A stretch of 64,000 bases of DNA, from positions 5,095-69,094 of the forward strand of contig JBMOFC010000005.1 in assembly GCA_049314455.1 (NCBI GenBank), in the 5' to 3' direction. Under the pieces are notes generated by a model that was not told where the DNA came from, did no database searches, and saw nothing but the letters and a program-made list of their open reading frames with translations. Source of the stretch: Chthoniobacterales bacterium. Lineage in GTDB: Bacteria > Verrucomicrobiota > Verrucomicrobiia > Chthoniobacterales > UBA6821. Made by a program: the position numbers and the translations under genes. Below are positions 1-64,000 of this stretch, piece after piece. Within the stretch, counting starts at the first letter, position 1, and every line of letters begins with the position of its first letter.

Positions 1-411
1 GCTTATTCTCTGGTAGGGCTTACTCGTGAAGTTGCCCCACTCATGACGGATGGTGGAAGTATTGTTGCCATGACCTACTATGGAGCAGCTAAGGTCGTCC
101 CTCATTATAATGTTATGGGTGTTGCAAAGGCCTCCCTAGAAGCCAGCACCCGCTATTTGGCTTATGATCTTGGTTCCAAAAAAATTCGCGTGAATTGCAT
201 TAGCGCTGGCCCTGTTCAAACCTTAGCTGCACGTGGCATTTCAGGATTTTCCTCAATGATGAAACATTATGAGGAACATGCGCCACTCAAACGGAGTTGT
301 ACTACCGAAGAACTCGGACATACTGGTGTCTTCTTAGCAAGCGATGGTGCAGCTGGGATTACAGGGCAGGTGTTGTATGTCGATGGAGGGTATGAAATCA
401 TGGGCATGTAG
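1..411 (+). CDS. fabI: enoyl-[acyl-carrier-protein] reductase FabI, C-terminal part (5' end outside window)
   Basis: Frame 1 is open from nt 1. Translation [65 protein letters not shown] matches the FabI Tyr-x6-Lys active-site region and C-terminus. Confidence 0.85.
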
Positions 412-584
412 ATTGATTTAAAATTCTACTGAGGCTGTCCATTGCGGCGGCGCTGCGGTTCTCGTCTCGTCGAGTATTTCCATCTATAATTGGACTTTTG
501 GAGACTATCGACTCCTTGCTCTTAATCTTCCACAGCGAATTTCCAAAGCAATCCCATCATATCCTAATCTTCTGTGAATTTTTC

Positions 585-1982
585 ATGAGCAAGCAAACAA
601 CAGAAGTATTAAAAGATGATTTAATAGCCCTTCTTAGCGATCACTCCTCCCTCATTGAGGATCTAGAACGACGCACAGCATTGGGACATGATGAATGGTT
701 TGCCTCTGCGATGCCAGAAATTGCGGTAGAGCCAGTGACGGCAGAGGAAGTAGCCGCAGTCTTAGCTTATGCTCATGAGCATCGGATTCCAGTTACCACA
801 CGGGGAGCAGGGTATGGTTATGTCGGAGGATGCGTTCCCATCCAAGGTGGAATCTTGCTTTCCACCGTACGGCTCAACCAAATTTTGGAAATTCATCCTG
901 GTGATGGCATCGCAGTCACGCAGCCAGCCGTGATCACCGGAAAACTTCAAGAGGCAGTACGCGCGCAGGGACTTTTTTATCCCCCTGATCCCGCAAGCCT
1001 CGATCATTGTAGTATCGGTGGTAATGTGGCAACCAATGCTGGAGGGCCACGCTGCCTCAAATATGGCGTCACACGTCATTATATTCTAGGACTCCAAGTT
1101 GCCCTTGCCGATGGAACGCTTGTGCGTGTGGGTGGTCGTACACACAAAAACAAAACCGGCTTTGATCTCATTGGAATGTTTGTGGGATCGGAAGGGTTGC
1201 TCGGCATTATCACCGAAGTCACCCTGCGCCTTCTTCCCATGCCACCAGCTCGTGCAACGCTCTCTGCAGGTTTTGCCACCATGCATCAGGCAGCAGCAGC
1301 TGTTCAAGCCATTTTCCGTGCAGGGTATCTTCCCTCAGCGGTTGAAGCAGCTGATCATTTTACACTCGAAGCAGCACGTCGTGATTTAGCAAAAAATCTT
1401 CAAACCCTCATTCCACCGGGACAAGCGCATCTTCTTATTGAAATCGATGGCCAACAAGAAAGCGTCATCAGCGAAACAAAAGCTCTCAAAAAACTGTTAA
1501 TAGAGTGCGATGCACTTCAAGTTGAAGATGCAACCACACCAGAAAGCTGCGATACGATGTGGGCCTTACGACGCTCTTTTTCGATGGCACTGCGCGCGAC
1601 TGGCCTCATTAAACTTAATGAAGATATCGTCGTGCCACGCAGTCGTCTCTGCGATCTGATTGCTTTTACCGAGCAATTACAAAAAGAAAATGGTTTTCCT
1701 ATTGCCTGTTTTGGTCATGCTGGTGATGGCAATATCCATGTCAACATCATGGTCTCGGCTCAGGAACAGCACGATCAGCAAGAAAAAATCGATCGTATGC
1801 TCCAACAACTTTTTCTCCAAATTCTTGAGTGGAATGGAAGTATCACCGGAGAACATGGTATCGGACTGGCCAAGCTACCTTGGTGGAATCTGGCAACCTC
1901 TCCTGAAATACGAGACCTCCACAGCCGCCTCAAGTCAGCACTAGATCCCCGCTATATTTTAAATCCAGGGAAGTTTGTTTAG
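585..1982 (+). CDS. FAD-linked oxidase, GlcD / D-lactate dehydrogenase family
   Basis: FAD-binding PCMH-type N-terminal domain (PVTTRGAGYGYVGGCVP) and C-terminal GEHGIGLAK motif. ATG at 585 is preferred over the TTG at 498, which only adds a non-conserved leader. Confidence 0.75.
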   Translation: MSKQTTEVLKDDLIALLSDHSSLIEDLERRTALGHDEWFASAMPEIAVEPVTAEEVAAVLAYAHEHRIPVTTRGAGYGYVGGCVPIQGGILLSTVRLNQILEIHPGDGIAVTQPAVITGKLQEAVRAQGLFYPPDPASLDHCSIGGNVATNAGGPRCLKYGVTRHYILGLQVALADGTLVRVGGRTHKNKTGFDLIGMFVGSEGLLGIITEVTLRLLPMPPARATLSAGFATMHQAAAAVQAIFRAGYLPSAVEAADHFTLEAARRDLAKNLQTLIPPGQAHLLIEIDGQQESVISETKALKKLLIECDALQVEDATTPESCDTMWALRRSFSMALRATGLIKLNEDIVVPRSRLCDLIAFTEQLQKENGFPIACFGHAGDGNIHVNIMVSAQEQHDQQEKIDRMLQQLFLQILEWNGSITGEHGIGLAKLPWWNLATSPEIRDLHSRLKSALDPRYILNPGKFV

Positions 1983-2154
1983 AGCATTAAAAAGAGTTGT
2001 AGCCGTACATTAGACTTCTTTCAAAACTCGCTGATGGTGATGAAGGACAAAGCGCTCCGGCGCGCAGACCCACAGTGTATAAGTAATACTCGAGGACGCG
2101 AGCACCGAAGTGACGCCGCAATGCGCGATTTTAGACTTTTTTGGACACGCTCTA
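1980..2154. mobile_element. hybrid MITE (family A left terminus + family B/A core), TA-flanked
   Basis: TA-GAGCATTAAAAAGAGTTGTAGCC...CACGCTC-TA. It shares the core GCGCAGACCCACAGTGTA..TACTCGAGGACGCGAGCACCG with copies at 5531, 14498, 17879, 43120 and 51928. Confidence 0.75.
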
Positions 2155-3399
2155 GCCTAAAAACTCTTTAACTATCAACGTCGCATTATGTCCCCCAAAG
2201 CCAAAGGAGTTGCTCATCGCAACACGGACTTTGGTTTCACGGGCTACATTGGGAACATAGTCCAAGTCGCACTCCGGATCAGGAGTTTCTAAGTTGATGG
2301 TGGGTGGAATAATTCCATGCTTGATGGCAAGTACACAGGCGGCTAACTCAATGCCACCAGCGGCACCCAAAAGATGTCCTGTCATCGATTTTGTGGAGCT
2401 GACTGGAACCTTATAAGCATACTCACCCAAAGCACGCTTCACTGCTTTACTTTCACAAATATCACCAATAGGAGTCGATGTCCCATGGGCATTGATGTAG
2501 TTAATCTCTTCAGGATTGACCTGCGCATGACGCATTGCCATCTGCATGCAACGACTTGCTCCTTCTCCCTCAGGAAGAGGAGATGTCATATGATAGGCGT
2601 CAGCACTGAGGCCATAGCCAACTAACTCACAATGAATAGTTGCTCCGCGGCGTTTTGCATGTTCGAGTTCTTCAATCACAAGAATACCGGCTCCTTCCCC
2701 CATCACGAAACCATCTCGATCTTTATCAAAAGGACGAGAAGCTTTTTTCGGTTCATCATTACGTGTGCTCAATGCCCTCATGGAAGCAAACCCTGCAAGA
2801 CCCAATGGAGAAACAGTAGCCTCTGTTCCTCCAGCGACGAAAGCATCTGCATCTCCAAATTTAATAATGCGCCACGCTTCTCCAATCGTATTATTCGAGG
2901 TAGCACATGCTGTCACAATAGACATATTGGGTCCGCAAAATCCAAATTCCATCGAAATAAGTCCACTTGCCATATTGCTAATCATCATCGGAATGGTAAA
3001 AGGAGAAACGCGTGATGGTCCCTTTTCATAGAGACGCTTTGTCTCCATTTCCATACTCTGAAGTCCTCCAATGCCACTCCCAATCATGACTCCAACACGA
3101 TCAGGATCTACTTTTGAAGGATCAAAGCCTGCGTCGGCCAGAGCCATCTTAGACGCTGCCATGGCAAACTGTGTAAAGCGATCCGCACGACGCGCATCTT
3201 TTGGATTCTTAAAAAATTTGACCAGATCGATATCTTTTACTTCTCCGGCAATTTTGCAATCGTATCCTTCTGAATTAAAAGCTGTATAAGGCTGGATTCC
3301 ACTATGACCTTCAGTCAGGTTTTTCCAAAAAGTAGCGACGTCATTGCCAACGGGGCTAACAACACCAAGACCTGTGATAACGACTCTGCGATTGTACAT
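2152..3399 (-). CDS. fabF: 3-oxoacyl-[acyl-carrier-protein] synthase II
   Basis: MYNRRVVITGLGVVSPVGN start, active-site ACATS Cys, and the HxTS / NAHGTST His-His motifs of KAS II, ending GFGGHNATLIV. The start at 3399 is preferred over the upstream hydrophobic extension. Confidence 0.9.
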   Translation of the reverse strand: MYNRRVVITGLGVVSPVGNDVATFWKNLTEGHSGIQPYTAFNSEGYDCKIAGEVKDIDLVKFFKNPKDARRADRFTQFAMAASKMALADAGFDPSKVDPDRVGVMIGSGIGGLQSMEMETKRLYEKGPSRVSPFTIPMMISNMASGLISMEFGFCGPNMSIVTACATSNNTIGEAWRIIKFGDADAFVAGGTEATVSPLGLAGFASMRALSTRNDEPKKASRPFDKDRDGFVMGEGAGILVIEELEHAKRRGATIHCELVGYGLSADAYHMTSPLPEGEGASRCMQMAMRHAQVNPEEINYINAHGTSTPIGDICESKAVKRALGEYAYKVPVSSTKSMTGHLLGAAGGIELAACVLAIKHGIIPPTINLETPDPECDLDYVPNVARETKVRVAMSNSFGFGGHNATLIVKEFLG

Positions 3400-3704
3400 A
3401 AAAAATAAAAAGATTTTCCGAAAGAAAATAATCGCTAAATAGAAGAATGCAACCTTCATCTCAATTTTCTGGAGAAAATTGAAAGGCGTTAACTGACTAC
3501 TAACCTCTACAAGCAGAAAACTAATAGGGATGGAAGGAATGAAAAGCTGCTATGTGGCTGCTGAAGTTGAAATTGAAGTAGGACGCGACTGTTTTTTCTT
3601 GATCCCTTCCATCGCTATTAATTTCTTTTTCAGTTATTTTAGTTATATTGTTAGTTACATTTTTTTTGCTTTTATTCGCGATTTTGTAGAATCTCTTTTT
3701 TGAT

Positions 3705-4091
3705 ATGAACCCATCTGAAACACCCTCTTTTCCAAAGCACCATTTGAGCTCTGAAGCAGCAAGATCCTGGTGCATGGGGCTCCACCTCTCTGGTTTGAGT
3801 GGTCTTCTACTCCCTATCATTTTGGCACACATTCTCGTGCCACTCACCATCTGGCTCTTGAAGCGCTCGGAAAGCTACGAAATCGATCGTACGGGCAAGG
3901 AAGTTTTAAATTTTCAACTCTCCTACACGCTCTACCTGCTTGTGGCAGGAGGACTTTGTTGGATTCTCATTGGTTTCCTTATTTTTCCTTTTTTCTTTAT
4001 TGCATGGCTCTTGCTGCCAATCCTAGCAGCTATCAAGACCAACAATGGAATTCACTACAGATACCCTTTAACACTCCATTTCTTAAAATAA
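3705..4091 (+). CDS. small membrane protein, DUF4870-like
   Basis: W..L.HLSGL....PLTIWLLKR..S.....GKEVLNFQLS pattern and 3-4 predicted TM helices, recalled from the DUF4870 family. Confidence 0.5.
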   Translation: MNPSETPSFPKHHLSSEAARSWCMGLHLSGLSGLLLPIILAHILVPLTIWLLKRSESYEIDRTGKEVLNFQLSYTLYLLVAGGLCWILIGFLIFPFFFIAWLLLPILAAIKTNNGIHYRYPLTLHFLK

Positions 4092-4146
4092 ATAAGGCAA
4101 CTGCCAACGTCATTTTATTTCAAAGAAATAAAACAACATTGGCAGT

Positions 4147-4267
4147 GTTTAGGGGTTTAGGATGCTGCAGAAGTAAAATTTGAATTCTAAAAATTTCACT
4201 TTGTATCGTAGCCAAATCATTTTTGAATCTAAAAAGCAACTTTCACTAACTTCCTAAACCTTTAAAC
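4147..4267. repeat. family F palindromic element (GTTTAGG-word arms)
   Basis: GTTTAGGGGTTTAGGATGCTGCAG...CAAATCATTTTTGAATCTAAAAAGCAACTTTCAC...CCTAAACCTTTAAAC. Related copies at 28808, 45560 and 49724. Confidence 0.7.
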
Positions 4268-4407
4268 TCTCTCTATCAACGGGACTTTGGTAGAGACAAA
4301 ATAAGAAATCGTTTGTTTTCCATCTCTCTTTAGAATACCTTTCCATGAAGGTAAAAAATTGGAGAAGAGAGATATGTTTCTATCTCCTATCTTCTACCTT
4401 TAAAAAG

Positions 4408-4789
4408 GGGGGCGCACTGGTTTCGACCCGAAGCTGGTTATACGTTCTGCACGCCGAGGATGATCAGTTGGCCTCGTAAAAAATCTGGTCAACCAAATAA
4501 ATGCAAAAAATGCAAATATTGCAGCTAGCTTCGGCGAAACTGCAGCTCTCGCAGCTTAATTAATCTGCGACGTTCTCACACTGATGTCTATTAGGTGTGC
4601 GAGCGACACTAGTAGGCTCGTTTCACGGCGGAGAGACCGCGCTAGGAAACAAGATAATTCGTGGACTCTCGGAGAAGGGTAGCGCGGTGTATCGTAGTTC
4701 TTCTCCTAAATCAAAAATGCACATAAGCATGTAGACGGGCGTATTTGTTAGTCTCGGGCACAGGGGTTCAACTCCCCTCGCCTCCACCA
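4408..4789 (+). ncRNA. ssrA: tmRNA (SsrA)
   Basis: 5' GGGGGCG pairs with 3' CGCCTCC-A-CCA, with a G3:U wobble (alanine identity). T-arm GGGGTTCAACTCCCC. Internal tag frame 4503-4559 encodes AKNANIAASFGETAALAA followed by TAA. Confidence 0.9.
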
Positions 4790-4810
4790 GGAGCCTGTTT
4801 TGCAGGCTCC
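4790..4810 (+). terminator. hairpin directly after the tmRNA 3' end
   Basis: GGAGCCTG-TTTTG-CAGGCTCC, an 8-bp stem. No clear U-tract follows, so terminator function is uncertain. Confidence 0.35.
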
Positions 4811-4836
4811 GTTGGAGAGCCTACACAACAGGCTTA

Positions 4837-4990
4837 GTTGAAGTTCAAAGTTTAAGTTGAAGTGGAAAAACTAGTTCTTACATTCAACACTTAAACATCT
4901 TTTCAAAAATTACTAAAACACTGGACTGCTAAAAATTTTTTGATATCCGCGAAACGTTCAAAACTTCAACTTCAACTTCAACTTCAACTT
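4837..4990. repeat. palindromic element with GTTGAAG-word arms
   Basis: Left arm GTTGAAGTTCAAAGTTTAAGTTGAAGTGG. Right arm is (CTTCAA) x4.5 at 4964-4990, the reverse complement of the left-arm word. Confidence 0.6.
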
Positions 4991-5018
4991 ACCACCTAAC
5001 CTAATCGCGAAGCGATTT

Positions 5019-6011
5019 ATGCGCCATTTTCAACATCTTCTCGAATCTCACTGGTCGCAAAGTCGTTTTGTCTGTGTGGGACTCGATAGTGAATTGTCCA
5101 AACTTCCCGCTTCTGCGCTACACTATGATCAGGAAGGGAACGTCGATAGTGCTGCAAGCTTGATCGCTTTTAACCGAGCCATCATTGAAGCAACACACGA
5201 TCTTGTCTGTGCCTACAAACCGAACACTGCCTTCTACGAAGCTTATGGAATCGCAGGGATGGTAGCCCTTGAAAAAACAATTTCTCTCATTCATGAAATT
5301 GCACCCACGGTTCCTGTCATTCTAGATGCGAAACGCGCTGACATTGGCAATACTAATAATGGCACTGTGACCTTTGCGTTTGATTACTTAAAAGCTGATG
5401 CGATCACACTTCATCCCTATCTGGGCAAAGAAGCCCTCGAACCCTTCCTAGCGCGCAAAGAAAAAGGGGCTATCATCCTCTGCAAGACCTCTAATGTTGG
5501 TTCAGATGAATTTCAAAATCTCATCGTCAATAGACTTTTTTCCAAACTCGCTGATGATGATGAAGGACAAGGCACTCCGGCGCACAGACCCGCAGTGTAC
5601 AAAGAAGTACCCGAGGACGCGAACACCGGGGTAACGCTGTCATTCGCACCAGCAGTAGAGTTTCGAAAGAAGTCTGATGAAGAGCCACTTTATAAAATCG
5701 TAGCAAGGCGTGTTGCCGAAGAATGGAACGCCAATGGAAACTGCGGTCTTGTAGTCGGCGCCACCTATCCCAAAGAAATCGAAGCTGTACGAAAGATTGC
5801 TCCAAATATGCCACTCCTTATCCCAGGAATTGGGGCTCAAGGAGGGTCTGTCGAACAAACAGTCGCTGCTGCACGCACGCAGCAAGGTACTAGGATGATC
5901 ATCAACTCCTCACGCGGCATTATTTTTGCTTCATGCGAAGAAGATTTTGCAGAAGCTGCACGTTGTGAGACAGAAAAGCTTCATCAGTTGATTCAAAAAG
6001 CAAACTCATGA
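5019..6011 (+). CDS. pyrF: orotidine 5'-phosphate decarboxylase, type 2, carrying a 48-residue repeat-derived insertion
   Basis: VCVGLD, YKPNTAFYE, DAKRADIGNT, KTSN and PGIGAQGG motifs. ATGA overlap with pyrE. 330 aa, against roughly 270-280 aa for type-2 homologues as I recall them. Confidence 0.9.
   Translation: MRHFQHLLESHWSQSRFVCVGLDSELSKLPASALHYDQEGNVDSAASLIAFNRAIIEATHDLVCAYKPNTAFYEAYGIAGMVALEKTISLIHEIAPTVPVILDAKRADIGNTNNGTVTFAFDYLKADAITLHPYLGKEALEPFLARKEKGAIILCKTSNVGSDEFQNLIVNRLFSKLADDDEGQGTPAHRPAVYKEVPEDANTGVTLSFAPAVEFRKKSDEEPLYKIVARRVAEEWNANGNCGLVVGATYPKEIEAVRKIAPNMPLLIPGIGAQGGSVEQTVAAARTQQGTRMIINSSRGIIFASCEEDFAEAARCETEKLHQLIQKANS
5531..5676 (+). mobile_element. family B MITE inserted in frame in pyrF
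   Basis: TA-GACTTTTTTCCAAACTC...GAGTTTCGAAAGAAGTC-TG with inverted termini. 142 nt plus a 2-nt duplication gives 144 nt. A near-identical copy in opposite orientation lies at 51928-52070. Confidence 0.8.
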
Positions 6012-6649
6012 ACCAATCGTCTATTTTAGAGATTCTGCGTAACGTCAACGCCCTCGTTACTGACAGCCATATTGTTTACACCTCAGGCAAGCATGGTTCC
6101 ACTTATATCAACAAAGATGCCCTTTATCCGCACACTGCAGAAACTTCCGAGCTCTGCCGCCTCTTTGCAGAATATTTTGCTCGTGACGCTGTCGATGTTG
6201 TCATCGCTCCTGCGCTAGGCGGGATAATCCTCTCGCAATGGACAGCTCATCATCTTTCTCAACTCAACAAACGTGAAGTCCTCGGTCTCTACGCAGAAAA
6301 AATAGAAGGGACAAAAGACTTCGTTATTAAACGTGGCTACGACAAACTGCTTGCCCAAAAAAATGTTCTCGTTCTCGAAGATGTCCTGACCACGGGAGGC
6401 TCTGTTAAAAAAGTGATCGAGCTCGTACGAACCATGGGAGGTCATGTTGTGGGCCTCGGCGTTCTTTGCAATCGTGGTGGTATTACGAAAGAAGAAGTTG
6501 GTCCTGTTCCAAAACTCCAGGCCCTTGTTTCTATCAACCTAGAAGCCTGGGATCCAGAAGAGTGTCCACTCTGTGCTCAAGGCATTCCGATCAATACCAA
6601 CGTTGGGAAAGGAAGGGAGTTTTTAGAGCGACAGAAGAGAAACCAGTAA
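6008..6649 (+). CDS. pyrE: orotate phosphoribosyltransferase
   Basis: PRPP-binding loop VLVLEDVLTTGGS. Translationally coupled to pyrF. Confidence 0.85.
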   Translation: MNQSSILEILRNVNALVTDSHIVYTSGKHGSTYINKDALYPHTAETSELCRLFAEYFARDAVDVVIAPALGGIILSQWTAHHLSQLNKREVLGLYAEKIEGTKDFVIKRGYDKLLAQKNVLVLEDVLTTGGSVKKVIELVRTMGGHVVGLGVLCNRGGITKEEVGPVPKLQALVSINLEAWDPEECPLCAQGIPINTNVGKGREFLERQKRNQ

Positions 6650-6651
6650 AG

Positions 6652-6790
6652 GCTAATGAGTAATGGATGATGGGTAAAATTTTTAAATCCTTCTTCTTAA
6701 AAACCTAACCCCTTCAATCATCATCGCTCTTTCTTAACGTTGTTTCAGCTTTCTACTCATTACCCATTACTCGTTACCCATTACTTCATC
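6652..6790. repeat. palindromic element with GTAATGG/GTAATGAG-word arms
   Basis: Left arm GCTAATGAGTAATGGATGATGGGTAA. Right arm CTACTCATTACCCATTACTCGTTACCCATTACTTCATC. The same word recurs at 30215-30245. Confidence 0.6.
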
Positions 6791-6861
6791 TGCACTGCAT
6801 TCAGCTTTCAATAAAAATAACCATCCAGGTCCAAAAACTACTCCCTTTAAAACATTTCCTC

Positions 6862-8685
6862 GTGCCTCTCTTCCAACTTCATCAAGTCACCCTCACCTAC
6901 GGGTCATTGCCTCTCCTCAATCAAATCGATCTTCAGATAGAACCTGGTGAGCGGATCTGTCTTGTGGGACGCAACGGTACTGGCAAAACGAGCCTCATGC
7001 GCCTCATGACAGGCGAAGAGACCCCGCGCTCAGGAGAAATTATTTGTGCTCCAGGAACGGTTGTGACCTACCTCACTCAAGAAATTCCAGAAAATATCGA
7101 TGGCTCTGTTATCGAGGTCATCCGCTCAGGGTTGAATCCGAAGTATCACGAAGAAGAATGGGAAAGCGACATCCGTCTCGAGGCTTTGGCAGAGAGGATG
7201 CAGCTTCCCATGGATGATTCTTTTGCTTCGCTCTCCGGGGGACTCAAGCGCCGCACGCTCCTAGCACGAGCGCTCGCGGGAAAGCCAAATCTCCTACTCC
7301 TAGATGAACCAACCAATCATCTCGATCTCGAAACCATCCTCTGGCTCGAAGAATTTTTACTCACCACGCCGATCACTCTTTTCTTTGTCACGCACGATCG
7401 GGCTTTTTTAAAAAAGTTAGCCACGCGCATTGTAGAACTAGACCGTGGGCAGCTCACCAGCTGGAACTGTGATTACACCACTTATCTGGAGCGCAAGGCT
7501 GCATGGTTAGATGCCGAGGAAAAACAATGGTCGACCTTTGATAAGAAACTCGCTCAAGAAGAAGCCTGGCTACGTCAAGGGGTCAAGGCCCGAAGAACGA
7601 GAAACGAAGGACGTGTCCGAGCCCTTGAACAGCTACGCCGCGAACGAGGAGATCGCCGCGAACGTGATGGCAAGGCACGTGTCACCTTGCAAACAGCCAA
7701 CCTTTCAGGCCAGAAAGTGATCGAGGCAAAGGATGTCTGCTTTGGTTATGATAACAAATTGATTGTCGATCACTTCACCACCACTATCTGGCGTGGTGAC
7801 AAAATCGGCATCATCGGTTCCAACGGGACGGGCAAAACCACACTCCTTAAACTGCTACTAGGAGAAATAACGCCCCACTCCGGCTCTGTGCATCTAGGGA
7901 CGAAGCTAGAAGTCGTCTACTTCGATCAGCTACGAGGCGCCATCGATGGAGAAAAAAGTGTGGCCGCCAATGTAGCTGGTGATGCTGATACCATCATCTT
8001 TCAAGGGCGAGCACGTCACATTCATAGCTACCTGGAAGATTTTCTCTTTCATCGTGATCGGATTCGGATGCCTGCCAAAGTTCTTTCAGGAGGAGAGCGT
8101 AATCGTCTCTTGCTTGCCAAGCTATTCCTGCAGCCAGCCAACGTCCTTGTCATGGATGAGCCGACCAATGACCTGGATGCCGAAACGATGGAGCTTCTCG
8201 AAGAGTTAGTGTTGGAGTACAACGGAACACTCCTCTTGGTCTCCCATGATCGTGCCTTTCTAAATAGCGTGGTAACGAGTACCCTTGTTTTTGAGGGAGC
8301 AGGTAAGGTCGTCGAATATAGCGGTGGTTATGATGACTGGATTGCACAACGTCCCACTCCCAAGCCTGAAGTCAAGACATCCTCCTCCCGTGTTGAAAAA
8401 AAACCGGAGCCCCTCAAGCAGAAATCACCACTTCCTGTTTTTCTCAAACGGGAAGAGCGCGAGTTGAGTGAGCTTCCGCTCCTCATCGAACAACGCGAGG
8501 CAGAAAAAGAGGCTCTCTTAGCACAGCTCTGCGATCCTGAGTTCTACAAAAAAGAACCTCAACGACTACGTGAGGTCGAAGGTAACATCGCTACTCTTGA
8601 GGAACAGATCGCACTTCACTACCGTCGCTGGGAAGAGCTAGAGGAAAAACGTAAGAACATTGCTCGTCAATTTGAAGGAGTTTAG
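6862..8685 (+). CDS. ABC-F family ATPase (Uup-like), two ABC domains plus C-terminal coiled coil
   Basis: Walker A motifs GRNGTGKTS and GSNGTGKTT, two LSGG signatures, a charged inter-domain linker and a K/E-rich C-terminal coiled coil. GTG start. Confidence 0.85.
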   Translation: MPLFQLHQVTLTYGSLPLLNQIDLQIEPGERICLVGRNGTGKTSLMRLMTGEETPRSGEIICAPGTVVTYLTQEIPENIDGSVIEVIRSGLNPKYHEEEWESDIRLEALAERMQLPMDDSFASLSGGLKRRTLLARALAGKPNLLLLDEPTNHLDLETILWLEEFLLTTPITLFFVTHDRAFLKKLATRIVELDRGQLTSWNCDYTTYLERKAAWLDAEEKQWSTFDKKLAQEEAWLRQGVKARRTRNEGRVRALEQLRRERGDRRERDGKARVTLQTANLSGQKVIEAKDVCFGYDNKLIVDHFTTTIWRGDKIGIIGSNGTGKTTLLKLLLGEITPHSGSVHLGTKLEVVYFDQLRGAIDGEKSVAANVAGDADTIIFQGRARHIHSYLEDFLFHRDRIRMPAKVLSGGERNRLLLAKLFLQPANVLVMDEPTNDLDAETMELLEELVLEYNGTLLLVSHDRAFLNSVVTSTLVFEGAGKVVEYSGGYDDWIAQRPTPKPEVKTSSSRVEKKPEPLKQKSPLPVFLKREERELSELPLLIEQREAEKEALLAQLCDPEFYKKEPQRLREVEGNIATLEEQIALHYRRWEELEEKRKNIARQFEGV

Positions 8686-8706
8686 CGAGTTTATAAAAAA
8701 ATGCTA

Positions 8707-8873
8707 ATATACCTTTTGCGGATGATTTTTAGGCATTTTATACGTAGGAGTTATTGTCTCTGTCAAGGCGTTCCGAGCGAGACGCTATGCGAACATAACG
8801 TAAGCGAGGACAACGCAGCCAGAGGCAATAAGAACTAGTAGAAAATCCTAAAAATCATTCGTGAAAGGTATAT
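8707..8873. repeat. family E palindromic element
   Basis: ATATACCTTTTGCGGATGATTTTTAGGCATTTT...GAAAATCCTAAAAATCATTCGTGAAAGGTATAT, about 33-nt imperfect inverted termini. Second copy at 29981-30145. Confidence 0.75.
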
Positions 8874-8910
8874 CCCTCAAATTGAGTTCATCTCTTGAAT
8901 CCTTGTGAAT

Positions 8911-9936
8911 ATGCTGACCAGACTGACGCTCAGAAACTTTCGTTGTTTTTCTTCAAAGACCCTAGAACCGGCTCCAGGACTGAATTTCTTGGTTGGTCCC
9001 AATGCCCAAGGGAAAACCTCGCTGCTTGAGGCAGCCTGCGTCTTGCTTCGACTCAAGTCACCTCGGACACACGTGCTCGCTGAAGCTCTTCGTTTTGGAG
9101 AAGAATCTTTTTTTTTGGAAGGGAGTTATGGGAGCAAGGAGCTCTCAATGCGCTTTGCACCGGGGCAGCAGGTCAAACGACTCCTCAAAATTGATGATGT
9201 CACGCAGCAAGAGACAACCGATTATTTAAACAACGGTTGTGTTGTCTGGTTCGGAACCGATGATCGAGAAATCGTCAATGGTCCAGGAGAGCGGCGGCGG
9301 CGTTTCTTAGATAGCGTAGGATTACAGGTTGGCAGTGAGTATCGGCGTCATTTGAAATTCTATGACAAGGCGCTACGATCACGCAACATGCTCTTACGAA
9401 GACAACGTCCACGTCGTGAAGTTGAGGCCTATGACTCGGTGCTTTCCGAGAGTGGAGATGCCTTGATCAGCTTGAGAGGAGCTCTTTGCGAGGCTTTGAT
9501 ACCACATGCTGCGCATGCATGTGCAGCGATCTCCGGAGAAAAATTAAGTCTCGCCTACCAACCAGGCGCAACTACCCTGATGCAGGAAGCGTTAGAACAC
9601 TCTCGAGCCAAAGAGATGCAACTAGGAATGACGCTCGTAGGACCGCATCGAGACGAACTTCTCCTCACACTCAACACGATTCCAACAGCCACTTTTGGAT
9701 CGGAAGGACAACGCCGCACGGTAGCCTTGGCACTCAAGTTAGCCTTGGCCAACTTACTCCATACAGAAAAGTCAGCTCCACCGCTACTTTTGCTTGATGA
9801 TGTCTTTGGCGATTTAGATGCACACCGACGCCAAGCTCTTCTTTTAAGCATCCCCAAAGGATCTCAAGCATTGTTCACCACGACACAGCTGGAGAAAAAT
9901 GAGACTCCAGCGGAAGCAACTCTTTTGAGCTTTTAA
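8911..9936 (+). CDS. recF: DNA replication and repair protein RecF
   Basis: LTLRNFRCF N-terminus, Walker A GPNAQGKTSLLEA, signature FGSEGQRRTVALALKLA, Walker B LLLLDDVFGDLD. A GTG at 8905 is an alternative start. Confidence 0.85.
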   Translation: MLTRLTLRNFRCFSSKTLEPAPGLNFLVGPNAQGKTSLLEAACVLLRLKSPRTHVLAEALRFGEESFFLEGSYGSKELSMRFAPGQQVKRLLKIDDVTQQETTDYLNNGCVVWFGTDDREIVNGPGERRRRFLDSVGLQVGSEYRRHLKFYDKALRSRNMLLRRQRPRREVEAYDSVLSESGDALISLRGALCEALIPHAAHACAAISGEKLSLAYQPGATTLMQEALEHSRAKEMQLGMTLVGPHRDELLLTLNTIPTATFGSEGQRRTVALALKLALANLLHTEKSAPPLLLLDDVFGDLDAHRRQALLLSIPKGSQALFTTTQLEKNETPAEATLLSF

Positions 9937-10121
9937 GAAAAAGGGGCCAATAGGCCGAACTGACCCTATTTTTCTAATTGAAAAACGTTCAAATCTGCTT
10001 CACCCTCTGCGGATGATCTTCGACGGTTGCTTTGGATAATTCCAAGCAACATGTCACAAACCAAGGCAGATCGTTTCAAAAAATAAACTGCATCAAACAC
10101 CAAACCTAAAAATGAAATATT

Positions 10122-10856
10122 ATGGCTCCATTCCATTATAGCCCTGACGCCTCCCACTACCAAAACCTTCAACCAAATTATGCAGAGGTTTACAACATCG
10201 ATAAGAGCTATCATGTTCACGGAAAAGAATATGATTGGCGTCAAGAAAAATATGCCTGGGTCTTTTACCGCGTAGACGGAACCCAATTACCTTACGATCA
10301 TGAACAGCCTTATGGACCTAGTGAAGAGGACCCTTCTAAACCTTATTTACCAAGTGCAAGTAAGAAAGGCTTTTTGTATCAAGTTGAACCTACAAAAAAT
10401 GAAGATGTTTCTATAGAACCTAATGGAGCTCAATTATCAGCTTTAGATTCAGAACTTAAAGCTCATCCTATCACCTCAGACCCTTTATCTGCTTATAATC
10501 CTTATAACCCAGAAAGTCCTCTAGATCCTTATAATCCTAATCAATTTTTTGATGAAAATAAACCAGGAGAACATTGGTACAAAAAAGAAAAGAGCATTAT
10601 TATTAGTGCTAACACCGATAAGGAGTTTGAAACAAAGGTTGAAAATGCCTTAAATAAAGTAGAAATTGCAGCAAGTCAAGATTCCGATCCATCTCATCAT
10701 TACAGGATTAAATTAAAAAATTTAACGTATTCGGAGACTTTGTTGGATTTTAGTACTAATTTAACAGAACACTCAAATATTAAAGCTGTCTTTGATGTTT
10801 ATCAGGATTTTCAATCTTTGCAGAAAGCTATTGAAGATTCTTCTAACGCTCAATAG
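10122..10856 (+). CDS. hypothetical protein (orphan, A+T-richer, P/Y/N-rich middle)
   Basis: Long ORF followed by a canonical terminator. No domain recognised. Contains an NPYNPESPLDPYNPN motif. Confidence 0.5.
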   Translation: MAPFHYSPDASHYQNLQPNYAEVYNIDKSYHVHGKEYDWRQEKYAWVFYRVDGTQLPYDHEQPYGPSEEDPSKPYLPSASKKGFLYQVEPTKNEDVSIEPNGAQLSALDSELKAHPITSDPLSAYNPYNPESPLDPYNPNQFFDENKPGEHWYKKEKSIIISANTDKEFETKVENALNKVEIAASQDSDPSHHYRIKLKNLTYSETLLDFSTNLTEHSNIKAVFDVYQDFQSLQKAIEDSSNAQ

Positions 10857-10895
10857 TAGCAAACTAGAACCTTTCAAGTAATATCCTCCTCTCAA

Positions 10896-10929
10896 AGTGC
10901 CTGTGCTCCCAAGCGCAGGCACTTTTTTT
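10896..10929 (+). terminator. Rho-independent terminator
   Basis: AGTGCCTGTGC-TCCCAA-GCGCAGGCACT, an 11-bp stem with one G:U, followed by TTTTTT. Confidence 0.7.
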
Positions 10930-11043
10930 GTCAAAACACTCAAAACCTGCCTTCAATGGCATGGCTTTTGACTTTTAAGATTCCTTAAGCTAAGGTTAAA
11001 AGATGCGTACGACACTCAAGATTGATGAGGATTTTTCATAAAA

Positions 11044-12510
11044 ATGGAAATCCCTGACTATCCTTCCCACGAATGTGGTGTCTTTGCTGTGTATGGACAT
11101 CCTAATGCAGCTCTCCTTTCCTACTACGGACTTTTTGCCTTGCAACACCGAGGACAAGAGAGTGCCGGCATTGTCACGCATGCTGGCCACAAAACGCCCT
11201 TTCAGAGTGTCAAGCAGATGGGGCTTGTCTCGCAAGTGTTCAAAGAGGAGGATTTTGAAAGATTACGTGGCTCCTATGCCATCGGTCATGTCCGTTATTC
11301 AACCACTGGGTCGAGTAATCTTCTCAATGCACAGCCGCTTAGTGCCGATACCAGTCGTGGACAGTTGGCCATTGCCCATAATGGAAATTTGATCAATGCC
11401 GCGCGACTTCGTGCAGAGCTGGAGATGAAGGGATCCATTTTTCAGACGACTTCCGATAGCGAAATCATCCTCCTTCTCCTTGCACAACCTAGTACCACAG
11501 CCGAAACCACCAACCCACTGGCGGCATTACGAGAACTAGAAGGCGCTTTTTCTCTCGTCATCATGGGAGAAAAAGAAATTATCGGGGTACGCGATCCTCA
11601 TGGTTTTCGTCCACTCTCACTTGGAAAACTCGATGATGCCTGGGTTTTATCCTCGGAAACATGTGCTTTTGACCTGATTGGGGCTCATTTTGTACGTGAT
11701 CTTGAACCTGGAGAGGCCCTTATCATCAACGAATCAGGGCTCCACTCTGAGTTCCCCTTCAAAAGCAACCGCGAAGCCTTTTGTATTTTTGAGTACGTCT
11801 ATTTTGCACGTCCTGATAGCAACCTGCGTAACATCAATGTCAGCAAAGCGCGCGTACGCATGGGGCAAGAATTAGCACGTCTTCATCCAGTCGAAGCCGA
11901 TATCGTCGTTCCCATTCCTGACTCGGGAATCTATGCTGCGCTTGGATTTTCGGAAGAGTTAAACATTCCCTACGAACCTGCTTTTGTCAGGAATCATTAC
12001 ATTGGACGCACCTTTATTCAGCCAACACAGCTCGTACGTGACTTCAGTGTTCGTGTGAAGCTGAACCTCATCGGCTCTTATGTTAAAGGAAAGCGTGTAG
12101 TGGTAGTTGATGACTCGATTGTTCGAGGGACGACAGCCAAAAATCGTGTGGTCAATCTTCGAGAAGCAGGAGCCAAAGAAGTCCATCTGCGCATCAGCTG
12201 TCCACCCCATCGCCATGCTTGCTACTACGGGATCGACTTTCCAGATCCTGAAAAATTACTCGCCAATCAATATTCTCAAGAAGAATTATGCGCTCACTTA
12301 GGCGCTGATAGCGTCGGATACCTCGATGTCGCAGGAATGGTCAGAGCCACCCACCTCCCCAAAGAAAGCTTCTGTCTGGCCTGTTTTACCGGTGATTACC
12401 CGATTCCTTTTGATGCTTCTTTTGACAAACTGATCATGGAGCGGCGGCACGAGCAGGCTCATTTTTTACCAGATGAAACAAGCCAAACACCACTCTTTCC
12501 TAAAACCTAA
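11044..12510 (+). CDS. purF: amidophosphoribosyltransferase
   Basis: 10-residue propeptide then CGVFAVYG (the Ntn Cys), PRPP loop VVVVDDSIVRGTT and 4Fe-4S ligand cysteines (CPPHRHACYYGID, CLACFTGDYP). Confidence 0.92.
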   Translation: MEIPDYPSHECGVFAVYGHPNAALLSYYGLFALQHRGQESAGIVTHAGHKTPFQSVKQMGLVSQVFKEEDFERLRGSYAIGHVRYSTTGSSNLLNAQPLSADTSRGQLAIAHNGNLINAARLRAELEMKGSIFQTTSDSEIILLLLAQPSTTAETTNPLAALRELEGAFSLVIMGEKEIIGVRDPHGFRPLSLGKLDDAWVLSSETCAFDLIGAHFVRDLEPGEALIINESGLHSEFPFKSNREAFCIFEYVYFARPDSNLRNINVSKARVRMGQELARLHPVEADIVVPIPDSGIYAALGFSEELNIPYEPAFVRNHYIGRTFIQPTQLVRDFSVRVKLNLIGSYVKGKRVVVVDDSIVRGTTAKNRVVNLREAGAKEVHLRISCPPHRHACYYGIDFPDPEKLLANQYSQEELCAHLGADSVGYLDVAGMVRATHLPKESFCLACFTGDYPIPFDASFDKLIMERRHEQAHFLPDETSQTPLFPKT

Positions 12511-12521
12511 AAAGATAAAGA

Positions 12522-13142
12522 ATGTTACAGCTCATCACCCCTGAAAACTACCATGCTCATCAAGAAGATCTCCAGGCAATGTACCGCCTGCGCCACAAGA
12601 TTTTTTTTGAGCAACTCCGATGGGATGTCACCAGTGAAAACGGAATGGAACGAGATCAGTATGATGAAACACAGATGTATTACCTCATCTATAAGGATCA
12701 AGAAGGGATTATTCGTGGTTCCCTCCGATTGATAGAAATGATCCATGAATGCATGTTTGATGGCCCTTTTAATTTCATGCTTCCTAACTTAAAAAAATTC
12801 AAAAAAAAAGGCTTCTGGGAAATAAGTCGCTTATACATACATGGCTACGATGACTTACTCGACCATCCCTCAGAAGCTAAAATAATATACCGTCATCTTT
12901 TTGCAGGAATAATTCATTTTGGATTAGCAAATCATAAAACAACTTCTTTTTTAGCAGTCTCATATCCTTCTGCTTTGAGACTCCATAATATGGCGGGAAT
13001 GCAATGGAGTTCTTTATATCAATCTGTGATTAACAACGAGGCCATTATCTCTGCTCAATACTCTCCTTCGCAAGAGTGCTATGAAAAATTGATTCAAAAA
13101 GGAGAATTAAACACCCAATTCCCTCCTTACACTATAATTTGA
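12522..13142 (+). CDS. LuxI-family acyl-homoserine-lactone synthase-like protein (Autoind_synth / N-acyl amino acid synthase fold)
   Basis: R24-x3-F28-x5-W34-x8-E43-x-D45-x2-D48, then R69 and E100-x-S102-R103. These line up with the invariant residues recalled for LuxI/TraI. Length 206 aa is typical. Confidence 0.6.
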   Translation: MLQLITPENYHAHQEDLQAMYRLRHKIFFEQLRWDVTSENGMERDQYDETQMYYLIYKDQEGIIRGSLRLIEMIHECMFDGPFNFMLPNLKKFKKKGFWEISRLYIHGYDDLLDHPSEAKIIYRHLFAGIIHFGLANHKTTSFLAVSYPSALRLHNMAGMQWSSLYQSVINNEAIISAQYSPSQECYEKLIQKGELNTQFPPYTII

Positions 13143-13164
13143 TAGCCTCAGAAAATATTCCTCT

Positions 13165-14286
13165 ATGCTTCTCTCCCCTACTTCTAAAACTTCTTCTCCA
13201 AAAAATTTATCTGCGTCACACCTCCTCGCTAAAAAAGCCACAATAAGCTCCTATGCGAAGGCTGGTGTTAATGTAGCGCTCGGCAACCAGGTAAAATCAG
13301 GCATTGGCAAGATTGTTCGCCCGACGCATGGCCCTGAAGTCTTAGGCGGTATCGGCGGTTTTGGAGGGCTATTTCAACCCGATTTTAAAAAACGGGCTAT
13401 TAAAAACCCGGTCCTTGTCTCTAGTACCGATGGTGTGGGGACAAAGCTCAAAATCGCTTTTGCCACCAACTGCCATGACACCATTGGTGCGGATTTAGTG
13501 AATCATTGTATCAATGATATTTTGGTGACCGGGGCAGAGCCTCTTTTTTTCTTAGATTACGTAGCGGCAGAAACACTCGATCCCAAGGTGCTCAACGCCA
13601 TCCTCAAAGGTCTCGCACGTGCCTGCAAAACAGCTGGCTGTGCCCTAATCGGTGGTGAGACAGCACAGATGCCAGGCCTCTACCATCCAGGAGAATACGA
13701 TCTGGCTGGAACTATTGTCGGGGTGGTAGATCGTAAGCAACTGCTCGATGGAAGCCGTGTAAAAATCGGCGATCTCCTCATCGGCCTCCCCTCTCATGGG
13801 CTTCATACCAATGGCTATACGCTGGCCCGTCAGATTCTTTTTGAAACCATGAAACTAAAACTCTCGAGCAAGCCCAAGAATCTGACCACGACGCTCGAAG
13901 CCGAATTGCTTAAAATTCATCGTTCCTATCTTCCCGAGTTCAAAGCGATCAGGTCTCTCGGAGCCACAACGTTGCACGCTGCAGCACACATCACTGGTGG
14001 AGGACTTATCGACAATCTTCCTCGCATTCTTCCTAAGACCTGTGACGCCTGGATTGATACGGATACGTGGCAGATCCCCCCTATTTTCAAACTCCTCTGC
14101 CAGGGAGGTGGCGTAGATCCTCTTGAAATGTACCGGGTGTTCAACATGGGGATCGGCATGGTCTTTGTTGTTACTGCAAAAGAAGCCACGTCTATTGCCA
14201 AAAAACTCAAAGGAAAAATCATTGGAGAAATCGTTTCTGGTCGTGGAAATGTCCAGCTGGCTGCTTCGCAGCAGTTGAAGTTTTAA
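13165..14286 (+). CDS. purM: phosphoribosylformylglycinamidine cyclo-ligase (AIR synthetase)
   Basis: YAKAGVNV, GGFGGLF, DGVGTK and GGETAQMPG motifs. About 25-residue S/T/K-rich N-terminal extension. Confidence 0.9.
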   Translation: MLLSPTSKTSSPKNLSASHLLAKKATISSYAKAGVNVALGNQVKSGIGKIVRPTHGPEVLGGIGGFGGLFQPDFKKRAIKNPVLVSSTDGVGTKLKIAFATNCHDTIGADLVNHCINDILVTGAEPLFFLDYVAAETLDPKVLNAILKGLARACKTAGCALIGGETAQMPGLYHPGEYDLAGTIVGVVDRKQLLDGSRVKIGDLLIGLPSHGLHTNGYTLARQILFETMKLKLSSKPKNLTTTLEAELLKIHRSYLPEFKAIRSLGATTLHAAAHITGGGLIDNLPRILPKTCDAWIDTDTWQIPPIFKLLCQGGGVDPLEMYRVFNMGIGMVFVVTAKEATSIAKKLKGKIIGEIVSGRGNVQLAASQQLKF

Positions 14287-14296
14287 ATTGAAGTTA

Positions 14297-14497
14297 AACC
14301 GGATATTTCATACTCATTCTGCTGCGGCTTGTAAGATTCTTATGTATACTGCGTCAGTTTCGAATTGCTCATCGGGCAGTATGTACTCATACAGCCACGT
14401 CATTCCCGCGAAGGCGGAAACGTCGCAATCCATTGACTTCCTTGTCTACATAAGGCTGTGCGGCGCCTCGCGACAAATCAGCATGAAATATTCAGGT
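14297..14497. repeat. family C palindromic element
   Basis: AACCGGATATTTCATAC...GCATGAAATATTCAGGT termini and a central GTCATTCCCGCGAAGGCGG hairpin. Inverted copy at 47551-47832 and a fragment at 20962-20980. Confidence 0.75.
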
Positions 14498-14612
14498 TAG
14501 AGCGTTTTAAAAAGAGTTATAGCCAATGTAGTGCCAGGAACGAGGAGCGCAGACCCGCAGTGTATAACTAATACTCGAGGACGCTAGCACCGGCGCGACA
14601 TTGTTACGCGTA
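14498..14612. mobile_element. family A MITE, left half only (truncated)
   Basis: TA-GAGCGTTTTAAAAAGAGTTATAGCC...GAGCGCAGACCCGCAGTGTATAACTAATACTCGAGGACGCTAGCACCGG. The right terminus is absent. Confidence 0.65.
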
Positions 14613-14705
14613 CTCTCAGTAGAGTATGAATACATATTATTAAATTCAGTAGTTCACCTTAAACTTATCACTTAAACTGGCGCAAAATAGTTATTGGCTG
14701 CTTGT

Positions 14706-15704
14706 ATGAAAAATCGTCATTCCTATTTTAAGAGCTCGGAAAAAAGAATTTCGCGCCATGGCTTAAGTGTTGGCGCCGGATTAGGAGTTGGACTCATCGG
14801 AGCCTTAGCATTGGCTATTCGCTTCGGATGGCGCCATCCTCTGCGGAAACAAATTCCTGATGCGATCTCCCCAGCTGTTTTTGCAACACGAGTTCTTAAT
14901 ACTCCTTCTGGAGAGATTGTTTATCACACCTCAGGAAATGGAACTCCCCTTCTTTTTTTACATGGGGTTTTTCCAGGGGCCTCTTCTTTTGAATGGTCCA
15001 AGATTTATCCTCACTTCGCACCCAACCATCAGGTTTTAGTGCCTGACCTTATCGGCTTTGGAGAATCTCAACGGCCTCGTCCTGCCATTAGTGCAGAAGC
15101 TCAGGTGAAGGCTCTTGCCGCATTTTTTCAAATCACCAATGGTTCTCCGGCGACACTCATTGTCTCGGGATTAAGTGCTAACCTGGCCTTGTTACTGGCT
15201 GCTCACTATCCCGAGCATGTGGCACGACTTATTTTGTGGATGCCTCTTTTAACCCTACCAAAAAAAGTTTTTACTAGTTTCTATCAGCCTCTTTCTTGGT
15301 TTCCTGCACTCGCTCGTATTGTTTATCAACGACACTGGAGTACCGAGGCCACGATTCAGCAGTGGCTCTTGCGTTCAGGATTTTCTATAGGGGATTCTTG
15401 TCTCCAAGAAACAGTCGCTGTTCTCTCCTCCACAGCTCAGCAATATGGAGCTGAACATGCCTTTTTAGCTCAAAGTTCTCCCGCCTTCTGGAAAAAAATT
15501 GTACGCAAGATACCCGCTATCAGCGTCCCAATTTCTCTCCTCACCACCCAAGACTGCGAACGTCAAACAACCGAAGCCATCGCACATCTTCGTCCTCACG
15601 CAAGTCGCTTTTCTATGAATAAAGTAGAAACCAAAAGTCTACTAGCCCCACTCACCGAGCCTCACTTGCTCCTTGGTGCAATGGAACATGAATTAAAAAA
15701 CTAA
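14706..15704 (+). CDS. membrane-anchored alpha/beta-fold hydrolase family protein
   Basis: N-terminal TM helix, oxyanion-region LLFLHGVFPG, and a nucleophile elbow reading SGLSAN (G-x-S-x-N rather than G-x-S-x-G). Confidence 0.55.
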   Translation: MKNRHSYFKSSEKRISRHGLSVGAGLGVGLIGALALAIRFGWRHPLRKQIPDAISPAVFATRVLNTPSGEIVYHTSGNGTPLLFLHGVFPGASSFEWSKIYPHFAPNHQVLVPDLIGFGESQRPRPAISAEAQVKALAAFFQITNGSPATLIVSGLSANLALLLAAHYPEHVARLILWMPLLTLPKKVFTSFYQPLSWFPALARIVYQRHWSTEATIQQWLLRSGFSIGDSCLQETVAVLSSTAQQYGAEHAFLAQSSPAFWKKIVRKIPAISVPISLLTTQDCERQTTEAIAHLRPHASRFSMNKVETKSLLAPLTEPHLLLGAMEHELKN

Positions 15705-15950
15705 TATCTAGAGCCTGTTCGAAAAATTGATTTTTTGAAGAGAGTGATTTCTTGACTTGAAATCAGCATTCTATCAGACCAATTAAAAAGTAAAGGATGG
15801 CGAGTTTAGCAACTTGCCTGCAGCAAGATCGAACTAAAAGAATTTATTCATGGCACATGAATGTTGAATGAGCCTCTCTCCAAAATTGCACCCTTGAAAT
15901 AAAATCAATGTGCTGTATCCTGCCCCTTCATTTTATTTTTTAAATACACG

Positions 15951-17546
15951 ATGATCACACTCGCTTCTCTCCTCTGTAATTCCTCATGCTGGGCTGTTTC
16001 TATCGATGCGGCCGTTGTTCTTCTCTATTTTGCAATCATTATTGGGATCGGTCTCTATGCTGGCCGCAACAATAAGACATTGGAGGAGTTTGCTCTTGGT
16101 GGTCATTCTATCCCATGGTGGGCTGTGCTTGCTTCTATTGTAGCTGCCGAAACAAGTGCTGCCACGTTTCTTGGAACACCAGCAGAAGGGTACAAGACAC
16201 ATGCTTTTTTCTATGCCCAACTCGCCATTGGAACGGTGCTAGCCCGTATCATCATCGCCTACACCTTCATCGCTCCCTACTACCGCTACAAAGTAAAAAG
16301 TATCTATGAATTTTTGACTGTCCGTTTTGGAACCGCTACTAAAAACACAGCAAGCGCTATTTTCCTTTTCACACGCGTATTAGGAATTGGGGTCCGTCTT
16401 TACTTAGGCGGTCTTATCCTCGTAGTCCTCTGGCATTATTTCTATCCAGGAGCCCCCACAACCCTCTCCCACTATTTCTGGGGTATTTTAATCATTACCC
16501 TCATCACTACCGGATACACCATGGTTGGTGGTATTAAGGCTGTTGTTTGGACCGATCTCATTCAGGCTTCGCTCATGATTGGATCCGTTGCCCTAGCAGT
16601 ATGGCTTCTTCTCAGTCGTATTGGAGGCCTCAGTGCGGTTAAAGAAACATTTGGCAGCTGGGAAAACTTAAAATGGATTCAAAGTGATTGGGATACCACT
16701 ATTCCGTTTGGATCAGCTCTCTCCAAAATGCTTGCAGAACCCTATACGCTTTGGGCCGCTTTTATTGGATCAACTTTTTTGACCATGGCCACTCATGGTA
16801 CCGACCAGGATATGGTACAACGTCTCCTCACTGCTAAAAATGTTCAGAAGTCACGTCTCTCCCTCATTCTAAGCGGCTTTGCAGACATTCCACTAGCATT
16901 AGCCTTTTTAAGTGTGGGCATTCTTCTCTTTGTCTACTACTCCCACGTGGGAGCTCCTGCTATACCCGACAACGAAATTTTCGCCCATTTCATTGTCAAT
17001 AGTATGCCCGTAGGATTACGTGGATTGATTATTGCTGGCGTCTTAGCAACCATGATGGGATCGACCTCTGCTGCTCTCAATGCCCTCGCTACAAGTTTCA
17101 CGACTGATTTTTACATTCCCTACATCAACCCTAAGGCTGATGATCGTGCTTCCATTCGAGCAGCACGTGTGGCCACACTGGTTTTTGGAATCTTGATGAT
17201 TGGTGTTGGCACCATGGCTGCATATTCAGTGCTCCTCAATCCTCGACTCACTATTATTCCGATTGCCATCGGCATCTTGGGATACACCTATGGAGGACTT
17301 CTTGGTATTTTCTTGGTTGGCATGCTCACCACCACACGAGGCCATGATAAGACCAATGTCGTTGCCATGCTCCTCGGAATGACCAGTGTACTCTTTCTCG
17401 GCAAAGTCGAACTTCCTGGCATCATCAACTTCGGTCACTTCATGCCAACATGGTGGCCAGAAATTGCCTGGCCTTGGTATGTTTTCATCGGAAGCATGGT
17501 GACTATTCTCTGCGCACTGCCGTTTAGAACAGAAACCCGTTCATAG
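15951..17546 (+). CDS. sodium:solute symporter (SSS) family transporter
   Basis: About 13 TM helices and SSS-type motifs (GGHSIPWWAVLASIVAAETSAATFLG, GGIKAVVWTDLIQ). Confidence 0.8.
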   Translation: MITLASLLCNSSCWAVSIDAAVVLLYFAIIIGIGLYAGRNNKTLEEFALGGHSIPWWAVLASIVAAETSAATFLGTPAEGYKTHAFFYAQLAIGTVLARIIIAYTFIAPYYRYKVKSIYEFLTVRFGTATKNTASAIFLFTRVLGIGVRLYLGGLILVVLWHYFYPGAPTTLSHYFWGILIITLITTGYTMVGGIKAVVWTDLIQASLMIGSVALAVWLLLSRIGGLSAVKETFGSWENLKWIQSDWDTTIPFGSALSKMLAEPYTLWAAFIGSTFLTMATHGTDQDMVQRLLTAKNVQKSRLSLILSGFADIPLALAFLSVGILLFVYYSHVGAPAIPDNEIFAHFIVNSMPVGLRGLIIAGVLATMMGSTSAALNALATSFTTDFYIPYINPKADDRASIRAARVATLVFGILMIGVGTMAAYSVLLNPRLTIIPIAIGILGYTYGGLLGIFLVGMLTTTRGHDKTNVVAMLLGMTSVLFLGKVELPGIINFGHFMPTWWPEIAWPWYVFIGSMVTILCALPFRTETRS

Positions 17547-17554
17547 AACGAGTA
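17535..17554 (+). repeat. family H hairpin (ACCCGTTC-N4-GAACGrGT) containing the symporter stop codon
   Basis: ACC CGT TCA TAG encodes T-R-S-stop. The 3' arm is GAACGAGT (one mismatch). Confidence 0.7.
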
Positions 17555-17868
17555 ATGGCGTCAATTTAAGGAAATAAGTTGGCAAATTCTTACTTAAAAT
17601 ATACCAACGTCATTTTGTTTCCAAAAAGAATGAACCACAAAGGAAACATAGATGGCACAAAGAACACAAAAATAATTTTTTAATGAAAAAATTATCATAA
17701 ACTTTGAGTTCTAGATTTTTTCTATGGTCTGTATTTCTCGACTTTAAAATTTTTTATAAAAATTTTATCTTTGTGTTTTCTTTGTGCGCCGCTTTAGCGG
17801 CTTTGTGTTCTTTGTGGTGAATTTTTTCTCTCTTGGATACATGGTGACTTAAAATGAGTCGTCCATGT

Positions 17869-18203
17869 ATAGTGTGTTAGAGCGTTTTAAAAAATTCTGT
17901 AGCCGATGCATTGTCAGAACACGACCCGACGGGAGTCGGTTGGGTAGACTGCTGTTAGGCAGACAAGCAGTGTAGCCAGCTATACTTGAGGACGCGAGCA
18001 CCGGAGTGACACCACAAGGCGTGGCTATAGAGTTTTTTAAAATGCTCTAAATCGATAAAGGCACGCTATAAACTGCCTCTTTTTCCTTATAACTGTGTTC
18101 TCAGATCTTACGTTATCTTCAGATAGCGCCTCAATCTTCGGCCCTTGTCCTAAGAAAAAATTTTAGCGCTTCTAGTCCGTCCTTTTCAATTTAAAACACT
18201 ATA
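17869..18203. mobile_element. family D MITE (copy D1) interrupted by a family A MITE
   Basis: TA-TAGTGTGTTA...TTAAAACACTA-TA. Outside the insertion it is collinear with the uninterrupted copy at 51699-51866. Confidence 0.8.
17879..18050. mobile_element. family A MITE (copy A1) with TA target-site duplication
   Basis: TA-GAGCGTTTTAAAAAATTCTGTAGCC...GGCTATAGAGTTTTTTAAAATGCTC-TA, about 28-nt terminal inverted repeats. The empty site in D2 reads GTGTGTTAAATCG with a single TA. Confidence 0.85.
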
Positions 18204-18243
18204 AATAAAAATTGAATAAATCCTCACTTAAGTTGACGCCATT

Positions 18244-18264
18244 GCCCGTTCACAGGAACGGGTA
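18244..18264. repeat. family H hairpin
   Basis: GCCCGTTC-ACAG-GAACGGGTA. Confidence 0.65.
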
Positions 18265-18458
18265 AGAAGATAGAAGTTTGAAGATGGAAGATAGGATCAA
18301 AGCCCTCTTACAAGAATAATTCTCTTTTTTATCTATGTGAGAAGACTAAAACCCCGTCTTCTATCTACCATCACCTATCTTCCTATCCGTTACTTTAAAC
18401 GGATACCTCGCGTAAGCAAATCGAACTCTATCTTCCATCTTCAAACTTCTATCTTCTT
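18264..18458. repeat. palindromic element with GAAGATAG/GAAGATGG-word arms
   Basis: AAGAAGATAGAAGTTTGAAGATGGAAGATAGG ... CTATCTTCCATCTTCAAACTTCTATCTTCTT, about 30-nt near-perfect inverted arms. An H-type hairpin TATCCGTTACTTTAAACGGATA lies inside at 18384-18405. Confidence 0.75.
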
Positions 18459-18476
18459 ATTCGTTCTGAAGAATAC

Positions 18477-19022
18477 CTATTCCCAAAGGAACGATTGGGT
18501 CACCGCCACAATGTGATGATTTGCGATAAGAAGCGCTCGCCAGCAGGTCACGCGACCATTTTCGAGGTAGTCATCACCCACGACTTTAAAAATAGAACAG
18601 ATCGATCCATGCACGTTGGGATAGGTCATCTCACGTGCTAAAACCTCGTTACCAAGACCAGCTTGACGGTATTCAAAACGAATGGTGACCTCTTGAGCTG
18701 GTCCATGATTCCACCAATAAAAGTTGAAATAGTTACCACGGAGCTCATTTCTGTCTACGGACGTTGTCGCAGGCCACATGTAGGAGCGACGCTGAAAGTT
18801 GATGACTTCAGAATGGCTAGGTCTAAAGGTACTCGGATCGTTAAGAAATTGCGTCTCTTTTCGAAAAGCAAAATCACGGTTGATTTGCAACGGCAACACA
18901 TTTGCTTTTTCTAGCTTTACCATCGGAGGCTCAACGGTGGTGCAACCAAATGATAGCAGGCACAATCCTGCTATTAGGCTGGAGGCTAGAGGCTGGATTC
19001 TAGAGGTTAGAGAAAATTTCAT
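18477..19022 (-). CDS. hypothetical lipoprotein
   Basis: MKFSLTSRIQPLASSLIAGLCLLSFGC: signal peptide with an LSFGC lipobox. No domain recognised. An alternative upstream start lies at 19070. Confidence 0.55.
   Translation of the reverse strand: MKFSLTSRIQPLASSLIAGLCLLSFGCTTVEPPMVKLEKANVLPLQINRDFAFRKETQFLNDPSTFRPSHSEVINFQRRSYMWPATTSVDRNELRGNYFNFYWWNHGPAQEVTIRFEYRQAGLGNEVLAREMTYPNVHGSICSIFKVVGDDYLENGRVTCWRALLIANHHIVAVTQSFLWE
18977..19011. repeat. five degenerate GGCTGGA heptamers inside the lipoprotein signal-peptide coding region
   Basis: GGCTGGA GGCTAGA GGCTGGA TTCTAGA GGTTAGA on the + strand, inverted relative to the tract at 19141-19200. Confidence 0.7.
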
Positions 19023-19140
19023 GCTATTGTTTATTTTAGAGGTAGTGATGACTTTTTTATTTCGCCTCAATCATATGAAAAATCGACATCTTCTTTTTAA
19101 GAATTTACTGGATTTTTTCTAAAATAGAACGCTTTCAAAT

Positions 19141-19200
19141 TCCAGCCTCCAGCCTCCAGCCTCCAGCCTCCAGCCTCCAGCCTCCAGCCTCCAGCCTCCA
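19141..19200. repeat. perfect heptanucleotide tandem repeat (TCCAGCC) x8.6
   Basis: Read directly. 60 nt with no interruption, lying between the guaB3-like stop (19218) and the lipoprotein start (19022/19070). Confidence 0.95.
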
Positions 19201-19217
19201 AACAGCGCGAAGCACTG

Positions 19218-20396
19218 TTAGCGCGTTCCCATCCCGACGTTTTGAACCGTTTGGAAAAGTTTTCCTTCCGTTTTAATTGAGGGAGCAATAATGATTTCTG
19301 TCTCTTGAAATTCTTTAATGGTACTGGCCCCGACATTTCCCATGCAGGTTGTAATAGCTCCAACAAGATTTTGACTCCCATCATCCACAACTGCTGGACC
19401 AAAAAGAATTTGCTCCAGAGAGCCCGTTGTTCCTACATGAATACGTGTTCCGCGAGGGAGATTGGCGTGAGGAGTAGCCATTCCCCAATGATATCCTTTG
19501 CCTGGTGCTTCGAGCGCTTTTGCAAAAGCGCTTCCGACCATGACAGCATCAGAACCACAGGCCAATGCCTTGCAGACATCACCACCTTTACTCATACCAC
19601 CGTCAGTGATAATGGGAACATAGCGACTTGTCTTTTTGAAATAAGCATCGCGTGCTGCAGCACAATCAACCGTAGCAGTAACTTGAGGAACACCTAGTCC
19701 CAGAACCCCACGCGACGTACAAGCAGCTCCAGGACCAACACCAATGAGCACCCCACTCACACCACACTCCATAAGTTCTAAGGTGACGTCGTATCCAACG
19801 GCATTTCCGACAATGATCGGGATTGGCATGGATGCGCAAAAATGAGCTAGGTTGAGTGTCGGATATTTTGTGGAAATATGACGTACTGTGGAAACAGTAC
19901 TTTGCACGATAAAAAGATCGGCACCTGCTTCTGCTGCAATCGGCCCTACATGTTCTGCGCGTTGTGGAATAGAGCTGACCGCAACAAGACCGCCTGCTGC
20001 TTTAATATCGGCAATACGCTTTGTAACAAGATCATCTCGTACCGGTTCTTGATACATTTTTTGCAGTAATGTAGTCACATGATCTTTATCAGCTGTGAGT
20101 ACTTCCGCGAAGACTTCTTCTGGATTTTCATATCGCGTTTGAACACCATCGAGATTCAGAACAGCCAGGCCGCCTAATTTGCCCATGGCAATAGCAAAAC
20201 GAACATCGACCACGCCATCCATCGCACTTGCCATAATGGGAATGGAGAGTGTGAGATTCTTTCCATCTTTACCAGGAATAGAAAAAGTCGTATCGACTTC
20301 TTCTGGATTAATCGTGACACTTCCAGGAACGAGCGCTATTTCATCAAATCCGTAGGTTACACGAGCCTTACGGTTTCTTCCGATCCACATACCCAT
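19218..20396 (-). CDS. IMP dehydrogenase family protein, GuaB3 type (no CBS pair)
   Basis: TIM-barrel IMPDH/GMPR motifs (IMASAMDGV, GVGPGAACTSRGV, GGMSKGGDVCKALACGSDAVMVG). 392 aa with no CBS insertion. Confidence 0.8.
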   Translation of the reverse strand: MGMWIGRNRKARVTYGFDEIALVPGSVTINPEEVDTTFSIPGKDGKNLTLSIPIMASAMDGVVDVRFAIAMGKLGGLAVLNLDGVQTRYENPEEVFAEVLTADKDHVTTLLQKMYQEPVRDDLVTKRIADIKAAGGLVAVSSIPQRAEHVGPIAAEAGADLFIVQSTVSTVRHISTKYPTLNLAHFCASMPIPIIVGNAVGYDVTLELMECGVSGVLIGVGPGAACTSRGVLGLGVPQVTATVDCAAARDAYFKKTSRYVPIITDGGMSKGGDVCKALACGSDAVMVGSAFAKALEAPGKGYHWGMATPHANLPRGTRIHVGTTGSLEQILFGPAVVDDGSQNLVGAITTCMGNVGASTIKEFQETEIIIAPSIKTEGKLFQTVQNVGMGTR

Positions 20397-20398
20397 AA

Positions 20399-20653
20399 TT
20401 AGAGCCCTCCTTGGTGATGAGTCTCATTGAGGCTGCCACAAGATGAGCAGCGAAGCAGTGTCTCAGAGGAAAGCTGCTTGTAAGAAGAATGAGTCAATGT
20501 AGCACCGCAGATGCGACACCGCAGAGAACGAGGAGAGGCCGTAGAGGATAGTCGTTTTTGAAGCATCTCGTATCCTATCCAAAAGATTAAGATCCCAGCA
20601 AGAAAAACCGTGAGATAAATAAAAACAAACCAAGTGAGCGTGAGTTGGATCAT
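20399..20653 (-). CDS. small membrane-anchored zinc-ribbon protein (hypothetical)
   Basis: One N-terminal TM helix, then CRIC...CSSC (two CxxC pairs). Its stop is 2 nt from the guaB3-like start. Confidence 0.4.
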   Translation of the reverse strand: MIQLTLTWFVFIYLTVFLAGILIFWIGYEMLQKRLSSTASPRSLRCRICGATLTHSSYKQLSSETLLRCSSCGSLNETHHQGGL

Positions 20654-21237
20654 CAGAAAGTTGAAGTTGAAAGTTAAAATTGAAGCAGAAAAAGAGCGAT
20701 GCAGTGCCAGAAATGAGAATACAGCTGGCTGAGAGGTCCCTGGGTAGACTATAGTCTTTTAAAAAGAGAAGGGCGCGATAAGACGATGAAATTTTTCTTG
20801 ATAACAAGGCCGAAGAGCGAGCGCTATCTTAAGATAACGTGAGTGATGAGAACGCTGTTATCAAGAAAAAGAGCAAGTTCAGATCGTGCCCTTATGGATT
20901 TAAAAGACTATACATTGAGGCAGCCAAAATTGTGAGCAGGGTTTCGCCAAGCGAATCAACTCAGTATGAAATATCCGGGTTACGTAAGCAACTTCGTAAA
21001 CAATACTCTCCTTTGCTTCAACTCCAACTATTCGCTTCAACTCCTGCGCAGTATGAAATGACGCCATCCTGCGCCTCAGCAGTAGCATCGACTTAAACAA
21101 GCTAAAAGCGTGTTTGAAAAAGAAATAGAATCGATGAAGTGGCAGGAGCGTCGGCGCGCAGCGAAGGAGTGTACTTAAGGTACTCGATGGAGCGAGCACC
21201 GACGCAATGCGCGATTTTAGACTTTTCCAAATACGCT
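20654..21237. repeat. repeat mosaic (fragments of G-word, D, C and A families)
   Basis: GTTGAAGTTGAAAGTTAAAATTGAAGCAG (20655-), a D-like GCGCTATCTTAAGATAACGTGAG, the C terminus CAGTATGAAATATCCGGGT (20962-20980), and an A-related half-copy at 21141-21240 ending CGCTCTA. Confidence 0.6.
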
Positions 21238-22026
21238 CTACTCAGTGCCCCAAAAAATCAACACCCTCCCCCACGTCTCTTTCGCAGCTGGAACAAAGTG
21301 ACGTGTGATGAGCCAGTGGATGGCGGATTCATCAGCCGCTTCGTTGCCAGAAGATTGAGTCATGAGAACATGATGAGGAATACCTGATGGATCAATATTG
21401 ACTGTAAGAATTGTAGGGTGAAGCGGTGTGTTGATTCCGGAAGGCAAGGAAGGATGCCCCAATGTAGAAAGGGGAGTAGGAGCACGTTCAGCACTATTTT
21501 CTAACAAGCGAATAGTCGTTGTTTTGTTGATAGGCGATGATGATGGTGTGGTTTCAATGGAAGCACCATCCCATGTAGAAAGAGGCATCGAAGGGAGTAC
21601 CAATTCATCTATCGGCGGCAAGAGTGATTGCATCTTCCCTGCTTCATGAGGTGGCAACGGATGTAAAATCGGCGGCGGTTGATTCAATTGATAGATCGAG
21701 GCTGGTATTTTAGGCTGATTAGTTCGAACAGTTTTGAGAGGAGAAAAAATAGCAGGGTCGTTGGCTTGCAGCCATGGTGCAAGCTGCTGTGAAGCCGGAG
21801 AATTAGGCACAAGAAAAAAAACTTGAGCTGCAATCGATTTGCTTACATGAGGAGGTTCATAGACAATATTAAAAAAGTAGACGGTCGAAAGATGAAGCAG
21901 TGCTGCAAAAACAATGAACAGCGGCAACGCAATTCTGGGAGCAGTTTTGATGGGCCACTCAAAAAGAAGCTTTGCTAAGATGTCGTGCGTTTTTATGGTC
22001 TCGGCAAGAGAACTATTTTTTTTCAT
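21238..22026 (-). CDS. TonB-like energy transducer
   Basis: N-terminal TM anchor, proline-rich middle (PPPILHPLPPHE), C-terminal domain of about 80 aa. 4-nt overlap with exbD and an exbB-exbD-tonB context. Confidence 0.5.
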   Translation of the reverse strand: MKKNSSLAETIKTHDILAKLLFEWPIKTAPRIALPLFIVFAALLHLSTVYFFNIVYEPPHVSKSIAAQVFFLVPNSPASQQLAPWLQANDPAIFSPLKTVRTNQPKIPASIYQLNQPPPILHPLPPHEAGKMQSLLPPIDELVLPSMPLSTWDGASIETTPSSSPINKTTTIRLLENSAERAPTPLSTLGHPSLPSGINTPLHPTILTVNIDPSGIPHHVLMTQSSGNEAADESAIHWLITRHFVPAAKETWGRVLIFWGTE

Positions 22027-22427
22027 TCAGAAGAAATATCACTTGTTGCTAAAACAACAGAGAAGCCAGCATTAATGCCAACCGTCATGACTTGAACGAG
22101 CAAATCATAAGGGGCTTGTTGATCGGCTTTGATGATAAGACTTCCTTTAAGGTCGCTACTGACAAGATTTTTTTTTAGTTGTTCTAAAGAGACTTCTTGA
22201 TTGTCAAAATAGATCGCTGGCAATGGACTTCCCGTGATACTAACAACACGAGGATCATGATGCGGAACAAGTAAAAATGGGGCTTGAGGGACTTTGATAG
22301 CAATCCCTGGTTGAAGTAAGAGCGTCCCTCCAATAAGAAGAAAAAAAATCAAACAGAGTGCTGTACTGAGTGCAGGAGCTAAGAAAACAAAGGAGGACCC
22401 AGGTTCTTGTGTTCGGCGAATTCGCAT
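22023..22427 (-). CDS. exbD: biopolymer transport protein ExbD/TolR
   Basis: 134 aa with a single N-terminal TM and a periplasmic domain (IIKADQQAPYDLLVQVMTV). Confidence 0.75.
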   Translation of the reverse strand: MRIRRTQEPGSSFVFLAPALSTALCLIFFLLIGGTLLLQPGIAIKVPQAPFLLVPHHDPRVVSITGSPLPAIYFDNQEVSLEQLKKNLVSSDLKGSLIIKADQQAPYDLLVQVMTVGINAGFSVVLATSDISSE

Positions 22428-22435
22428 AATTCAAC

Positions 22436-23065
22436 TTAATCCGACTTTAGTACCGTGCGCTGACGATCCACAAGAAGTTGCACAATTTCAATACCAGCTC
22501 GCTCCATGTCGTGAATAAGGTCATTCACTCGGGAAGAGAGATAGCTGTAGGCCAGAAAAGCAGGAATGGCCACAGCGAGGCCGGCAGCAGTCGTGATAAG
22601 GCTTTCAAAAACGCCTTTGGCAATTTCTGCAGCAGTTGCATACCCGCCATGAGCATTGATCGCTAAGAAAGCATCTAAAAGGCCGAGCACTGTTCCAAGC
22701 AGTCCAACCAGCGGGGTCACATAGGCTAACATGGAGAGAATAGAAAGATTCCGTTCGAGTTTTGGTAATTCTAGAAGACCAGCATCGGTGGTGATTTCTT
22801 TCAGTTCTGTACGGCCAGCATCGGGTTGTTGTAAGGCTGCCTGCAGAACACGTGCTACCGGCCCTGAAGTCGTGACACATTCTTGCAGTGCTTCTGCGAG
22901 ATGACCTCGTTGAAGCAAAAGGGACAAGCCTTCTAGAAATTCTCCCACACGAATAGAAGCACGATGAAGATAGAGTAACCGTTCTAAAAACACACCAAGA
23001 GCCACCACGCTGCAAAGCAGGATAATTCCCATGAGCGGCCCTCCCTTTTGTAAAATTTCAATCAT
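22436..23065 (-). CDS. exbB: MotA/TolQ/ExbB proton-channel protein
   Basis: Three TM helices and the conserved LGLLGTVLGL...AFLAI segment. Confidence 0.8.
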   Translation of the reverse strand: MIEILQKGGPLMGIILLCSVVALGVFLERLLYLHRASIRVGEFLEGLSLLLQRGHLAEALQECVTTSGPVARVLQAALQQPDAGRTELKEITTDAGLLELPKLERNLSILSMLAYVTPLVGLLGTVLGLLDAFLAINAHGGYATAAEIAKGVFESLITTAAGLAVAIPAFLAYSYLSSRVNDLIHDMERAGIEIVQLLVDRQRTVLKSD

Positions 23066-23104
23066 CCCCCATGTATAAGTGAAATGGAGGATATTGAGAA
23101 ATCA

Positions 23105-24316
23105 TTATTTTGAAAAAGGAGTTTGATTTTTGATTCCATGCAATCCGCCCACAGCAATCGTGATGCCCATTCCTGGGACACGCACAAAACCAACGCCATC
23201 ATCAATGGAAAAGGCATAGACATTTGCATTGAGGTCGTGGTGAATAAGACGGACGTACGGATTCAAGTTGAACTTGCTTGTGTAGTCAGGATATTTGGTG
23301 CCACCTGGAGGATTTGTCGTGATTCCTTCTTCTAAGGCGATGGCTTGTTGTGTGAGAACAGGTCCAAAAGGACTTGTAAACCCAATAATGGAAGCTGTGA
23401 TCGACTCATCGGTGGTACTGCCTCCATGTTTCTCTGCATCATTTTTAAAGGCGGTCCAGACATCCGTGGCATTTTTTTGAAAAGCATTACAAAAGGAGCA
23501 TTCGGAAGAGCAATCTTTGCAAAAATTAGCACTGATCACGGTCGTCCATCGCGTAACGATATTTTGTAATCCAACAGTCGGCCCCGCAGAGACACGTTCG
23601 CCTTGCAGCATGAATTTAGACTGATCATGACTGGAGCGAGCTTGATCTAAAGCAAAAACATTATAGCCACCAGGAATATTGAAATAAGGATTTCCCTCAG
23701 AGAGGAAAAAATAGGGCCAGTTGTGATTCTTGACAAAATCAGCGATTGCAGCTTGAAAATCGGCTACGGTTTTATCGGTGCCACTGTAGCCAACACTTCC
23801 ATCCTCGACTTCCACAGCAAGTGGGAGATAAACGCTATCGACATAAGAAATGTCATAACCGACGTATTGACCATTAATGTCATCAAAGGTGTACTCGGCA
23901 TATTGACAAGGATCGTCCAACGGAAAACCGATCCCTTGTTCATCCACATGCACCGGATAACCACTCACGCTCCCTTGTACTTTAGGATTGGGAGCAGGAG
24001 GAGTTTGATCATAAAAATAAACACGTCCTGCATTCCACCATTTCAGTCCTTCTTGCTCTTGCGGTAAGGTAAGCGTGACAGATTGATGAGGAAGGAGACC
24101 AGTAACCGTCTCCGAAGTATTCACATAGAGACGATAAGTCCAGACATGTGGTTGTCCCTCTGGCTGCTGGGTAATCTGAACGATGGGGTAGATGGTTTTA
24201 TCGTTATTATTAAAAATGGTGATCGCCTTGGTGACACCTGGATCAGCCTGCAATCCCATTGAGAGGAGGCAGAGCAGGAAAGAAAAAAACAAGATTACGG
24301 ATTTTTTAAAAGACAT
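23105..24316 (-). CDS. secreted GH64-like beta-1,3-glucanase (thaumatin-like fold)
   Basis: Signal peptide MSFKKSVILFFSFLLCLLSMGLQA. ITIFNNNDKTIYP, GRVYFYD, AEYTFDD..YDISYVDSVYLP and LNPYVRLIHHDLNANVYAFSIDDGVG resemble my recollection of Streptomyces LPHase (TITNNSG, GRIYFSYG, SEYTLND, NHYARIIHAHMADGKAYAFAFDDVG). Confidence 0.55.
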   Translation of the reverse strand: MSFKKSVILFFSFLLCLLSMGLQADPGVTKAITIFNNNDKTIYPIVQITQQPEGQPHVWTYRLYVNTSETVTGLLPHQSVTLTLPQEQEGLKWWNAGRVYFYDQTPPAPNPKVQGSVSGYPVHVDEQGIGFPLDDPCQYAEYTFDDINGQYVGYDISYVDSVYLPLAVEVEDGSVGYSGTDKTVADFQAAIADFVKNHNWPYFFLSEGNPYFNIPGGYNVFALDQARSSHDQSKFMLQGERVSAGPTVGLQNIVTRWTTVISANFCKDCSSECSFCNAFQKNATDVWTAFKNDAEKHGGSTTDESITASIIGFTSPFGPVLTQQAIALEEGITTNPPGGTKYPDYTSKFNLNPYVRLIHHDLNANVYAFSIDDGVGFVRVPGMGITIAVGGLHGIKNQTPFSK

Positions 24317-24477
24317 GGTTTTAAGGAATGTTTGGTTTTTGGCTGAAGCTTTGAGACTAGCTCTAGCAGCACCTTTTTTCCCATAATAAAAATCATAAAA
24401 AGAATTCACAAAAAATTCAAAGTAATGATTGACTCTGCCTCCATTCTGTGACACTCTCCCACTCCAACTTTTTTACG

Positions 24478-24651
24478 ATGAAGCGCACCTACCAACCATC
24501 TAAGCGAACCCGCAAACAACAATTCGGCTTTCGTGCCCGCATGGCTACGAAAAATGGTCGCGCTATCCTCAGTCGTCGCCGCCGTCATGGACGTGCACGA
24601 CTCTTACCGAAAGGTGTTGAAATTCATTTCAAGCGTCACACCGAGGCTTAG
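24478..24651 (+). CDS. rpmH: 50S ribosomal protein L34 with a C-terminal extension
   Basis: [42 protein letters not shown], then about 13 extra residues ([15 protein letters not shown]). Confidence 0.9.
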
Positions 24652-24989
24652 AGAGATCGCTTTGCGGCAGTCGACTCAGCTCGCTATGGTTGAAGCTGTT
24701 AGTTTAAGTTGAAATACTGAACTTGAAGTTGACTCTTCTAATTGTATGGCACTTTCTAAGAGCCTGTATTCAGCTTGGTCCCTCAGCAGTTTGATCCTCA
24801 GATGATTTTCGAATGATTACGTAATAGTCCGATCGCTTTGCGATAGCTGAAGTTGTTAACGTACTGAACTTGAGAATTATTTCTCTACCTCAGCCTGAAG
24901 CTTTCACCTGTTGAAAGTAGTCGCCGTTACTTAAAAAATAGATATTCATTTTAAAAACTGATTCATTTTGGATCAAAAGCTATATAACG

Positions 24990-26261
24990 ATGTTTTCCTC
25001 AAAAGCCTCACAAAACTTTTTTATCATCACAAGACTACGTGAGATCGGATGGATCTCTTGGTTGTTGGCCTCTATTTTTTATGCCTACCAATATATCTTG
25101 AGAATTATGCCAAGCATGATGATTCCCGAAATCATGCAGCAGTTTCACATTAATGCGACTCTCTTTGGCCAGTTTTCTGGAGTCTATTATCTAGGGTATT
25201 CTTTAATGCACATCCCCATGGGAATCATGCTTGATCGTTATGGTCCTCGCAGGGTGATGACAGGATCAATCTTACTAACAGGCATTGGCTTGTTGCCACT
25301 CATTTTTAGTCACTATTGGGCCTATCCTATTATCGGACGTGGACTCATTGGCATTGGTTCCTCTGCTGCGATTTTAGGAACCTTTAAAATTATTCGTATG
25401 ACTTTTAAAGAAAAACACTTCACGAGAATGTTGAGTATTGCTGTAACCATTGGTCTCTTAGGAGCCATCTATGGAGGTGCTCCCGTGAGTAGACTTTTTG
25501 GACTTTGGGGATACACATTTGTGATTGGGATGTTTTGTTTTTCAGGGATGATCTTGGCGCTGATGACCTATCTTTTAGTTCCAGAACTCTCTGAAGCAGC
25601 TTCGACCTCACAAGAACAACCGGTGGCAACCCAAAAAAACTCGATCTTCAAAGATCTGAACATGGTTTTTAGTAATTACCATGTCATTTTACTCTGCTTT
25701 TTTGCCGGTTGCATGGTAGGCCCTCTAGAAGGTTTTGCCGACATTTGGGGGGCTGAATTCTTAAGGCACTATTATGGATTGGATCCCAAAATAGCGAATG
25801 CACTCCCTTCCATGATTTTTATTGGCATGTGTTTTGGAGCTCCTCTCTTGAGCCTCATTGCAGAAAAGACAGGCTGCTATTTAGGCTCCATCGTCGGAGC
25901 AGGCATGGTCATGACTCTGATTTTTGTGCTCTTGGTGGCTCACTGGCTGAACGTGCAAACGATCACCCTCACTTTTTTGTTAGTTGGGGTCTGTTCTGCC
26001 TATCAAATTTTAGCTATTTATCAAGCTTCTACCTATGTCCCAGAACATGTCTCGGGCCTCACCACAGCCGTGGCCAATATGATTATTATGAGCTTTGGTT
26101 ACATGCTCCATAGCCTTATTGGACTGGTGATCCACGAAGCTGGTGGAACAGCAGCTAGGAACTCTTTTGCCTATGGCATTGGAGTGATCCCCATCATGCT
26201 TTTGATAGGTGTCGTGGGTTGTTCTTTTTTGCTGTTTCAGGACAGAGCAAGGAAAGTTTGA
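24990..26261 (+). CDS. MFS transporter
   Basis: 12 TM helices and the MFS loop-2/3 motif GIMLDRYGPRRVM. Confidence 0.75.
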   Translation: MFSSKASQNFFIITRLREIGWISWLLASIFYAYQYILRIMPSMMIPEIMQQFHINATLFGQFSGVYYLGYSLMHIPMGIMLDRYGPRRVMTGSILLTGIGLLPLIFSHYWAYPIIGRGLIGIGSSAAILGTFKIIRMTFKEKHFTRMLSIAVTIGLLGAIYGGAPVSRLFGLWGYTFVIGMFCFSGMILALMTYLLVPELSEAASTSQEQPVATQKNSIFKDLNMVFSNYHVILLCFFAGCMVGPLEGFADIWGAEFLRHYYGLDPKIANALPSMIFIGMCFGAPLLSLIAEKTGCYLGSIVGAGMVMTLIFVLLVAHWLNVQTITLTFLLVGVCSAYQILAIYQASTYVPEHVSGLTTAVANMIIMSFGYMLHSLIGLVIHEAGGTAARNSFAYGIGVIPIMLLIGVVGCSFLLFQDRARKV

Positions 26262-26296
26262 GATTCGTCTCAAACTTCTTCAAGAAAGCGTTACCC

Positions 26297-26668
26297 ATGC
26301 CTCTTCATCTTCCCTTTCCACGTAGTGCAAAACTTCGAACGAAGTTTCAGTACACTGCTGTGCGAGAACAAGGAAGGACCAAACGTGGTTCTTTGTTCCG
26401 CCTTTCTGCTCTGAACATAGGTTCCTTAGCAGAAAAGAATCAGCTGACCCAATGTGGCTTTATTGTTTCTCGTCGTGTCGGTAATGCCGTCGTTCGAAAT
26501 CGTGTCAAACGTCGCTTGCGTGAACTTTATCGGCAAGAACGCCCTCTCGTCCCTCCTGATCTCTGGCTTGTGTTCGTGGCGACTCCTCAAGCAGCCAACG
26601 CCACTTTTGCTCAACTCCGTGAGGAATGGCACTATCTTGCAAAAAAACTTTCTCTCTTAAGCAATTGA
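26297..26668 (+). CDS. rnpA: ribonuclease P protein component
   Basis: Basic protein of about 120 aa with VSRRVGNAVVRNRVKRRLRE (the RNR motif). Immediately upstream of yidD-yidC. Confidence 0.8.
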   Translation: MPLHLPFPRSAKLRTKFQYTAVREQGRTKRGSLFRLSALNIGSLAEKNQLTQCGFIVSRRVGNAVVRNRVKRRLRELYRQERPLVPPDLWLVFVATPQAANATFAQLREEWHYLAKKLSLLSN

Positions 26669-26931
26669 TGACAACAAAAAGAAAAATAGACTGTTTTCGT
26701 GGGATTGTTTTTTTTCTTCAACTTCCTGCCCTCCTCTACCGATGGATTCTCTCGCCACTCTTACATGCTCTGTGCGGCCCAGGCTGCGGCTGTCGGCATG
26801 CTCCTAGTTGTTCGCGCTATTGGGTTGAGGCACTGAAAAAGCATGGACCGTGGCGCGGCTTGATTCTAGGAATCAAGCGTCTTCTTAGCTGCCATCCCTG
26901 GGGCCGAGGTGGCTACGATCCGGTGCCGTAG
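26668..26931 (+). CDS. yidD: membrane protein insertion efficiency factor YidD
   Basis: YRWILSPLL....CRHAPSCSRY...A....G...G..L...R...CHPW...GYDPVP. TGATG overlap with rnpA. Confidence 0.85.
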   Translation: MTTKRKIDCFRGIVFFLQLPALLYRWILSPLLHALCGPGCGCRHAPSCSRYWVEALKKHGPWRGLILGIKRLLSCHPWGRGGYDPVP

Positions 26932-27023
26932 AATGAGGAACGTTAGCTCATTAAAGATATCACGAATTTTCTTCGCGATTGCTACCTCATCGGATAGACT
27001 GATCGGCTCTCTTTATTTTTACT

Positions 27024-28802
27024 ATGTTTGACCGTACTACTTGGATCGCTATTGCACTCTCCATTGCAGGCCTTATTGGCTGGCAATGGTACTACACCAA
27101 TAATTATCTTCCCGCAATAGAAGCTCAACGAAAAGCGACCTTAACGCAGCCCCCGACAACGGCATCATTACTTCAAGAATCAACAGCTCCTACCCCTGCT
27201 CCCAAAAAAGAATTGGTCATCGTCAAAGAGAGCATCCCGGAACTACAAACACGTCGAGAAACCTTTGACACCGCAAAAGCTGAATATCTTTTTTCTGACA
27301 ATAGCGGTGGTATTGAAGCAGTCACTCTGTTTCTTCATTTAGGAGAACAAGATCACAGTCTTCAACTCAACAATCTCTCTCCAACACCGATTGGAGCCTT
27401 GCAAGAAAAATCAGGAGACTCCTTCAATACACTCCGTGGATTCGTCATGAATTCGGATAAAACCGCAGAAAATGTTTCTTTCATACGGAGTGAGCCAAGC
27501 GGTTTGAATATTATTAAAAATTTCACCCTGCCACAAACGACTGGCTCACCGCAAGAATACACCGTCGGACTCGATCTAACTTTTGAAAACAAAGGAACAA
27601 TACCCCTTGATATTCCCTCCTATTTTTTATCGTGCGGCGGAGCAACTCCTGTCCATGCTACTGATGCCTCGACCTACACACGCTTTGATTGGTGTAGCAA
27701 AGGAAAGATGACGACCATCGATGTCAATTGGTTTTCTGCAGGAATGATCCCTATTCTTGGCATCGAGACCCATGCAGCTCGCTCCCTCTATGAAATCAAA
27801 AATCCTGACATCGCCTGGACCGCAGTCACGAGCCAATATTTCTGTACGATTTTGACAGCGCAAGAGAAGGAACAGCACGCTTCGGCTTGGGCTTCTCGTT
27901 TTGAAGATGCTCTTATTCCAAAAACAACCGCCAGCAAACCGATTTATGGGATTCAAGGTGGCTTTGTGCTAGAGCCACTCCACCTTGTTCCAGGAGCCTC
28001 CATCACACAGCACTACACGATTTTTGCAGGTCCTAAAGATTTTGCAGCTTTAGAAAAACTCGGTGACGGCCAACAAAACGTGATGAACTTCGGAACATTT
28101 CACCTTGTCTCCGAATTTTTGCTCTGGGCGATGAATCATTTGAAAAAGATTCTCGGCAACTATGCTGCAGCAATCATCGTCTTAACACTCCTCATTAAAA
28201 CAATTCTCTGGCCCATCCAAAACAAAGCCACAAGCTCGATGAAGCGGATGCAGCTTCTCTCTCCACGCATGACCGAGCTGCGCGCCAAGTACAAAGATAA
28301 TCCGACCAAAATGAACGAAGAGCTCATGAAGCTCTACAAACAATATGGGGTCAATCCCTTTGGAGGATGCCTCCCAATGCTTGTCCAAATTCCAATTTTC
28401 TTTGGATTCTATTCCATGCTCGGAACAGCCATTGAACTCCGCAACAGCCATTTTCTCTGGATCCACGATCTTTCTCAACCTGATACCATTGCTCACTTCC
28501 TCCACTATCCCATCAATCTTCTACCCATCATCATGGCTGGAACAATGCTCTGGCAGATGTCTCTCTCGCCTAAGGGAGGCGATCCTGCACAACAACGGAT
28601 CATGTACCTCATGCCCGTGGTCTTCTTGTGCTTTTGTTATAACTTCGCCTCGGCATTAGCACTCTACTGGACCACCCAAAATCTTTTTTCGATCGGACAA
28701 CTCTACCTCACGCGCAACGCTCCACTGCCACAGTTAGAAGAACCAGCACCCAAGAAAAAAAGAAGATTTCAAAAGGCAAAACCTAAAAAGTCGAAACGGT
28801 AA
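27024..28802 (+). CDS. yidC: membrane protein insertase YidC
   Basis: N-terminal TM, large periplasmic domain, conserved C-terminal 5-TM core (GVNPFGGCLPMLVQIPIFFGFY, ALALYWTTQNLFSIGQ) and a basic tail. Confidence 0.9.
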   Translation: MFDRTTWIAIALSIAGLIGWQWYYTNNYLPAIEAQRKATLTQPPTTASLLQESTAPTPAPKKELVIVKESIPELQTRRETFDTAKAEYLFSDNSGGIEAVTLFLHLGEQDHSLQLNNLSPTPIGALQEKSGDSFNTLRGFVMNSDKTAENVSFIRSEPSGLNIIKNFTLPQTTGSPQEYTVGLDLTFENKGTIPLDIPSYFLSCGGATPVHATDASTYTRFDWCSKGKMTTIDVNWFSAGMIPILGIETHAARSLYEIKNPDIAWTAVTSQYFCTILTAQEKEQHASAWASRFEDALIPKTTASKPIYGIQGGFVLEPLHLVPGASITQHYTIFAGPKDFAALEKLGDGQQNVMNFGTFHLVSEFLLWAMNHLKKILGNYAAAIIVLTLLIKTILWPIQNKATSSMKRMQLLSPRMTELRAKYKDNPTKMNEELMKLYKQYGVNPFGGCLPMLVQIPIFFGFYSMLGTAIELRNSHFLWIHDLSQPDTIAHFLHYPINLLPIIMAGTMLWQMSLSPKGGDPAQQRIMYLMPVVFLCFCYNFASALALYWTTQNLFSIGQLYLTRNAPLPQLEEPAPKKKRRFQKAKPKKSKR

Positions 28803-28807
28803 AAATA

Positions 28808-28970
28808 GTTGTAACTACTCAACAGTGGTGTGTTCTTAAAAAGAAAATTGAAATTTGCAAACGATTGTTTTTGTTTAGGAGTTTAGGAGTTTAGGAGTTT
28901 AGAAAATGAGTGAAAGCTGCTTTGCATTCGTTCAGGTAAGCGGAACGTACCCGTTCACTGAAGGGGTACT
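28808..28970. repeat. family F element (half copy) plus H hairpin
   Basis: ...TTGCAAACGATTGTTTTTGTTTAGGAGTTTAGGAGTTTAGGAGTTTAGAAAATGAGTGAAAGCTGC..., ending in GTACCCGTTCACTGAAGGGGTAC. The reverse complement of its left part recurs at 45680-45743. Confidence 0.7.
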
Positions 28971-29913
28971 AGCCTAATGCCAACTCTCGTAATTTCTCCC
29001 ACAGTGCTTTTTCTTCTTCCGAAACACTTGTTGGAATCGTAATATTCACCACCGCAAAGAAGTCACCCCGTCCACCTGATTTGTCAGGAAGACCCTGCTT
29101 GACAATACGGAATTTTTTCCCATTTTCTGTTCCTGGAGGGATTTTTAATTTGGCACGACCATCAGGCGTTGGAATCATTAACTCTCCGCCCAGCACCGCT
29201 TGCCACGGCAGAATGTCCAAGTCGTGGTAAATATTACTTCCTTCAAAATAAAAATCAGGATGCTGCTGCAACTTCACACGAAGATAGAGATCTCCTGGTG
29301 TCCCATGAGGACCACCCGAGCCACCTTGTCCTGCAAGCCGAATCCGTTGTCCTTCATGAACGCCTTGAGGAATTTTAATCGTGTAAGTTTGTATTTTTTG
29401 TGAGGAACCTTTTCTAAAAGAAATTTGGCGTGTGGCTCCATGCAACACCTCTTCGAGAGGAACTAAAATATCGGCTTCGACATCACTCCCACGCTGTGGC
29501 ATTTCTTCAAAACCACCATAACGTGTCTCTCCACGACGCGTGCCAAAAAATTGTTCGAAAAAATCACTATATCCGGTGCCACCAAAGTGAAATTCTTCTC
29601 CACCCATAGGGCCAAAGCCACCCATTCCACTAAATCCTCCTGGCATGCCGCCACTAGCTCCACGAGACCTTCCAGAACTAGCTTGGGACCAATTAGCACC
29701 ATAGGCATCATATTTTTTCCGATTTTCAGGATCACTCAAAACTTCATAAGCCTCATTGATCTCCTTGAATTTCGCTTCAGCTGTTTTTTTATCTTTAGCC
29801 AGATCAGGATGGTGCTTGCGGGCGAGCTTGCGGAAGGCACTTTTGATTTCATCAGCAGTAGCCGATTTGGAAACACCTAACGTTTCATAATAATCACAGA
29901 AAGAAGCAGACAT
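28969..29913 (-). CDS. DnaJ-class co-chaperone without zinc finger (CbpA-like)
   Basis: J domain DYYETLGV...HPD, a G/F-rich region and two C-terminal beta-domains. No CxxCxGxG repeats. Confidence 0.8.
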   Translation of the reverse strand: MSASFCDYYETLGVSKSATADEIKSAFRKLARKHHPDLAKDKKTAEAKFKEINEAYEVLSDPENRKKYDAYGANWSQASSGRSRGASGGMPGGFSGMGGFGPMGGEEFHFGGTGYSDFFEQFFGTRRGETRYGGFEEMPQRGSDVEADILVPLEEVLHGATRQISFRKGSSQKIQTYTIKIPQGVHEGQRIRLAGQGGSGGPHGTPGDLYLRVKLQQHPDFYFEGSNIYHDLDILPWQAVLGGELMIPTPDGRAKLKIPPGTENGKKFRIVKQGLPDKSGGRGDFFAVVNITIPTSVSEEEKALWEKLRELALG

Positions 29914-29980
29914 AGGAAAAAGAAAAATCAGTAAAGGGTGAAGAATAAAGGGTAAAGAGTATTTTTATGATCGAAATAAA

Positions 29981-30145
29981 ATATACCTTTGTCGGATGAA
30001 TTTTAGGATTTTTTTACGCAGCAGTTTTTGAGGCTAGCAAGGCGTCAGAGTGCGCTGCTGCCGAGATAACAGTAGCGATGACAACGATGCTAGCGCCAAA
30101 AAAAACCAGGTAAATTTCCTAAAATTGATTCGAGAAAGGTATAAT
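29981..30145. repeat. family E palindromic element (second copy)
   Basis: ATATACCTTTGTCGGATGAATTTTAGGATTTTT...TTTCCTAAAATTGATTCGAGAAAGGTATA. Confidence 0.7.
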
Positions 30146-30268
30146 ACCTCGAAATTTGTATCTTTGCAAAAATCGTATTTTAAAAACATAAACCTAAAAT
30201 ATGGTGTGCCATTCTTTACTCACTACCCATTACCCGTTACACTTTACGGCATTGTTTTACAATGTCAC

Positions 30269-30799
30269 ATGATCCTCATCATCTCCTGTAGCCATCATCC
30301 TGAAAGCCGTTCTCGCCTCCTAGCACAAGCTGCAGAAAGAGCAGTGAAGCACGTGGGAAATGCAACTCATTTGCTTGATCTGCGCACCATGCCACTTCCC
30401 CTTTGCGATGGCCATTCCACACATCAAGATCCGGTGGTTAAAGAAGCAATTGCCCTAGTAAAATCTGCGGAGGGAATCCTTCTCTCAACACCAATCTACA
30501 ACTATGGTGCCAATGCGATCACCAAAAACTTCATTGAAAATACTGGAGCAGCATGGCAGGGAAAACCAGTGGGGCTGCTCTGCGCTGCCGGAGGAAAGGG
30601 GAGCTATATGGCCCTTGTGCCACTCGCAGGAAGTCTCATGCTCGATTTTCATTGTCATGTTCTCCCTCGCCATGTCTATGCCACAGGCGATCAATTTGAA
30701 GAGAATCACATCATTGATTCAGGACTCCGAGAACGAATTGACCTTATCGCCGCTGATATTTGCTGGCTCTCGAAGATATTTGCCACACGTGTTCAATAA
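30269..30799 (+). CDS. NADPH-dependent FMN reductase family flavoprotein
   Basis: Flavodoxin-like MILIISCSHHPESRSR...STPIYNYGANAITKNFIE pattern. ATG at 30269 is preferred, because the upstream part of the track ORF runs through repeat E2. Confidence 0.55.
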   Translation: MILIISCSHHPESRSRLLAQAAERAVKHVGNATHLLDLRTMPLPLCDGHSTHQDPVVKEAIALVKSAEGILLSTPIYNYGANAITKNFIENTGAAWQGKPVGLLCAAGGKGSYMALVPLAGSLMLDFHCHVLPRHVYATGDQFEENHIIDSGLRERIDLIAADICWLSKIFATRVQ

Positions 30800-30806
30800 A
30801 GTTCAC

Positions 30807-30950
30807 AGAAGTAATTCACAGGGATGAAAGGGATGAAAATAAAATTTGATGAAATAGATTGTCCTTCTTGTATTGGTGACACTTGACCCTTTACTCTTCA
30901 CTCTTTAATTTTCTCCATCCCTTCCATCTCTTTTATCCCCGTGAATTTCT
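30807..30950. repeat. palindromic element with GGGATGAAA-word arms overlapping the bioB start codon
   Basis: AGAAGTAATTCACAGGGATGAAAGGGATGAAAATAAAA ... TTTTCTCCATCCCTTCCATCTCTTTTATCCCCGTGAATTTCT. The GTG at 30941 is the bioB start. Confidence 0.6.
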
Positions 30951-31879
30951 CCCTCACTGACCTTCAATCCATCTACGAAACACCATTCTTTGACCTCATT
31001 CGGCGCTCGAATGAGGTGCATCGAGAACATTGGAGAAACAGTGAAGTGCAGCTCTGCACCTTATTGAGTATTAAAACGGGAGGGTGCAGTGAAGATTGTT
31101 CTTACTGCACACAGAGCGCCCGTTACAAGACAGAGCTCGAAATAGAGCCTTTGATGAAGTGTGAAGAGGTCCTCCCACGTGCGCTCCAAGCCAAGGAAAA
31201 TGGGGCTGCTCGTTTCTGTATGGGAACAGCATGGCGGGGAGTTAGAAGTGGTGATGCCAAATTCAAGGAAGTGCTGAAAACCGTTCGTGAAGTTAGCAAA
31301 TTAGGCATGGAGGTTTGCGTGACCTTGGGACTGCTGGGTGATGAGGAAGCGCGTCAGCTCAAAGAAGCTGGCGTCACCGCCTACAATCATAACATTGATA
31401 CTTCCCCAGAATATTACCCCAACATTATTTCAACACGGACATTTCAAGATAGACTCGATACCATCGGAGCCGTTCAGCGAGCTGGAATTTCTGTTTGCTG
31501 TGGTGGCATTATTGGAATGGGAGAAAGCATTACCGACCGCCTCCGCATGCTCGAAGTCTTATGCAATCTGGATCCCGTTCCTGAAAGCGTGCCACTCAAT
31601 TGCCTTGTTCCCATGCCTGGAACTCCTCTAGCAGATCAACCGCCGGTCGATATTTTTGAATTTGTACGACTCATTGCAACAGCACGTATCGTCTTGCCAA
31701 AAGCCCGTGTCCGCCTCTCCGCAGGTCGTACTCAGCTGAGCCGCGAAGGACAGGCACTTTGTTTTTTTGCTGGAGCGAACTCGATCCATTGTGGTGAAAA
31801 ACTCCTCACTGCCGAAAACCCTGATATCGACGAGGATTTTGAGTTATTAAAGGAGCTCGGGTTACTGAAAAATGGATGA
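30941..31879 (+). CDS. bioB: biotin synthase
   Basis: Radical-SAM CSEDCSYCTQS plus the second-cluster cysteines. YNHNIDTS motif. GTG start. Confidence 0.9.
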   Translation: MNFSLTDLQSIYETPFFDLIRRSNEVHREHWRNSEVQLCTLLSIKTGGCSEDCSYCTQSARYKTELEIEPLMKCEEVLPRALQAKENGAARFCMGTAWRGVRSGDAKFKEVLKTVREVSKLGMEVCVTLGLLGDEEARQLKEAGVTAYNHNIDTSPEYYPNIISTRTFQDRLDTIGAVQRAGISVCCGGIIGMGESITDRLRMLEVLCNLDPVPESVPLNCLVPMPGTPLADQPPVDIFEFVRLIATARIVLPKARVRLSAGRTQLSREGQALCFFAGANSIHCGEKLLTAENPDIDEDFELLKELGLLKNG

Positions 31880-31924
31880 CCATTTTCTAAAAAATGATTG
31901 TCCATTTTTTAGTAGTTGAAGTGA

Positions 31925-32188
31925 AAAGTTGAAGTTGAAGCAGAGATTTCAGAACGCCATTGAGACTTTTCTAGCCACAGTACCCGTTCAGCGGTACGGA
32001 CAACAGAACAGCTCGATCCTCGTGCAAGGGCCCCAGAGGGCTCTCAGTATCCGTTTAGCAGAACGGATTAGGCTATAGCCTTACCCGTCTCTTGAACGGG
32101 TACTAGCCACAAAAAAAGGTAGATCTTCGGCACTCGTTTTCTGAATAGACGTTTTCTTGCTGCTTCAACGTCAACTTTTCACTTCAAC
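31925..32188. repeat. family G element (GTTGAAG-word arms) with internal H hairpins
   Basis: GTTGAAGTGAAAAGTTGAAGTTGAAGCAGAG ... CTTGCTGCTTCAACGTCAACTTTTCACTTCAAC. Internal hairpins TATCCGTTTAGCAGAACGGATA (32048-32069) and TTACCCGTCTCTTGAACGGGTA (32081-32102). Confidence 0.75.
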
Positions 32189-32219
32189 TGGATTCGTTCC
32201 TGTGCACGGATACCTTCAA

Positions 32220-32819
32220 CTACTTAGGCAAACGCTCTTCGACTATTTCGCAAAGCACATGCAGGAGAAATTTTTGAGCTTCTTGAATACGAGCTGTGAC
32301 CGTGCCCGGAACAACAATTTCTAGGTCTGCAACACCTGCGGTAAAGCCTCCTGTTTTCCCAAGGAAAGCAATCGTTTGAATACCTCGCTCTTTGGCCTCT
32401 TCAAGCGCGAGAAGAAGATTACGTGAGTTACCACTCGTACTCAGGACGATAAAAAGATCTCCTTTTTTCCCAAAAGCAGCTACCTGTCGTTGGAATACCG
32501 TCTCAAAATGATAGTCATTGCCAATAGCTGTCATCAAACCTCCATCAACCGTGAATGCCATCGCAGGGTAAGGACGCCGATCATCGCAAAAACGACATGT
32601 GAATTCTGTGGCGATATGGGCACTATCACTAGCACTTCCACCATTACCACAAATCATGAGCTTGTAGCCGGCAAGCAACGTATCTCCGACAAGAGCGGCT
32701 GCTTTTACTACTTTTGGTTGTAGCACGTTTAATTGCTCGAACGTGGTCAAGGCACTAGCGAGCGAATATTCGAACTGACTACTAGGTGAAGGCTTTTGTG
32801 AAGCCGATGGAAAGCTCAT
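32220..32819 (-). CDS. gmhA: D-sedoheptulose 7-phosphate isomerase (SIS domain)
   Basis: ICGNGGSASDSAHIATEF and LSTSGNSRNLL motifs. About 199 aa. Confidence 0.8.
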   Translation of the reverse strand: MSFPSASQKPSPSSQFEYSLASALTTFEQLNVLQPKVVKAAALVGDTLLAGYKLMICGNGGSASDSAHIATEFTCRFCDDRRPYPAMAFTVDGGLMTAIGNDYHFETVFQRQVAAFGKKGDLFIVLSTSGNSRNLLLALEEAKERGIQTIAFLGKTGGFTAGVADLEIVVPGTVTARIQEAQKFLLHVLCEIVEERLPK

Positions 32820-32985
32820 GATATTTTTTCTACATGATGGTAACCACCTGTATTAGAGAGATCAAGTTTTCACATGATCATTTTCTTGTGATTGCAAACA
32901 TTATTTTATTTCGAAGAAATGAAATAATCTTGATAGTTACATTTTCTTTACCACGGATGCCCCTTTCTTTATTCTCCTCAATCCT

Positions 32986-34560
32986 ATGAGTACTCCTCCC
33001 CGTCACGCTATTTCTCCCACACGCCATGAAGATTTTCCGGAATGGTATCAACAAGTTGTGCGGAGTGCTGAGATGGCCGAAAACTCGGAGGTTCGCGGAT
33101 GCATGGTTATCAAACCGTGGGGATATGCCCTTTGGGAACGGATGCAGAGCGTTCTAGATGGGATGTTCAAGGCCACAGGTCATCGCAATGCCTACTTCCC
33201 ACTGTTCATTCCGCTGAGTCATTTGCAAAAAGAAGCAGAGCACGTGGAAGGGTTCGCTAAAGAATGCGCCGTCGTCACACATCATCGCTTGGAAATGAAA
33301 GAAGGAAAACTTATTCCCGCTGGTGAACTGACCGAACCACTCATCATTCGCCCTACTTCGGAAACCATCATCGGTTCTACCTATGCCAAATGGGTAAAGT
33401 CCTATCGCGACCTTCCCATTTTGCTCAATCAATGGGCTAACGTGGTCCGCTGGGAGCTGCGGCCGCGTCTTTTTTTACGCACCGCAGAGTTCCTCTGGCA
33501 AGAAGGACACACCGCTCATGAGACGGAGCAAGAGGCGATTGCAGAGACAGAAAAAATGCATGAAGTCTATCGCATTTTCCTTCAAGATTATCTGGCTGTT
33601 CCGGTAGTGAGTGGTGAAAAAACAGCGAGCGAGCGCTTTCCAGGGGCCGTGCGCACGTACTCACTAGAAGCGATGATGCAAGATGGCAAGGGACTTCAAG
33701 CCACTACCTCTCATTTCTTGGGGCAAAATTTTGCCAAAGCTTTTGGCATTGAATTTCAATCACGCGAAGGAAAGCTGGAATATGCTTGGACCACTAGCTG
33801 GGGAGCTACGACGCGCCTCATTGGGATGCTACTTATGGTTCATGGCGATGATGATGGTGCTATCCTGCCTCCGCGTGTCGCAGCAAGCCAAGTCGTCATT
33901 ATTCCTTTTATTCCAAAAGAAGAACAACGCACCGCCATCCTTGAAAAAGCAGACGCAATCGCACTCCTACTACGCACCATAAAATACGCTGGAGAAGCCG
34001 TACGTGTAGAAATCGATAGTCGCGATGTCGGTGGAAGTACCAAAAATTGGGACTGGATCAAGCGCGGAGCCCCATTGCGTCTAGAAATTGGACCGCGTGA
34101 CTTGGAAGCAGGAACCGTAGCCCTTGCACGACGCGATCGTGCTCCGAAAGAAAAAGAATCTATCTCCATGGAAGCACTTTCAGAGCGCATCCCAGAAATC
34201 TTGGCTGAAGTTCAACACTCACTTTGGGAACGTGCTCTTGCTTTTCAAAAAAAACAGACCTACGAAATTGACACGAAAGAGGAGTTTTATAATTTTTTTG
34301 GCTCTAATAAAACACCTGTTTCAAACAACAAATCTGAAAGATCTCTTTCCAAATATGCTGGTGAGGATGAAACAAAAAAAGTCGACGGCGGCTTTGCCTT
34401 AACCCACTGGAACGGCTCTGCAGAAGTCGAGGCCAAACTCAAAGAAGAGCTCAAAGTAACCATCCGCTGTATTCCTCATGAAAGAAATCCGGTTCCTGGG
34501 ATATGCCCCTTTACCGGAGAGCCAAGCGCTCAGCGCGTTCTCTTTGGAAAGGCGTATTGA
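32986..34560 (+). CDS. proS: proline--tRNA ligase, archaeal/eukaryotic-like type
   Basis: FPEWYQQVV..A......VRGCMVIKPWGYALWE N-terminus, class II motifs (RPTSET, FLRTAEFLWQEGHTAH) and a C-terminal Zn-binding domain ending ..FGKAY. Confidence 0.9.
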   Translation: MSTPPRHAISPTRHEDFPEWYQQVVRSAEMAENSEVRGCMVIKPWGYALWERMQSVLDGMFKATGHRNAYFPLFIPLSHLQKEAEHVEGFAKECAVVTHHRLEMKEGKLIPAGELTEPLIIRPTSETIIGSTYAKWVKSYRDLPILLNQWANVVRWELRPRLFLRTAEFLWQEGHTAHETEQEAIAETEKMHEVYRIFLQDYLAVPVVSGEKTASERFPGAVRTYSLEAMMQDGKGLQATTSHFLGQNFAKAFGIEFQSREGKLEYAWTTSWGATTRLIGMLLMVHGDDDGAILPPRVAASQVVIIPFIPKEEQRTAILEKADAIALLLRTIKYAGEAVRVEIDSRDVGGSTKNWDWIKRGAPLRLEIGPRDLEAGTVALARRDRAPKEKESISMEALSERIPEILAEVQHSLWERALAFQKKQTYEIDTKEEFYNFFGSNKTPVSNNKSERSLSKYAGEDETKKVDGGFALTHWNGSAEVEAKLKEELKVTIRCIPHERNPVPGICPFTGEPSAQRVLFGKAY

Positions 34561-34693
34561 GTTTGATAGTTAACTTACTTTCTATTAACTTGTTTTCACA
34601 AAATAAGTTGACCATTAGAATATTTAAGGTTGCTATTTGTTAACAACTTATAACAATTTTTCATAACCTCCCGTTTTGTCCTTATTTTTTCTT

Positions 34694-36541
34694 ATGAAAA
34701 AATTTTTTCCACGCAATCTTATTGAAACAAGAGCTCTCATGGCCCCCTTGAGATTACTATTAACTCTTGCTGCAGTAGTCGCCACCTCCTTCTTGCTCTC
34801 TGGCATAAGTAGTGCCGCTGCCAATACTACGCCTACTTCGAATTCTCCTACTGAGAAGGCAGATGCCTCTTCAACCGAGCAAGGAGAAGAGGGGGATGAT
34901 GATGTGTCGACTCTTGCAGATCAGAGCAAAATAGATAACTCTCTCTACACTACGGGAGAGTACCTGCCATTAATGCAAGAGTTTGCAGCAACCGATGAAG
35001 GACATGAATTGCTTTATCATGAAAAGACCATGAAAGAACTGATCGTTTGTGAGAAAGCGGAAAAGAGATGGGTTTACCATCTTGCAGATCCAAAGGTTGA
35101 AAATCAGGTGATGACGGGCGTTCATCCCGAGGATCTGTTTCTACTTTTGGATTTGATAAATCAGAATTCCTCAGGCAACTACTATGTTGATCTCCCAAAG
35201 CATCAAGAGCTCTGCACGATGCTTCAAAAGAACCCAGAACTTTTTTCAAAACCGTTTGCTGAATGGACGAGTGATCTTGTAATGCCATCTAACCAAGCAT
35301 CTCAAGAAAGAGACTCTCAAGATCCTTTAGATGTCGTTTTTTATACAACCCAAGATTCTTCAAGAAAAGCGGTAGTGGCTGCTCATACATTTTTCCTATG
35401 TAATGAGAGCAGCCCACAGGTGGGCTTTCGATTTGTTCTGCGTTGTAATAATGCGATAAAGCGAACAGATTCCTCTTCCGGAGAAGAAAAAAATAAAAAA
35501 TTGCTCTCCTCGAAAGCTTCCACAGAAGGCGGAAAAACAGCTTCATCCCAGACTTCTAGCGATTCAACGAAGAAATCTTCCTTTTACTCTTGCTTCAACT
35601 CTATGATGTCCTCTTGCTCTGCTTCAAATGCAGCTGGGATGATTAATGGTGTCTTTGGAATGCCCCTCGTTTCAGGAGAAACGCTGGCCTTCATCGGAGG
35701 AATTGTAGAAGAAATCGTGGTAGGTGCCGTGGAAGGCGCTGTGATAACAGCTGCAGTAACAGCAGCTACCCCTATCTTAGGAACAGTAGCAGCTGGAGGA
35801 GGAATCGTCGAAGGAGTAGTAACGGCAACGAAAGCCTTAGTAGGTTTAGAAAGAGGAGCAGCAACAGCTGCGACTGTCGTCACTGACGCTACAACAGTAA
35901 CGCGAGAGGTTCATATTTTAGACGATGCCGTAACTGAAGGTCGTAACGCTGTCAAAAGTGGAGAAAAGTTGACTCACGACTTATCACTCAAAGAACCCGG
36001 ATCTCCTGGTAGCCCAAAAACAGATTTAGAAACGCCACACAGCGCGCAAGAACCAACCTCTGCTCGCTCTAATGATTCAGGCACTTCTACGCATTCGACT
36101 AGTGCGGACCATATAAGTTCACCTGTAAAAACAGCTTCGACCGATTCGATTTCGGGGAAAGTGGGTGAAAACCTGACTGATGAGGAATGGGAGGAACAAC
36201 TAAATAGAGAGCTGTTTGAAAAGGAACAACGGCTTGGAAGAGTGGGAGGGCGCGCTGTGATAGATGATTTAGCTTTAGCAGCGGAACATCCTGATCATTA
36301 TATGACGAGAGAGGAAGTTTATGCAGAAAGAGAGTTATATGCTAATACTTCCAAGGTTAGGCCTGTGCTTACTGACCGACTAACGCTCTCCAATGCTGAT
36401 AGACCCACCCAACAAGAGTTAGAAGGCATTTATAACCCCAATGCTAAGATGTACCCTTCTATTTCTAGTAATCATATGCAAAATGTAACATCTACTCCTA
36501 AATCTACCTGGTCTTGGCCATGGCCCTGGGGAAAGCGTTAG
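34694..36541 (+). CDS. hypothetical secreted/membrane protein (orphan) with an approximately 90-residue G/A/V/T-rich hydrophobic segment
   Basis: MKKFF..LLLTLAAVVATSFLLSGISSAAA N-terminal signal/anchor, S/T-rich linkers, and a GxxxG-rich segment at aa 318-406 of the track ORF. No domain recognised. Confidence 0.5.
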   Translation: MKKFFPRNLIETRALMAPLRLLLTLAAVVATSFLLSGISSAAANTTPTSNSPTEKADASSTEQGEEGDDDVSTLADQSKIDNSLYTTGEYLPLMQEFAATDEGHELLYHEKTMKELIVCEKAEKRWVYHLADPKVENQVMTGVHPEDLFLLLDLINQNSSGNYYVDLPKHQELCTMLQKNPELFSKPFAEWTSDLVMPSNQASQERDSQDPLDVVFYTTQDSSRKAVVAAHTFFLCNESSPQVGFRFVLRCNNAIKRTDSSSGEEKNKKLLSSKASTEGGKTASSQTSSDSTKKSSFYSCFNSMMSSCSASNAAGMINGVFGMPLVSGETLAFIGGIVEEIVVGAVEGAVITAAVTAATPILGTVAAGGGIVEGVVTATKALVGLERGAATAATVVTDATTVTREVHILDDAVTEGRNAVKSGEKLTHDLSLKEPGSPGSPKTDLETPHSAQEPTSARSNDSGTSTHSTSADHISSPVKTASTDSISGKVGENLTDEEWEEQLNRELFEKEQRLGRVGGRAVIDDLALAAEHPDHYMTREEVYAERELYANTSKVRPVLTDRLTLSNADRPTQQELEGIYNPNAKMYPSISSNHMQNVTSTPKSTWSWPWPWGKR

Positions 36542-36546
36542 GAAGT

Positions 36547-38196
36547 TCAAGTTATCCTTGTAGCGCTACGCATAGCGTTTCTAAGATGTCTGAACATAAA
36601 GTCTCCAATTGTTAATTCATCCCAGTTGCCAAGTCTTTGTCCTTTGGTTAATAATCCTGGTTTAGTGCGTTGAAGCCGCCAGCCCTGACCATTCAAAATA
36701 TCCCTGCGCTCAGCTGGAGTAGCAGCATTGTTTAACTTTTCTAACAATTGAGGAGTTATTTTAGAAAGTTCGTTGGTAAAAGTAGGAGAGTTAGGATTGA
36801 TGCGTCCATCTTCATCATCCTGTCCATTATAAAGTTTGATTTCATCATTAATAAGATTGCTATAGGTATTGATCATTAACCTGTATTCTGGATCCTCACA
36901 GTCTATAGCATCTTCTAAAAGAATGCCTAGGATAGCTCCTTGAGCTGTTTCCCCCACTGCCTCCACATCATCGGAATCAATAGTATCTTTCGTCTCACTG
37001 CCTAGAGGGGTCTTACTTAAGATTAAATAAGGAGTTTCAACTTTTTCCCCATCAGCAATTTTCATGGAAATAGGAAAGTGAAGCTCGCCCATAAGAATAC
37101 CAATCACACCGAAGTTTAGTTCTCCTTTTTGAGAGAGTCCATGAATCGCCTCAGCCATATACTTAGGGTTGGTTCCTCCCTGATCGAGTAATTTCCTGAT
37201 ACTGGAAGCCAGATTGTTCGTCTTTTCTACAGAGTCGAGAGGAGCTCCAGTTGTGAGCTTGCTTTGCGCTTCATACTCTTTCAGAAGTTTCACCGCGACA
37301 ATAGCAGCGTTCCCAGCTTGTTTAGGAGTATCAATGGCAATGTAAGAGATGAGCTTATTTTGAATGTTAGCATTCTCATAAAAATGGAGCAAAATTCCGG
37401 CAAGACGAGCAGGTTCATTTTCAAGTAAGTCTTTTAATTTCTCTCTGAGATCCGGAATATTTTTAACAACAGTGTTTATTTCCGTATCAGAGGTAATGTC
37501 ATCGAGCGAAGAAAAAAGCAGCTCTTCTATTTGATGCGGATCACCCTCAAGTAAGTCAGGTATTGAGGAGGTAGCTGATTTCAAGGATGAGCTGCTCGAC
37601 GATCGAAACAAACTTATAACGGGACCGTTATAAGGTAAAACATGCTCCGTTGTTGATAGATGCGATTCAGTTATAACGTGTTCTATTTTATGAGAACCGT
37701 CCGGACCTAAAAATGAATCGCTACTATTATGAGGTTGAGTTGCATCATTTGAAACTAGCTTGCTAGAAATATCACCCTCACCTGTGCTGCTTCCAGAAAG
37801 ATCTACGACGTGCAAATCTGACAAAGAAGAAACACTTTGATCAGAAGAAGTAGATAAGTTTCTATCAATTTTTCCATTTTCATTGAGAGCATCAAAAGCT
37901 GGTCGCTCACCATTATCACCATTATTTAAAAATCCCTCTGTTTTCGAAGATTCACTACTTCGAGAAGAAGGAAATGAGAGCCTCCTATTTAAGTTATGGA
38001 ATGCACTTCTTACGAGCTCTAGAGGTGATGTAAATTTTATAGATAATCCCAGAAAGTATTTTGTTGAGCCCTCATTTATTTTTGAGCCTTCGGATAAATT
38101 TGAAATGCTACTAGCTCGCTCGATCGTGTTCCTAGTTCCAGAGAAAAACCAGCCACGAAAATTGGGGCTCTTTCCAGTAACACCTGATTCGCTCAT
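36547..38196 (-). CDS. hypothetical protein (orphan) with an approximately 230-residue Ser-rich disordered N-terminal region
   Basis: Long uninterrupted ORF converging on the previous gene (5-nt gap). No domain recognised. Confidence 0.5.
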   Translation of the reverse strand: MSESGVTGKSPNFRGWFFSGTRNTIERASSISNLSEGSKINEGSTKYFLGLSIKFTSPLELVRSAFHNLNRRLSFPSSRSSESSKTEGFLNNGDNGERPAFDALNENGKIDRNLSTSSDQSVSSLSDLHVVDLSGSSTGEGDISSKLVSNDATQPHNSSDSFLGPDGSHKIEHVITESHLSTTEHVLPYNGPVISLFRSSSSSSLKSATSSIPDLLEGDPHQIEELLFSSLDDITSDTEINTVVKNIPDLREKLKDLLENEPARLAGILLHFYENANIQNKLISYIAIDTPKQAGNAAIVAVKLLKEYEAQSKLTTGAPLDSVEKTNNLASSIRKLLDQGGTNPKYMAEAIHGLSQKGELNFGVIGILMGELHFPISMKIADGEKVETPYLILSKTPLGSETKDTIDSDDVEAVGETAQGAILGILLEDAIDCEDPEYRLMINTYSNLINDEIKLYNGQDDEDGRINPNSPTFTNELSKITPQLLEKLNNAATPAERRDILNGQGWRLQRTKPGLLTKGQRLGNWDELTIGDFMFRHLRNAMRSATRIT

Positions 38197-38371
38197 AATA
38201 TTTTGGTAGAGGCTTCCTTATTTTTTTAGGAAGTAGTTAGTAATGGTTTTTAATCTGGGTTAACGTATTTTCGCTTTGTTAGTAGAAGAGATTTTTGCTC
38301 CAAAGCGCAAGCAGAAAGATTGCTCTGCACGCTTGTCTTTTTTTCATTATTTGTTAGACTTGGCAGCTATA

Positions 38372-39115
38372 ATGACTCTGCCTGATCCATCACCTAAGTA
38401 CCGCCGTATTGTTCTCAAAATTAGTGGTGAGGCGTTGCGTGAGCCAGGAAGTGCCGATACCGTTTCGCCACATATCGTACAACGCATGGCTCAAGAAATC
38501 GGTCTCGTTCGCAAGAAGGGAGTCCAAATTGCCGTTGTGGTAGGAGGCGGTAATATCTGGCGGGGCTTAGCGGCAAGTCATCGTGGCATGAACCGTGCCA
38601 CCGCTGATTACATGGGCATGCTGGCAACTGTCATCAATGGAATGGCCCTCATGAGTGCTTTGGAGGAGCTCGGATTTTCCACACGTGTTCAGACTGCTCT
38701 TCATATTAACCATGTTGCGGAACCTTTTATTTTACGCCGTGCCTTGCGCCATTTGGATAATGGTCATATCGTCATTTTTGTAGCCGGAACAGGAAATCCT
38801 TTTTTCTCCACCGACACAACGGCTGCACTACGTGCTAATGAAATCGGAGCAGAGATTATTCTTAAAGCCACAAAAGTCGATGGCGTCTATGACAGTGATC
38901 CTATGAAAAATCCGAGTGCCAAAAAATTTGAGCATATCACTTTTATTGAGGCTTTAGAGAATCGCTTGCAAGTCATGGATTCTACCGCCTTCAGTCTCTG
39001 TATGGATAACTCCATGCCTATCGTCGTTTTTAACATGTCAGAACCTAGCAACATCATGCGCGTTGTTTGTGGAGAGCAAATTGGGACGCTGGTGAGCAAC
39101 ACCCGTTCAGAATAA
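38372..39115 (+). CDS. pyrH: UMP kinase
   Basis: YRRIVLKISGEAL, VVGGGNIWRG, TVINGMAL and FVAGTGNPFFSTDTTAALRA motifs. Confidence 0.9.
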   Translation: MTLPDPSPKYRRIVLKISGEALREPGSADTVSPHIVQRMAQEIGLVRKKGVQIAVVVGGGNIWRGLAASHRGMNRATADYMGMLATVINGMALMSALEELGFSTRVQTALHINHVAEPFILRRALRHLDNGHIVIFVAGTGNPFFSTDTTAALRANEIGAEIILKATKVDGVYDSDPMKNPSAKKFEHITFIEALENRLQVMDSTAFSLCMDNSMPIVVFNMSEPSNIMRVVCGEQIGTLVSNTRSE

Positions 39116-39120
39116 CGGGT
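39101..39120 (+). repeat. family H hairpin containing the pyrH stop codon
   Basis: ACC CGT TCA GAA TAA CGGGT encodes T-R-S-E-stop. Stem ACCCGTT/AACGGGT. Confidence 0.7.
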
Positions 39121-39178
39121 AAGGCTACAGGTAAACGTTAGGTCTTCGAAAAAAATAATAACCCAAAAATAACAATCT

Positions 39179-39739
39179 ATGAGCGCCAAAGAAATTTCAT
39201 CAAAAGCAGAAAAAGAAATGGAAAAAATGATCGAATTCATGATGCATGAATTCGCTGCCATCCGCACAGGGAAAGCCTCCCCGATGCTCGTGGAATCAGT
39301 TGATGTTCACACCTACGGCAGTAGTATGAAACTCAAGCAACTCGCTCTGATCACCAGTCCAGAAGCTCGTTTGCTCGTGATTCAACCTTTTGATGCCGGC
39401 ACCTTGAAGGATATCGAAAAAGCCATTCTAGAAAGCAACGTGGGTATTACTCCCCTCATCGATGGGAAAGTAATCCGTCTTCGTATTCCTGAACTGAGCG
39501 AAGAACGCCGCAAAGATCTTGTTCGTACGATCAGCAAACTTGCAGAAGAAGCACGTGTCAAAATTCGCTCCAGTCGTCGCGATGCTATTGAAGCAGCCAA
39601 GAAGCTCGAGAAGGCTGGCACCATGACCGAAGATGAGCTCACACGTTTTGAAAAAGAGATTCAAAAAATCACCGATAAGTGTGTTGCGGAGATTGACCTG
39701 CATGTGAAGCACAAGGAATCGGAGTTGATGACGATCTAA
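39179..39739 (+). CDS. frr: ribosome recycling factor
   Basis: 186 aa with IRTGKASPMLVESV..V..YGS...L.QLA.I, a C-terminal coiled coil, and the conserved pyrH-frr order. Confidence 0.92.
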   Translation: MSAKEISSKAEKEMEKMIEFMMHEFAAIRTGKASPMLVESVDVHTYGSSMKLKQLALITSPEARLLVIQPFDAGTLKDIEKAILESNVGITPLIDGKVIRLRIPELSEERRKDLVRTISKLAEEARVKIRSSRRDAIEAAKKLEKAGTMTEDELTRFEKEIQKITDKCVAEIDLHVKHKESELMTI

Positions 39740-39868
39740 AAATCACTAAAAAAACCACTCGCTATGGATATCAACCCCACTATTACAAATGATTCATCCA
39801 TAGAAACTCAATCTCAACTACCATAAACGGCCTCTTCATCTTCTCAACACGTTAACACATCAGGAAAT

Positions 39869-41410
39869 TTGTTGGGAACACTTATTGAGCCAGCCGCAGC
39901 AGGCAGCTCAGAGGCTGTAACATCAGTTGCCTCTCCTTTTCACTTATCTGCTGCCTCTGGCACTTCAAAGATCACTGCTCCTGTTCAAAAACTCTCTCAA
40001 AGTGAGGCTCAAGAAATTAAAAATAATCTTTATTTTAGACAGCTCGTTGATGATTTTGACAATCGGCAACCAGAATTAGGAACTTTTTGTAGAGAACATG
40101 GTGCTTACGCGGTGGCGAGATATGCAAGCGCCTATGATGAACATAGTTTTAAAGAACCAGGAATGATAAGGACGCTTCAACATGCATCAACCGAGAGACG
40201 CGATGATTTTATATCAGATTGTTTAGAGTATCGAGAATCCGATACAGCTCATGATGAGCATGCTGGATATCTTGAATTTGAGCAATTGGTTGATCGTTCA
40301 CTTTCTGCTTCTAGCGCTTCGATATTTGGGGACCTTGAAAGGTTTTCCTTTCTCTGGGGTACCAATGCAGTGAAAAAACATGTGGCTAACTATCTTGAAA
40401 AGCACAGTCTAAAAAAAGAATTTCAGTTGCGTCTTAGTGAGTTTGTCTTAATTTGTTTAACATTCTCAACCTCAGGCCATATAACTGCGCTTGAGAAGTC
40501 TAATTTGTTGGATCTATATAAAAAAGCCCCCTCACCGGTCAGCGCTGTGTTAGCTCCTGTGGTAGATAAATTGGATGAATTAAGCCTTCATCACATGCAA
40601 AACCAAATAAGGGATGGTGCAGCTGATCTCAATCGCTGGAAAAATGATATTGATTCTATCCATCAAACAATAACAACAGCTTTAAGAGAAACCACAAGCA
40701 CTTTGGAGGAGATAACTCGTGAAGGAGAAGAAATCATAACTTCTTGTGAGCAGTTGAATCAAGAATACGAAGCAAAAGGCAATAAAGCACCTGTTGATGT
40801 CGAGAAGGTACAACAAGCCGTTAATGGTCTTCTTGCATTCCATGTAAAAGATCTCGGTGATGAAGAGCAACTCACTCTTTTCAATGAAGAAAAGGAATCC
40901 GCTTTATCTATTCTGAAATCTTTTGAAACATTAACTCCCCCTTCTAGTACAGCTCTACAACAAAAGGTTACGCAATTTTTAGAGAATTTTCAGCAATCTA
41001 AAGACCTTATTGCTACAACAGAAAAAATTGCAAAGGATGAAACTGATAAAGAATTGGCTATCGCTTTGGAGAAGCGCCAGAAAAATAGCAAAGATAGATT
41101 TAGCAGATCCCATAAAGTTGTGTTGCAGAATGCGTCTATTTTTGAACATCAATACCAAGAAGATAAAGAAATTTTATTAAGAAAGGCTTGCTCTGAGCGT
41201 GAAAATTTTTTGTTCAATGTAGCGAGCGTGCTAGAATATCAAGAAATATCAATGAGCTTAAAGGATACTGATTTTTTTAAAACTTACTTAGAAACAAAAA
41301 AAAACTTGCTTACAATTAAAGATGAGGTTCGTAAAGAATTACCTACTCTGGCAAGTCGATTACTAGAAACGTATCTTGCAGAAGCAGAAAGCGTTCAAAA
41401 CGATTCGTGA
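39869..41410 (+). CDS. hypothetical coiled-coil-rich protein (orphan); possibly a nonsense-interrupted gene starting at 39764
   Basis: ORF from a TTG at 39869. The same frame has ATG at 39764, 20 codons, then TAA at 39824-39826. Confidence 0.45.
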   Translation: MLGTLIEPAAAGSSEAVTSVASPFHLSAASGTSKITAPVQKLSQSEAQEIKNNLYFRQLVDDFDNRQPELGTFCREHGAYAVARYASAYDEHSFKEPGMIRTLQHASTERRDDFISDCLEYRESDTAHDEHAGYLEFEQLVDRSLSASSASIFGDLERFSFLWGTNAVKKHVANYLEKHSLKKEFQLRLSEFVLICLTFSTSGHITALEKSNLLDLYKKAPSPVSAVLAPVVDKLDELSLHHMQNQIRDGAADLNRWKNDIDSIHQTITTALRETTSTLEEITREGEEIITSCEQLNQEYEAKGNKAPVDVEKVQQAVNGLLAFHVKDLGDEEQLTLFNEEKESALSILKSFETLTPPSSTALQQKVTQFLENFQQSKDLIATTEKIAKDETDKELAIALEKRQKNSKDRFSRSHKVVLQNASIFEHQYQEDKEILLRKACSERENFLFNVASVLEYQEISMSLKDTDFFKTYLETKKNLLTIKDEVRKELPTLASRLLETYLAEAESVQNDS

Positions 41411-41466
41411 GTTTTTTTGATCACTAGCATTGTGATAGTGCTCAATAATATTATAGAATTTTTCTC

Positions 41467-41976
41467 ATGCTTTCTCGTTATGCAACTATATCCTTCGTTC
41501 TATGGGCGCTCTTATTTGGAAGTTTACTTCCATTACTCATGGCCACAGAGCCTTCTTCCGTCATAGCCCCTGCCCCCGATGTTGTATGGCATCAAGGAAA
41601 CAAGATCGAACACCTTTCTTCACTCAGGGGCAAGCCAGTCTTGATCCTCATCACCGATTCATCACGTAATCATGCCTTTCGTCACCAGCTTAGCGAGCTT
41701 CAAGGCCACTACGAACGCTTAGCGGCGCATGGATTGATGTGTCTTGTGGCCTTTACTCAAGAAGAAGGAGCTGTTCCCTCGAATATTCCCTTTGTCACGC
41801 TCTTAGATGGTGCAGCCGTAGCAAAGTCGTACAGTATATCGACTCCCTTCGGCCTTGCGCTTCTTGGCGCTGATGGGAATCTAGATTGTCAAAGCACACG
41901 TCCGCTTTCTGGACAACGCATCGATGATCTCATGGATGCCTCATATACGACGCAAGAGGCTATGCGTAGGCCTTGA
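41467..41976 (+). CDS. hypothetical secreted protein, possibly thioredoxin/redoxin-like fold without CxxC
   Basis: Signal/anchor sequence, then L..LRGKPVLILITDSSRNHAF where redoxins carry CxxC. Weak assignment. Confidence 0.35.
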   Translation: MLSRYATISFVLWALLFGSLLPLLMATEPSSVIAPAPDVVWHQGNKIEHLSSLRGKPVLILITDSSRNHAFRHQLSELQGHYERLAAHGLMCLVAFTQEEGAVPSNIPFVTLLDGAAVAKSYSISTPFGLALLGADGNLDCQSTRPLSGQRIDDLMDASYTTQEAMRRP

Positions 41977-42036
41977 GAAGATAATAACACAAAGAGCTTG
42001 ATGAGGTGGCTCAAGGTTGATAGGCATCATGGCGCC

Positions 42037-42984
42037 ATGTTTTTAAAAACTGAAAACTATCACTCCTCATTGCTCTGGGGGATAGATTTAGGTGGAACGA
42101 AAATCGAAGGAGTCATCATTGATCAGTCAGAGCCGCATAAGGCTCTTCATCGGCTTCGCATCCCGACAGAATCAGTCGAAGGAGCTACTCATGTTATTGG
42201 ACAATTACAACTTCTCGTCATGCGACTCGAAGAAGTTTCTGGAAGTAAACGACCTCGCACCATCGGCATTGGTGTTCCAGGAGTGGTGGATCCTTCTACG
42301 GGAATTTTTCGAGACTCCAACATTACGTGCCTCAATGGACGTTTCTTTCAAAAAGAACTCTCCGCAGCATTGGAATGCGATGCGTTGCTAGCCAATGATG
42401 CCAATTGTTTCGTGCTTGCAGAAGCCACACTGGGAGCTGCTCGCGGGCATCACGTCGTGCTAGGACTGATCCTGGGCACCGGTGTGGGAGGAGGAATTGT
42501 GGTTCATGGTCATTTGATCCCAGGTCTTCATGGAATCGCTGGAGAGTGGGGAAATAATGCCTTGAGTAGTGAAGGAGGTGCCTGTTATGAGAGCAAACGC
42601 GGGTGCAATGAAATGGTCCTCTCGGGCCCTGCATTAGAACAATTTTATAAAAATCTCACAGGAGAAAAAGTAGCACTGCCTGAGATCGTGCAACGTGCCA
42701 CGACTGGCGAAGATGCTGCGATACGCACGTTAGAACGCCTCCAAGAAAAATTTGCCGAGGCCATCGCCCCTGCTATTAACATCCTCGACCCCGATGCTAT
42801 CGTCATTGGAGGAGGCGTAGGAAATATTGATCTACTCTACGAAGAGACAACGCGTAGGAAAATCAGCCGCTATGTTTTTCAGGAATCTCTAAAAACCAAA
42901 TTTTTAAAACCCATCTTGGGAGATAGTGCTGGTGTCTTTGGTGCAGCTATGCTAGGGCTGGAAGGCAATCATGAAAATTGTTAA
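42037..42984 (+). CDS. ROK-family sugar kinase (NagK/glucokinase-like)
   Basis: LWGIDLGGTKIEG ATP-binding motif, NDANCFVLAE and GTGVGGGIV...GEWGNN motifs. Confidence 0.8.
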   Translation: MFLKTENYHSSLLWGIDLGGTKIEGVIIDQSEPHKALHRLRIPTESVEGATHVIGQLQLLVMRLEEVSGSKRPRTIGIGVPGVVDPSTGIFRDSNITCLNGRFFQKELSAALECDALLANDANCFVLAEATLGAARGHHVVLGLILGTGVGGGIVVHGHLIPGLHGIAGEWGNNALSSEGGACYESKRGCNEMVLSGPALEQFYKNLTGEKVALPEIVQRATTGEDAAIRTLERLQEKFAEAIAPAINILDPDAIVIGGGVGNIDLLYEETTRRKISRYVFQESLKTKFLKPILGDSAGVFGAAMLGLEGNHENC

Positions 42985-43033
42985 TGCAAAAATCCAAACA
43001 AAGAAATTAGAACGCCACCGCCCCTCTCCTCCA

Positions 43034-43119
43034 ATGTTGTGGGGGATTAATATTAGTGACACTAAAATTGAAGGGGCAATTATTAGTCAAAAAAAACCTA
43101 AAGAACCTTTTTTTACCTC
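43034..43119 (+). pseudogene. N-terminal remnant of a second ROK kinase gene, truncated by MITE A2
   Basis: MLWGINISDTKIEGAIISQKKPKEPF parallels LLWGIDLGGTKIEGVIIDQSEPHKAL of the intact neighbour. The DLGGT motif has degenerated to NISDT. The frame runs into the MITE and stops. Confidence 0.5.
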
Positions 43120-43343
43120 TAGAGCATTTTAAAAAATTCTGTAGTTGGGTGCATTGTCAGAATACGACCCGACGGGAGTCGGTCGGGCAGACTGCCGTTA
43201 GGCAGCCCAGCAAGGGCGAGGTGAGCTTCGCAAAGCGAGTCAAACGAGGAGCGCAGACCCGCAGTGTAGCCAGCGATACTCGAGGACACGAGCACCGGAG
43301 TGACAGTACAAGGAGCGGCTACAGAATTTTTTAAAATGCTCTA
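43120..43343. mobile_element. family A MITE (copy A2), TA-flanked
   Basis: TA-GAGCATTTTAAAAAATTCTGTAGTT...GGCTACAGAATTTTTTAAAATGCTC-TA. About 52 nt longer internally than A1. Confidence 0.85.
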
Positions 43344-43346
43344 AGT

Positions 43347-43651
43347 TTTGTAGTGAGCTCTGGTCCGATCACCTATGTGATCTGTTCTGAAATCTTCCCA
43401 CTCGCAGGACGCGACCTGGGCATCACTTTTACAATAATGGCAAGTTTGTTTTCCACCGCGGTGGTCGGCGGAACTTTTTGACCATGATCGATAAGATTGG
43501 AAGCGAGAAAACCTTTCTGACGTATGGTATCCTCCAGGCCTTCTTTCTGATTTTTTTCGTCTATTGTGTGCCAGAGACTCATGGCATCTCACTCGAGCGC
43601 CTCGAAAAAAACCTCCTTGCAGGCAAGCCACTTCGAAAAATTGGAAGTTAG
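43347..43651 (+). pseudogene. 3' remnant of a sugar-porter (MFS) gene, frameshifted
   Basis: FVVSSGPITYVICSEIFPLAGRDLGITF..VVGGTF / LTMIDKIGSEKTFLTYGILQAFFLIFFVYCVPETHGISLERLEKNLLAGKPLRKIGS aligns with the last ~100 residues of the intact transporter at 50200-51606. A 1-nt deletion in the T-run at 43475-43479 creates a TGA. Confidence 0.8.
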
Positions 43652-43676
43652 GCACCCCTTTAGGAAATCGGTACAG

Positions 43677-44576
43677 TCAGCGTGAACTCACAATCTCGTC
43701 GATCTGCTCTAATGAGAGTTGAGCAGTTGTAGCAATATCTGCATTTGAAAGTCCAAGTTGTTTGAGTTTAACAATCATTTCCACTTTTGCCTTCCTCTCA
43801 CCCTCAGCTAAACCCTCAGCTAAACCCTCAGCTTTTCCTTCACTGAAAGAGGATTCTAAAGTGCTTCTAGAAATCCTCATATCTCCAATGTAGCGCTCAT
43901 AGGCATAGCGCTCTTCTTGTGAGAGATTAAGCAGAGTAAGTGTGTGCGAGGCTTCATGGATTCCTTTGGCTCTGAATTCAGGTTTTACTTCTGATTGGTT
44001 TAAAGCATAGATCCATTCATCGAGTGTATCTTTTATTTTAAGATCAAATCCGCTAATCTTCAGAACGTAGTATTCAGGGAAGACGCGGGAGACTTCGTTC
44101 ACACTTGTAGGGTAGTGCTCTTTTTCTTTTTCACTAAGCTCAAGCCGATCTTTTTTGTGAACTCCGCGAAAATCAGTCGTCCCATGGTAGATATAATCTT
44201 CTCCATGACCTAAGTCGAAGTAGACAATATTGACCGAGATGACGCGTGGGAGATTACCGTAAGGTTCTCCCTCTTTGAGGTGCTCCACCACGACTTTGGA
44301 AACGCCATAAAGCATACGTGAAAGGAAATCCCACTGCCTCTCACATTGAACTTCGATAATGACTTTTTCTCCACCGTTGAGTTGCGCCAAGACATCAACA
44401 CGGTTGGATCTATCCTTGGCATGTTGCTTATTAGACTCGCTCTCAAGCAACGAGATGATTTCGACATCGGTATAAAGCAATTCGGATAAAAATCCTTCGA
44501 GTATCGGAAAATTGGCTTTGCGGCGTAGGAGCGTCTTGATGGCCCAATCGAATTGAATGAGCTTTTTCGGTTTCAT
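43677..44576 (-). CDS. Rpn-family recombination-promoting nuclease / PD-(D/E)XK putative transposase
   Basis: RVDVLAQL.GGEKVIIEVQ core, conserved YVLKI...D..DEWIY.L motif, and C-terminal AEGLAEGLAEG...LGLS...I....LS.EQI tail, as recalled for PDDEXK_2/YhgA-like proteins. Confidence 0.7.
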   Translation of the reverse strand: MKPKKLIQFDWAIKTLLRRKANFPILEGFLSELLYTDVEIISLLESESNKQHAKDRSNRVDVLAQLNGGEKVIIEVQCERQWDFLSRMLYGVSKVVVEHLKEGEPYGNLPRVISVNIVYFDLGHGEDYIYHGTTDFRGVHKKDRLELSEKEKEHYPTSVNEVSRVFPEYYVLKISGFDLKIKDTLDEWIYALNQSEVKPEFRAKGIHEASHTLTLLNLSQEERYAYERYIGDMRISRSTLESSFSEGKAEGLAEGLAEGERKAKVEMIVKLKQLGLSNADIATTAQLSLEQIDEIVSSR

Positions 44577-44647
44577 AGGATTGGGGAGCCTAATCAAAAC
44601 TTGCAAGGAGTGTCAAATCCAATGAGAGAAAGCACTCAGAAGACACG

Positions 44648-45463
44648 TCAAAAAATCCAACGAAGGATTCTACTCATAAGCTCCGTAATCATATAGAGCA
44701 CAAAGAGAATGCCCGTGATCCAAAAACTGGGAGGTTGATTTGTAAAGCATGCTAAGAGAATTCCGCTCCAAACAGCAACGAGTCCGATAAGGAGTGAAAG
44801 AAAAATTGTTTTCCAAAAAGAGTGGCAAAGCCGCGTTGCAATTCCAGCAGGAGCAATGAGCAAGGTGAAAACGAGCAAGGTCCCAACGACTTGACTCACC
44901 AGCGTTACGCTGATGGCCAAAATGATCATGAATGCTGTGGAGAGAAAGGTGAGTGATAATCCTCGTGATTCTGCCAGATCAGGTTGAATACTTGCGAAGA
45001 GCAGAGGCCTGGAAAAAAGCGCTAAGAGGCTTAAACTGAGCATGGCAAGCAAGGCTGTTTCCAACACCTGAGCATGCGAGACCCCAAAAATATTCCCAAA
45101 AAGAATCGAAGTCGCCTCTCCTGCAAAGCCCTGATAAAGCGACAAGAAGAGGGTTCCAAGGCCAAGCGAAATCGAGAGGACCATGCCAATGGCGAGTTCA
45201 CTTCGATTCACTTTATTTCCTGAAACTCCCATCGTCGTTCCTGCCAAAAAGTTGATGACCAACATCCCTTGCAATGGTGTCATTCCGAAGAGCATGGCTC
45301 CTGTTGCCCCCGCAAATCCAATATGCGCCAGGGCATGTGCTGCAAAACCGACATTACGGATGATCACGAAATACCCAACAATGGATCCAAGAATAGCGGT
45401 AATGGAGCCTGCCATCAGTGCATTTTGGACAAAGTCGTAAGAGAGGTAGTTAGTGCCAAACAT
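44648..45463 (-). CDS. metal (Zn/Mn) ABC transporter permease, ABC-3 family
   Basis: 8-9 TM helices, ZnuB/TroC-like. In a cluster with an ATPase and a cluster-9 binding protein. Confidence 0.8.
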   Translation of the reverse strand: MFGTNYLSYDFVQNALMAGSITAILGSIVGYFVIIRNVGFAAHALAHIGFAGATGAMLFGMTPLQGMLVINFLAGTTMGVSGNKVNRSELAIGMVLSISLGLGTLFLSLYQGFAGEATSILFGNIFGVSHAQVLETALLAMLSLSLLALFSRPLLFASIQPDLAESRGLSLTFLSTAFMIILAISVTLVSQVVGTLLVFTLLIAPAGIATRLCHSFWKTIFLSLLIGLVAVWSGILLACFTNQPPSFWITGILFVLYMITELMSRILRWIF

Positions 45464-45559
45464 GATTGTAAGTTAATGCCTTTTAAAAGCAGTTTGGTAA
45501 CTGCTCAGGTCACACATGAAAATGGGTTTCATGTGTGATCAAAAGATGTGCAGTGCCAA

Positions 45560-45743
45560 GTTTAGGAATTTAGGATACAGCAGTAGTAAAAATTTGAATT
45601 TTAAAACATTCATTTGTGGCGCAACCAAATCATTTTTGAATCTAAAAAGCAACTTTCACTCATTTTTTAAACTTCTAAACAAAAACAATCATTTGCAGAT
45701 TTCAATTTTCTTTTTAAGAACACACCCCTGCTGAGTAGTTACG
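45560..45743. repeat. family F element inside the metal-transporter operon
   Basis: GTTTAGGAATTTAGGATACAGCAG...AAATCATTTTTGAATCTAAAAAGCAACTTTCACTCATTTTTTAAACTTCTAAAC, plus a flank shared with 28808-28868. Confidence 0.75.
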
Positions 45744-45761
45744 CAGTTTTTTTTAGTTACG

Positions 45762-46553
45762 TCATCCATGTGAGCAAGTCGTTTCATCAATATTATTTTC
45801 TGCATTAACAATAAAAAGTCGTCCTTCTGCCCGGAGAACATGGATGTTCATTCCATAAAGAGCACTGAGTGATTCATTGGAAATAATTTCTTCAACACTT
45901 CCCAAGGCCACCTTGCCTTGCGCCAAATACATGACACGCGTCATTGCCCCTAGCAGCGGGTTCACATCATGAGCAATGAAAAGAATCGTGAGGCCTGTCT
46001 CTTCACGAATGTGGAGAATACGCTGCACCAAGAGGACCTGATTTTTGGGGTCGAGACTGGCTAGCGGTTCATCGAGAATCAGCAGCCTGGGTTGATCAAT
46101 GAGTGCTTGTGCAAGCATCACTCGTTTTTTTTCTCCTCCTGAAAGCTGGCAAAAGGGAGCATCTGCATACTCCCTTGCTCCGGCTAATTCTAAGGAACGC
46201 TCCACCTGACGGGCGGCTTGAGAAGAGGGCCATGGAATCCCCCATTGTTCACCATGATGCACAGCGGCCACAAGGGCTCGCGCGGTGAGCGAGGTAGTCT
46301 CCAAAAAACTCTGCGATTGGGGCAAATAACCAATGCAGTGATTTGCTTTTCCAGGCGGCTCCCCAAAAAGACGGATCGATCCGCAGTGAAGTGGGCAAAG
46401 CCCCAGAATCGCGCGCATAAGTGTGGACTTGCCAACACCATTGGGCCCAAAAATACCGATAAATTCTCCCTCGGCAATCTCCGCAGAAAAATCACGAATA
46501 ACATCTCGCTCACCAAAGCGTATTCCAACATTCTGAAAAGAAAAGAGGGACAT
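45762..46553 (-). CDS. metal ABC transporter ATP-binding protein (ZnuC-like)
   Basis: Walker A GPNGVGKST, signature LSGGEKKR, Walker B LLILDEP. Confidence 0.85.
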   Translation of the reverse strand: MSLFSFQNVGIRFGERDVIRDFSAEIAEGEFIGIFGPNGVGKSTLMRAILGLCPLHCGSIRLFGEPPGKANHCIGYLPQSQSFLETTSLTARALVAAVHHGEQWGIPWPSSQAARQVERSLELAGAREYADAPFCQLSGGEKKRVMLAQALIDQPRLLILDEPLASLDPKNQVLLVQRILHIREETGLTILFIAHDVNPLLGAMTRVMYLAQGKVALGSVEEIISNESLSALYGMNIHVLRAEGRLFIVNAENNIDETTCSHG

Positions 46554-46602
46554 AGGGAAAAAGTTTCAGGTATCAAACAAAAGTATCATTCCACTTCAAC
46601 AT

Positions 46603-47442
46603 TCAATCCACTCTAAGAGAAGTCTCTATCTCTTTCAACTGCGAGAGCATCCAAGCAACGTAGGTTTTGGCATTGGCGGGTTGAGTCTCAGTGATGCCAA
46701 TGACAGGGATGTGATGTTCTTGTGCGATCGCGATCATCTTTTGTGTAGAAGGATTCATCGTTTGGCTGTTTTGAAAAAGAAGTTTTGCTGTATTACTGAT
46801 CAGGCTTTTTTCAAAGTTCACTGTTTCTTGAAAACTAGGTGTGGCATCGTTCATGATAGCCCATTGATATCCTTCGTTGAGCATGCGAAATCCTAATGCA
46901 GAAGCCATATAGCCAAAGACCGGTTCGGTTGCTGTCACCTTCATGCCTACCGTTTTTATTTTTAAAGTTGCGATTTTTTCAAGAAGCGGTTTCATCGAAG
47001 CAGAAAAAGCCACTTCTCCTTCCGGTTTTTTTAAAACAAGAGCAAGCTTTGTTGCAAGAGCAGGCATGGTTTTGGGATCATACCAGAGATGCGGATTGGC
47101 TCCTTTTTTTGCCCCAACAAGCTGGGCTACATTAATGATAATCCGATTCGATGTTTTATCTGCACTCAATAATTTTTCCATCCATGTGTCGTAACCGAGG
47201 CCGTTGTAAATAATGATATCAGCATCGGCCACTGCTTTTGCTGTTTTGGCATCGGCTTGAAATTCATGTGGATCTTGATTCGGATTACTCATGATGCTCA
47301 CGACGTTTACGGAGGAACCAGAAACTTGTTGCGCCACGCTACCATAAAAATTTTCTGCTGCCACAATCTGAAGTGGTTTGGCATGGAGTCCCAATGAAGT
47401 GAGGAAGATAGTAAGGAAGAAAAAACTATTTTTAAAATGCAT
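46603..47442 (-). CDS. metal ABC transporter substrate-binding protein (ZnuA/TroA-like)
   Basis: Signal peptide, cluster-9 SBP pattern (VVSIMSNPNQDPHEFQ, NPHLWYDP). Confidence 0.8.
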   Translation of the reverse strand: MHFKNSFFFLTIFLTSLGLHAKPLQIVAAENFYGSVAQQVSGSSVNVVSIMSNPNQDPHEFQADAKTAKAVADADIIIYNGLGYDTWMEKLLSADKTSNRIIINVAQLVGAKKGANPHLWYDPKTMPALATKLALVLKKPEGEVAFSASMKPLLEKIATLKIKTVGMKVTATEPVFGYMASALGFRMLNEGYQWAIMNDATPSFQETVNFEKSLISNTAKLLFQNSQTMNPSTQKMIAIAQEHHIPVIGITETQPANAKTYVAWMLSQLKEIETSLRVD

Positions 47443-47550
47443 GGGATAAAATTATTTTTAAATTTAAGGCGCCTCATCATCTTGATCAGGCATAAGGCAT
47501 AAACTCTAATAAACCTGTCAAGAGGGAGATGCTACGTTGAGGGACTTTTA

Positions 47551-47832
47551 ACCCAGATATTTCATGTTGATTCGACGCAAGGCGTCGCGCAGCTTGAGGG
47601 AACAAGGCGGGCGATGAGTTGCACCGTTCCCGCCTTCGCGGGAATGACGTGGCTGTATATGTACATATTGACTTGCTTGGCAAAGCTCGTCTCGCCCCTT
47701 TGGGGCTTTCCTTCAGAAAGTCTATCCAGCGCTCTCCCGAGCAGCTGCATTGCCCGAGGAGCAATTAGAGACCAACGCAGTCCCCATCAGGCTCTCACAA
47801 GCTGCAGCAGAATCAGTATGAAATATCCGGGT
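47551..47832. repeat. family C palindromic element (inverted relative to 14297-14497)
   Basis: ACCCAGATATTTCATG...CAGTATGAAATATCCGGGT with a central GTTCCCGCCTTCGCGGGAATGACGTGG hairpin. Confidence 0.75.
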
Positions 47833-47888
47833 CAGGATGATGCTTGAGCAGTCACCCCAAAATTCCCTTAGCTCAGAGTCATTCAACG

Positions 47889-49415
47889 CTAATGCCTAAA
47901 ATGCCGCACTCCCGTAAAAACCATCGCAAGCCCACGTTCATTGGCAGCAGCAATCACTTCAGGATCACGCACAGAACCACCTGGTTGGATAGCGGCTGTG
48001 GCACCTGCTTCTGCAGCGGCAATCAGACCATCGGAAAAAGGAAAGAAAGCATCGCTGCAGACAACACTTCCCTGGAGTGAAAGACCTGCCTCTGCAGCCT
48101 TCCAAACAGCAATACGAGAAGCATCGACACGTGACATTTGACCAGCCCCGATTCCTAGTGTGCGATCTCGGCCCACGTAGACAATCGCATTACTCTTGAC
48201 ATGCTTGACAACCTTCCATCCAAATTCCATCGCCTCGAGCTCTTCTCGTGTGGGCGGTCGTTCCGTGACGACACGTTGCTCCATCGTTCCAACCTTATTC
48301 CAAGGATCGATGTCGGCATCTTGCAACAAGATTCCACCAATCACGGAGCGAAGATCACGGTCTGTTGGGGGAACCGTTTTCAAGAGTCGCATAAGACGAA
48401 GATTTTTTTTCTTCTGCAACAACGCACGTGCTTCTCCATGAAATTCTGGAGCGATAATGACTTCGCTAAAAATTTCTGAAATGGCATGCGCTAATGGTTC
48501 ATCGATCGGTCGATTCACAATGATAATGCCTCCAAAGGGAGCAGATCGATCTGTTGCAAAAGCTTTTTCCCAAGCCTCACAGAGATCGGAATCACTAGCC
48601 ACGCCGCAGGGATTGGTATGCTTGAGGATCGCAATAGTGGGCTTTTCAAATTCTGCGATGAGATGTGTAGCCGCAGTGATATCGAGAATGTTGTTAAAAG
48701 AAAGTTCTTTGCCATGAAGTTTTTCAAAATAGTCAAAGAAATGACCATAGAGCTCGGCTTCTTGATGGGGATTCTCACCGTAACGCAGGCGACACACTTG
48801 AGGGACCTTTAACGAAAAAGAATCGGAGGGAACCACCTCTCCATCGAGGTAAGAGCTAATCGCATAATCATAGGCAGCTGTTGTGGAAAAGGCTTTGGTG
48901 GCTAACCGAGCACGTAGTTCTGGAGTCGTGGAACCATGATTGTTAGCCATGGCTTCCAAAACACGTGGATAATCATCTGGATCGACCACCACGGTCACGG
49001 AAGCATGATTTTTAGAAGCGCTACGGATCATCGAAGGTCCACCAATATCAATTTGTTCGAGTGCTTGTTCGAGCGTAGTTCCTTTTTTCGCAATGGTTTC
49101 GACAAAGGGATAGAGATTCACACAGACCAAATCGATGGGCAGAATGCCATGTTCCTGCGCTTCGGCACAATGTGTTGGATGATCACGGCGATAGAGCAAA
49201 CCGCCATGAACTTTGGGATGAAGCGTCTTCACGCGTCCCTCCAGCATTTCAGGAAGTCCTGTAAAATCAGAAATTTCCGTCACAGGAATACCAGCGGCTT
49301 GTAATACTTTGGCTGTACCGCCAGTAGAAATCAATTCCACTTGCTGGGCGATAAGACCTCTGGCGAAATCAAGAAGACCTGTTTTATTGGAGACGGAAAG
49401 AAGAGCACGTTGCAT
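47889..49415 (-). CDS. purH: bifunctional AICAR formyltransferase / IMP cyclohydrolase
   Basis: [21 protein letters not shown] and C-terminal GGSVRD...[14 protein letters not shown] motifs. Confidence 0.92.
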
Positions 49416-49596
49416 AAGTTGGAAGAATCTCAATTTTTACAAAAAAATTTAAGTTGAGTTGAAGTGAAAAGTTAAAGTTGAAGCAAAGTTTTGAGCTGTT
49501 AGCGCTATTTATCGATGTTATCTGAGATTTTAAATAAGATACCATAAATAAAAATAATAGAATTCTTGTGACTATCAACGTAGCTAACACAGAGAA

Positions 49597-49660
49597 GAAT
49601 TCACCACAAAGAACACAAAACCGCTAAAGAGGCACACAAAAAACAGAAAGATAAAATTTT
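49597..49660. repeat. family K repeat
   Basis: GAATTCACCACAAAGAACACAAAACCGCTAAAGAGGCACACAAAAAACAGAAAGATAAAATTTT is the reverse complement of 17761-17826. Confidence 0.65.
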
Positions 49661-49723
49661 GGTAACAGCGCAGGTATCTAAAAAAAGCTAGCTATCTCAA
49701 TTTGTTACTATCGTCTATTTCCA

Positions 49724-50084
49724 GGTTTAGGAGTGTAGGGGTTGAGAAGTTTAGAAAATGAGTGAAAGTTGCTTTGTATTCGTTCAGGTAAGCGGAACGC
49801 ACCCGTTCAGGGAACAGCTAATGCTGAAGACGAAAGGGCAGAGAGTCGAATACTCGATGAATAAATTGATCTGCGATTATCAGCATTAGATTCAAACGAT
49901 TGTTTCTTCCTTCTAAAGTGAACTTGCCTATAGCCTACAGCCTTATCCGTTCCTGTGAACGGATACGTTGCTTTTTAGATTCAAAAATGATTTGGTTTCG
50001 CCACAAATGAATTTTTTAAAATTCAAATTTTTACTACTGCTGTATCCTAAACCCCTAAACTCCTAAACTTCTAAACCTCTAACC
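49724..50084. repeat. family F element expanded by an internal family I/H insertion
   Basis: Arms GGTTTAGGAGTGTAGGGGTTGAGAAGTTTAG and CTAAACCCCTAAACTCCTAAACTTCTAAACCTCTAACC. The interior (about 49800-49965) is the inverted counterpart of 63526-63700. Confidence 0.7.
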
Positions 50085-50199
50085 ATCTCACTCTCGATAT
50101 GTTTTGTCATGGAACTAAATTTTTATTTTGGACAAGAGTGAAATCACCTCATTTTTAAAAAGAGCTTGTATTTTGTTTTCATTCTGATTGTGTTGCCTA

Positions 50200-51606
50200 A
50201 TGCAACCATCTCATTCCAAACCAAATTCAATCGTTTATTTTATTGGCTTTACGGCAGCACTGGCAGGTCTTCTTTTTGGACTTGATATCGGAGTTATCTC
50301 CGGCGCCCTGGAGTTTATTCAAAAAGATTTCAGCGTCAGTGATCAGACGCTCGAATTAATCGTGAGCGCGTTGCTATGGGGTGCTGTTTTTGGAACATTT
50401 ATTTCAGGCATTCTTTCCAAGCAACTTGGACGCAAAAAAACTATGCTAGTGAGTGCCTTCATTTTTGTTATAGGCTCCCTTTATTGCTCTATCAGCACTT
50501 CTGCTCATGAGCTCATTGGAGCGCGCTTTCTGCTGGGTATTGCTGTGGGAGTCGCTTCCTTTACAGCTCCGCTTTATCTGTCAGAAATTTCTCCACAGCG
50601 AGTCCGTGGAAGTATGATTTCTATGTACCAACTCATGATCACCATCGGAATCATGCTAGCCTATTTCAGTAATATGTTTTTTGGAACAACTGCGGTCATC
50701 GATCATCAAATAGGAGGACATTGGCGCGTTATGTTAGGGGTGATTGCGTTTCCTGCTATTTTGATGTTTTTAGGAATGCTCCTCCTTCCAGAAAGTCCAC
50801 GTTGGCTTTTTCTTAACGGCTTTCATGAACGAGGTGCCGATGTTTTCCGAAAAATGCTCCTTCCAGAAGAAGAAATTGCCCGTGAGGTTGCAGAAATCGA
50901 AAACAATCTACGACAAAAACAAAACGGCTTTCATTTGCTTTTTAGCAATTCTCATTTTCGCCGTGCTATTTTTCTTGGTATTGCCCTTCAATTTATTCAA
51001 CAGCTAACCGGCATTAATGTTGTCATGTACTATGCTCCGCGTATTTTTAAGATTGCTGGCTTTGCGAGTACTTCAGGGCAGATGTGGGGAACCATTATTG
51101 TCGGTATTACCAATATGCTAGCGACCTTCATTGCCATTGCTTTTGTGGATAAGCTCGGTCGCAAACCAATGATGTATGCTGGCTTCGTAGTCATGGGCCT
51201 TTCGATGTTAGCCGTGGGAGCTTTTTTTAATATGAACCTCGAGCAATCTCCTGTTCTTGGCTACTATGCCATCACAGCATTACTACTTTTTATCATTGGC
51301 TTTGCTATGAGCGCAGGTCCCATCATTTGGATCATCTGTTCGGAAATTTTTCCGCTGGGAGGACGTGATCTTGGAATTACCTTTAGCACTTCAGCAAATT
51401 GGATTTCCAATGCCATTATTGGAGGAACCTTTTTAACAATGCTTTCTAAATTAGGAAATGGGAATACGTTTCTCTGTTACGGTGGTATTCAAGCCCTATT
51501 TATCCTTTTCTTTATTCTCTTTGTTCCTGAAACCAAAGGAGTCTCTCTAGAACATATTGAAAGCAATTTGCTCTCTGGAAAATCACTTCGGAAGATAGGG
51601 AAGTAA
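50200..51606 (+). CDS. MFS sugar porter (GalP/XylE-like sugar:H+ symporter)
   Basis: GFLFGLDIGVISGA, GRKKTM, PESPRWL and PETKG signatures. 12 TM helices. Confidence 0.85.
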   Translation: MQPSHSKPNSIVYFIGFTAALAGLLFGLDIGVISGALEFIQKDFSVSDQTLELIVSALLWGAVFGTFISGILSKQLGRKKTMLVSAFIFVIGSLYCSISTSAHELIGARFLLGIAVGVASFTAPLYLSEISPQRVRGSMISMYQLMITIGIMLAYFSNMFFGTTAVIDHQIGGHWRVMLGVIAFPAILMFLGMLLLPESPRWLFLNGFHERGADVFRKMLLPEEEIAREVAEIENNLRQKQNGFHLLFSNSHFRRAIFLGIALQFIQQLTGINVVMYYAPRIFKIAGFASTSGQMWGTIIVGITNMLATFIAIAFVDKLGRKPMMYAGFVVMGLSMLAVGAFFNMNLEQSPVLGYYAITALLLFIIGFAMSAGPIIWIICSEIFPLGGRDLGITFSTSANWISNAIIGGTFLTMLSKLGNGNTFLCYGGIQALFILFFILFVPETKGVSLEHIESNLLSGKSLRKIGK

Positions 51607-51698
51607 TTTGGGTTGCTTTTGCATCCAAAATTATTATTGAAGTGACAAGTTGAAGTCAAAACAGCAAAAAAGATAATTTGTTGTCGACTGCCTTATTT

Positions 51699-51866
51699 TA
51701 TAGTGTGTTAAATCGATAAAGGCACGCTATAAGCTGGATCTTTTCCCTTATGAATACGTTCTCAGATCTTACGTTATCTTCAGATAGCGCCTCAATCTTC
51801 GGCCCCCTTGTCCTAAGAAAAAATTTCAGCGCTTCTAGTGCGCCCTTTTCAATTTAAAACACTATA
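51699..51866. mobile_element. family D MITE, uninterrupted copy (D2)
   Basis: TA-TAGTGTGTTAAATCGATAAAGGCACGCTATAAGC...CAATTTAAAACACTA-TA. Confidence 0.8.
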
Positions 51867-51927
51867 TCTGAAGCCCGCAGTCTGCAGCCGTATTCATTCA
51901 CAGGAATGGAATAGGAAGATGAAAAAG

Positions 51928-52070
51928 TAGATTTCTTTCGAAATTCTACTGCTGATACGAACAACAGTATTGCTCCGGTGCTCGCGCCCTCGAGTACCTC
52001 TTTGTATACTGTGAGTCTGCGCGCCGAAGCGCCTTGTTCTTCATCATCAGCGAGTTTCGAAAGAAATCTA
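51928..52070 (-). mobile_element. family B MITE, intergenic copy (B2)
   Basis: TA-GATTTCTTTCGAAATTC...GAGTTTCGAAAGAAATC-TA. Its reverse complement aligns along the whole pyrF insert. Confidence 0.8.
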
Positions 52071-52174
52071 GTGTCGTAAAAGAAACGCAAGGAGAGCCAA
52101 AAAGTGAATTTTCGGTACCAGTTACCGAACAGATACGTTTTTGCTGCTTCAACTTCAACTTGTCACTTCAACTG

Positions 52175-52196
52175 TACTCGTTCTTATGAACGGGTA
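52175..52196 (-). repeat. family H hairpin containing the permease stop codon
   Basis: Minus strand reads ACC CGT TCA TAA, which encodes T-R-S-stop. Stem TACCCGTTC/GAACGAGTA. Confidence 0.7.
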
Positions 52197-53584
52197 TAGT
52201 TCTTATAAGCATAAAATCCCAACACAGGTAGGATCATGGCAATCACTCCACCAGAGAAAATTGTGAAATAATGCAGGTTGCTTCCAACGTCTATATTACT
52301 CGGAGGAATAAATCCGACGATTAGCGTGATGACACAGCCGATCAGTCCTAAAGAACAAGTGATTCCTGTGCCGAATAGACCACCAGGAATTTTGAAAAGA
52401 TGTTTTGGTACCACCATTTTTGTTTTTAGTTTTACGGCTGCTAAGAACATAAAAACATACATCAAGATATAAAGCTGTGTACTCAAGTCCGTGAGCAACC
52501 AATAAGAACCATTCACACTTGGCATCAGTCCCCAGGCAGAACAAATCAGGCTAACAATGACGGCTTGCGCAATGAGGATTCGAGCTGGCACGCCGTGACG
52601 ATTTTTAGCGGTGAAGAACAAAGGAAGGTATCCGCTTTCAGCAGCTTGCAAAATTCCTTTGGCAGGAGAAATGATATAACCAACCATTCCTGATAAACAA
52701 CCAAAGAGAATCATGAGTACGACTGCTGGAATGAGAAACTTCATATGATAGGCATCAGAAAAAATAGTGAAAATTTGCATCACTCCGTCGACTAAATTGA
52801 TTTGATCTAGCGGTACCACAAGGGCAAAACTAAGTGCTCCAAGGATCATAGATGTTAAAATAATGACTACGGCAAAGAAAAGGGCTCTTGGAAAACTTTT
52901 TTCGGGAGTCTTGACTTCGTTGATATGTACGGTTGCGAGCTCTATTCCAATAAGAGAAGCCATGATGGCTGTGATGGCGGTTAGCGAAGAAAAACTTCCA
53001 GCTCCATAAAAACAAGGGAGAAGGTTGTGCAGATTAAAATGAATTTGAATCGGCTTTCCTAAAAATATCCAAACCGCAGCAAAGATAATGATTAGAAAAA
53101 TAGAAGTGAGGGTTCCTAAAACGGAAAAAATCGTCGCAAAGGAAGCAGAACGGTGAATTCCAAAGAGGTTGAGCATGGTCATTCCCCAAAACACGACGAT
53201 AATCACACTCACAAGATATGTTTTATTATTTGCTAGTTCTGGATTGAAAAAGTAGGTCGCTGTCGCTGCAATAAAGGAGAGAATGGTGGGAAACCAAACA
53301 AGCGTATTGATCCATTGAAGCCAAATGGCGATCAGGCCAACCTTGGGCCCAAAAGCTAAACAGGTCCAATGATAAATGCCTCCACTCCCTCTATATTCTG
53401 TGGAAGCAGAGGAGAGCTGTGCTGAAACTAAAGCGACTGGAATCAAAAAAATAACTGCTGAGAGAAAACAGTAGAAAACAAGTGTCGTGCCAAAAAGAGC
53501 TATTTGAGGAAGGTTTCTGACGTTATCAATAGCACTAATAATTAATAAGGTAAGCGTTAGCTGAGTGAGTTGTTTGGCTCTCAT
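52184..53584 (-). CDS. APC-superfamily amino acid permease (glutamate:GABA antiporter-like subfamily)
   Basis: 12 TM helices. The N-terminal AKQLTQLTLTLLIISAIDNVRNLP resembles the GadC-type start. Confidence 0.75.
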   Translation of the reverse strand: MRAKQLTQLTLTLLIISAIDNVRNLPQIALFGTTLVFYCFLSAVIFLIPVALVSAQLSSASTEYRGSGGIYHWTCLAFGPKVGLIAIWLQWINTLVWFPTILSFIAATATYFFNPELANNKTYLVSVIIVVFWGMTMLNLFGIHRSASFATIFSVLGTLTSIFLIIIFAAVWIFLGKPIQIHFNLHNLLPCFYGAGSFSSLTAITAIMASLIGIELATVHINEVKTPEKSFPRALFFAVVIILTSMILGALSFALVVPLDQINLVDGVMQIFTIFSDAYHMKFLIPAVVLMILFGCLSGMVGYIISPAKGILQAAESGYLPLFFTAKNRHGVPARILIAQAVIVSLICSAWGLMPSVNGSYWLLTDLSTQLYILMYVFMFLAAVKLKTKMVVPKHLFKIPGGLFGTGITCSLGLIGCVITLIVGFIPPSNIDVGSNLHYFTIFSGGVIAMILPVLGFYAYKNYTRS

Positions 53585-54804
53585 TGTGTATAAATTTTCT
53601 TAACGACTTGATAAGCAGGTCGTTTATGTCGGTCAATATCTACAATACCCCACCATTTTTCATGAAAGATCTGATCAGGGTAAGGGCCAGAAATTTTTGG
53701 AATGTTTTTATCGTATGCAAGATCGCTAGGATAGGAGCGAAGCTTAGGGAGCCCTTTCTTATCCAGAATCAAATAAAAACCATTAGCTTCATGGGCCAAA
53801 GGTGAGCCACCACCTTTCCACCATTCATCACAAAATTCAAAAATCGCTCCCCCCACAAGAACATTATCACGATTTTTTTCAGATAAATTATTTTGGATTT
53901 CAGTAAGTAATGACTTGAGTGCCGTGGCTTGTGCTTGGTCATCTTCCCTGTGAGTAATGTCATTAAAAGCATTCGCTCCAAATTCTGAAATATAAAGCGG
54001 CTTACTACTTATTTTTTTCCAACGGTTCAAGCGATCTCCGAATGTAAGACCGTCGTAAATGTTACTCCCATAAAGATCGATCTGTGCATCGGGCAATGAT
54101 TTCCAAAATAACTCTTCTTTGGGAAGATCTCCAAGCACCGTACTAATGGGATGAACGGTATCTTGAGATCTCACTGAAGCAATAGCTGTTTTGAGCAGCT
54201 CCAGCGAAGGATGAGCATTGGGAGCGTTTGTTTCTTCGCTATAGAAATTATTGTAATTCCACTCATTGCCAACTTCCCAAATCAATGTTGAAGGATGGTT
54301 TTTAAGAACCGAGGCTATTTCAGCAACTCTCTTGGTAATCTCAGAAAAAGGAATAAACACCAGACTGTTAAAAATAGGAACAATAGTTTTTAAATGATAT
54401 TTTACTAAGAGATCCAAAATGCGTTGATCTGTTATCGGAAAGTAGGTCCGTATCGTATTGATGCCCGCAGCCTGCATCATTTTAAAATCTCCTTCTATCA
54501 GCACCAAGTCTGAAGCCGTTGGATGGAGCAAAATCACATCGCTCTTATTGCGGGCACTTTTTCCTTTTGGAATAGGGCTATAACAAACGGCTTTGATGAC
54601 AAAAGGAGTCCCATCGACGAGCAATTGTCGGCCTTGTATCTGAATGTTACCTGTGAGTGCAGAGGGTGTTGTTGTAGTATCAGCAGAAGTGACAATGAAG
54701 GGTGTTTTCGTTGCCAAAGAAGGAGAGCTTTCCTTAGCATTTTCAGCACACACAGCAGCAGAAGCCAGCAATATTATGGCAGTAAAAAAGTGAAAAGTAG
54801 TCAT
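53581..54804 (-). CDS. secreted clan GH-A (TIM-barrel) glycoside hydrolase-like protein, GH72/GH5-like motif order
   Basis: Signal peptide, then QGRQLLVDGTPFVIKAVCYSP, AGINTIRTY, LIWEVGNEWNYN (putative acid/base NE) and PLYISEFGANAF (putative nucleophile E). ATGA overlap with the permease start. Confidence 0.6.
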   Translation of the reverse strand: MTTFHFFTAIILLASAAVCAENAKESSPSLATKTPFIVTSADTTTTPSALTGNIQIQGRQLLVDGTPFVIKAVCYSPIPKGKSARNKSDVILLHPTASDLVLIEGDFKMMQAAGINTIRTYFPITDQRILDLLVKYHLKTIVPIFNSLVFIPFSEITKRVAEIASVLKNHPSTLIWEVGNEWNYNNFYSEETNAPNAHPSLELLKTAIASVRSQDTVHPISTVLGDLPKEELFWKSLPDAQIDLYGSNIYDGLTFGDRLNRWKKISSKPLYISEFGANAFNDITHREDDQAQATALKSLLTEIQNNLSEKNRDNVLVGGAIFEFCDEWWKGGGSPLAHEANGFYLILDKKGLPKLRSYPSDLAYDKNIPKISGPYPDQIFHEKWWGIVDIDRHKRPAYQVVKKIYTQ

Positions 54805-54929
54805 TACTTATTAAAGAGAAATTAGTTAGGAAAAATACTAAATCATCAATCGTGAAGGAAAACAAAATTTAAAAAAATATTTACCGAAGGTATTGAGTCT
54901 TATCTTCCACTACTAATGTCCTTGATGAA

Positions 54930-55236
54930 GTCGGTAATTAGAGTCTGTCCCAAAGTTAACTGGTTTTAAAAAGTGATTTCTTATTCTTCTTGATTACCCA
55001 ATTTACTCTAAACAAGGCAGTGGGGAACGGGCTGCAGACTACAGGTGAAGCATCTTGTCTTCAGCAATAATAAAAAACGACATCATGATAACACATCAAT
55101 TTTGAAGAAAATATTGTTTTTGGTGTTTTATAATTTTGTCAAAGACCTCATTTTTACCTGAAGCCTGCAGTCTGTTCCCTGATACCTTAGGCCTTGTTCC
55201 AAACAATGATTTTTTGGGACAGGCTCTAATTACGAC
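54930..55236. repeat. family N palindromic element between the GH paralogues
   Basis: GTCGGTAATTAGAGTCTGTCCCAAA ... TTTGGGACAGGCTCTAATTACGAC termini. Internal inverted pair GGGCTGCAGACTACAGGTGAAGC / CCTGAAGCCTGCAGTCTG. Confidence 0.7.
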
Positions 55237-55280
55237 ACCACAATTTCCAACAGCACCCTGATATCTCTTTTTAAAATGAT

Positions 55281-56492
55281 CTAATCTTTGTTGTGTTTAT
55301 AAAAATCGCTGATGTCGTCATAAACTTTTCTTTTATTTCGATCAATATCAACAATACCCCACCACTTTTCATGAAAGATATGATCGGGAGCAGGGCCGGA
55401 AAATTTAGAAATAGTGTCATCCTCCTGAAAATCATCGGGGTATCTGCGTATTTGAAAATCAGGATTTTTTGTAAAATACCATCCTTCAGGACCATGTTCT
55501 TCTGGCGACCCTGCTCCCTTCCACCACTCATCACTCCATTCAAAAACTGATCCTCCAACAAGAACCTTGTCACGATTTTTAGAAGAGAGATTATCCTGAA
55601 TTTCTCTCAGTAGCGCCATGACAGCAGTAGATTGAGAAGCCTCATCCTTACCACCACTATTGTTATTGATATTAGCATTGAAAGCAGTAGCTCCAAATTC
55701 TGAAACATAGAGTGGTTTACTACTTATTTTTTGCCATCGTGTAAAATAAGATCCAAAGCTACTACCATCGTAAATATTACTCCCGTAAAGCTCTATTTTT
55801 TCATCAATTTTACAATCAGCTATTTTTTGCCAAAAGTCATCGTCTGGTAAATCCCCAACAACAGAGCTCACAGGATGAGTAGTATCTTCCGATTTTATAA
55901 TATCAATAGCATTTTTCAGAAGCTCCAAAGGATCTGTGCTTCCCGTATATTCCTTGCGTTGGGAGTCAGTTAAATCATTAATATAAAATTTATTGTAATT
56001 CCACTCGTTTCCAACCTCCCAAATAAGTGTCGATGGTTTATTTTTGAGTAGAGAGACTGTTTTTCTCAGTTCATCATCAGAGGTCCCAAAAGCACTCTTA
56101 TAGACATTAACAATAGTTCTTAGATGATACTTATCCAGTAAAGAAAGAACCTTCTCATTCGTAATGGGATTATAGATTCGTATCACATTAAATCCTGCCT
56201 CTTGTATCATTTGAAAATCATGCTCAAGAAGAACTAAATTTTCTCGAGTAGGTTCTTTATTAAAAAGATTATCAGTAGAACTCTCTCCCTTAGGAACAGG
56301 GCTGTAGCAAATCGACCTGATGGTAAAAGGAGTTCCATCAATGAGTAGTTGCCTCCCCTGTACCTGAATATTGCCTGTCAGTGGAGCAGGCTTGCCATCA
56401 AGAATAGGAAAAGAAGCACGTGCATCGGCAGCTGCAAAATAAAAGAGTAGCAAAAAACATGTTAATAAATTTTTAAAAAAAGGAGCTCTCAT
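55281..56492 (-). CDS. secreted clan GH-A glycoside hydrolase-like protein, paralogue of 53581-54804
   Basis: Collinear motifs QGRQLLIDGTPFTIRSICYSP, AGFNVIRIY, LIWEVGNEWNYN, PLYVSEFGATAF and the C-terminal HEKWWGIVDIDRNKR. Confidence 0.6.
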   Translation of the reverse strand: MRAPFFKNLLTCFLLLFYFAAADARASFPILDGKPAPLTGNIQVQGRQLLIDGTPFTIRSICYSPVPKGESSTDNLFNKEPTRENLVLLEHDFQMIQEAGFNVIRIYNPITNEKVLSLLDKYHLRTIVNVYKSAFGTSDDELRKTVSLLKNKPSTLIWEVGNEWNYNKFYINDLTDSQRKEYTGSTDPLELLKNAIDIIKSEDTTHPVSSVVGDLPDDDFWQKIADCKIDEKIELYGSNIYDGSSFGSYFTRWQKISSKPLYVSEFGATAFNANINNNSGGKDEASQSTAVMALLREIQDNLSSKNRDKVLVGGSVFEWSDEWWKGAGSPEEHGPEGWYFTKNPDFQIRRYPDDFQEDDTISKFSGPAPDHIFHEKWWGIVDIDRNKRKVYDDISDFYKHNKD

Positions 56493-56704
56493 GAGAATTG
56501 GAAAGGTTAAAAAGTTATGCTTGAAATTTTTTTTGCGTTTAAAATAAACCGGAGAAAGTGGTCATTAGAATGTTAAAAGTCAAGAGATGAAATGGAATGA
56601 GCCACAATGTGATTACCCCCGGATATTTTTTTTACTGAATGTGAATTTCCTCTCAGCTTTTTTAGCGCTGTATCATACATTACAAAAGTTGTTAGAATTT
56701 TTCT

Positions 56705-57835
56705 ATGTGGAATCAAGTGACTCGATTTTTTAACAAGCATTTCTATCATCTCCTTGCATGGTTTTTTCCTCCAACACCACAACCTCTGCCAAAAAATCCT
56801 CAACTGATTTTAGTTCTTAGCACCACAGGAATTGGCGATAGTCTCTTTGATTCTGCTGCCATCAAAAGTTTAAAGCAGGGACATCCTGGTGCGAAGCTTG
56901 TCGTAGCAACTCATCACCGCCGCGGATCGGTAGCACAGCATAATCCTTTTGTGGATGAAGTGCTCCCCTTGAGTAAATCTCCTCTTTCTCAGTTGCGTCT
57001 TTTGAAATTCTTTCAAAATAAAAAACCTGATCTGGTGGTAGCTTTGCGTGTCAATGAAGAAGCCGTTCCACTCGGATATCTTCTGAATCGTCATGCCTTT
57101 GTGGGTGCTGTGGAACGCTGTCAAGGTTTCGACTTTCTGCTCTCACATCCCGTGGTGACTCACGAGGAAAAGCATATTGTGGAGGAAACCTTGAAAGTCG
57201 CAGCGGTTGCCGGAGGAGCCATGGTCGATCGTGGCATGGTTTATCACGTATGTGATGATGAACTCAAACTCTTGCACGAGCATCACCAGAATTTGAAGAA
57301 GCCGTTTATTGTTTTTCAAACAGGAGGAGGAAAAACACTTGCTTGGCGCAACTGGCCGGTAGAATCGTATATCCAAGCCATCACCTGGTTGAAGGAGCAT
57401 TATCCTCATCAGGTCATTTTGACGGGAGGTCATGACAATGAAGAAACGGGACGGGCGATTGAAATAGCTTGCCCTTGGGTAGTCAACCTTGTTCAAAAAA
57501 CAACACTCGAAGAAACAGCCGCGCTCTTGCAAGAGGCCTCCATGCTGGTGAGCACCGATACTGGCGTGATGCACCTTGGTTTTGCGATCGGCTCCCCTAC
57601 CCTCGCCCTCCTGCATTACCGCAGCCCTGCGAGTATGTACGGCCCCCTCGATTATTCACCAGGACATCAGATCATTGAGTTAGTAAAACCAGAAAAAGCA
57701 AACATCCTCTCCCAAAAAAGCACTCAAGAAAATGGCATCCCATACAATGAAATGAGTCAGATTCCGTTTGAAAAAGTCACCGTAGCCATGGAGCGCATCT
57801 TAGGAGCACCCGTTTCAGAACGGGCAAGGCTGTAG
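56705..57835 (+). CDS. glycosyltransferase family 9 (heptosyltransferase-like)
   Basis: ILVLSTTGIGDSLFDSAAIKSLK N-terminal motif and C-terminal LVSTDTGVMHLGFAIGSPTLALL. Confidence 0.75.
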   Translation: MWNQVTRFFNKHFYHLLAWFFPPTPQPLPKNPQLILVLSTTGIGDSLFDSAAIKSLKQGHPGAKLVVATHHRRGSVAQHNPFVDEVLPLSKSPLSQLRLLKFFQNKKPDLVVALRVNEEAVPLGYLLNRHAFVGAVERCQGFDFLLSHPVVTHEEKHIVEETLKVAAVAGGAMVDRGMVYHVCDDELKLLHEHHQNLKKPFIVFQTGGGKTLAWRNWPVESYIQAITWLKEHYPHQVILTGGHDNEETGRAIEIACPWVVNLVQKTTLEETAALLQEASMLVSTDTGVMHLGFAIGSPTLALLHYRSPASMYGPLDYSPGHQIIELVKPEKANILSQKSTQENGIPYNEMSQIPFEKVTVAMERILGAPVSERARL

Positions 57836-57858
57836 ACTATAGGCTGTAGGTCAGAAGG

Positions 57859-57878
57859 ATCCGTTCCCATGAACGGAT
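57859..57878. terminator. family H hairpin between convergent GT9 and GH5 genes (possible bidirectional terminator)
   Basis: ATCCGTTC-CCAT-GAACGGAT, a perfect 8-bp stem. No U-tract. Confidence 0.45.
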
Positions 57879-57887
57879 ACGATGGCC

Positions 57888-59303
57888 TTATCGCTTGAAT
57901 AATTGATGCCCCCATTGACTCCAAGATCGGCCTGAAGTCCACCATAGCGATGAAGTTGATGTAATCGGTGTTCCCGGGGCGTTTTGTAGATCATCATGAA
58001 CATAGGCACCCCCATTGAGAGGTGTTCCGCTCCAATCTGCAATGAGATCTGGGAAGGAGTTGGCCTTGCTCAGATCAGAATCGACCCACCAAGCAAAGCC
58101 AGAGTAAGAAATATGATTGGCATTAGCGTAGGCTAAGATAGTTGCGTAGATGCTTTGATAGCCTGCCGGAAAGTAGCTGTTATCATTGACTCCAAACTCG
58201 GTAAAAACAATCGGATGTTTTCCTAGGATGCCTGCAAAATCATGGGCGAAGGTCCCTCCAGCACCCGTGTATCCCGCTTCTCCCTTTTGATTGTAGGGGT
58301 GTGAGCAGTAGACGATGTTAGAACCAGTGACGCAAAAAGTGTCATTCACAAAGCTTAGGTCGTAGGCATAGTCCAGACCGCTGACAATACAAATATTATT
58401 GGCTCCCGTCCCTCGCACAGCATTATAAAGCTCCTGGTATCCGACCACTCCACCTCCACCGTTGAGCCAATAAGTCTGGCTAATGCCATAGGGTTCATTG
58501 TAAAGCTCGAAGATAACAGTGCCAAAATCTTTGTACTGAGTAGCGACTTGTTGCCAAAAGGCAATCGAATCACTGTTGGCCATCGGTTGCTGTCCACCAT
58601 TAGGAGTCAACCAGTGCAAATCTAAAATGACAGCCATGTTATTCTGGGTCGCATAATAAATAATCGCATCGACGATTTGTTTGTAGGAACCCTTCGTGCT
58701 AATAGGAGCTGAGCTAAGCCAGTAGCCTTGATTAAGATCGATACGGATGACATTGGCTCCCCAATTTCTAATGTTCGTGATATCGCTAGGACTTAAGTAT
58801 TGACCCTGTGCATTCCATTCCAAAGAGGGACGAACGAGACCTTTGAGAATAATCGAGGCTCCTTTGTCGTTCACGATGTTATCGCCCGCAGTGGAGAGAA
58901 CAATAGGGTCTTGCGAATCCGGATACAGAGCCGGCGTGGCTACAGGAGCATCAGGAAAAGGCCCATTACCAGTGGCCCCACCATGGATCGTATCAACGGT
59001 GAGCTGGTAGGTGTCAGCAGAAATATAGTCAAAATGGATTCCTTCCAGATAGTAGCCATCACTTCCTCCGACATATTTTGTTTCAGAAGGTGCCCCTGAG
59101 ACATCTTCTATGGTAATGGTTCCATAATAGTTACTATTTTCATCATTTACATTCCAGGTGCTCCAATTATTTGCAGAATCAGAGCTCCAAGGAATGTTTC
59201 CTCTACTTTGATAGTCAATCGAATAAGGATTCCAGCCGTTTCCATTCGCAGACAATTGCAAAGAGATCCTTGGATTGCTCCCAGTTCCAAGGTAGTTGAA
59301 CAA
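57888..59303 (-). CDS. GH5 endoglucanase (cellulase) with an N-terminal accessory domain
   Basis: GANVIRIDLN, IFELYNEPYG (acid/base E), HPYNQ and IVFTEFGV (nucleophile E). The first canonical start is a TTG, and a signal-peptide-like extension lies upstream (see findings). Confidence 0.8.
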   Translation of the reverse strand: MFNYLGTGSNPRISLQLSANGNGWNPYSIDYQSRGNIPWSSDSANNWSTWNVNDENSNYYGTITIEDVSGAPSETKYVGGSDGYYLEGIHFDYISADTYQLTVDTIHGGATGNGPFPDAPVATPALYPDSQDPIVLSTAGDNIVNDKGASIILKGLVRPSLEWNAQGQYLSPSDITNIRNWGANVIRIDLNQGYWLSSAPISTKGSYKQIVDAIIYYATQNNMAVILDLHWLTPNGGQQPMANSDSIAFWQQVATQYKDFGTVIFELYNEPYGISQTYWLNGGGGVVGYQELYNAVRGTGANNICIVSGLDYAYDLSFVNDTFCVTGSNIVYCSHPYNQKGEAGYTGAGGTFAHDFAGILGKHPIVFTEFGVNDNSYFPAGYQSIYATILAYANANHISYSGFAWWVDSDLSKANSFPDLIADWSGTPLNGGAYVHDDLQNAPGTPITSTSSLWWTSGRSWSQWGHQLFKR

Positions 59304-59432
59304 AACAGGGTCGGCTAGGATTGTTGAGGAGCGCAGTAGGAGGATGCAGAAAAATAAGAAACAGGCGGGAGTATGTTTTTTTATGGTTTTTGGTTTTGAA
59401 AGTTAGTATGAGTTTATGTGACTACCTCGCGT

Positions 59433-61133
59433 TTAGTTGGCATCAAAAAAATCTGGAGACCTCTCATTTAAACTCCATGGCGTCATTGGAGAAGAAGATC
59501 CTGTCGTCGACATCCCCTCCCCAGATTCAGCTGTTGTGTGAGTAGTTAATGCTGACCTTGATCCTGTAGGAATGGCCATATCTCGTTGATCTAAAATTTT
59601 AAATCTTTTATTCAATGGACTAGGCAGCAAGTTAGGAGGTGTATAAGAGGAGGTGACTTCTATATTCAAGTCGAATTTAAGGTGATCATTACTTGTTTTC
59701 AGGTTGATCTTATTCCCATTCCTATCCATGTTGCAGTTAAGAGTCTTCAGTCTTTCCCTGCCCCCAAATTGTCCAGGAATAGTGATGCTTTTAACAAACG
59801 CCTCCGGCAAAATATACTTAAAATCATAGGATCCGTTCTGTAGTGTAAGATGCATGAGAGGAGACTCAGCATTTTTTGGTTCTATTCCAAAACTAATTCC
59901 CGTATCCGGATCAGATCCTGTTGGAAAACCTCCCGATAAGTTTTCTTTCGTAAGCAAACCGAGGATCTCAGCGGCTTGGCGATCTGAAATTTCTTGAGTT
60001 GGATTGCTTAAAGCACCAACAGCAGTTTTGAAATTTTTAAGATTTTCAGCAGGGCGTGCATTATCCACATTAACATGAAAATCATGTTCTCCTATTTTTA
60101 ACTTAAAACGACTCCAATCAATACTACCTACCAGTTTATAAGCACTCAAACGATCAGAATCCCATGTTTCATAACCGTGCGTATCTTCCCTCAACTCTGC
60201 TGACCTCTCAGTTAAATCTTGGATTTTCCCCTCTATCTCTTTCAGTTCATTTGCTGCTTTAACGAGAGCTTGCTGCTGTTCTTCACTCAGGGATATAGAC
60301 TCATCACTCTCCACAACGTACGAATTTTCTCTTTCATCACTGCTACTAACTCCTTGTAATGTTCTTAAGGCATCAGCCTTCTCTCTTCTTGTGACATTAA
60401 GAGTCCTGATTCCTTCTGCTTGCCCCTCAATCTGAGATCTAATCTGATTTTTTGCTTGTTCAGGACCTTGCTCCATTTTCCTTTCAATATTAGCAACTAT
60501 TTTTTGTGCCATGAGTGCTCTAGGTTTTTCACCTTGAATCCTAACGAGGCCTCCAACATCTATGAGGCCATTGGGAAATCCAAACTCATCATCAATATAA
60601 AATCCCAGTGATTGCATGGATTTGATATCACCTGAAATCATCATTACTGTTTCATCAGGTCCAGGTTGAGTACTCCAATAGAGATCCTCTATCTTCTCAC
60701 TTGTTCCGATTTTGAAATTTTCTGTAGCAAAATTTTTTTTGAAGGAATCTACAAGATCTTTGGGATATCTTTTACTGAGATCCTCTAACAGATCTTGTCT
60801 CAAAAATCGCCTAACACTTCCCACCGTCATGAGTGTTCCACTCTTGAGCCTGAGAGCAAAAGATTTTTGTAATCGTTCAACTGCATCACTCCCGAATGTA
60901 GTCCTGATTGCCTTTACTAATGTCTCATTTGACTCGTGGAATAGTGCTTTATCCTCTCGGCTACGCACGGAATAGGCACGAATGCCTCCAAGACCTCCTC
61001 CTGGAGGCTTGAGAGAATCACTGTAGAGCTTTTCATCAGCATCCGCCTTGATTTGTTGAGCATCGTCTAAAACATCAGAAAAAATATCAGCAAGGTCTAT
61101 ATTCGTACGTTGAACAACAGTACTACTATTCAT
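59433..61133 (-). CDS. hypothetical protein (orphan, central coiled coil)
   Basis: 566-codon ORF, A+T-richer, no domain recognised. Confidence 0.5.
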   Translation of the reverse strand: MNSSTVVQRTNIDLADIFSDVLDDAQQIKADADEKLYSDSLKPPGGGLGGIRAYSVRSREDKALFHESNETLVKAIRTTFGSDAVERLQKSFALRLKSGTLMTVGSVRRFLRQDLLEDLSKRYPKDLVDSFKKNFATENFKIGTSEKIEDLYWSTQPGPDETVMMISGDIKSMQSLGFYIDDEFGFPNGLIDVGGLVRIQGEKPRALMAQKIVANIERKMEQGPEQAKNQIRSQIEGQAEGIRTLNVTRREKADALRTLQGVSSSDERENSYVVESDESISLSEEQQQALVKAANELKEIEGKIQDLTERSAELREDTHGYETWDSDRLSAYKLVGSIDWSRFKLKIGEHDFHVNVDNARPAENLKNFKTAVGALSNPTQEISDRQAAEILGLLTKENLSGGFPTGSDPDTGISFGIEPKNAESPLMHLTLQNGSYDFKYILPEAFVKSITIPGQFGGRERLKTLNCNMDRNGNKINLKTSNDHLKFDLNIEVTSSYTPPNLLPSPLNKRFKILDQRDMAIPTGSRSALTTHTTAESGEGMSTTGSSSPMTPWSLNERSPDFFDAN

Positions 61134-61244
61134 AATGGTAAGTGTGAAAATTTTTTAAAAATCTGGCATCAGACATTTATTTAGCGTATACCGTTTTCCC
61201 TTATAATCCTAGAAAAAGGACAAACCAATAATTTAAAAGCCACC

Positions 61245-63527
61245 ATGCATTCGACTCTTTCTCCTGATGATTTTTATCCGTTGATTGAATTCAGACACAG
61301 CGATCCTCATCGACTACTAGGAATTCATCTCCTTGATCAAGAGAGAGCACTCCTTCGTATTTGGTATCCTGGAGCTCGCTCCGTTTTGATAAGGCCACTT
61401 TCACAAGGGTTGAAGGAATGTTCTTCGTTCATGCTCCACCCTGTTCATGAGTCAGGGCTCTTTGAGTTAGCAGTCGAAAGAGCCACTGTGGAGACGCAAG
61501 AAGGAACAGTCATTTATTATAAACTCGAAATCATCACAGCTTCTCAAGAAAAAATCACCCTGCGTGACCCTTATTCTTTTGCTCCACAGCTTGGAGAGTT
61601 CGATCTCTATTTGCTCTCTGAGGGAAAACATGCTGAGGCCTATTGTGCTCTTGGAGCCCATCCTCGGGTAGTAGATGGTGTCGCTGGCACACGCTTTGCG
61701 GTCTGGGCTCCCAATGCCCAGCGTGTGAGCGTTGTCGGCGATTTCAACAATTGGGATGGGCGTTTTCATATGATGCGCCGTCTGGGACATTCGGGCATCT
61801 GGGAGATTTTTCTGCCCGAAGTTAAAGAGGGAGCTCATTATAAATATGAACTACGCGGCCCCCACGGGGATATTCTTTTAAAGACCGATCCATATGGATT
61901 TTTTGCACAGCATGATTTGAGGACTGCCTGTATGGTCTATGATCTCACGCGTTACACATGGAATGACCATGCTTGGATGAACCTGCGTTCTTCAAGCGAT
62001 CGCTATCGCAAGCCACTTTCGATTTACGAAGTTCATTTAGGATCGTGGCGACGTGTTCCCGAAGAGAATAATCGTCCACTCAGTTACCTAGAATTGGCCG
62101 ATCAACTCGTAGCCTATGTTTTGGAAATGGGATTCACCCATGTAGAACTGATGCCGGTCATGGAACATCCTTTTGAGGGATCATGGGGATATCAGGTGGT
62201 CAATTTTTTTGCTCCCAGCAGTCGTTTTGGAAAGCCTGATGACTTTCGTTATCTCGTGGATCGATTGCATCAAGCTGGAATCGGTGTCCTGCTCGATTGG
62301 GTTCCAGGACATTTCCCTCGCGATGCTCATGGGCTTTGGCGTTATGATGGAACAGCTCTCTACGAACATGAAGATCCACGTATTGGAGAACATCGGGATT
62401 GGGGAACACTCGTTTTTAATTATGGGCGAAAGGAAGTGAGGAATTTTCTCATTGCGAATGCTCTTTATTGGTTGGCCGAATATCACATCGATGGATTGAG
62501 GATGGATGCAGTGGCCTCGATGCTCTATCTCGATTATTCTAGGAAAGAAGGGGAATGGATTCCCAATCAATATGGAGGACGCGAAAATCTGGATGCGGTC
62601 AGTTTTATTAAAGAATGCAACGAACTCTGCTACGCACGCCATCCTGGAATCATGATGATTGCGGAGGAGTCGACGGCTTGGCCTCAAGTTTCCAAGCCAA
62701 CCTATGATGGAGGCCTTGGTTTTGGCTTCAAATGGAACATGGGATGGATGAATGATTCACTTCGTTACATCAATCGCTCTCCCATCTATCGCAAGTATCA
62801 TCAAGGTGACATCACTTTTTCTATGCTCTATGCCTATCATGAGCATTTCATCTTGGTCTTGAGTCATGATGAAGTCACCCATGGCAAAGGATCCCTCCTT
62901 TCCAAAATGCCAGAAGATGACTGGCAGAAATTTGCAAATCTGCGTCTGTTCCTAGCATGGATGTGGGGACATCCTGGCAAAAAATTACTCTTTCAAGGAA
63001 GTGAGTTTGCCCAGCGTGATGAATGGAATCATGAGCGAAGTCTCGACTGGCACCTTACAGAATATGAATCGCATTGCGGTATGCAGCGCTTAGTACAACG
63101 CCTCAATCAGATTTATCAGAACGAGCCAGCGCTTTTTTTATTAGATGACACTTGTGAAGGATTTGAATGGATCGATTTTCAAGATGCCGATAATAGCGTC
63201 TGGTCCTTTCTGCGGAAAGCCCCCTCCCCGGTGGTGGCATCACATGGGGAAAGCCACCAAGACCTGCTCGTCATTGTCAATGCCACACCAGTTGTTCGCT
63301 ATGGCTATCGCATTGGTGTTCCCGTTGCAGGCTCCTATGAAGTATTACTCAACAGCGACGATCCTTGTTTCTGGGGAAGCGGACTCAATCCATCGCATTT
63401 TTTCACCTCAGAGTCAGTTGGGGCACACGGATTCGGGCATTCTATCGTTCTCGATTTACCGTCGTTGAGCACACTCTACCTGCGGGTTCCAGAGCGATCT
63501 TTAGTATCTGTTCAAAAAAATGGATAA
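61245..63527 (+). CDS. glgB: 1,4-alpha-glucan branching enzyme
   Basis: GH13 motifs DWVPGHF, GLRMDAVASM, IAEESTAW and LSHDEV. N-terminal CBM48-type region. Confidence 0.93.
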   Translation: MHSTLSPDDFYPLIEFRHSDPHRLLGIHLLDQERALLRIWYPGARSVLIRPLSQGLKECSSFMLHPVHESGLFELAVERATVETQEGTVIYYKLEIITASQEKITLRDPYSFAPQLGEFDLYLLSEGKHAEAYCALGAHPRVVDGVAGTRFAVWAPNAQRVSVVGDFNNWDGRFHMMRRLGHSGIWEIFLPEVKEGAHYKYELRGPHGDILLKTDPYGFFAQHDLRTACMVYDLTRYTWNDHAWMNLRSSSDRYRKPLSIYEVHLGSWRRVPEENNRPLSYLELADQLVAYVLEMGFTHVELMPVMEHPFEGSWGYQVVNFFAPSSRFGKPDDFRYLVDRLHQAGIGVLLDWVPGHFPRDAHGLWRYDGTALYEHEDPRIGEHRDWGTLVFNYGRKEVRNFLIANALYWLAEYHIDGLRMDAVASMLYLDYSRKEGEWIPNQYGGRENLDAVSFIKECNELCYARHPGIMMIAEESTAWPQVSKPTYDGGLGFGFKWNMGWMNDSLRYINRSPIYRKYHQGDITFSMLYAYHEHFILVLSHDEVTHGKGSLLSKMPEDDWQKFANLRLFLAWMWGHPGKKLLFQGSEFAQRDEWNHERSLDWHLTEYESHCGMQRLVQRLNQIYQNEPALFLLDDTCEGFEWIDFQDADNSVWSFLRKAPSPVVASHGESHQDLLVIVNATPVVRYGYRIGVPVAGSYEVLLNSDDPCFWGSGLNPSHFFTSESVGAHGFGHSIVLDLPSLSTLYLRVPERSLVSVQKNG

Positions 63528-63700
63528 GGCTGTAGACGATAGGCTGTAGGCTGTAGGAAAATTCACTTCAGAAGAAAGAAACAATTTTTGGTAGTCCAAT
63601 ATTTATAATCGTAGATCAATTTATTCATCGAGCGTTCCATTCAATACTCTGATCTTTATAGTCTTTAGCCTACAGCCTTACCCGTTCTCTGGACGGGTAC
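63526..63700. repeat. family I element (GGCTGTAG-word arms) ending in an H hairpin
   Basis: AAGGCTGTAGACGATAGGCTGTAGGCTGTAGG ... AGCCTACAGCCTTACCCGTTCTCTGGACGGGTAC. The interior matches the inverted sequence at about 49800-49965. Confidence 0.7.
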
Positions 63701-63708
63701 AAAATTTT

Positions 63709-64000
63709 ATGAAAAAAAAATGTGCTTTTACATTACTCGAATTGTTAATCGTCATTTCCATCATTGCAATAATGGCATCACTCACCTTGCCCCATATTCT
63801 CTCAGCTCTCACCAAAGGAGAGATGCTCCAAACAGCAAGTAATGCACGCCAGCTATATCTTGCCACACAATCCATGGCAATCGATGCAACGACCAGTGGA
63901 GATACGACACTGGGATGGCCTGGTGACATGAGCTCTCCCAGCTTCTCTGCATGGGCTTCTGCACTCTGTTCTAGTTATTTATCCAAGAATGAATTTTGCA
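63709..64000 (+). CDS. prepilin-type N-terminal cleavage/methylation domain protein (pseudopilin-like), 3' end outside window
   Basis: Open frame to the window end. MKKKCAFTLLELLIVISIIAIMASL is the class III signal / N-methylation motif. This ORF is absent from the track because it has no stop within the window. Confidence 0.75.
   Translation, partial: MKKKCAFTLLELLIVISIIAIMASLTLPHILSALTKGEMLQTASNARQLYLATQSMAIDATTSGDTTLGWPGDMSSPSFSAWASALCSSYLSKNEFC

Follow-up and report, generated by a model that had tools for sequence, protein, structure and literature searches.

In-frame insertion of a 144-nt palindromic repeat into pyrF of a verrucomicrobial genome

The pyrF gene analysed here contains a palindromic repeat that is a real insertion into an intact gene of 330 codons. 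The best explanation of the observations as a whole, and one that we hold to be likely, is that a mobile 144-bp palindrome is read through in a functional pyrF and that this is one of many such events. In the following sections, the window denotes the whole 64-kb stretch of DNA that was analysed, and all coordinates without a further label refer to it.

The host gene and its product

The host gene and its downstream neighbour are located as follows.

5019..6011, plus strand: pyrF ORF of 330 codons, type-2 OMP decarboxylase with insert (ORF list, Pfam, PDB, AF2/Foldseek)
6008..6649, plus strand: pyrE, orotate phosphoribosyltransferase, whose start overlaps the pyrF stop (ATGA)

According to the ORF list, pyrF is open over 5019..6011, and the translation of the insert is identical to that given in an earlier, sequence-only reading of this DNA. 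The product fulfils the criteria for a type-2 OMP decarboxylase in its Pfam score, catalytic network, phosphate loop and TIM-barrel fold. It matches Pfam PF00215 with E = 2e-30 (106.8 bits against a cut-off of 27) in two stretches, namely residues 19-169 and a second one past the insert, and in a PDB sequence search Leishmania OMPDC also matches in two stretches, 42-170 and 222-307. The AF2 model of the insert-bearing protein has a pLDDT of 87.2 overall and above 90 in the barrel outside the insert, and the Foldseek comparison of this model with Leishmania OMPDC 3qw3 gives a TMt of 0.94-0.95 and an rmsd of 1.9 A (3qw3_A) or 4.7 A (3qw3_B). The catalytic motifs had been described as intact, and indeed all columns that are invariant in an alignment of 55 PyrF sequences are retained. 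Invariant residues that are present include D23, K67, D103, K105, D108 and S158, as well as G270, G272 and G276 of the PGIGAQGG loop, in which Q274 is nearly invariant. The proposed translational coupling with pyrE also agrees with the gene structure, in which the pyrE start at 6008 lies within the ATGA overlap with the pyrF stop; the gene order pyrF-pyrE is also present in relatives.

The fold and the catalytic residues are common to the window PyrF and type-2 OMPDC (PF00215; PDB 3qw3, 4mjz, 3r89), whereas the window PyrF carries 49 additional residues where the beta6 TSN...EFQ segment is joined to helix alpha6. The site is a beta-alpha connection and lies on the catalytic face of the barrel, 13 residues past the substrate-binding Ser158. 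The contig index has no entry for the exact protein.

Evidence for an insertion

A gap of 49 columns lies opposite the insert in all 13 PyrF homologues that were aligned at the site, and the other best PyrF matches (n = 119) have a length of 273-316 aa as compared with 330 aa for the window PyrF. The syntenic loci of relatives (L003-L006; KAS-DUF4870-[tmRNA]-pyrF-pyrE-ABC-F) have an uninterrupted pyrF. In particular, a relative that is about 92% identical, found in metagenome run X4, has an empty pyrF site (QNL-SVS-EEPLY), and the same relative has the repeat elsewhere. While the sequence-only reading had given about 8-10 residues at this place in type-2 PyrF, we find only 2 between the conserved N and xLY. 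That reading had also named two observations that would refute it, a homologous segment in PyrF orthologues and a failure of the unit to recur in the genome. Neither is made, since the segment is absent from the 13 aligned homologues and from X4, and many further copies of the unit exist.

Two other origins of the segment can be ruled out: an ancestral PyrF loop, by the homologues without the segment and the empty alleles; and an assembly artefact, by independent contigs over the junctions. For the latter, a contig of run X2 covers 5256-5850 with 0 differences, and contigs of run X1 span both junctions of the insert.

Structure of the inserted unit

The inserted element consists of the following parts.

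5532..5675, plus strand: palindromic element of 144 nt (AGAC...GTCT), in frame as residues R172-S219 (exact unit, hairpin, nhmmer family member)
5533..5549, plus strand: left terminal inverted repeat GACTTTTTTCCAAACTC, read directly; pairs with 5658-5674 in the predicted fold
5658..5674, plus strand: right terminal inverted repeat GAGTTTCGAAAGAAGTC, read directly and in the predicted fold
5579..5635, plus strand: sequence-conserved hairpin apex GCGCACAGACCCGCAGTGTA...TACCCGAGGACGCGAACACCGG (repeat families D6 and D7), common to all subfamilies

The 142-nt unit that had been reported is found exactly at 5533-5674, with 0 matches in shuffled sequence, and its termini are inverted as claimed, 15 of 17 positions being complementary. 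The unit is predicted to fold into one long hairpin (-53.4 kcal/mol, z = -5.35). Just upstream of the right terminal repeat, and overlapping its first three bases, there is a conserved CAGTAGA (approximately 5654-5660), which contains GTAG; the conservation of GTAGA is visible in an alignment of 57 copies of the repeat family. The frame used in pyrF reads RLFSKLA...AVEFRKKS without stops, and the protein has the junction sequences ...QNLIVNRLFSK... and ...EFRKKSDEEPLYK.... Structural modelling had been suggested as a check for a surface loop, and the outcome is mixed: the insert is modelled as a loop, but with a low pLDDT of about 47-61, in a barrel that is predicted confidently and for which there is no experimental structure.

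The unit matches no known structured RNA family: tmRNA is the sole match to Rfam 15 in the window at the gathering threshold, and nothing appears for 5480-5730 up to E = 1. A plasmid similarity of the 144-nt unit was not found.

Net gain and target duplication

The flanks of the element are interpreted as follows.

5529..5531, plus strand: left copy of a putative 3-bp target duplication (AAT, N171), by analogy with TTG and TGA in IscS
5676..5678, plus strand: putative right counterpart in this duplication (GAT, D220), from the net +147 nt relative to X4 and the 49-column gap

The sequence-only reading had put the added length at 48 residues, as the sum of 142 nt and a 2-nt TA duplication. The net gain is actually 49 codons, or 147 nt, as judged from the X4 allele and the 13 homologues: between X4 and the window, 8 nt are replaced by 155 nt. 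The same gain (+147 nt or +49 aa) is found in all four events that were measured, namely pyrF, IscS sites A and B, and PheS, and the earlier arithmetic does not fit any of them. IscS sites A and B, when compared with loci L042 and L039, have exact TGA and TTG duplications. PheS has 386 aa with the insert and 337 aa without it, and the difference is a single 49-residue block with 93% identity outside; in this case the flank duplication is ambiguous. Altogether, exact 3-nt flank duplications are found at four copies (IscS A, IscS B, the window copy at 51930, and locus L037), with the triplets TTG, TGA, ACT and AAA. Over the family, a 3-nt flank repeat at the expected register is present in 12 of 57 copies as compared with 1-11 at control offsets, a modest signal that is too weak alone.

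At pyrF, one AGT codon stands in the empty X4 allele in place of the AAT...GAT that flank the 144 nt in the window, and the two flank triplets match at 2 of 3 positions. The exact duplications at the IscS sites lead us to infer, by analogy, that a 3-bp target duplication probably took place here too; the 49th extra codon would then be its right copy, GAT (D220).

The process that we propose is that a non-autonomous, hairpin-forming mobile element of 144 bp entered pyrF in the recent ancestry of the organism and probably duplicated 3 bp of its target, which would give +147 bp. Since 144 and 3 are both multiples of three, the downstream frame is kept wherever the element lands. The remaining requirements would be a stop-free frame in the direction being read and a site that tolerates about 49 extra residues. 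In PyrF, the element would have landed in the connection between strand beta6 and helix alpha6, in a stop-free orientation and frame.

The repeat family

By nhmmer and repeat searching, we find 8 copies of the family in the window and 88 copies in the 389 kb that comprise the window and related loci. In addition to the pyrF copy, the window contains the following.

417..550, minus strand: divergent copy, with an enoyl-ACP reductase-type (adh_short_C2) gene fragment on one side and an FAD-oxidase gene on the other
2013..2148, plus strand: chimeric intergenic copy, left arm of the pyrF type and right arm of another subfamily
14505..14637, plus strand: intergenic copy, other terminal subfamily
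17939..18046, plus strand: intergenic variant copy; core and right arm common, left arm different and longer (D7, D8, D15)
21113..21231, plus strand: divergent intergenic copy
43228..43340, plus strand: intergenic variant copy with extra left-arm sequence; whole unit about 43119-43346, adjoining a PDDEXK_2 gene
51930..52068, minus strand: full intergenic copy of the pyrF subfamily, with ACT/ACT flanks (fold z = -7.75)

The inverted second copy that had been noticed before is real (51930-52068; 83% over 121 nt, nhmmer E = 4.5e-26). On the other hand, what had been called a half copy at about 2010-2135 is nearly full-length, and we regard it as chimeric because its right arm matches a different subfamily from its left arm. 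The five copies at 417-550, 14505-14637, 17939-18046, 21113-21231 and 43228-43340 are additional to those noticed before. Note that the copy at 417-550 overlaps only the stop-free leader of ORF 498..1982, the Pfam domains of which begin at residue 73.

A search with a pattern built on the apex core hits 66 loci in metagenomes and another 2 in a Chthoniobacterales MAG (JAIEQF01). In the 57-copy alignment, the invariant and near-invariant columns are concentrated in the apex. The termini differ between subfamilies and the apex is conserved; the stems are variable and strongly covarying, with compensatory double changes in 28 of 37 pairs. Paired cells amount to 91%, as compared with 74% after shuffling and 33-46% after sliding, and the observed value was reached in none of 500 shuffles. 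The alignment also contains 173 G-U cells and 56 A-C cells, an asymmetry that would bear on whether RNA or DNA is the folded form; this comparison is biased by the same-strand structure prediction, and a single pair contributes 50 of the G-U cells.

The nearest named homologues belong to Chthoniobacterales and Verrucomicrobiae. A profile of two element-encoded peptides, when searched against 5.8 billion proteins, yields 18 matches, mostly short fragments, from Verrucomicrobiota and Chthoniobacterales; this search is useful for taxonomy and unsuitable as a census. Two extra candidate hosts appear in it, HPr and a protein named dTDP-glucose dehydratase by its source, for which the insert position is unchecked.

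Copies within genes

Copies of the family that lie within genes are filtered for frame and length. About 16-20 copies, or about one copy in five, are in frame within genes; 14 of these are Pfam-confirmed, and they represent at least 12 host gene families. The confirmed hosts, whose domains are split or spanned by the insert, are PolX, RsmE, IscS (twice), AcrB, GspE, PheS, HrpB, UvrA and HscA, together with a beta-lactamase-fold protein and an HI0933-like protein; a metallo-beta-lactamase-fold host has Pfam support on only one side of the insert. A length of exactly 144 nt, as defined by the alignment, is found in 14 of 16 genic copies as compared with 8 of 41 non-genic ones (Fisher p = 3e-6), and the pyrF copy has the same length as 13 other genic copies. 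Both orientations are used, and genic copies are read mainly in two frames, chiefly one per orientation. The frame used in genes is also stop-free in 14 of 45 non-genic copies. A count of copies inside ORFs, with their frame and orientation bias, had been suggested for the whole genome. The family does occur in frame in many genes, with the bias measured in the window plus related loci only. In our interpretation, 144-nt copies in one of two stop-free frames would survive in housekeeping genes, and copies of other lengths between genes.

Fate of the interrupted gene

We conclude that pyrF is probably functional with its insert because the window gene differs from that of the empty-site X4 relative by 18 synonymous and 4 non-synonymous changes; both the activity and the translation of the insert are inferred. 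Note that this excess covers the entire divergence from the relative and not only the time after the insertion. Most likely, the product would retain OMP decarboxylase activity, and its residues 172-220 would form a flexible surface loop derived from the repeat. An effect on the activity cannot be excluded, since the insert lies on the catalytic face so close behind Ser158.

The location on the catalytic face is also compatible with the opposite outcome, in which the insertion killed pyrF and left a young pseudogene, the cell depending on the salvage of pyrimidines or on a further copy of pyrF. It is not excluded that the genome contains a second pyrF outside the window, and an open ORF can arise without selection, since about a third of the non-genic copies are stop-free in the pyrF frame anyway. 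Moreover, there is no transcript or peptide evidence for pyrF: two metatranscriptomes from the same study have nil coverage of it, with only short conserved tmRNA pieces from other organisms, and are uninformative. Nevertheless, we consider the loss of the gene improbable, because the 330-codon ORF is intact, the invariant catalytic columns and the overlap coupling with pyrE are all still present, and synonymous differences from the empty-site relative prevail. The family is tolerated, besides, in essential single-copy genes such as pheS (93% identical to empty orthologues outside the insert) and likewise in iscS, hscA and uvrA. A further possibility is that the segment is removed or bypassed after transcription, by hairpin processing or translational bypass, so that the protein lacks the 49 residues. 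A very stable 144-nt RNA hairpin is indeed possible, but this idea is hardly credible, since a length divisible by three and stop-free frames are selected among genic copies and such filtering is expected only when the insert is translated. RNA joints are not seen, although pyrF coverage is nil, and we know of no bacterial mechanism for rejoining an mRNA cut at such a hairpin. Read-through in a functional pyrF remains our preferred reading.

Mobilisation of the element

The sequence-only reading had described a TA-targeting element, that is, a classical MITE of the IS630/Tc1-mariner type with 142 nt plus a TA duplication. Many copies are indeed flanked by T...A (TAGAC...GTCTA), and an IS630-type DDE_3 transposase fragment adjoins a variant copy in locus L069. 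However, T...A can also be regarded as the terminal base pair of the palindrome, the pyrF unit is followed on its right side by TG instead of TA, and the empty sites of pyrF in X4 (GTGAGTGAA) and of IscS site B in L039 (GCGTTGAGG) do not contain TA. In addition, this type predicts +144 nt where 147 nt is seen in every measured event, the duplicated sequences are the triplets TTG, TGA, ACT and AAA, and the termini are not conserved over the family. The criterion for such MITEs, insertion at TA with TA duplication, is thus not fulfilled; the 2-bp duplication model is ruled out by the four +147-nt events and the empty sites without TA, and a classical IS630/Tc1-mariner MITE must be called very unlikely. 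Another candidate is a REP-like element similar to the intragenic GTAG REPs reported from Opitutus terrae, for which the hairpin and a GTAG tag would be the recognition signals of a mobilising RAYT/Y1 (HUH) transposase. The right arm has a nearly invariant GTAG. The apex sequence is conserved and the stems, although variable, remain complementary, a pattern that points to recognition of a folded strand and not of termini. Intragenic GTAG REPs, moreover, reach their highest counts in a verrucomicrobium (PMC3733652). We still doubt this explanation, since the unit has 144 nt and not 20-40 nt, GTAG is internal (about 18 nt from the end, in the right arm) and 3-nt duplications flank the copies. 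Flanking 3-nt duplications are not expected from HUH transposition (IS200/IS605, RAYT). No RAYT gene was noticed among the annotated neighbours in the window, without a genome-wide search.

In the available sequence, which was not searched systematically, neither an autonomous partner nor a transposase with the same ends turned up. None of three neighbouring genes points to a mobiliser: the ORF between the inverted copies 417-550 and 2013-2148 encodes an ordinary FAD-linked oxidase, the PDDEXK_2 gene (43677-44606) beside a variant copy looks unrelated and has no link to the ends of the element, and nothing ties the DDE_3 fragment in L069, which looks unrelated too, to these ends. Mobilisation of the element in trans by an unidentified enzyme is an inference.

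One speculative idea, to which we give only limited credence, is that the family is no degenerate MITE but a distinct selfish element that is recognised through its conserved apex (plus GTAG) and not its termini, and that it has evolved a frame-neutral design, 144 nt with a 3-bp duplication, for colonising coding sequences of free-living bacteria. If true, protein-coding palindromes would have arisen a second time, independently and with a mobilisation mechanism of a new kind, and essential enzymes would receive a steady supply of new 48-residue loops.

Implications

Protein-coding palindromes on the scale of RPE-1 have hitherto passed for a peculiarity of Rickettsia. The frequency of Rickettsia palindromic elements (RPEs) was singled out as unusual in a 2024 review, which only speculated about an occurrence elsewhere (PMC10969869), and short intragenic REPs were already known from Opitutus terrae (PMC3733652). 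With 144-nt units in frame in pyrF, pheS, iscS, hscA, uvrA, hrpB, gspE, acrB and other genes of uncultured Verrucomicrobiota, and with filled and empty alleles in closely related strains, a second, independent system becomes available. The 144 + 3 rule and the contrast between genic copies of 144 nt and intergenic copies of 142-143 nt make selection on frame directly measurable. The questions that arise are how enzymes absorb about 49 random-looking residues, whether the inserts become functional, and what moves the elements. For annotation, note that Pfam domains are split by inserts of this kind, which also make the proteins of MAGs longer and should not be taken for misassemblies or novel domains.

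Comparison with known systems

The family fulfils two of the criteria for MITEs: its units are small (below about 300 bp), numerous and without a long ORF, and their termini are inverted, the whole unit being an imperfect palindrome. Bacterial MITEs such as Correia/NEMIS (Neisseria), ERIC/RU-1 (enterobacteria) and QMITE (Coxiella) are sometimes found as in-frame gene fusions (PMC2759123, PMC10969869). Like them, the pyrF family is small, lacks transposase coding, and has terminal inverted repeats and many copies; they have target duplications, and the pyrF family has exact 3-nt ones at four copies. However, classical MITEs have conserved termini that match a parent IS, whereas in the pyrF family the centre is conserved, the termini differ and no parent IS was found in the sequence available, and the genic fraction of about one copy in five is unusually high for a MITE.

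Intragenic REPs tagged by GTAG/CGTC are most abundant in Opitutus terrae and R. conorii (Di Nocera et al. 2013, PMC3733652). The REPs of O. terrae resemble the pyrF family in that they are palindromes within verrucomicrobial genes, with uvrA and tRNA synthetase genes among their hosts, and these intragenic REPs share the GTAG motif and the compensatory stem variation within families. They are, however, of 20-40 bp with a terminal tag, form dimers that encode 20-30 residues, and are RAYT-associated (PMC3733652), whereas a unit of the pyrF family is one 144-nt hairpin coding for 48 residues, with GTAG inside it and duplications at its flanks. The 144-nt unit thus does not fulfil the definition of a REP (a 20-40 bp palindrome with a terminal GTAG/CGTC tag).

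The parallel to the Rickettsia palindromic elements, already drawn in the sequence-only reading, now has stronger support than that reading could know, since the family is in frame in many genes. By this analogy, our results support an element that works like an RPE in a new lineage. We say "works like", and do not call it a member, because the organism is verrucomicrobial and no RPE sequences were compared; a relationship in sequence is not expected. RPE-1 comprises in-frame palindromes in Rickettsia genes (Ogata et al. 2000 Science; 2002 Genome Res; PMC10969869, PMC3733652). The two systems differ in that the pyrF family has a unit of exactly 144 nt, an inferred 3-bp duplication, a conserved apex with covarying stems, and both orientations in use, each in one frame. 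The hosts differ as well, being obligate intracellular Alphaproteobacteria for RPE and uncultured Chthoniobacterales-like Verrucomicrobiota in metagenomes for the pyrF family, with the strain of the window labelled freshwater. What they have in common is a palindrome of about 100-150 bp in many copies, without a known associated transposase, of which a large fraction is in frame in unrelated housekeeping genes; in both, each family encodes a recognisable peptide, and the host proteins are presumed to be functional, with the insert at tolerant sites.

The pyrF locus

The repeat under study lies inside pyrF, in the following setting.

4408-4789: tmRNA gene, upstream of pyrF
5019..6011 (+): pyrF, 330-residue OMP decarboxylase (ORF; Pfam PF00215, E = 2e-30, match in two stretches)
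5533-5674 (+): repeat copy in pyrF, 142-nt string with inverted repeats at its ends
6008..6649 (+): pyrE, its start within the pyrF stop (ATGA overlap)

The sequence-only reading had placed the 142-nt string at exactly this position, and it was found there with its inverted-repeat ends. The segment is predicted to fold into a single long hairpin (-53.4 kcal/mol, z = -5.35), and the matches of Leishmania OMPDC PDB sequences to the window PyrF are also broken (residues 42-170 and 222-307).

Filled and empty alleles

In a 14-sequence PyrF alignment, all homologues have a single 49-column gap between N171 and E221, and the same gap is seen at the DNA level in relatives, which have the gene order KAS-DUF4870-(tmRNA)-pyrF-pyrE-ABC-F in common. 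Among the other best PyrF homologues, 119 in all, lengths range over 273-316 residues. The allele with the repeat (filled) is present in three public sequencing runs (X1-X3, freshwater metagenomes of one study), and one X2 contig covers 5256-5850 with zero differences from the window. A run from another study (X4) includes a relative whose pyrF is about 92% identical to that of the window, and in it a contig joins 5522 to 5678 via only 8 nt (TCTGTGAG), read QNL-SVS-EEPLY; this empty site gives a length equal to that of all orthologues, and X4 also carries a repeat copy at a different locus. On these comparisons, the pyrF segment is judged to have been inserted, and recently. The in-frame insertion observed in the sequence-only reading is confirmed, and its interpretation is supported with corrections to the codon count, the target and a supposed half copy.

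The net gain in pyrF relative to X4 is 147 nt (155 nt replaced by 8 nt), which, with the 49-column gap, corrects the earlier count of 48 codons to 49. The same gain of 147 nt, or 49 residues, recurs in three other events, namely IscS site A, IscS site B and PheS. The IscS gene of one related metagenome locus (L034) contains two copies, each adding 147 nt; in L039, which is 90-97% identical to it, site B is empty, and in L042 both sites are empty. Exact triplets flank the L034 copies, with TGA on both sides at site A and TTG on both sides at site B. The empty site B of L039 has one TTG; a single TGA in the empty state of site A is only inferred, since the L042 site is too diverged to show the triplet. 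The PheS of locus L010 has 386 residues against 337 in its nearest homologues, a difference made up by a single block of 49 residues, outside which identity is 93%.

The sequence-only reading had proposed a TA target with a 2-nt duplication. This model (142 + TA = 144) is at odds with the data, because the empty sites of pyrF and IscS site B have no TA and the gain is 147 nt. The simplest reading of the sequences would be a 144-nt element (window 5532-5675, AGAC...GTCT) with a 3-bp duplication, which in pyrF would be AAT/GAT around the element, with AGT at this place in X4. Note that the 3-bp duplication rests mainly on the empty/filled pairs, since the flanking triplet signal over 57 full copies is weak (12/57, against 1-11 at control offsets).

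Some details of the IscS loci are recorded here. The L034 gene (1736-2932) is a cysteine desulfurase (IscS/NifS-type) in which 150 nt separate the two in-frame copies. In L039 (106-1211) only the first site is filled, by a copy that bears a further insertion of about 80 nt with the frame kept. Over the 12 nt to the right of site B, L034 and L039 diverge much more than in the rest of the gene.

The repeat family

Repeat finding and nhmmer located eight copies in the window, seven of them intergenic, the exception being that in pyrF:

417-550 (-): repeat copy
2013-2148 (+): repeat copy
14505-14637 (+): repeat copy
17939-18046 (+): repeat copy
21113-21231 (+): repeat copy
43228-43340 (+): repeat copy
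51930-52068 (-): repeat copy

The copy at 2013-2148, formerly described as a half copy, is actually a chimera: its left arm belongs to the pyrF (TAGACTTC...) subfamily and its right arm (…GCGCGATTTTAGACTTTTTTGGACACGCTCTA) is similar to those of the TAGAGGGTGTC... subfamily and of the copy at 21113-21231, a pattern that suggests recombination between copies at the conserved core. The conserved-centre pattern matched two contigs of the Chthoniobacterales MAG JAIEQF01 and 66 JGI metagenome contigs, and a profile search of the window plus the related loci gave 88 copies in 389 kb. No copy was found in the syntenic loci of four relatives without the pyrF insert (L003-L006), and no Rfam family was matched by the repeat.

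In an alignment of 57 copies (A4), the centre, GCGCRCAG...AGTGTA-N-TACTCGAKGRCGCGAGCACCG, is nearly invariant, as is a right-arm motif, CAGTAGA (columns 125-132; window about 5654-5660), whereas the outer 40 nt of the arms vary between subfamilies while remaining complementary within each copy. A classical MITE has the reverse of this pattern of conserved apex and variable termini. RNAalifold gives 37 pairs, 28 of which show compensatory double changes; 91.1% of cells pair under this structure, against 73.7% in shuffled alignments and 33-46% with the partners slid, and the covariation score is 0.509 against 0.188, the observed value being reached by none of 500 shuffles. These covariation numbers are inflated by subfamily structure, because the pairing cells count sequences, not independent events.

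CAGTAGA includes GTAG, a "tag" known from REP elements. Its left-arm partner is TCGCTG, so the motif falls where the stem pairs imperfectly, and two of the three forward frames would read its TAG as a stop codon.

Several copies have neighbours of interest. The listed TTG start of a FAD-linked oxidase ORF (498-1982) falls within the 417-550 copy; the true start is probably downstream, with the repeat in the 5' leader, because the Pfam domains of the predicted product start at residue 73. In locus L008 (11489-11816), three tandem copies with identical spacers (ctgcaaataaaa) lie directly 5' of an adenylosuccinate synthetase (purA)-like gene, identified from its translation without a Pfam run, and together make up a leader without stops, liable to be misread by a gene caller as an N-terminal extension. 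A 170-nt direct repeat (18035-18203 and 51696-51866, 88-95% identical) lies beside the copies at 17939-18046 and 51930-52068, and may represent a composite unit or a common insertion hotspot.

Other host genes

There are 22 stop-free stretches of at least 180 codons that each span a repeat copy and leave 90 nt or more of open frame to either side of it. The set was cleared of duplicates, of an opposite-strand artefact (L068) and of the leader cases L008 purA and L066, and a gene was accepted as a host when its Pfam domains were split by the insert, spanned it or were present on both sides. Support was one-sided for a metallo-beta-lactamase-fold protein (L032) and a CxxCxxCC protein (L040).

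Host genes supported by Pfam
PolX
RsmE
IscS, two sites, plus the L039 orthologue
AcrB
GspE
beta-lactamase-fold hydrolase
HI0933-like flavoprotein
PheS
HrpB
UvrA (in Chthoniobacterales MAG)
HscA

Copies inside genes mainly use two readings: that of their own orientation, (R/K)xxSKLA...AVEF(G/R/S)K(R/K)S, in six distinct events including pyrF, and the opposite one, ...NST...GVAPVLASSSI..TLSRCAP...., in nine. Among full copies, the opposite-orientation frame is stop-free in 40/45 non-genic and 19/19 genic copies, and the forward frame in 14/45 non-genic versus 14/19 genic copies. When copy ends are set by fixed alignment boundaries, a length of exactly 144 nt is found for 14 of 16 copies in genes versus 8 of 41 outside them (Fisher p = 3e-6), the latter group being mostly 142-143 nt. 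Judged by these counts, only frame-neutral, stop-free copies last in genes, which implies, without direct proof, that the inserts are translated.

State of the PyrF protein

All the invariant columns of 55 PyrF homologues are kept in the window PyrF. An AF2 model from the 55-sequence alignment has a mean pLDDT of 87.2 and a pTM of 0.85; successive ten-residue blocks over 171-220 average 61, 50, 49, 47 and 51, against 80 for block 161-170 and 91 from residue 221 on, and residues 170-182 are predicted to form a short helix. Superposition of the model on Leishmania OMPDC gives TMt 0.94-0.95 (rmsd 1.9 A for 3qw3_A and 4.7 A for 3qw3_B). The insert lies between strand beta6 (ILCKTSN, then a short EFQ helix) and helix alpha6, 13 residues past Ser158, on the barrel's catalytic face. 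Of the 22 single-base differences that separate pyrF of the window from that of the X4 relative, 18 are synonymous. No pyrF transcripts were recovered, there being no pyrF coverage in two metatranscriptomes of the same study, which is uninformative either way. We favour a working enzyme that contains the insert; this is inferred from conservation and the model, not shown, and activity and translation are without direct proof.

Other features of the window

A second, unrelated intergenic repeat family is present at 4147-4267, 28792-28962, 45559-45761 and 49725-50061 (about 100-200 nt, 79-96% alike, both orientations), with GTTTAGGAG heptamer runs at one end of some copies and one copy just 5' of the tmRNA gene. 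Short intergenic hexamer runs of the (AACTTC)n / (GTTGAA)n type occur at 4960-4990, 4836, 14273, 20659, 31914, 49457 and 51635; the contig depth of the run at 4962-4990 is very high in X3 and X4 (95 to about 617), and the motif is therefore abundant well beyond the window's genome. The adjacent minus-strand genes 53581-54804 and 55281-56492 are paralogues (74-78% DNA identity over several blocks), and from this similarity look like a tandem duplication.

Comparison with known systems

No parent IS was found for the hairpin repeat among the sequences examined, in the absence of a systematic search. Next to variant copies are, in the window, a PDDEXK_2 gene and, in locus L069, an IS630-type DDE_3 fragment, neither with a demonstrable link to the element. 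The former, a PD-(D/E)XK "transposase" (PF12784) gene at 43677-44606 (-), is about 340 nt from the variant copy at 43119-43346, which has extra left-arm sequence; in L069 (51-251 and 512-1078), a PDDEXK homologue fragment, a variant copy of the same kind and the DDE_3 fragment occur together. Such neighbourhoods may simply be repeat junkyards, or they may offer a clue to mobilisation.

According to Di Nocera et al., short REPs of 20-40 bp that bear a GTAG or CGTC tag occur within genes, uvrA and tRNA synthetase genes among them, and reach their highest numbers in the verrucomicrobium Opitutus terrae and in R. conorii (PMC3733652). The hairpin family has the GTAG motif and the host phylum in common with the Opitutus terrae elements; however, its unit is one hairpin of 144 nt and has flank duplications, features that speak against mobilisation of the RAYT type (HUH). 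In its behaviour it matches the Rickettsia palindromic elements, with many in-frame housekeeping-gene hosts, and the likeness drawn in the sequence-only reading holds. According to a 2024 review, the in-frame frequency of those elements is unusually high, and similar cases elsewhere are only conjectured (PMC10969869). We file the family as one that works like them, as an in-frame palindromic mobile repeat, and it is not classed within the RPE, REP/RAYT or IS630-MITE families. Taken alone, the pyrF event illustrates a phenomenon already known. What the analysis chiefly adds is the family to which it belongs, which is lineage-wide, cleanly frame-neutral in architecture and hosted by many housekeeping genes, with empty alleles available.

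Follow-up and report, generated by a model that had tools for sequence, protein, structure and literature searches.

We report a gene of the LuxI family, the synthases of N-acyl-homoserine lactones (AHLs), located between the purine biosynthesis genes purF and purM of a verrucomicrobial genome, i.e., a well-known enzyme family in an unusual host and an unusual gene context. We judge it probable that the gene encodes an intact LuxI-family AHL synthase, which was acquired horizontally from an alphaproteobacterial-type subfamily, inserted between purF and purM, and is most likely expressed by read-through from the purF promoter. The analysis covers one 64-kb stretch of DNA, hereafter the window, and the features on which the argument depends are listed below (L016-L021 are loci of relatives).

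10894..10925, + strand: terminator-like hairpin upstream of purF, a 14-bp stem followed by a T run
11044..12510, + strand: purF, amidophosphoribosyltransferase, 488 aa, native verrucomicrobial gene (TIGR01134, 522 bits)
12511..13164, + strand: inserted segment of ~654 bp, comprising an 11-nt leader, the luxI-family ORF and a 22-nt trailer
12522..13142, + strand: luxI-family (Autoind_synth) AHL synthase homologue, 206 aa, ATG start (PF00765)
13165..14286, + strand: purM, phosphoribosylformylglycinamidine cyclo-ligase, 373 aa, native gene (TIGR00878, 361 bits), syntenic with L016-L021
14694..15704, + strand: alpha/beta-hydrolase gene (Pfam Abhydrolase_1)
15951-17546: SSF transporter gene (Pfam SSF)

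An earlier, sequence-only reading of this DNA had named the flanking genes as purF and purM, which the profile matches (TIGR01134 and TIGR00878) bear out, and had given the spacers correctly as 11 nt from the end of purF (12510) and 22 nt to the start of purM (13165).

Family membership and predicted fold

The same reading had called the product a LuxI-family synthase, and the profile search that it proposed places the protein inside Autoind_synth (PF00765), with 87.2 bits (gathering score 24, E 1.3e-24) and with residues 12-183 matched to model positions 5-175, so that 171 of the 183 model positions are covered. The set of conserved LuxI residues at the SAM/acyl-transfer site is commonly written R, F, W, D, D, R, E, R. 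The window protein matches this set at R24, F28, W34, D45, D48, R69, E100 and R103, and carries E43 and S102 in addition; these are the ten residues that had been picked out from the sequence, and all of them are present. Each is aligned to an identical residue in LasI of P. aeruginosa (1ro5) and TofI of B. glumae (3p2f), and all ten are invariant in an alignment with the seven closest homologues. A published list of the conserved LuxI residues reads R25, F29, W35, D46, D49, R70, E101 and R104 (PMC12781772). In terms of solved structures, the best sequence-profile matches are LasI (2.7e-15) and TofI (9.9e-15), followed by EsaI (3e-12) and BjaI (4.5e-9). LasI and TofI share with the window protein the Pfam family, the ten aligned residues and the fold, yet only ~20% overall identity. 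TraI-type models fell well below their cut-offs (NF052393, 71 vs 250 bits; NF010408, 62.6 vs 292 bits), and by these scores the window protein is not a TraI orthologue and is assigned to a separate LuxI subfamily.

An AF2 model of the product, which was built on an 8-sequence alignment and is of low confidence at residues 35-43, reached a pLDDT of 78.5 and a pTM of 0.80. When this model was compared with the PDB using Foldseek, ranks 1-12 were all AHL synthases (TM 0.64-0.79), including BjaI (TM 0.79, E 2e-13), RpaI (0.78-0.79), MesI (0.73), LasI (0.72) and TofI (0.66). The predicted fold is thus the GNAT-like alpha/beta fold of solved AHL synthases.

The sequence-only reading had offered as an alternative that the protein is a GNAT-type N-acyl amino acid synthase, either PEP-CTERM/exosortase-associated or of the FeeM type (2g0b), rather than an AHL synthase. 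These proteins have a related GNAT-like fold and an overlapping N-terminal motif, as reflected in a PF13444 (Acetyltransf_5) match above its own cut-off (26.3 vs 22.4 bits), a sub-threshold TIGR03694 match (E 4e-11) and the presence of FeeM among the fold-search matches. However, the TIGR03694 match reaches 42.7 bits where 111.95 are required, and is restricted to the N-terminal 94 residues, whereas Autoind_synth lies 61 bits above PF13444 and covers the whole domain. FeeM appears after the AHL synthases (TM 0.54, E 7e-7, against 0.79 and 2e-13 for BjaI), R24, F28, W34, D45, D48 and R69 are common to LasI and TofI, no exosortase or PEP-CTERM-type family was found among the scanned window ORFs, and the close homologues adjoin Autoind_bind/GerE receptor genes. 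Taken with this evidence, an N-acyl amino acid synthase is very improbable.

The cues to the acyl donor disagree: sequence profiles point to the ACP-dependent LasI and TofI, and the fold points to the CoA-dependent BjaI, RpaI and MesI of the Alphaproteobacteria (5w8a, 6wn0, 6wns). It is conceivable, though we regard it as unlikely, that the protein is a functional LuxI homologue that uses acyl-CoA (branched, aryl or unusual acyl groups), as these three do, and makes an atypical homoserine lactone. All three stand ahead of TofI and LasI as the best structural matches (TM 0.73-0.79), and the subfamily to which the window protein belongs is distinct and uncharacterised, with only 9 representative clusters below E 1e-30. 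The profiles, however, prefer the ACP-dependent enzymes over BjaI by the E-values given above, the profile matches to the CoA-dependent synthases being weaker and limited to the N-terminal half, and the differences in TM may simply mirror the completeness of the crystal structures. The residue aligned to T144 of LasI, a possible predictor of acyl-chain type or 3-oxo substitution, is S147 of the window protein, which is a lead at most, as this part of the alignment is uncertain.

Insertion, probable source subfamily and base composition

The probable PVC-type genome of the sequence-only reading proved to be that of a member of the Verrucomicrobiota. PurF is 92-94% identical to proteins of MAGs named Verrucomicrobiae or Verrucomicrobia and 72-81% identical to those of Chthoniobacterales and Terrimicrobiaceae, and the sequencing runs that contain the locus are labelled freshwater metagenome. 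In six syntenic loci, representing four near relatives, purF is followed directly by purM and luxI is present in none. Ranked by PurF identity these are L019 and L020 (94%), L016-L018 (92%) and L021 (88%), and their purF-purM spacer measures 8-13 nt in L019/L020 and L021, and 149 nt in L016-L018. A blastn comparison aligned window positions 10890-12510 with 1687-3309 of L019, and 13188-14279 with 3325-4420. The hydrolase gene lies 3' of purM in all empty-site relatives except the short contig L020, and the SSF gene is conserved downstream in L016-L018 and L021 in the order of the window, so the gene order past purM persists in the relatives without luxI. The empty sites therefore identify the ~650 bp carrying luxI alone as a lineage-specific insertion. 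A gene-sized piece of ~650 bp probably entered a purF-purM spacer of 8-13 nt exactly. A search around the insert for target-site duplications, inverted repeats and marks of mobile elements returned only short repeats at chance level.

Since the composition and nearest relatives of luxI are unlike those of its flanks, and depth is low (~5x), we considered whether an alphaproteobacterial fragment had been stitched into a verrucomicrobial contig during assembly or binning. Contigs from Logan cross both junctions with zero mismatches (12338-13073 and 13048-13712 in run X1; 12495-12866 in run X2), and depth is even, at 5.1 across luxI and 5.2 in the flanks. As both junctions are crossed by contigs assembled independently and depth does not change there, the locus is not a chimera. 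The insert is, furthermore, exactly gene-sized and sits inside an operon that is collinear with relatives on both sides, which leaves an artefact of this kind with hardly any probability.

The nearest relatives of the window protein share 41-50% identity with it and form a distinct LuxI subfamily (loci L001-L013 and L022-L031), to which P0141, P0143 and P0138 were added on re-analysis. All 11 genome-contig loci at 41-47% identity have alphaproteobacterial record titles; four of the 11 are titled Holosporales or Paracaedibacteraceae, and the rest carry more general or different names. Members share 32 invariant positions with the window protein, including the motif I-E-M-x-x-x-C-M-F-D, and have a similar low-GC amino-acid composition. 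At least 94 of 100 neighbour-joining bootstraps set the subfamily apart from other LuxIs, and the window protein was grouped with a proper subset of it in 22 of 100; Kimura distances did not reproduce the 32-member clade as an exact bipartition. No full-length match above 50% identity was found in 5.8 billion proteins, GTDB representative genomes and JGI metagenome contigs, and in the metagenome contigs no match exceeded 47% identity and the purF-luxI-purM arrangement did not recur. From these relationships, we infer an unsampled donor of the LuxI subfamily that is otherwise found in low-GC Holosporales, Paracaedibacteraceae and other alphaproteobacterial MAGs. In the literature, our search turned up no relevant account of a LuxI from Verrucomicrobia, Holosporales or Paracaedibacter.

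The window copy differs from the subfamily in several respects. It belongs to another phylum, it is single, whereas luxI is often tandem-duplicated in subfamily members, and it has three changes at subfamily-conserved positions (C67S, A105Y and D107H), which is more than most full-length members have. These changes could reflect relaxed constraint or altered specificity. The ORF is otherwise intact, with 23 of the 26 subfamily-conserved positions kept.

The earlier suggestion that the gene was acquired, which had been based on its A+T-richness, now has stronger grounds than composition in the six empty syntenic loci and in the grouping with a subfamily in which every named member is alphaproteobacterial. 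The A+T-richness itself is real, with one qualification. The gene has a GC of 0.380, below the 0.451 average of 44 window ORFs (z = -2.1), but it is codon positions 1 and 2 that fall short (GC2 z = -3.0), and GC3 (0.372) is host-like, being inside the host range (mean 0.40, z = -0.5). For the most part, the low GC reflects the amino-acid composition of the product and not its synonymous sites. Within the subfamily, the GC3 of the window gene is the highest (mean 0.291, sd 0.041), while GC1 and GC2 remain subfamily-like. This combination of a near-host GC3 with subfamily-like GC1 and GC2 fits a long residence, and would suggest that the gene has been in place for long enough for synonymous sites to ameliorate while the protein was preserved.

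A low-GC ORF of 244 aa further upstream (10122-10856) is without a Pfam domain. It was considered as a co-acquired gene or a hidden receptor and rejected, as its homologues are verrucomicrobial hypothetical proteins, one of which sits on the contig of L021.

Receptor genes and transcription

LasI and TofI are canonical acyl-ACP-dependent synthases that are encoded beside a cognate LuxR and autoinduced. The window gene differs from them in its position in a purine operon, in the lack of a LuxR in 64 kb, and in its host, which belongs to the Verrucomicrobiota and not to the Pseudomonadota. The absence of a LuxR-type regulator, as the sequence-only reading had stated, holds for the whole window, where 44 ORFs of at least 150 aa gave zero matches to Autoind_bind (PF03472) or GerE (PF00196). 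An HMM built from the LuxRs that neighbour the closest LuxI homologues gave a best E of 0.64 across all window ORFs of at least 50 aa. The nearby cognate LuxR of a canonical LuxI/LuxR circuit is thus missing from the 64-kb window, whereas luxI genes of the subfamily are usually followed by one to three Autoind_bind (± GerE) genes within ~3 kb. LuxR homologues were found at this distance in 10 of 13 loci (L001-L013), and in four of 10 in a second set (L022-L031). Some of the receptors associated with the subfamily are truncated.

Transcription together with purF and purM is plausible from the layout of the genes, which lie on the same strand with spacers of 11 and 22 nt and no terminator-like site in either spacer. 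Weak + strand matches to a terminator are confined to purF (12059) and purM (13531); since promoter-like and terminator-like matches were not enriched over shuffled sequence, they served only to show that both spacers are free of them. The hairpin at 10894..10925 probably marks the 5' boundary of a purF-luxI-purM transcription unit, and homology with L019 resumes close to it, at 10890. A lux box of ~20 bp cannot fit into the 11-nt gap between the purF stop and the luxI start. In two metatranscriptomes of the same study, 10800-14400 was not covered at all, a result that carries no information at ~5x DNA depth.

These observations suggest how the system might work. Itself lacking an obvious promoter or terminator, luxI would most likely be read through from the purF promoter. 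The chemistry predicted from family membership is that the enzyme would use acyl-ACP or acyl-CoA to acylate the alpha-amine of S-adenosylmethionine, after which lactonisation would free an N-acyl-homoserine lactone and 5'-methylthioadenosine. As the 64 kb are devoid of LuxR genes and the leader is too short for a lux box, signal output would be expected to follow expression of the purine operon, i.e., growth or purine demand, and not to be driven by LuxR through positive feedback. Possible readers of such a signal are an unlinked receptor in the host's own genome or LuxR-bearing alphaproteobacteria. The names of the MAGs and metagenome samples of these LuxR-bearing alphaproteobacteria suggest freshwater origins.

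We also weighed whether luxI is a neutral or decaying passenger, which was acquired by chance, is tolerated because it leaves purM expression undisturbed, and yields no working signal in its host. In favour of this, the gene is a singleton that neither the sampled relatives nor any collection searched contains, no receptor gene is present within 64 kb, and it carries the three substitutions at subfamily-conserved positions. There is also a precedent for a silent solo gene in AgpI of Archangium gephyra, whose AHL was undetected in axenic culture (PMC7862692). Against this, AgpI was active once expressed in E. coli (PMC7862692), and the 206-codon ORF of the window is intact, with the ten family-invariant residues and most of the subfamily positions kept. 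GC3 has moved hostward and GC1 and GC2 have not, where a freely evolving pseudogene would be expected to hold stops or frameshifts, and the AF2 model is confidently that of an AHL synthase. We therefore consider a passenger to be a minority explanation, with a modest chance of being right, and retain an intact, horizontally acquired AHL synthase as the preferred reading.

Solo luxI genes and significance

AHL synthase homologues without an adjacent receptor, as found here for 64 kb, are familiar from several other bacteria. A solo luxI-type gene is cited for Ruegeria sp. KLH11 (PMC4811643), and luxI solos are reported in Sphingomonadaceae (PMC4288048) and in Actinomycetota (PMC13136126). AgpI is likewise solo and unique to one species, and is active when produced in E. 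coli (PMC7862692). Our literature search found no described case of a solo luxI in Verrucomicrobiota or inside a purF-purM operon.

The locus points to an uncharacterised LuxI/LuxR subfamily, with tandem synthases and several receptors, in MAGs labelled Holosporales or Paracaedibacteraceae, for which we found no literature. It also represents an unusually clean case of horizontal transfer, with empty sites in four relatives and both junctions independently verified, and the plausible donor group may share the habitat of the host.

AHL signalling is still regarded as essentially a trait of the Pseudomonadota, and every well-supported synthase from a further phylum adds to the organisms that may send AHL signals. 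In this verrucomicrobium, luxI is lodged in a housekeeping operon and probably has no promoter to itself. If the enzyme is active, its signal would report growth or purine demand, and not cell density, which would suit interspecies signalling or interference better than classical quorum sensing. A more far-reaching proposal is that the bacterium, free-living in freshwater, captured one synthase from the quorum-sensing system of co-occurring Holosporales-like alphaproteobacteria and, with the gene tied to purF-purM, constitutively broadcasts their AHL 'dialect' in step with growth, as mimicry or interference directed at other species and not as self-sensing. We put this forward as speculation that is rather unlikely to hold in full; if it did, it would be the first AHL production in the Verrucomicrobiota and the first quorum signal tied to a purine biosynthesis operon.

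A LuxI-family synthase between two purine genes

The gene studied here, luxI, lies on one strand with its neighbours:

11044-12510, + strand: purF, upstream of luxI (TIGR01134, 522 bits)
12522-13142, + strand: luxI, start codon ATG, product of 206 aa
13165-14286, + strand: purM, downstream of luxI (TIGR00878, 361 bits)

The spacers are 11 nt (purF-luxI) and 22 nt (luxI-purM), exactly as the sequence-only reading had them, and each of the ten canonical residues it listed (R24, F28, W34, E43, D45, D48, R69, E100, S102 and R103) was found on counting in the translation. In Pfam, the protein scores 87.2 bits against PF00765 (Autoind_synth; gathering score 24) over nearly the full domain. Sequence searches of solved structures gave significant matches exclusively to acyl-homoserine lactone (AHL) synthases (TofI, LasI, BjaI, MesI, RpaI, EsaI), and a profile built from the eight closest sequences matched LasI (2.7e-15) and TofI (9.9e-15). 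An AlphaFold2 model, with an alignment of the same eight sequences as input, reached a mean pLDDT of 78.5 and pTM of 0.80; in a Foldseek search of the PDB, AHL synthases occupied ranks 1-12 (TM: BjaI 0.79, RpaI 0.78-0.79, MesI 0.73, LasI 0.72, TofI 0.66). Profile and structure matches therefore place the protein inside Autoind_synth.

An N-acyl amino acid synthase had been named as the alternative. Such an enzyme is hinted at by a PF13444 match of just 26.3 bits and by FeeM, which follows the AHL synthases in Foldseek (TM 0.54). The score on the PEP-CTERM-associated acyltransferase model TIGR03694 is 42.7 bits, under its cut-off of 111.95, and on these values we rejected this identity. Among NCBIfam models the TraI-type ones rank top, yet far under their equivalog cut-offs. 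The protein belongs to the LuxI family, with the complete set of conserved residues and a predicted AHL-synthase fold.

No window ORF of at least 150 aa matches PF03472 or PF00196, and an HMM of the LuxRs that accompany the nearest LuxI relatives gave a best E of 0.64 over all window ORFs of at least 50 aa, in agreement with the earlier statement that no LuxR lies within these 64 kb.

Horizontal insertion into a verrucomicrobial chromosome

Among proteins with an organism label, PurF is closest to verrucomicrobial ones, so that the guess of a PVC-type genome was right: it shares 94% identity with a metagenome protein and 92% with proteins labelled 'MAG: Verrucomicrobiae bacterium' or 'Verrucomicrobia bacterium'; for Chthoniobacterales and Terrimicrobiaceae proteins the figure is 72-81%. 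The remaining window content is ordinary and chromosomal (tmRNA, pyrF, recF, yidC, proS, frr, purH, glgB, transporters), with GH5 and GH2-like hydrolases. The tmRNA gene (4408-4789, + strand; Rfam RF00023, 147 bits) encodes the tag peptide AKNANIAASFGETAALAA.

We compared the window with purF loci from the nearest relatives (L016-L021), in all of which purM directly follows purF with no gene between them. The purF-purM spacer is 8 nt in L019 and L020 (PurF 94% identity), 149 nt in L016-L018 (92%) and 13 nt in L021 (88%). As in the window, an alpha/beta hydrolase gene comes next after purM wherever the contig extends there, followed in L016-L018 and L021 by an SSF transporter gene. In nucleotide alignments, L019 1687-3309 corresponds to window 10890-12510 (86% identity) and L019 3325-4420 to window 13188-14279 (83%); the junction alignments break immediately past the stop codon of purF and where purM begins. 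This leaves ~654 bp (12511-13164), essentially just the ORF, as the inserted piece. A search around it for target-site duplications, terminal inverted repeats and mobility genes found none. The acquisition proposed earlier is thus borne out by these empty loci: luxI was horizontally inserted between purF and purM of a verrucomicrobium.

An assembly artefact was ruled out by mismatch-free junction contigs and equal depth. In two public runs labelled freshwater metagenome, independently assembled Logan contigs cross both insert junctions with 0 mismatches (12338-13073 and 13048-13712 in run X1; 12495-12866 in run X2), and depth is 5.1 over luxI against 5.2 in the flanks. At this low depth, no empty purF-purM joint was seen in either run.

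The gene was correctly described as more A+T-rich than its neighbours (sliding-window GC 0.35-0.37 against 0.47-0.50). Its GC1 (0.464) and GC2 (0.304) are near those of its LuxI subfamily (0.431, 0.302) and unlike those of the host (0.546, 0.406), and its GC3 (0.372) exceeds that of every other subfamily member (0.291 ± 0.041) and approaches the mean of the host (0.402 ± 0.058). The simplest reading would be partial amelioration at synonymous sites with the protein sequence preserved. The ORF is intact and keeps 23 of 26 positions conserved at 90% or more in the subfamily, the changes being C67S, A105Y and D107H; the cysteine at the first of these sites is widely conserved in LuxI proteins and is not known to be catalytic. 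Amelioration with a preserved protein is a mild argument, from one sequence, that selection may have maintained the gene.

Other window ORFs (39869-41410, 55281-56492, 36547-38196, 59433-61133) have GC of 0.37-0.40 and GC3 of 0.28-0.32, as low as luxI or lower, and three of them lack a Pfam domain. In this genome, foreign origin can therefore not be reliably told from low GC alone. Between recF and purF, an ORF of 244 aa (10122-10856, + strand; GC 0.354, GC3 0.245) without a Pfam domain stands where L019 has just a 68-aa ORF. Its homologues are verrucomicrobial hypothetical proteins (33-46% identity), therefore we rejected it as part of the luxI insertion and regard it as fast-evolving and lineage-specific.

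In L016-L018 and L021 the purF-purM-hydrolase-SSF block adjoins dnaN and dnaA, and the genes upstream are topA and one for an amino-acid permease; the upstream gene in the window (8905-17546) and L019 is recF. The region, close to the replication origin, has undergone rearrangement between lineages. A short intergenic repeat family (REP- or MITE-like) is present at 14299-14625, with partial copies at 47549-47830 (- strand), 2059-2107, 43243-43305, 5579-5661, 51945-52025 (- strand) and 17876-17917, and at L019 5933-6034. The X1 contig reaches 45-50x across 14222-14623 against ~5x in its flanks, hence many variant copies in the community or genome.

Relatives and source of the gene

Close relatives of the protein are very rare. 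A search of 5.8 billion proteins found eight, the best at 50% identity; only nine representative clusters among 1.84 billion fell below E 1e-30, and JGI metagenome contigs held none above 47%. GTDB representative genomes yielded 11 loci at 41-47% identity, all labelled alphaproteobacterial (GC 0.34-0.40): four as Holosporales or Paracaedibacteraceae, the others as Alphaproteobacteria, Proteobacteria or Pseudomonadota, with one Candidatus Pelagibacter. Several MAG names resemble lake or pond sample codes, which is suggestive of such sources. A neighbour-joining tree places the window protein inside this subfamily. With one to three further representatives added, the subfamily stands apart from every other LuxI in 94 or more of 100 bootstrap replicates, which do not fix where the window protein falls within it.

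Subfamily synthase genes are often tandemly duplicated, and one to three Autoind_bind (± GerE) genes usually lie within ~3 kb 3' of them, so that these relatives look like genuine LuxI/LuxR systems. LuxR-type genes are near the synthase in 10 of 13 loci (L001-L013) and in four of 10 others (L022-L031, several very short), whereas the window has none. In L001-L013, L023, L026, L028 and L031, tandem LuxI paralogues are often joined by two or three Autoind_bind genes, some encoding short proteins (about 175-190 aa) without the GerE DNA-binding domain. The Holosporales/Paracaedibacteraceae-type loci are apparently an uncharacterised, elaborate AHL system of alphaproteobacterial MAGs.

One subfamily gene (L022 6001-6702, JGI contig Ga0208872_1001074; 44% identity) stands alone among housekeeping genes, in a local GC dip, with genes for a folC-like Mur ligase and an EipB-like protein on either side, aroK/aroB near and no LuxR within 6 kb. 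Its host looks alphaproteobacterial. The window copy is therefore not the only solo, housekeeping-embedded member. The highest identity to the window protein seen, 66% over the first 85 residues, belongs to a truncated LuxI fragment (L032 2221-2595) on a 2.6-kb contig of 33% GC. A phage-integrase gene lies 1.1 kb away, a hint that the subfamily can be carried by mobile elements.

Proposed function and comparison with known cases

A strong terminator-like hairpin precedes purF (10894-10925) and neither spacer flanking luxI contains one; read-through from the purF promoter would be the parsimonious model. Two metatranscriptomes of the same study have zero coverage over the whole locus. The protein would convert SAM and acyl-ACP or acyl-CoA to N-acyl-homoserine lactone and methylthioadenosine. 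If luxI is co-transcribed with the purine genes, signal output would follow operon expression rather than LuxR autoinduction. Candidate recipients of the signal are a receptor encoded elsewhere in the same genome, or alphaproteobacteria with LuxR genes, for which MAG and sample names suggest a freshwater origin. Sequence profiles favour ACP-type enzymes and the fold search puts CoA-type ones first; acyl donor and chain length are not predictable. S147 aligns with T144 of LasI; we take this, by a rule from EsaI and LasI work, as a hint of a 3-substituted acyl chain and as a lead only.

Solo LuxI genes are known elsewhere: AgpI of Archangium gephyra, unique to the species, gives no signal in culture but is active when placed in E. 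coli (PMC7862692). Ruegeria sp. KLH11 is cited as having a solo luxI-type gene (PMC4811643), and such genes also occur in Sphingomonadaceae (PMC4288048) and Actinomycetota (PMC13136126). LuxI genes of Nitrospirota and Pseudomonadota MAGs, uncultured genera included, proved active by heterologous expression (PMC12781772). A 2015 survey listed Verrucomicrobia (Methylacidiphilum) with LuxR solos only and no LuxI (PMC4338825). Our literature search found no description of a Verrucomicrobiota LuxI or of the Holosporales-type subfamily, negatives that do not prove novelty. The window gene is a singleton at low coverage. The observation is real, and the analysis supports the way it was first interpreted. 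Rather than a new kind of system, the gene represents a further member of an established enzyme family; the phylum is unusual, and so is the well-documented insertion context.

Follow-up and report, generated by a model that had tools for sequence, protein, structure and literature searches.

A MITE inserted within another MITE at a duplicated TA, with an empty counterpart, in 64 kb of verrucomicrobial DNA

How a long gap between two convergent genes comes to be filled with repeats, and in what order those repeats arrived, is the question raised by a 930-nt spacer in a 64-kb stretch of DNA from a Chthoniobacterales bacterium (the whole stretch analysed, called here the window). The spacer separates a sodium:solute symporter gene (15951-17546; Pfam SSF) from a convergent ORF at 18477-19070, the lipoprotein gene of a preliminary description. 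That description took the spacer to consist of repeats and proposed three nested MITEs within it, named J, D1 and A1 from the outside inwards. Read depth in the metagenome run X1 bears out the repetitive character: it rises from about 4 on the symporter gene to 40-480 across 17570-18416, and on the A and D elements it reaches 200-480, compared with about 4 on unique flanks. A difference of this size points to a copy number between some tens and about a hundred per genome equivalent, a figure that counts related genomes as well. The window itself holds three D copies and, among eight A-core matches in all, two A-type copies with both ends.

Direct reading of the spacer, together with a comparison with 51500-52100, resolves the inner part of the nest. 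D1, a D-family MITE on the plus strand (17870-18201; flanking TAs at 17868-17869 and 18202-18203), is split by A1, an A-family MITE on the plus strand (17880-18047; duplicated TAs at 17878-17879 and 18048-18049). An uninterrupted D copy, D2, provides the empty-site control at 51701-51864 (plus strand; flanking TAs at 51699-51700 and 51865-51866), and its target TA lies at 51709-51710. With the outer TAs as flanks, D2 reads TA-TAGTGTGT-TA-AATCGATAAAGG...TTTAAAACACTA-TA, while D1 reads TA-TAGTGTGT-TA-(GAGCGTTTTAAAAAATTC...GAGTTTTTTAAAATGCTC)-TA-AATCGATAAAGG...AAAACACTA-TA. In short, GTGTGT-TA-AATCG in D2 stands against GTGTGT-TA-(168 nt)-TA-AATCG in D1, the 168-nt insert being A1, which starts GAGCG and ends GCTC. 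The insertion point is the TA at nucleotides 9-10 of the D1 left terminal repeat, and, insertion aside, the two D copies share 91.8% identity across 158 nt (E 7e-61). This one filled/empty pair demonstrates the target-site duplication: TA occurs once in D2 and twice round A1. The nested filled site of the preliminary description is thereby confirmed, as are the unoccupied state of D2 and a duplication of exactly TA; only the coordinates shift slightly, since the earlier bounds of A1 and D1 had taken in part or all of the duplicated TAs. The sister copy lies intact within the same 64 kb, which makes the comparison a clean one.

An empty site might also be a footprint left by excision, a possibility that the preliminary description had itself named for D2. 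This is ruled out by the other copies, which all show a single TA (TTAAAT) at the target position. They comprise a third window copy, D3 (TAGTCTTTTAAATCC), a D copy in a Chthoniobacterales MAG (L004:1545-1780; TAGTGTATTAAATGG), contig ends of other D copies in run X3 (...ATAGTGTGT/TAAATCG) and, at the same position, the terminal repeat of a related autonomous IS (TAGTCAATTAAATTG). Because every other readable D copy has one TA, the one-TA state is ancestral and D1 represents the derived, filled state. The proposed chronology also follows from the nesting itself: with A1 inside D1, D inserted first and A later.

The D family can be linked to a known transposon family through its ends. D2 is 164 nt long, with ends TAGTGTGTTAAAT and ATTTAAAACACTA, and D terminal repeats extend over roughly 25 nt (TAGTGTKTTAAATYGAWAARGGCRC). 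The more diverged D3 (20752-20910, minus strand) is 74% identical to D2 over 168 nt and has TA on both sides, as do all D copies; its terminal inverted repeats form 57-nt arms that match at 77%. A scan for TA-flanked 18-nt inverted pairs spaced 0.6-3 kb found an IS at L016:1835-2925 in a Chthoniobacterales MAG, with two ORFs that carry HTH_Tnp_IS630 (1e-24) and DDE_3 (3e-34) and are separated by an eight-A run. This IS belongs to the large ISFtu1-like IS630 clade. An uninterrupted 918-bp copy of it in the same MAG (L043:2174-3091) is TA-flanked and has ends TAGTCAATTAAATTGAAAAGGGCAC, and its Pfam domains confirm the IS630 family.

This 25-nt end was slid along the window on both strands. Its top five matches (19-21/25 positions) were precisely the five intact D ends, all facing outward and each preceded by TA, whereas the maximum in five shuffled windows was 16-18/25. 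Both ends of D2 match at 19-21/25 positions, and the right end of D1, TAGTGTTTTAAATTGAAAAGGACGG, is also among the five; the remaining, sixth D end has been divided by the A1 insertion. Since its ends match the terminal repeat of an IS630-family element, D is, as judged from these terminal sequences, an IS630-type MITE family. The IS at L016 is itself interrupted by a TA-flanked MITE of 165 nt, which combines the IS's own ends with a D-type core; the D core occurs with at least three sets of ends, of which this set is identical to the ends of the host IS. Eight further IS copies of the same clade, gathered in two look-ups, also begin with TAGT directly after TA. IS630 elements in general insert nearly always into TA, which they duplicate (PMC2170065).

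The window holds no IS630-type transposase gene, as the preliminary description had stated: Pfam gave none among 24 ORFs, and tblastn with IS630 orfA and orfB returned only matches with E above 1. In runs X1-X3, which contain the window's organism, the IS at L016 was not detected at 80% identity or more, and only its nested MITE was seen. A weak tblastn match of IS630 orfB in locus L021 was discarded, because the long ORF containing it resembles a sigma-54-type response regulator rather than a transposase.

The A family shows the same target behaviour, with a more complex interior. A1 has terminal inverted repeats of 28 nt that are 89% complementary, and it is related (E 2e-30) to a full-length 220-nt copy, A2 (43122-43341, plus strand; TAs at 43120-43121 and 43342-43343), which has perfect 25-nt terminal repeats. 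A1 is a 52-nt deletion derivative of this 220-nt form: A2 retains the stretch that A1 lacks, and so do contigs of high depth from two metagenome runs. The deletion cuts a multi-hairpin module, E, of which nhmmer with an E profile finds a remnant inside A1 (17921-17970, plus strand) and the full module at the corresponding place in A2 (43162-43245). Module E also occurs alone (47662-47751) and inside the L004 D copy. Folded singly, its copies form 3-4 hairpins with what look like compensatory differences; a MAFFT alignment misplaces the loops, and the RNAalifold consensus obtained from it is accordingly poor. A1 probably inherited module E from its master copy.

A scan of a genome collection (one genome per species) with the conserved A core returned 24 loci, all in three Verrucomicrobia MAGs from lakes. 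Across the window and these MAGs, A-type ends (GAGCRTTTTAAA) are preceded by TA in 15 of 16 genuine cases, the exception being TC, and this TA mostly has C before it and a purine after it. Such a C-TA-R context resembles the CTAG preference of IS630. Two B-like copies, at 1982-2152 and 21104-21238, are flanked by TA as well. The earlier statement of TA flanks for families A, B and D holds, and it extends to A copies in other genomes, whose lack of TA would have spoken against the preliminary description. In the LacPavin MAG, near-identical A copies at many sites suggest recent activity of the family.

The enzyme that moves A is harder to name. Neither an IS with A-type ends (TAGAGCRTTTTAAA), nor an A-type end pair 0.6-3 kb apart, nor an IS630 copy with GAGC ends was found in the 64-kb window or in 53 related loci that add about 290 kb, a search space small enough that the result is absence of evidence only. 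As this partner IS was not found, we infer mobilisation of A by an IS630-type enzyme from the strict TA duplication, the C-TA-R context and the co-occurrence with D. The original attribution to IS630/Tc1-mariner-type transposition thus stands on different footings for the two families: D has terminal repeats like those of real IS630-family elements, and A is assigned by this reasoning. An ORF of the PD-(D/E)XK "transposase" family, 335 nt from A2, was set aside as a mobiliser, because nothing ties that family to TA duplication or to the A or D ends.

A broader comparison reveals that elements with quite different outer ends share an interior of roughly 110 nt. The ends seen with this A-type core include TAGAGCG.., TAGAGTCTG.., TAGACTGC.., TAGAGGGTGTC.. 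and TAGAACCCG..., as read by eye from the flanks of core copies; an automatic end-finder proved noisy. The outermost termini are swapped between A/C subfamilies, and the D core shows a similar pattern. An alignment of 34 members folds as a long hairpin of 42 pairs, in which 92.8% of cells are paired, compared with 78% after shuffling and 30-44% with slid partners. Changes on both sides affect 26 of the pairs, a number that none of 500 shuffles reached. For A1, the plus strand folds at -76.8 kcal/mol (z = -9.3) and the other strand at -55.7 kcal/mol, and the superfamily hairpin keeps several G.U pairs on its plus strand, in line with this better plus-strand fold. In both the A and the D families, inner cores are better conserved than termini, which is the inverse of the usual MITE pattern and unusual for a purely selfish MITE. 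That the stem and the apical core of roughly 55 nt stay constant, with G.U pairs conserved on one strand, may point to a function at the RNA level or in single-stranded form.

Part of this superfamily also lies within genes. The C-type subfamily, with the A core and ends AGACYYCTTTCRAAAYTCGCTG..., occurs within long ORFs and introduces no stop codons. In the window's PyrF (5019-6011), it accounts for 51 extra residues, 171-221 (nt 5529-5681), which in the solved homologue PDB 3qw3 correspond to residues 149-152, with two residues there. In relatives, IspG carries 57 additional residues and LeuRS (leuS) about 50. Further cases identified by eye suggest in-frame copies in UvrA, a MiaB-like protein, a metallo-beta-lactamase-fold protein, GspE/PilB, glucan phosphorylase, ThiL, LpxI and MurB, and these use at least three frames or orientations. 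In a DNA-based sample, unbiased towards open frames, 6 of 35 core copies lie in such ORFs. This behaviour does not extend to A1, which has stop codons in all plus-strand frames across its conserved core; on the other strand the only open frame has 65 codons. When the in-frame peptide was turned into a profile and run against 5.8 billion proteins, it matched only 18 short hypothetical ORFs (44-87 aa) and no long hosts; with only short ORFs matched, database gene calls do not show the in-frame cases. Tentatively, the Rickettsia palindromic elements (RPEs) may have a verrucomicrobial counterpart in the A/C superfamily, whose cores would be the persistent selected unit, repeatedly re-armed with the ends of whichever IS630 transposase is available.

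The outermost layer of the proposed nest has a different character. The inverted repeat of J is genuine, and it is longer than the 19 nt first reported: 17546-17570 pairs with 18227-18251 over 25 nt at 88%. The left arm (17546-17570) opens with the 3' half of a REP-like hairpin lying across the symporter stop codon, and the right arm (18227-18251) closes with the 5' half of another, CCGTTCACAGGAACGG (18246-18261). In each arm the seven outermost bases form one half of a REP-like hairpin, CCGTTCnnnnGAACGG. This hairpin has 11 pattern matches in the window, ten of them at gene ends or in intergenic sequence. At least seven other intergenic regions show analogous inverted arms of 25-40 nt beside such hairpins, unrelated in sequence and mostly made of degenerate heptamers; one such pair, 51637-51670 and 52138-52171, brackets D2. 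A second copy of either J arm was found neither in the window nor in the related loci compared, and J has no recognisable target duplication. Among the 24 ORFs put through Pfam, none matched the Y1/HUH transposase family. Two further palindromes lie in the spacer. The internal, "K-type" one (17625-17827) has arms rich in CACAAAGAACACAAA and a partial copy at 49595-49660 (89.7% over 68 nt), and its neighbour (18256-18466) has 39-nt arms of heptamers (GAAGATA GAAGTTT GAAGATG...) that are 95% complementary.

These features bear on whether J is a third, outermost MITE, later entered by D and by the internal palindrome. A 25-nt repeat at 88% is far above chance for a 1.2-kb region, and MITEs do lie between the arms; this origin is nevertheless unlikely, given that the arms have no further copy in the window or in the related loci compared, lack a visible target duplication, run on into REP-like hairpins and have many similar brackets elsewhere in the window, one of them round D2. 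For these reasons J is read as a bracket rather than a MITE: it looks like an inverted-repeat bracket joined to REP-like hairpins at gene ends, outside the transposon nest, and the "three-deep nested MITEs" of the preliminary description are not supported in that form. If layers are counted, the additional one is the module E remnant within A1, not J. The inner nest, for its part, might be suspected of being a chimera produced when repeats of a metagenome were assembled into one contig. The region is highly repetitive, and exact-match unitigs of run X1 leave 17942-18085 and 18158-18229 without cover, so support for the right junction comes from the window assembly itself and from D1 running on exactly as D2 does. 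On the left, X1 unitigs (at least 99% identity) cover 17797-17902 with both the spacer/D1-left and the D1/A1 junctions, one independent unitig spanning all 106 nt with no mismatches. In addition, the halves of D1 join exactly as D2 does, with a clean TA duplication, which is not expected of a chimera and leaves that explanation scarcely credible. Contig-level data at about 4x depth showed no joints that skip A1 or D1 at their boundaries and no presence/absence polymorphism.

The remaining doubts concern the agent of movement. Some IS5-family groups are reported to make 2-4-bp duplications at TA-containing sites, so a 2-bp TA is not unique to IS630, and A ends begin with GAG, like many IS5-family ends. 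Another TA-duplicating transposase, for example of the IS5 family (IS427/ISL2-like), could thus have moved A and perhaps D; in keeping with this, no IS630 with A-type ends was found, and all IS630 copies fetched start TAGT, like D, and not GAGC. The direct match of D terminal repeats to IS630-family elements, the strict TA and C-TA-R context of A, the presence of D in the same genomes and the lack of any IS5-type ORF among the 24 window ORFs tested all make it improbable. Less probable still is a non-transposon origin, in which recombination or gene conversion would have spread structured RNA or terminator modules and the TA would simply belong to the palindrome. The covarying 34-member hairpin, its plus-strand G.U pairs and better plus-strand fold, and the conservation of cores over termini would suit such modules. 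They would not account for a precise change from one TA to two inside another repeat, for positions at unrelated loci, coding genes included, for the near-identical LacPavin copies at many sites or for a D-type MITE with IS630 ends. Moreover, Rfam, at both gathering and E<=1 thresholds, recognised only tmRNA and placed no repeat in a family. A host or RNA function of the hairpin could coexist with transposition and would not replace it.

The spacer is likely, then, a record of successive cut-and-paste MITE insertions, moved in trans by IS630/Tc1-mariner-type DDE transposases with duplication of TA. A D element of 164 nt would have entered a TA in the convergent intergenic region. An A element would later have entered the TA at positions 9-10 of the D1 left terminal repeat; because this insertion splits the presumed transposase-binding site, D1 was probably immobilised by it. 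A1 would have arrived already carrying module E from its master copy, with 52 nt lost since. Under this scheme, A would be served by the same kind of enzyme as D, the transposase would be, or have been, encoded elsewhere in the genome, and the elements would have moved in this lineage.

MITEs with TA duplication, dependence on IS630 and mutual nesting have all been described before (PMC2170065; PMC10969869), and a literature search found no paper on such MITEs in Verrucomicrobia. The IS630 link of D extends known transposon behaviour to uncultured freshwater members of this little-studied phylum. The repeats also have practical consequences: they break metagenome assemblies, where depth rises 50-100-fold, and they generate spurious short ORFs. 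Their positions at stop codons and within essential genes affect the annotation of these MAGs. The parts worth follow-up are the conserved cores with exchangeable ends, the in-frame copies and the covarying hairpin.

Among known systems, RUP of Streptococcus pneumoniae is linked to IS630-Spn1. The IS630 family (ISY100, IS630 and ISFtu1-like two-ORF elements), with its derived MITEs, shares the TA duplication and terminal repeats of about 25 nt with the elements described here (PMC2170065 for TA). Unlike IS630-derived MITEs, however, the present elements have interiors unrelated to the IS, one interior core occurs with several unrelated termini, and neither the window nor runs X1-X3 yielded a cognate IS. 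Nesting of bacterial MITEs is already known from the BOX, RUP and SPRITE clusters of pneumococcus, in which such elements are inserted into one another (PMC2170065; PMC10969869); what the window offers beyond these clusters is an intact sister copy that gives a filled/empty comparison within 64 kb.

Correia elements of Neisseria are likewise flanked by TA duplications. These elements (NEMIS/CREE) measure about 100-200 bp, have long terminal repeats, are present in high copy and are mostly intergenic, and their transcripts form long hairpins that RNases can cleave (PMC10969869). The elements studied here resemble them in MITE size, terminal repeats, copy number and hairpin; the host phylum differs. 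A resemblance to REP/REPIN sequences appears in the CCGTTCnnnnGAACGG hairpin, which marks about ten gene ends of the window and is often accompanied by inverted partner arms; to our knowledge, locus-specific heptamer arms beside hairpins are not a described REP feature. RPEs are the classic in-frame palindromes in genes (PMC10969869). The C-type relatives of A match them in behaviour, as palindromes of roughly 150 bp that lie in frame in unrelated housekeeping genes, add about 50 residues and leave the protein unbroken, and they differ in their Verrucomicrobia host, their TA flanks and their membership of one superfamily with ordinary intergenic MITEs. They offer a second system, independent of Rickettsia, for exploring how selfish palindromes become parts of proteins.

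The orotidine-5'-phosphate decarboxylase gene pyrF (5019-6011) carries in frame, at 5529-5681, a 153-nt C-type relative of the TA-flanked palindromic MITE A. The insert encodes residues 171-221 of PyrF, where the solved homologue 3qw3 has only two residues, and the two proteins align well on both flanks. Housekeeping genes of related lake Verrucomicrobia show the same core, which is read through without stops and in three or more different frames or orientations. Among these loci from metagenome-assembled genomes (MAGs), the inserts in LeuRS (L018) and IspG (L034/L033) were compared with solved structures. The other cases rest on reading of the ORF, with the proteins named by eye: the core lies inside ORFs resembling UvrA (L004), a MiaB-like protein (L011), an MBL-fold protein (L021), GspE/PilB (L029/L030), glucan phosphorylase (L032), ThiL (L035), LpxI (L037) and an acyltransferase (L025/L026), and in an antisense frame of MurB (L038).

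MITE ends also terminate genes. The TAG stops of three genes consist of the flanking TA and the terminal G (or C) of an element: 1980-1982 for the plus-strand gene 498-1982, 2152-2154 for the minus-strand gene 2152-3459, and 21238-21240 for the minus-strand gene 21238-22026. At the element spanning 1982-2152, two convergent genes stop precisely at its two ends, an arrangement that looks as if the element had inserted into an overlapping CTAG.

The hairpin of the A superfamily, which comprises A, the C type and their relatives, forms a more stable fold on the plus strand. There, G.U pairs are kept in 30 to 33 of the 34 members of alignment A3 (columns 28-135, 39-125 and 61-77), and on the opposite strand these would read as A-C mismatches. 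One A-type copy occupies the same site in two MAGs (L006:4888-5043 and L022:3681-3836), between nearly identical flanks and upstream of an ORF with a GroES-like start; either the insertion predates the split of these MAGs, or they represent very closely related genomes.

A smaller unit, module E, is asymmetric, about 85 nt long, and built from three to four short hairpins with GAAG, GCAA or GGGA loops, and sequence differences between copies in its stems are compensatory. It occurs alone, within long A copies and within one copy of another MITE family, D. Window copies lie at 43162-43245 and 47662-47751 (minus strand), with a remnant at 17921-17970; those in relatives include L005:972-1060, L004:1627-1700, L013:4451-4542 and 6303-6394, L020:142-233 and L024:6718-6806, among others. 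Module E shows no terminal repeats, visible duplication or Rfam match.

Inverted arms of 25-40 nt bracket intergenic regions at 4834-5004, 18256-18466, 18976-19197, 31914-32189, 49717-50100, 51637-52171 and 63512-63693. The arms are built from degenerate heptamers (AGTTGAA, GAAGATA, GGCTGGA, GGCTGTA) or from a comparable short repeat of the GTTTAGG type, with a unit that varies between loci, and they often adjoin the REP-like hairpin CCGTTCnnnnGAACGG at a gene end. The MAG loci L015, L024 and L016 contain heptamer runs of a similar kind. A tmRNA gene at 4408-4789 (Rfam RF00023, 147 bits) is followed by a heptamer-armed inverted repeat. A further palindromic element of about 165 nt is present in two copies (8707-8873 and 29982-30143), with 32-nt arms beginning ATATACCTTTTGCGGATGATTTTTAGG and 84% complementarity.

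Elsewhere in the window, the minus-strand region 53581-56492 holds two tandem paralogous ORFs, 1.7 kb apart and 74-78% identical in DNA blocks; one of the two was tested and gave a match to PF02836, the TIM-barrel domain of glycoside hydrolase family 2. The minus-strand ORF 43677-44606, located 335 nt from A2, belongs to the PD-(D/E)XK nuclease 'transposase' family (PF12784, 1e-25), and nothing ties it to the window's MITEs. A relative supplies a second nest, this one including an autonomous element: on the minus strand at L016:1835-2925, an IS630-family IS is split by a MITE that combines the IS's own ends with a D-type core, and this IS adjoins the end of an A-superfamily MITE at L016:2945-3045.
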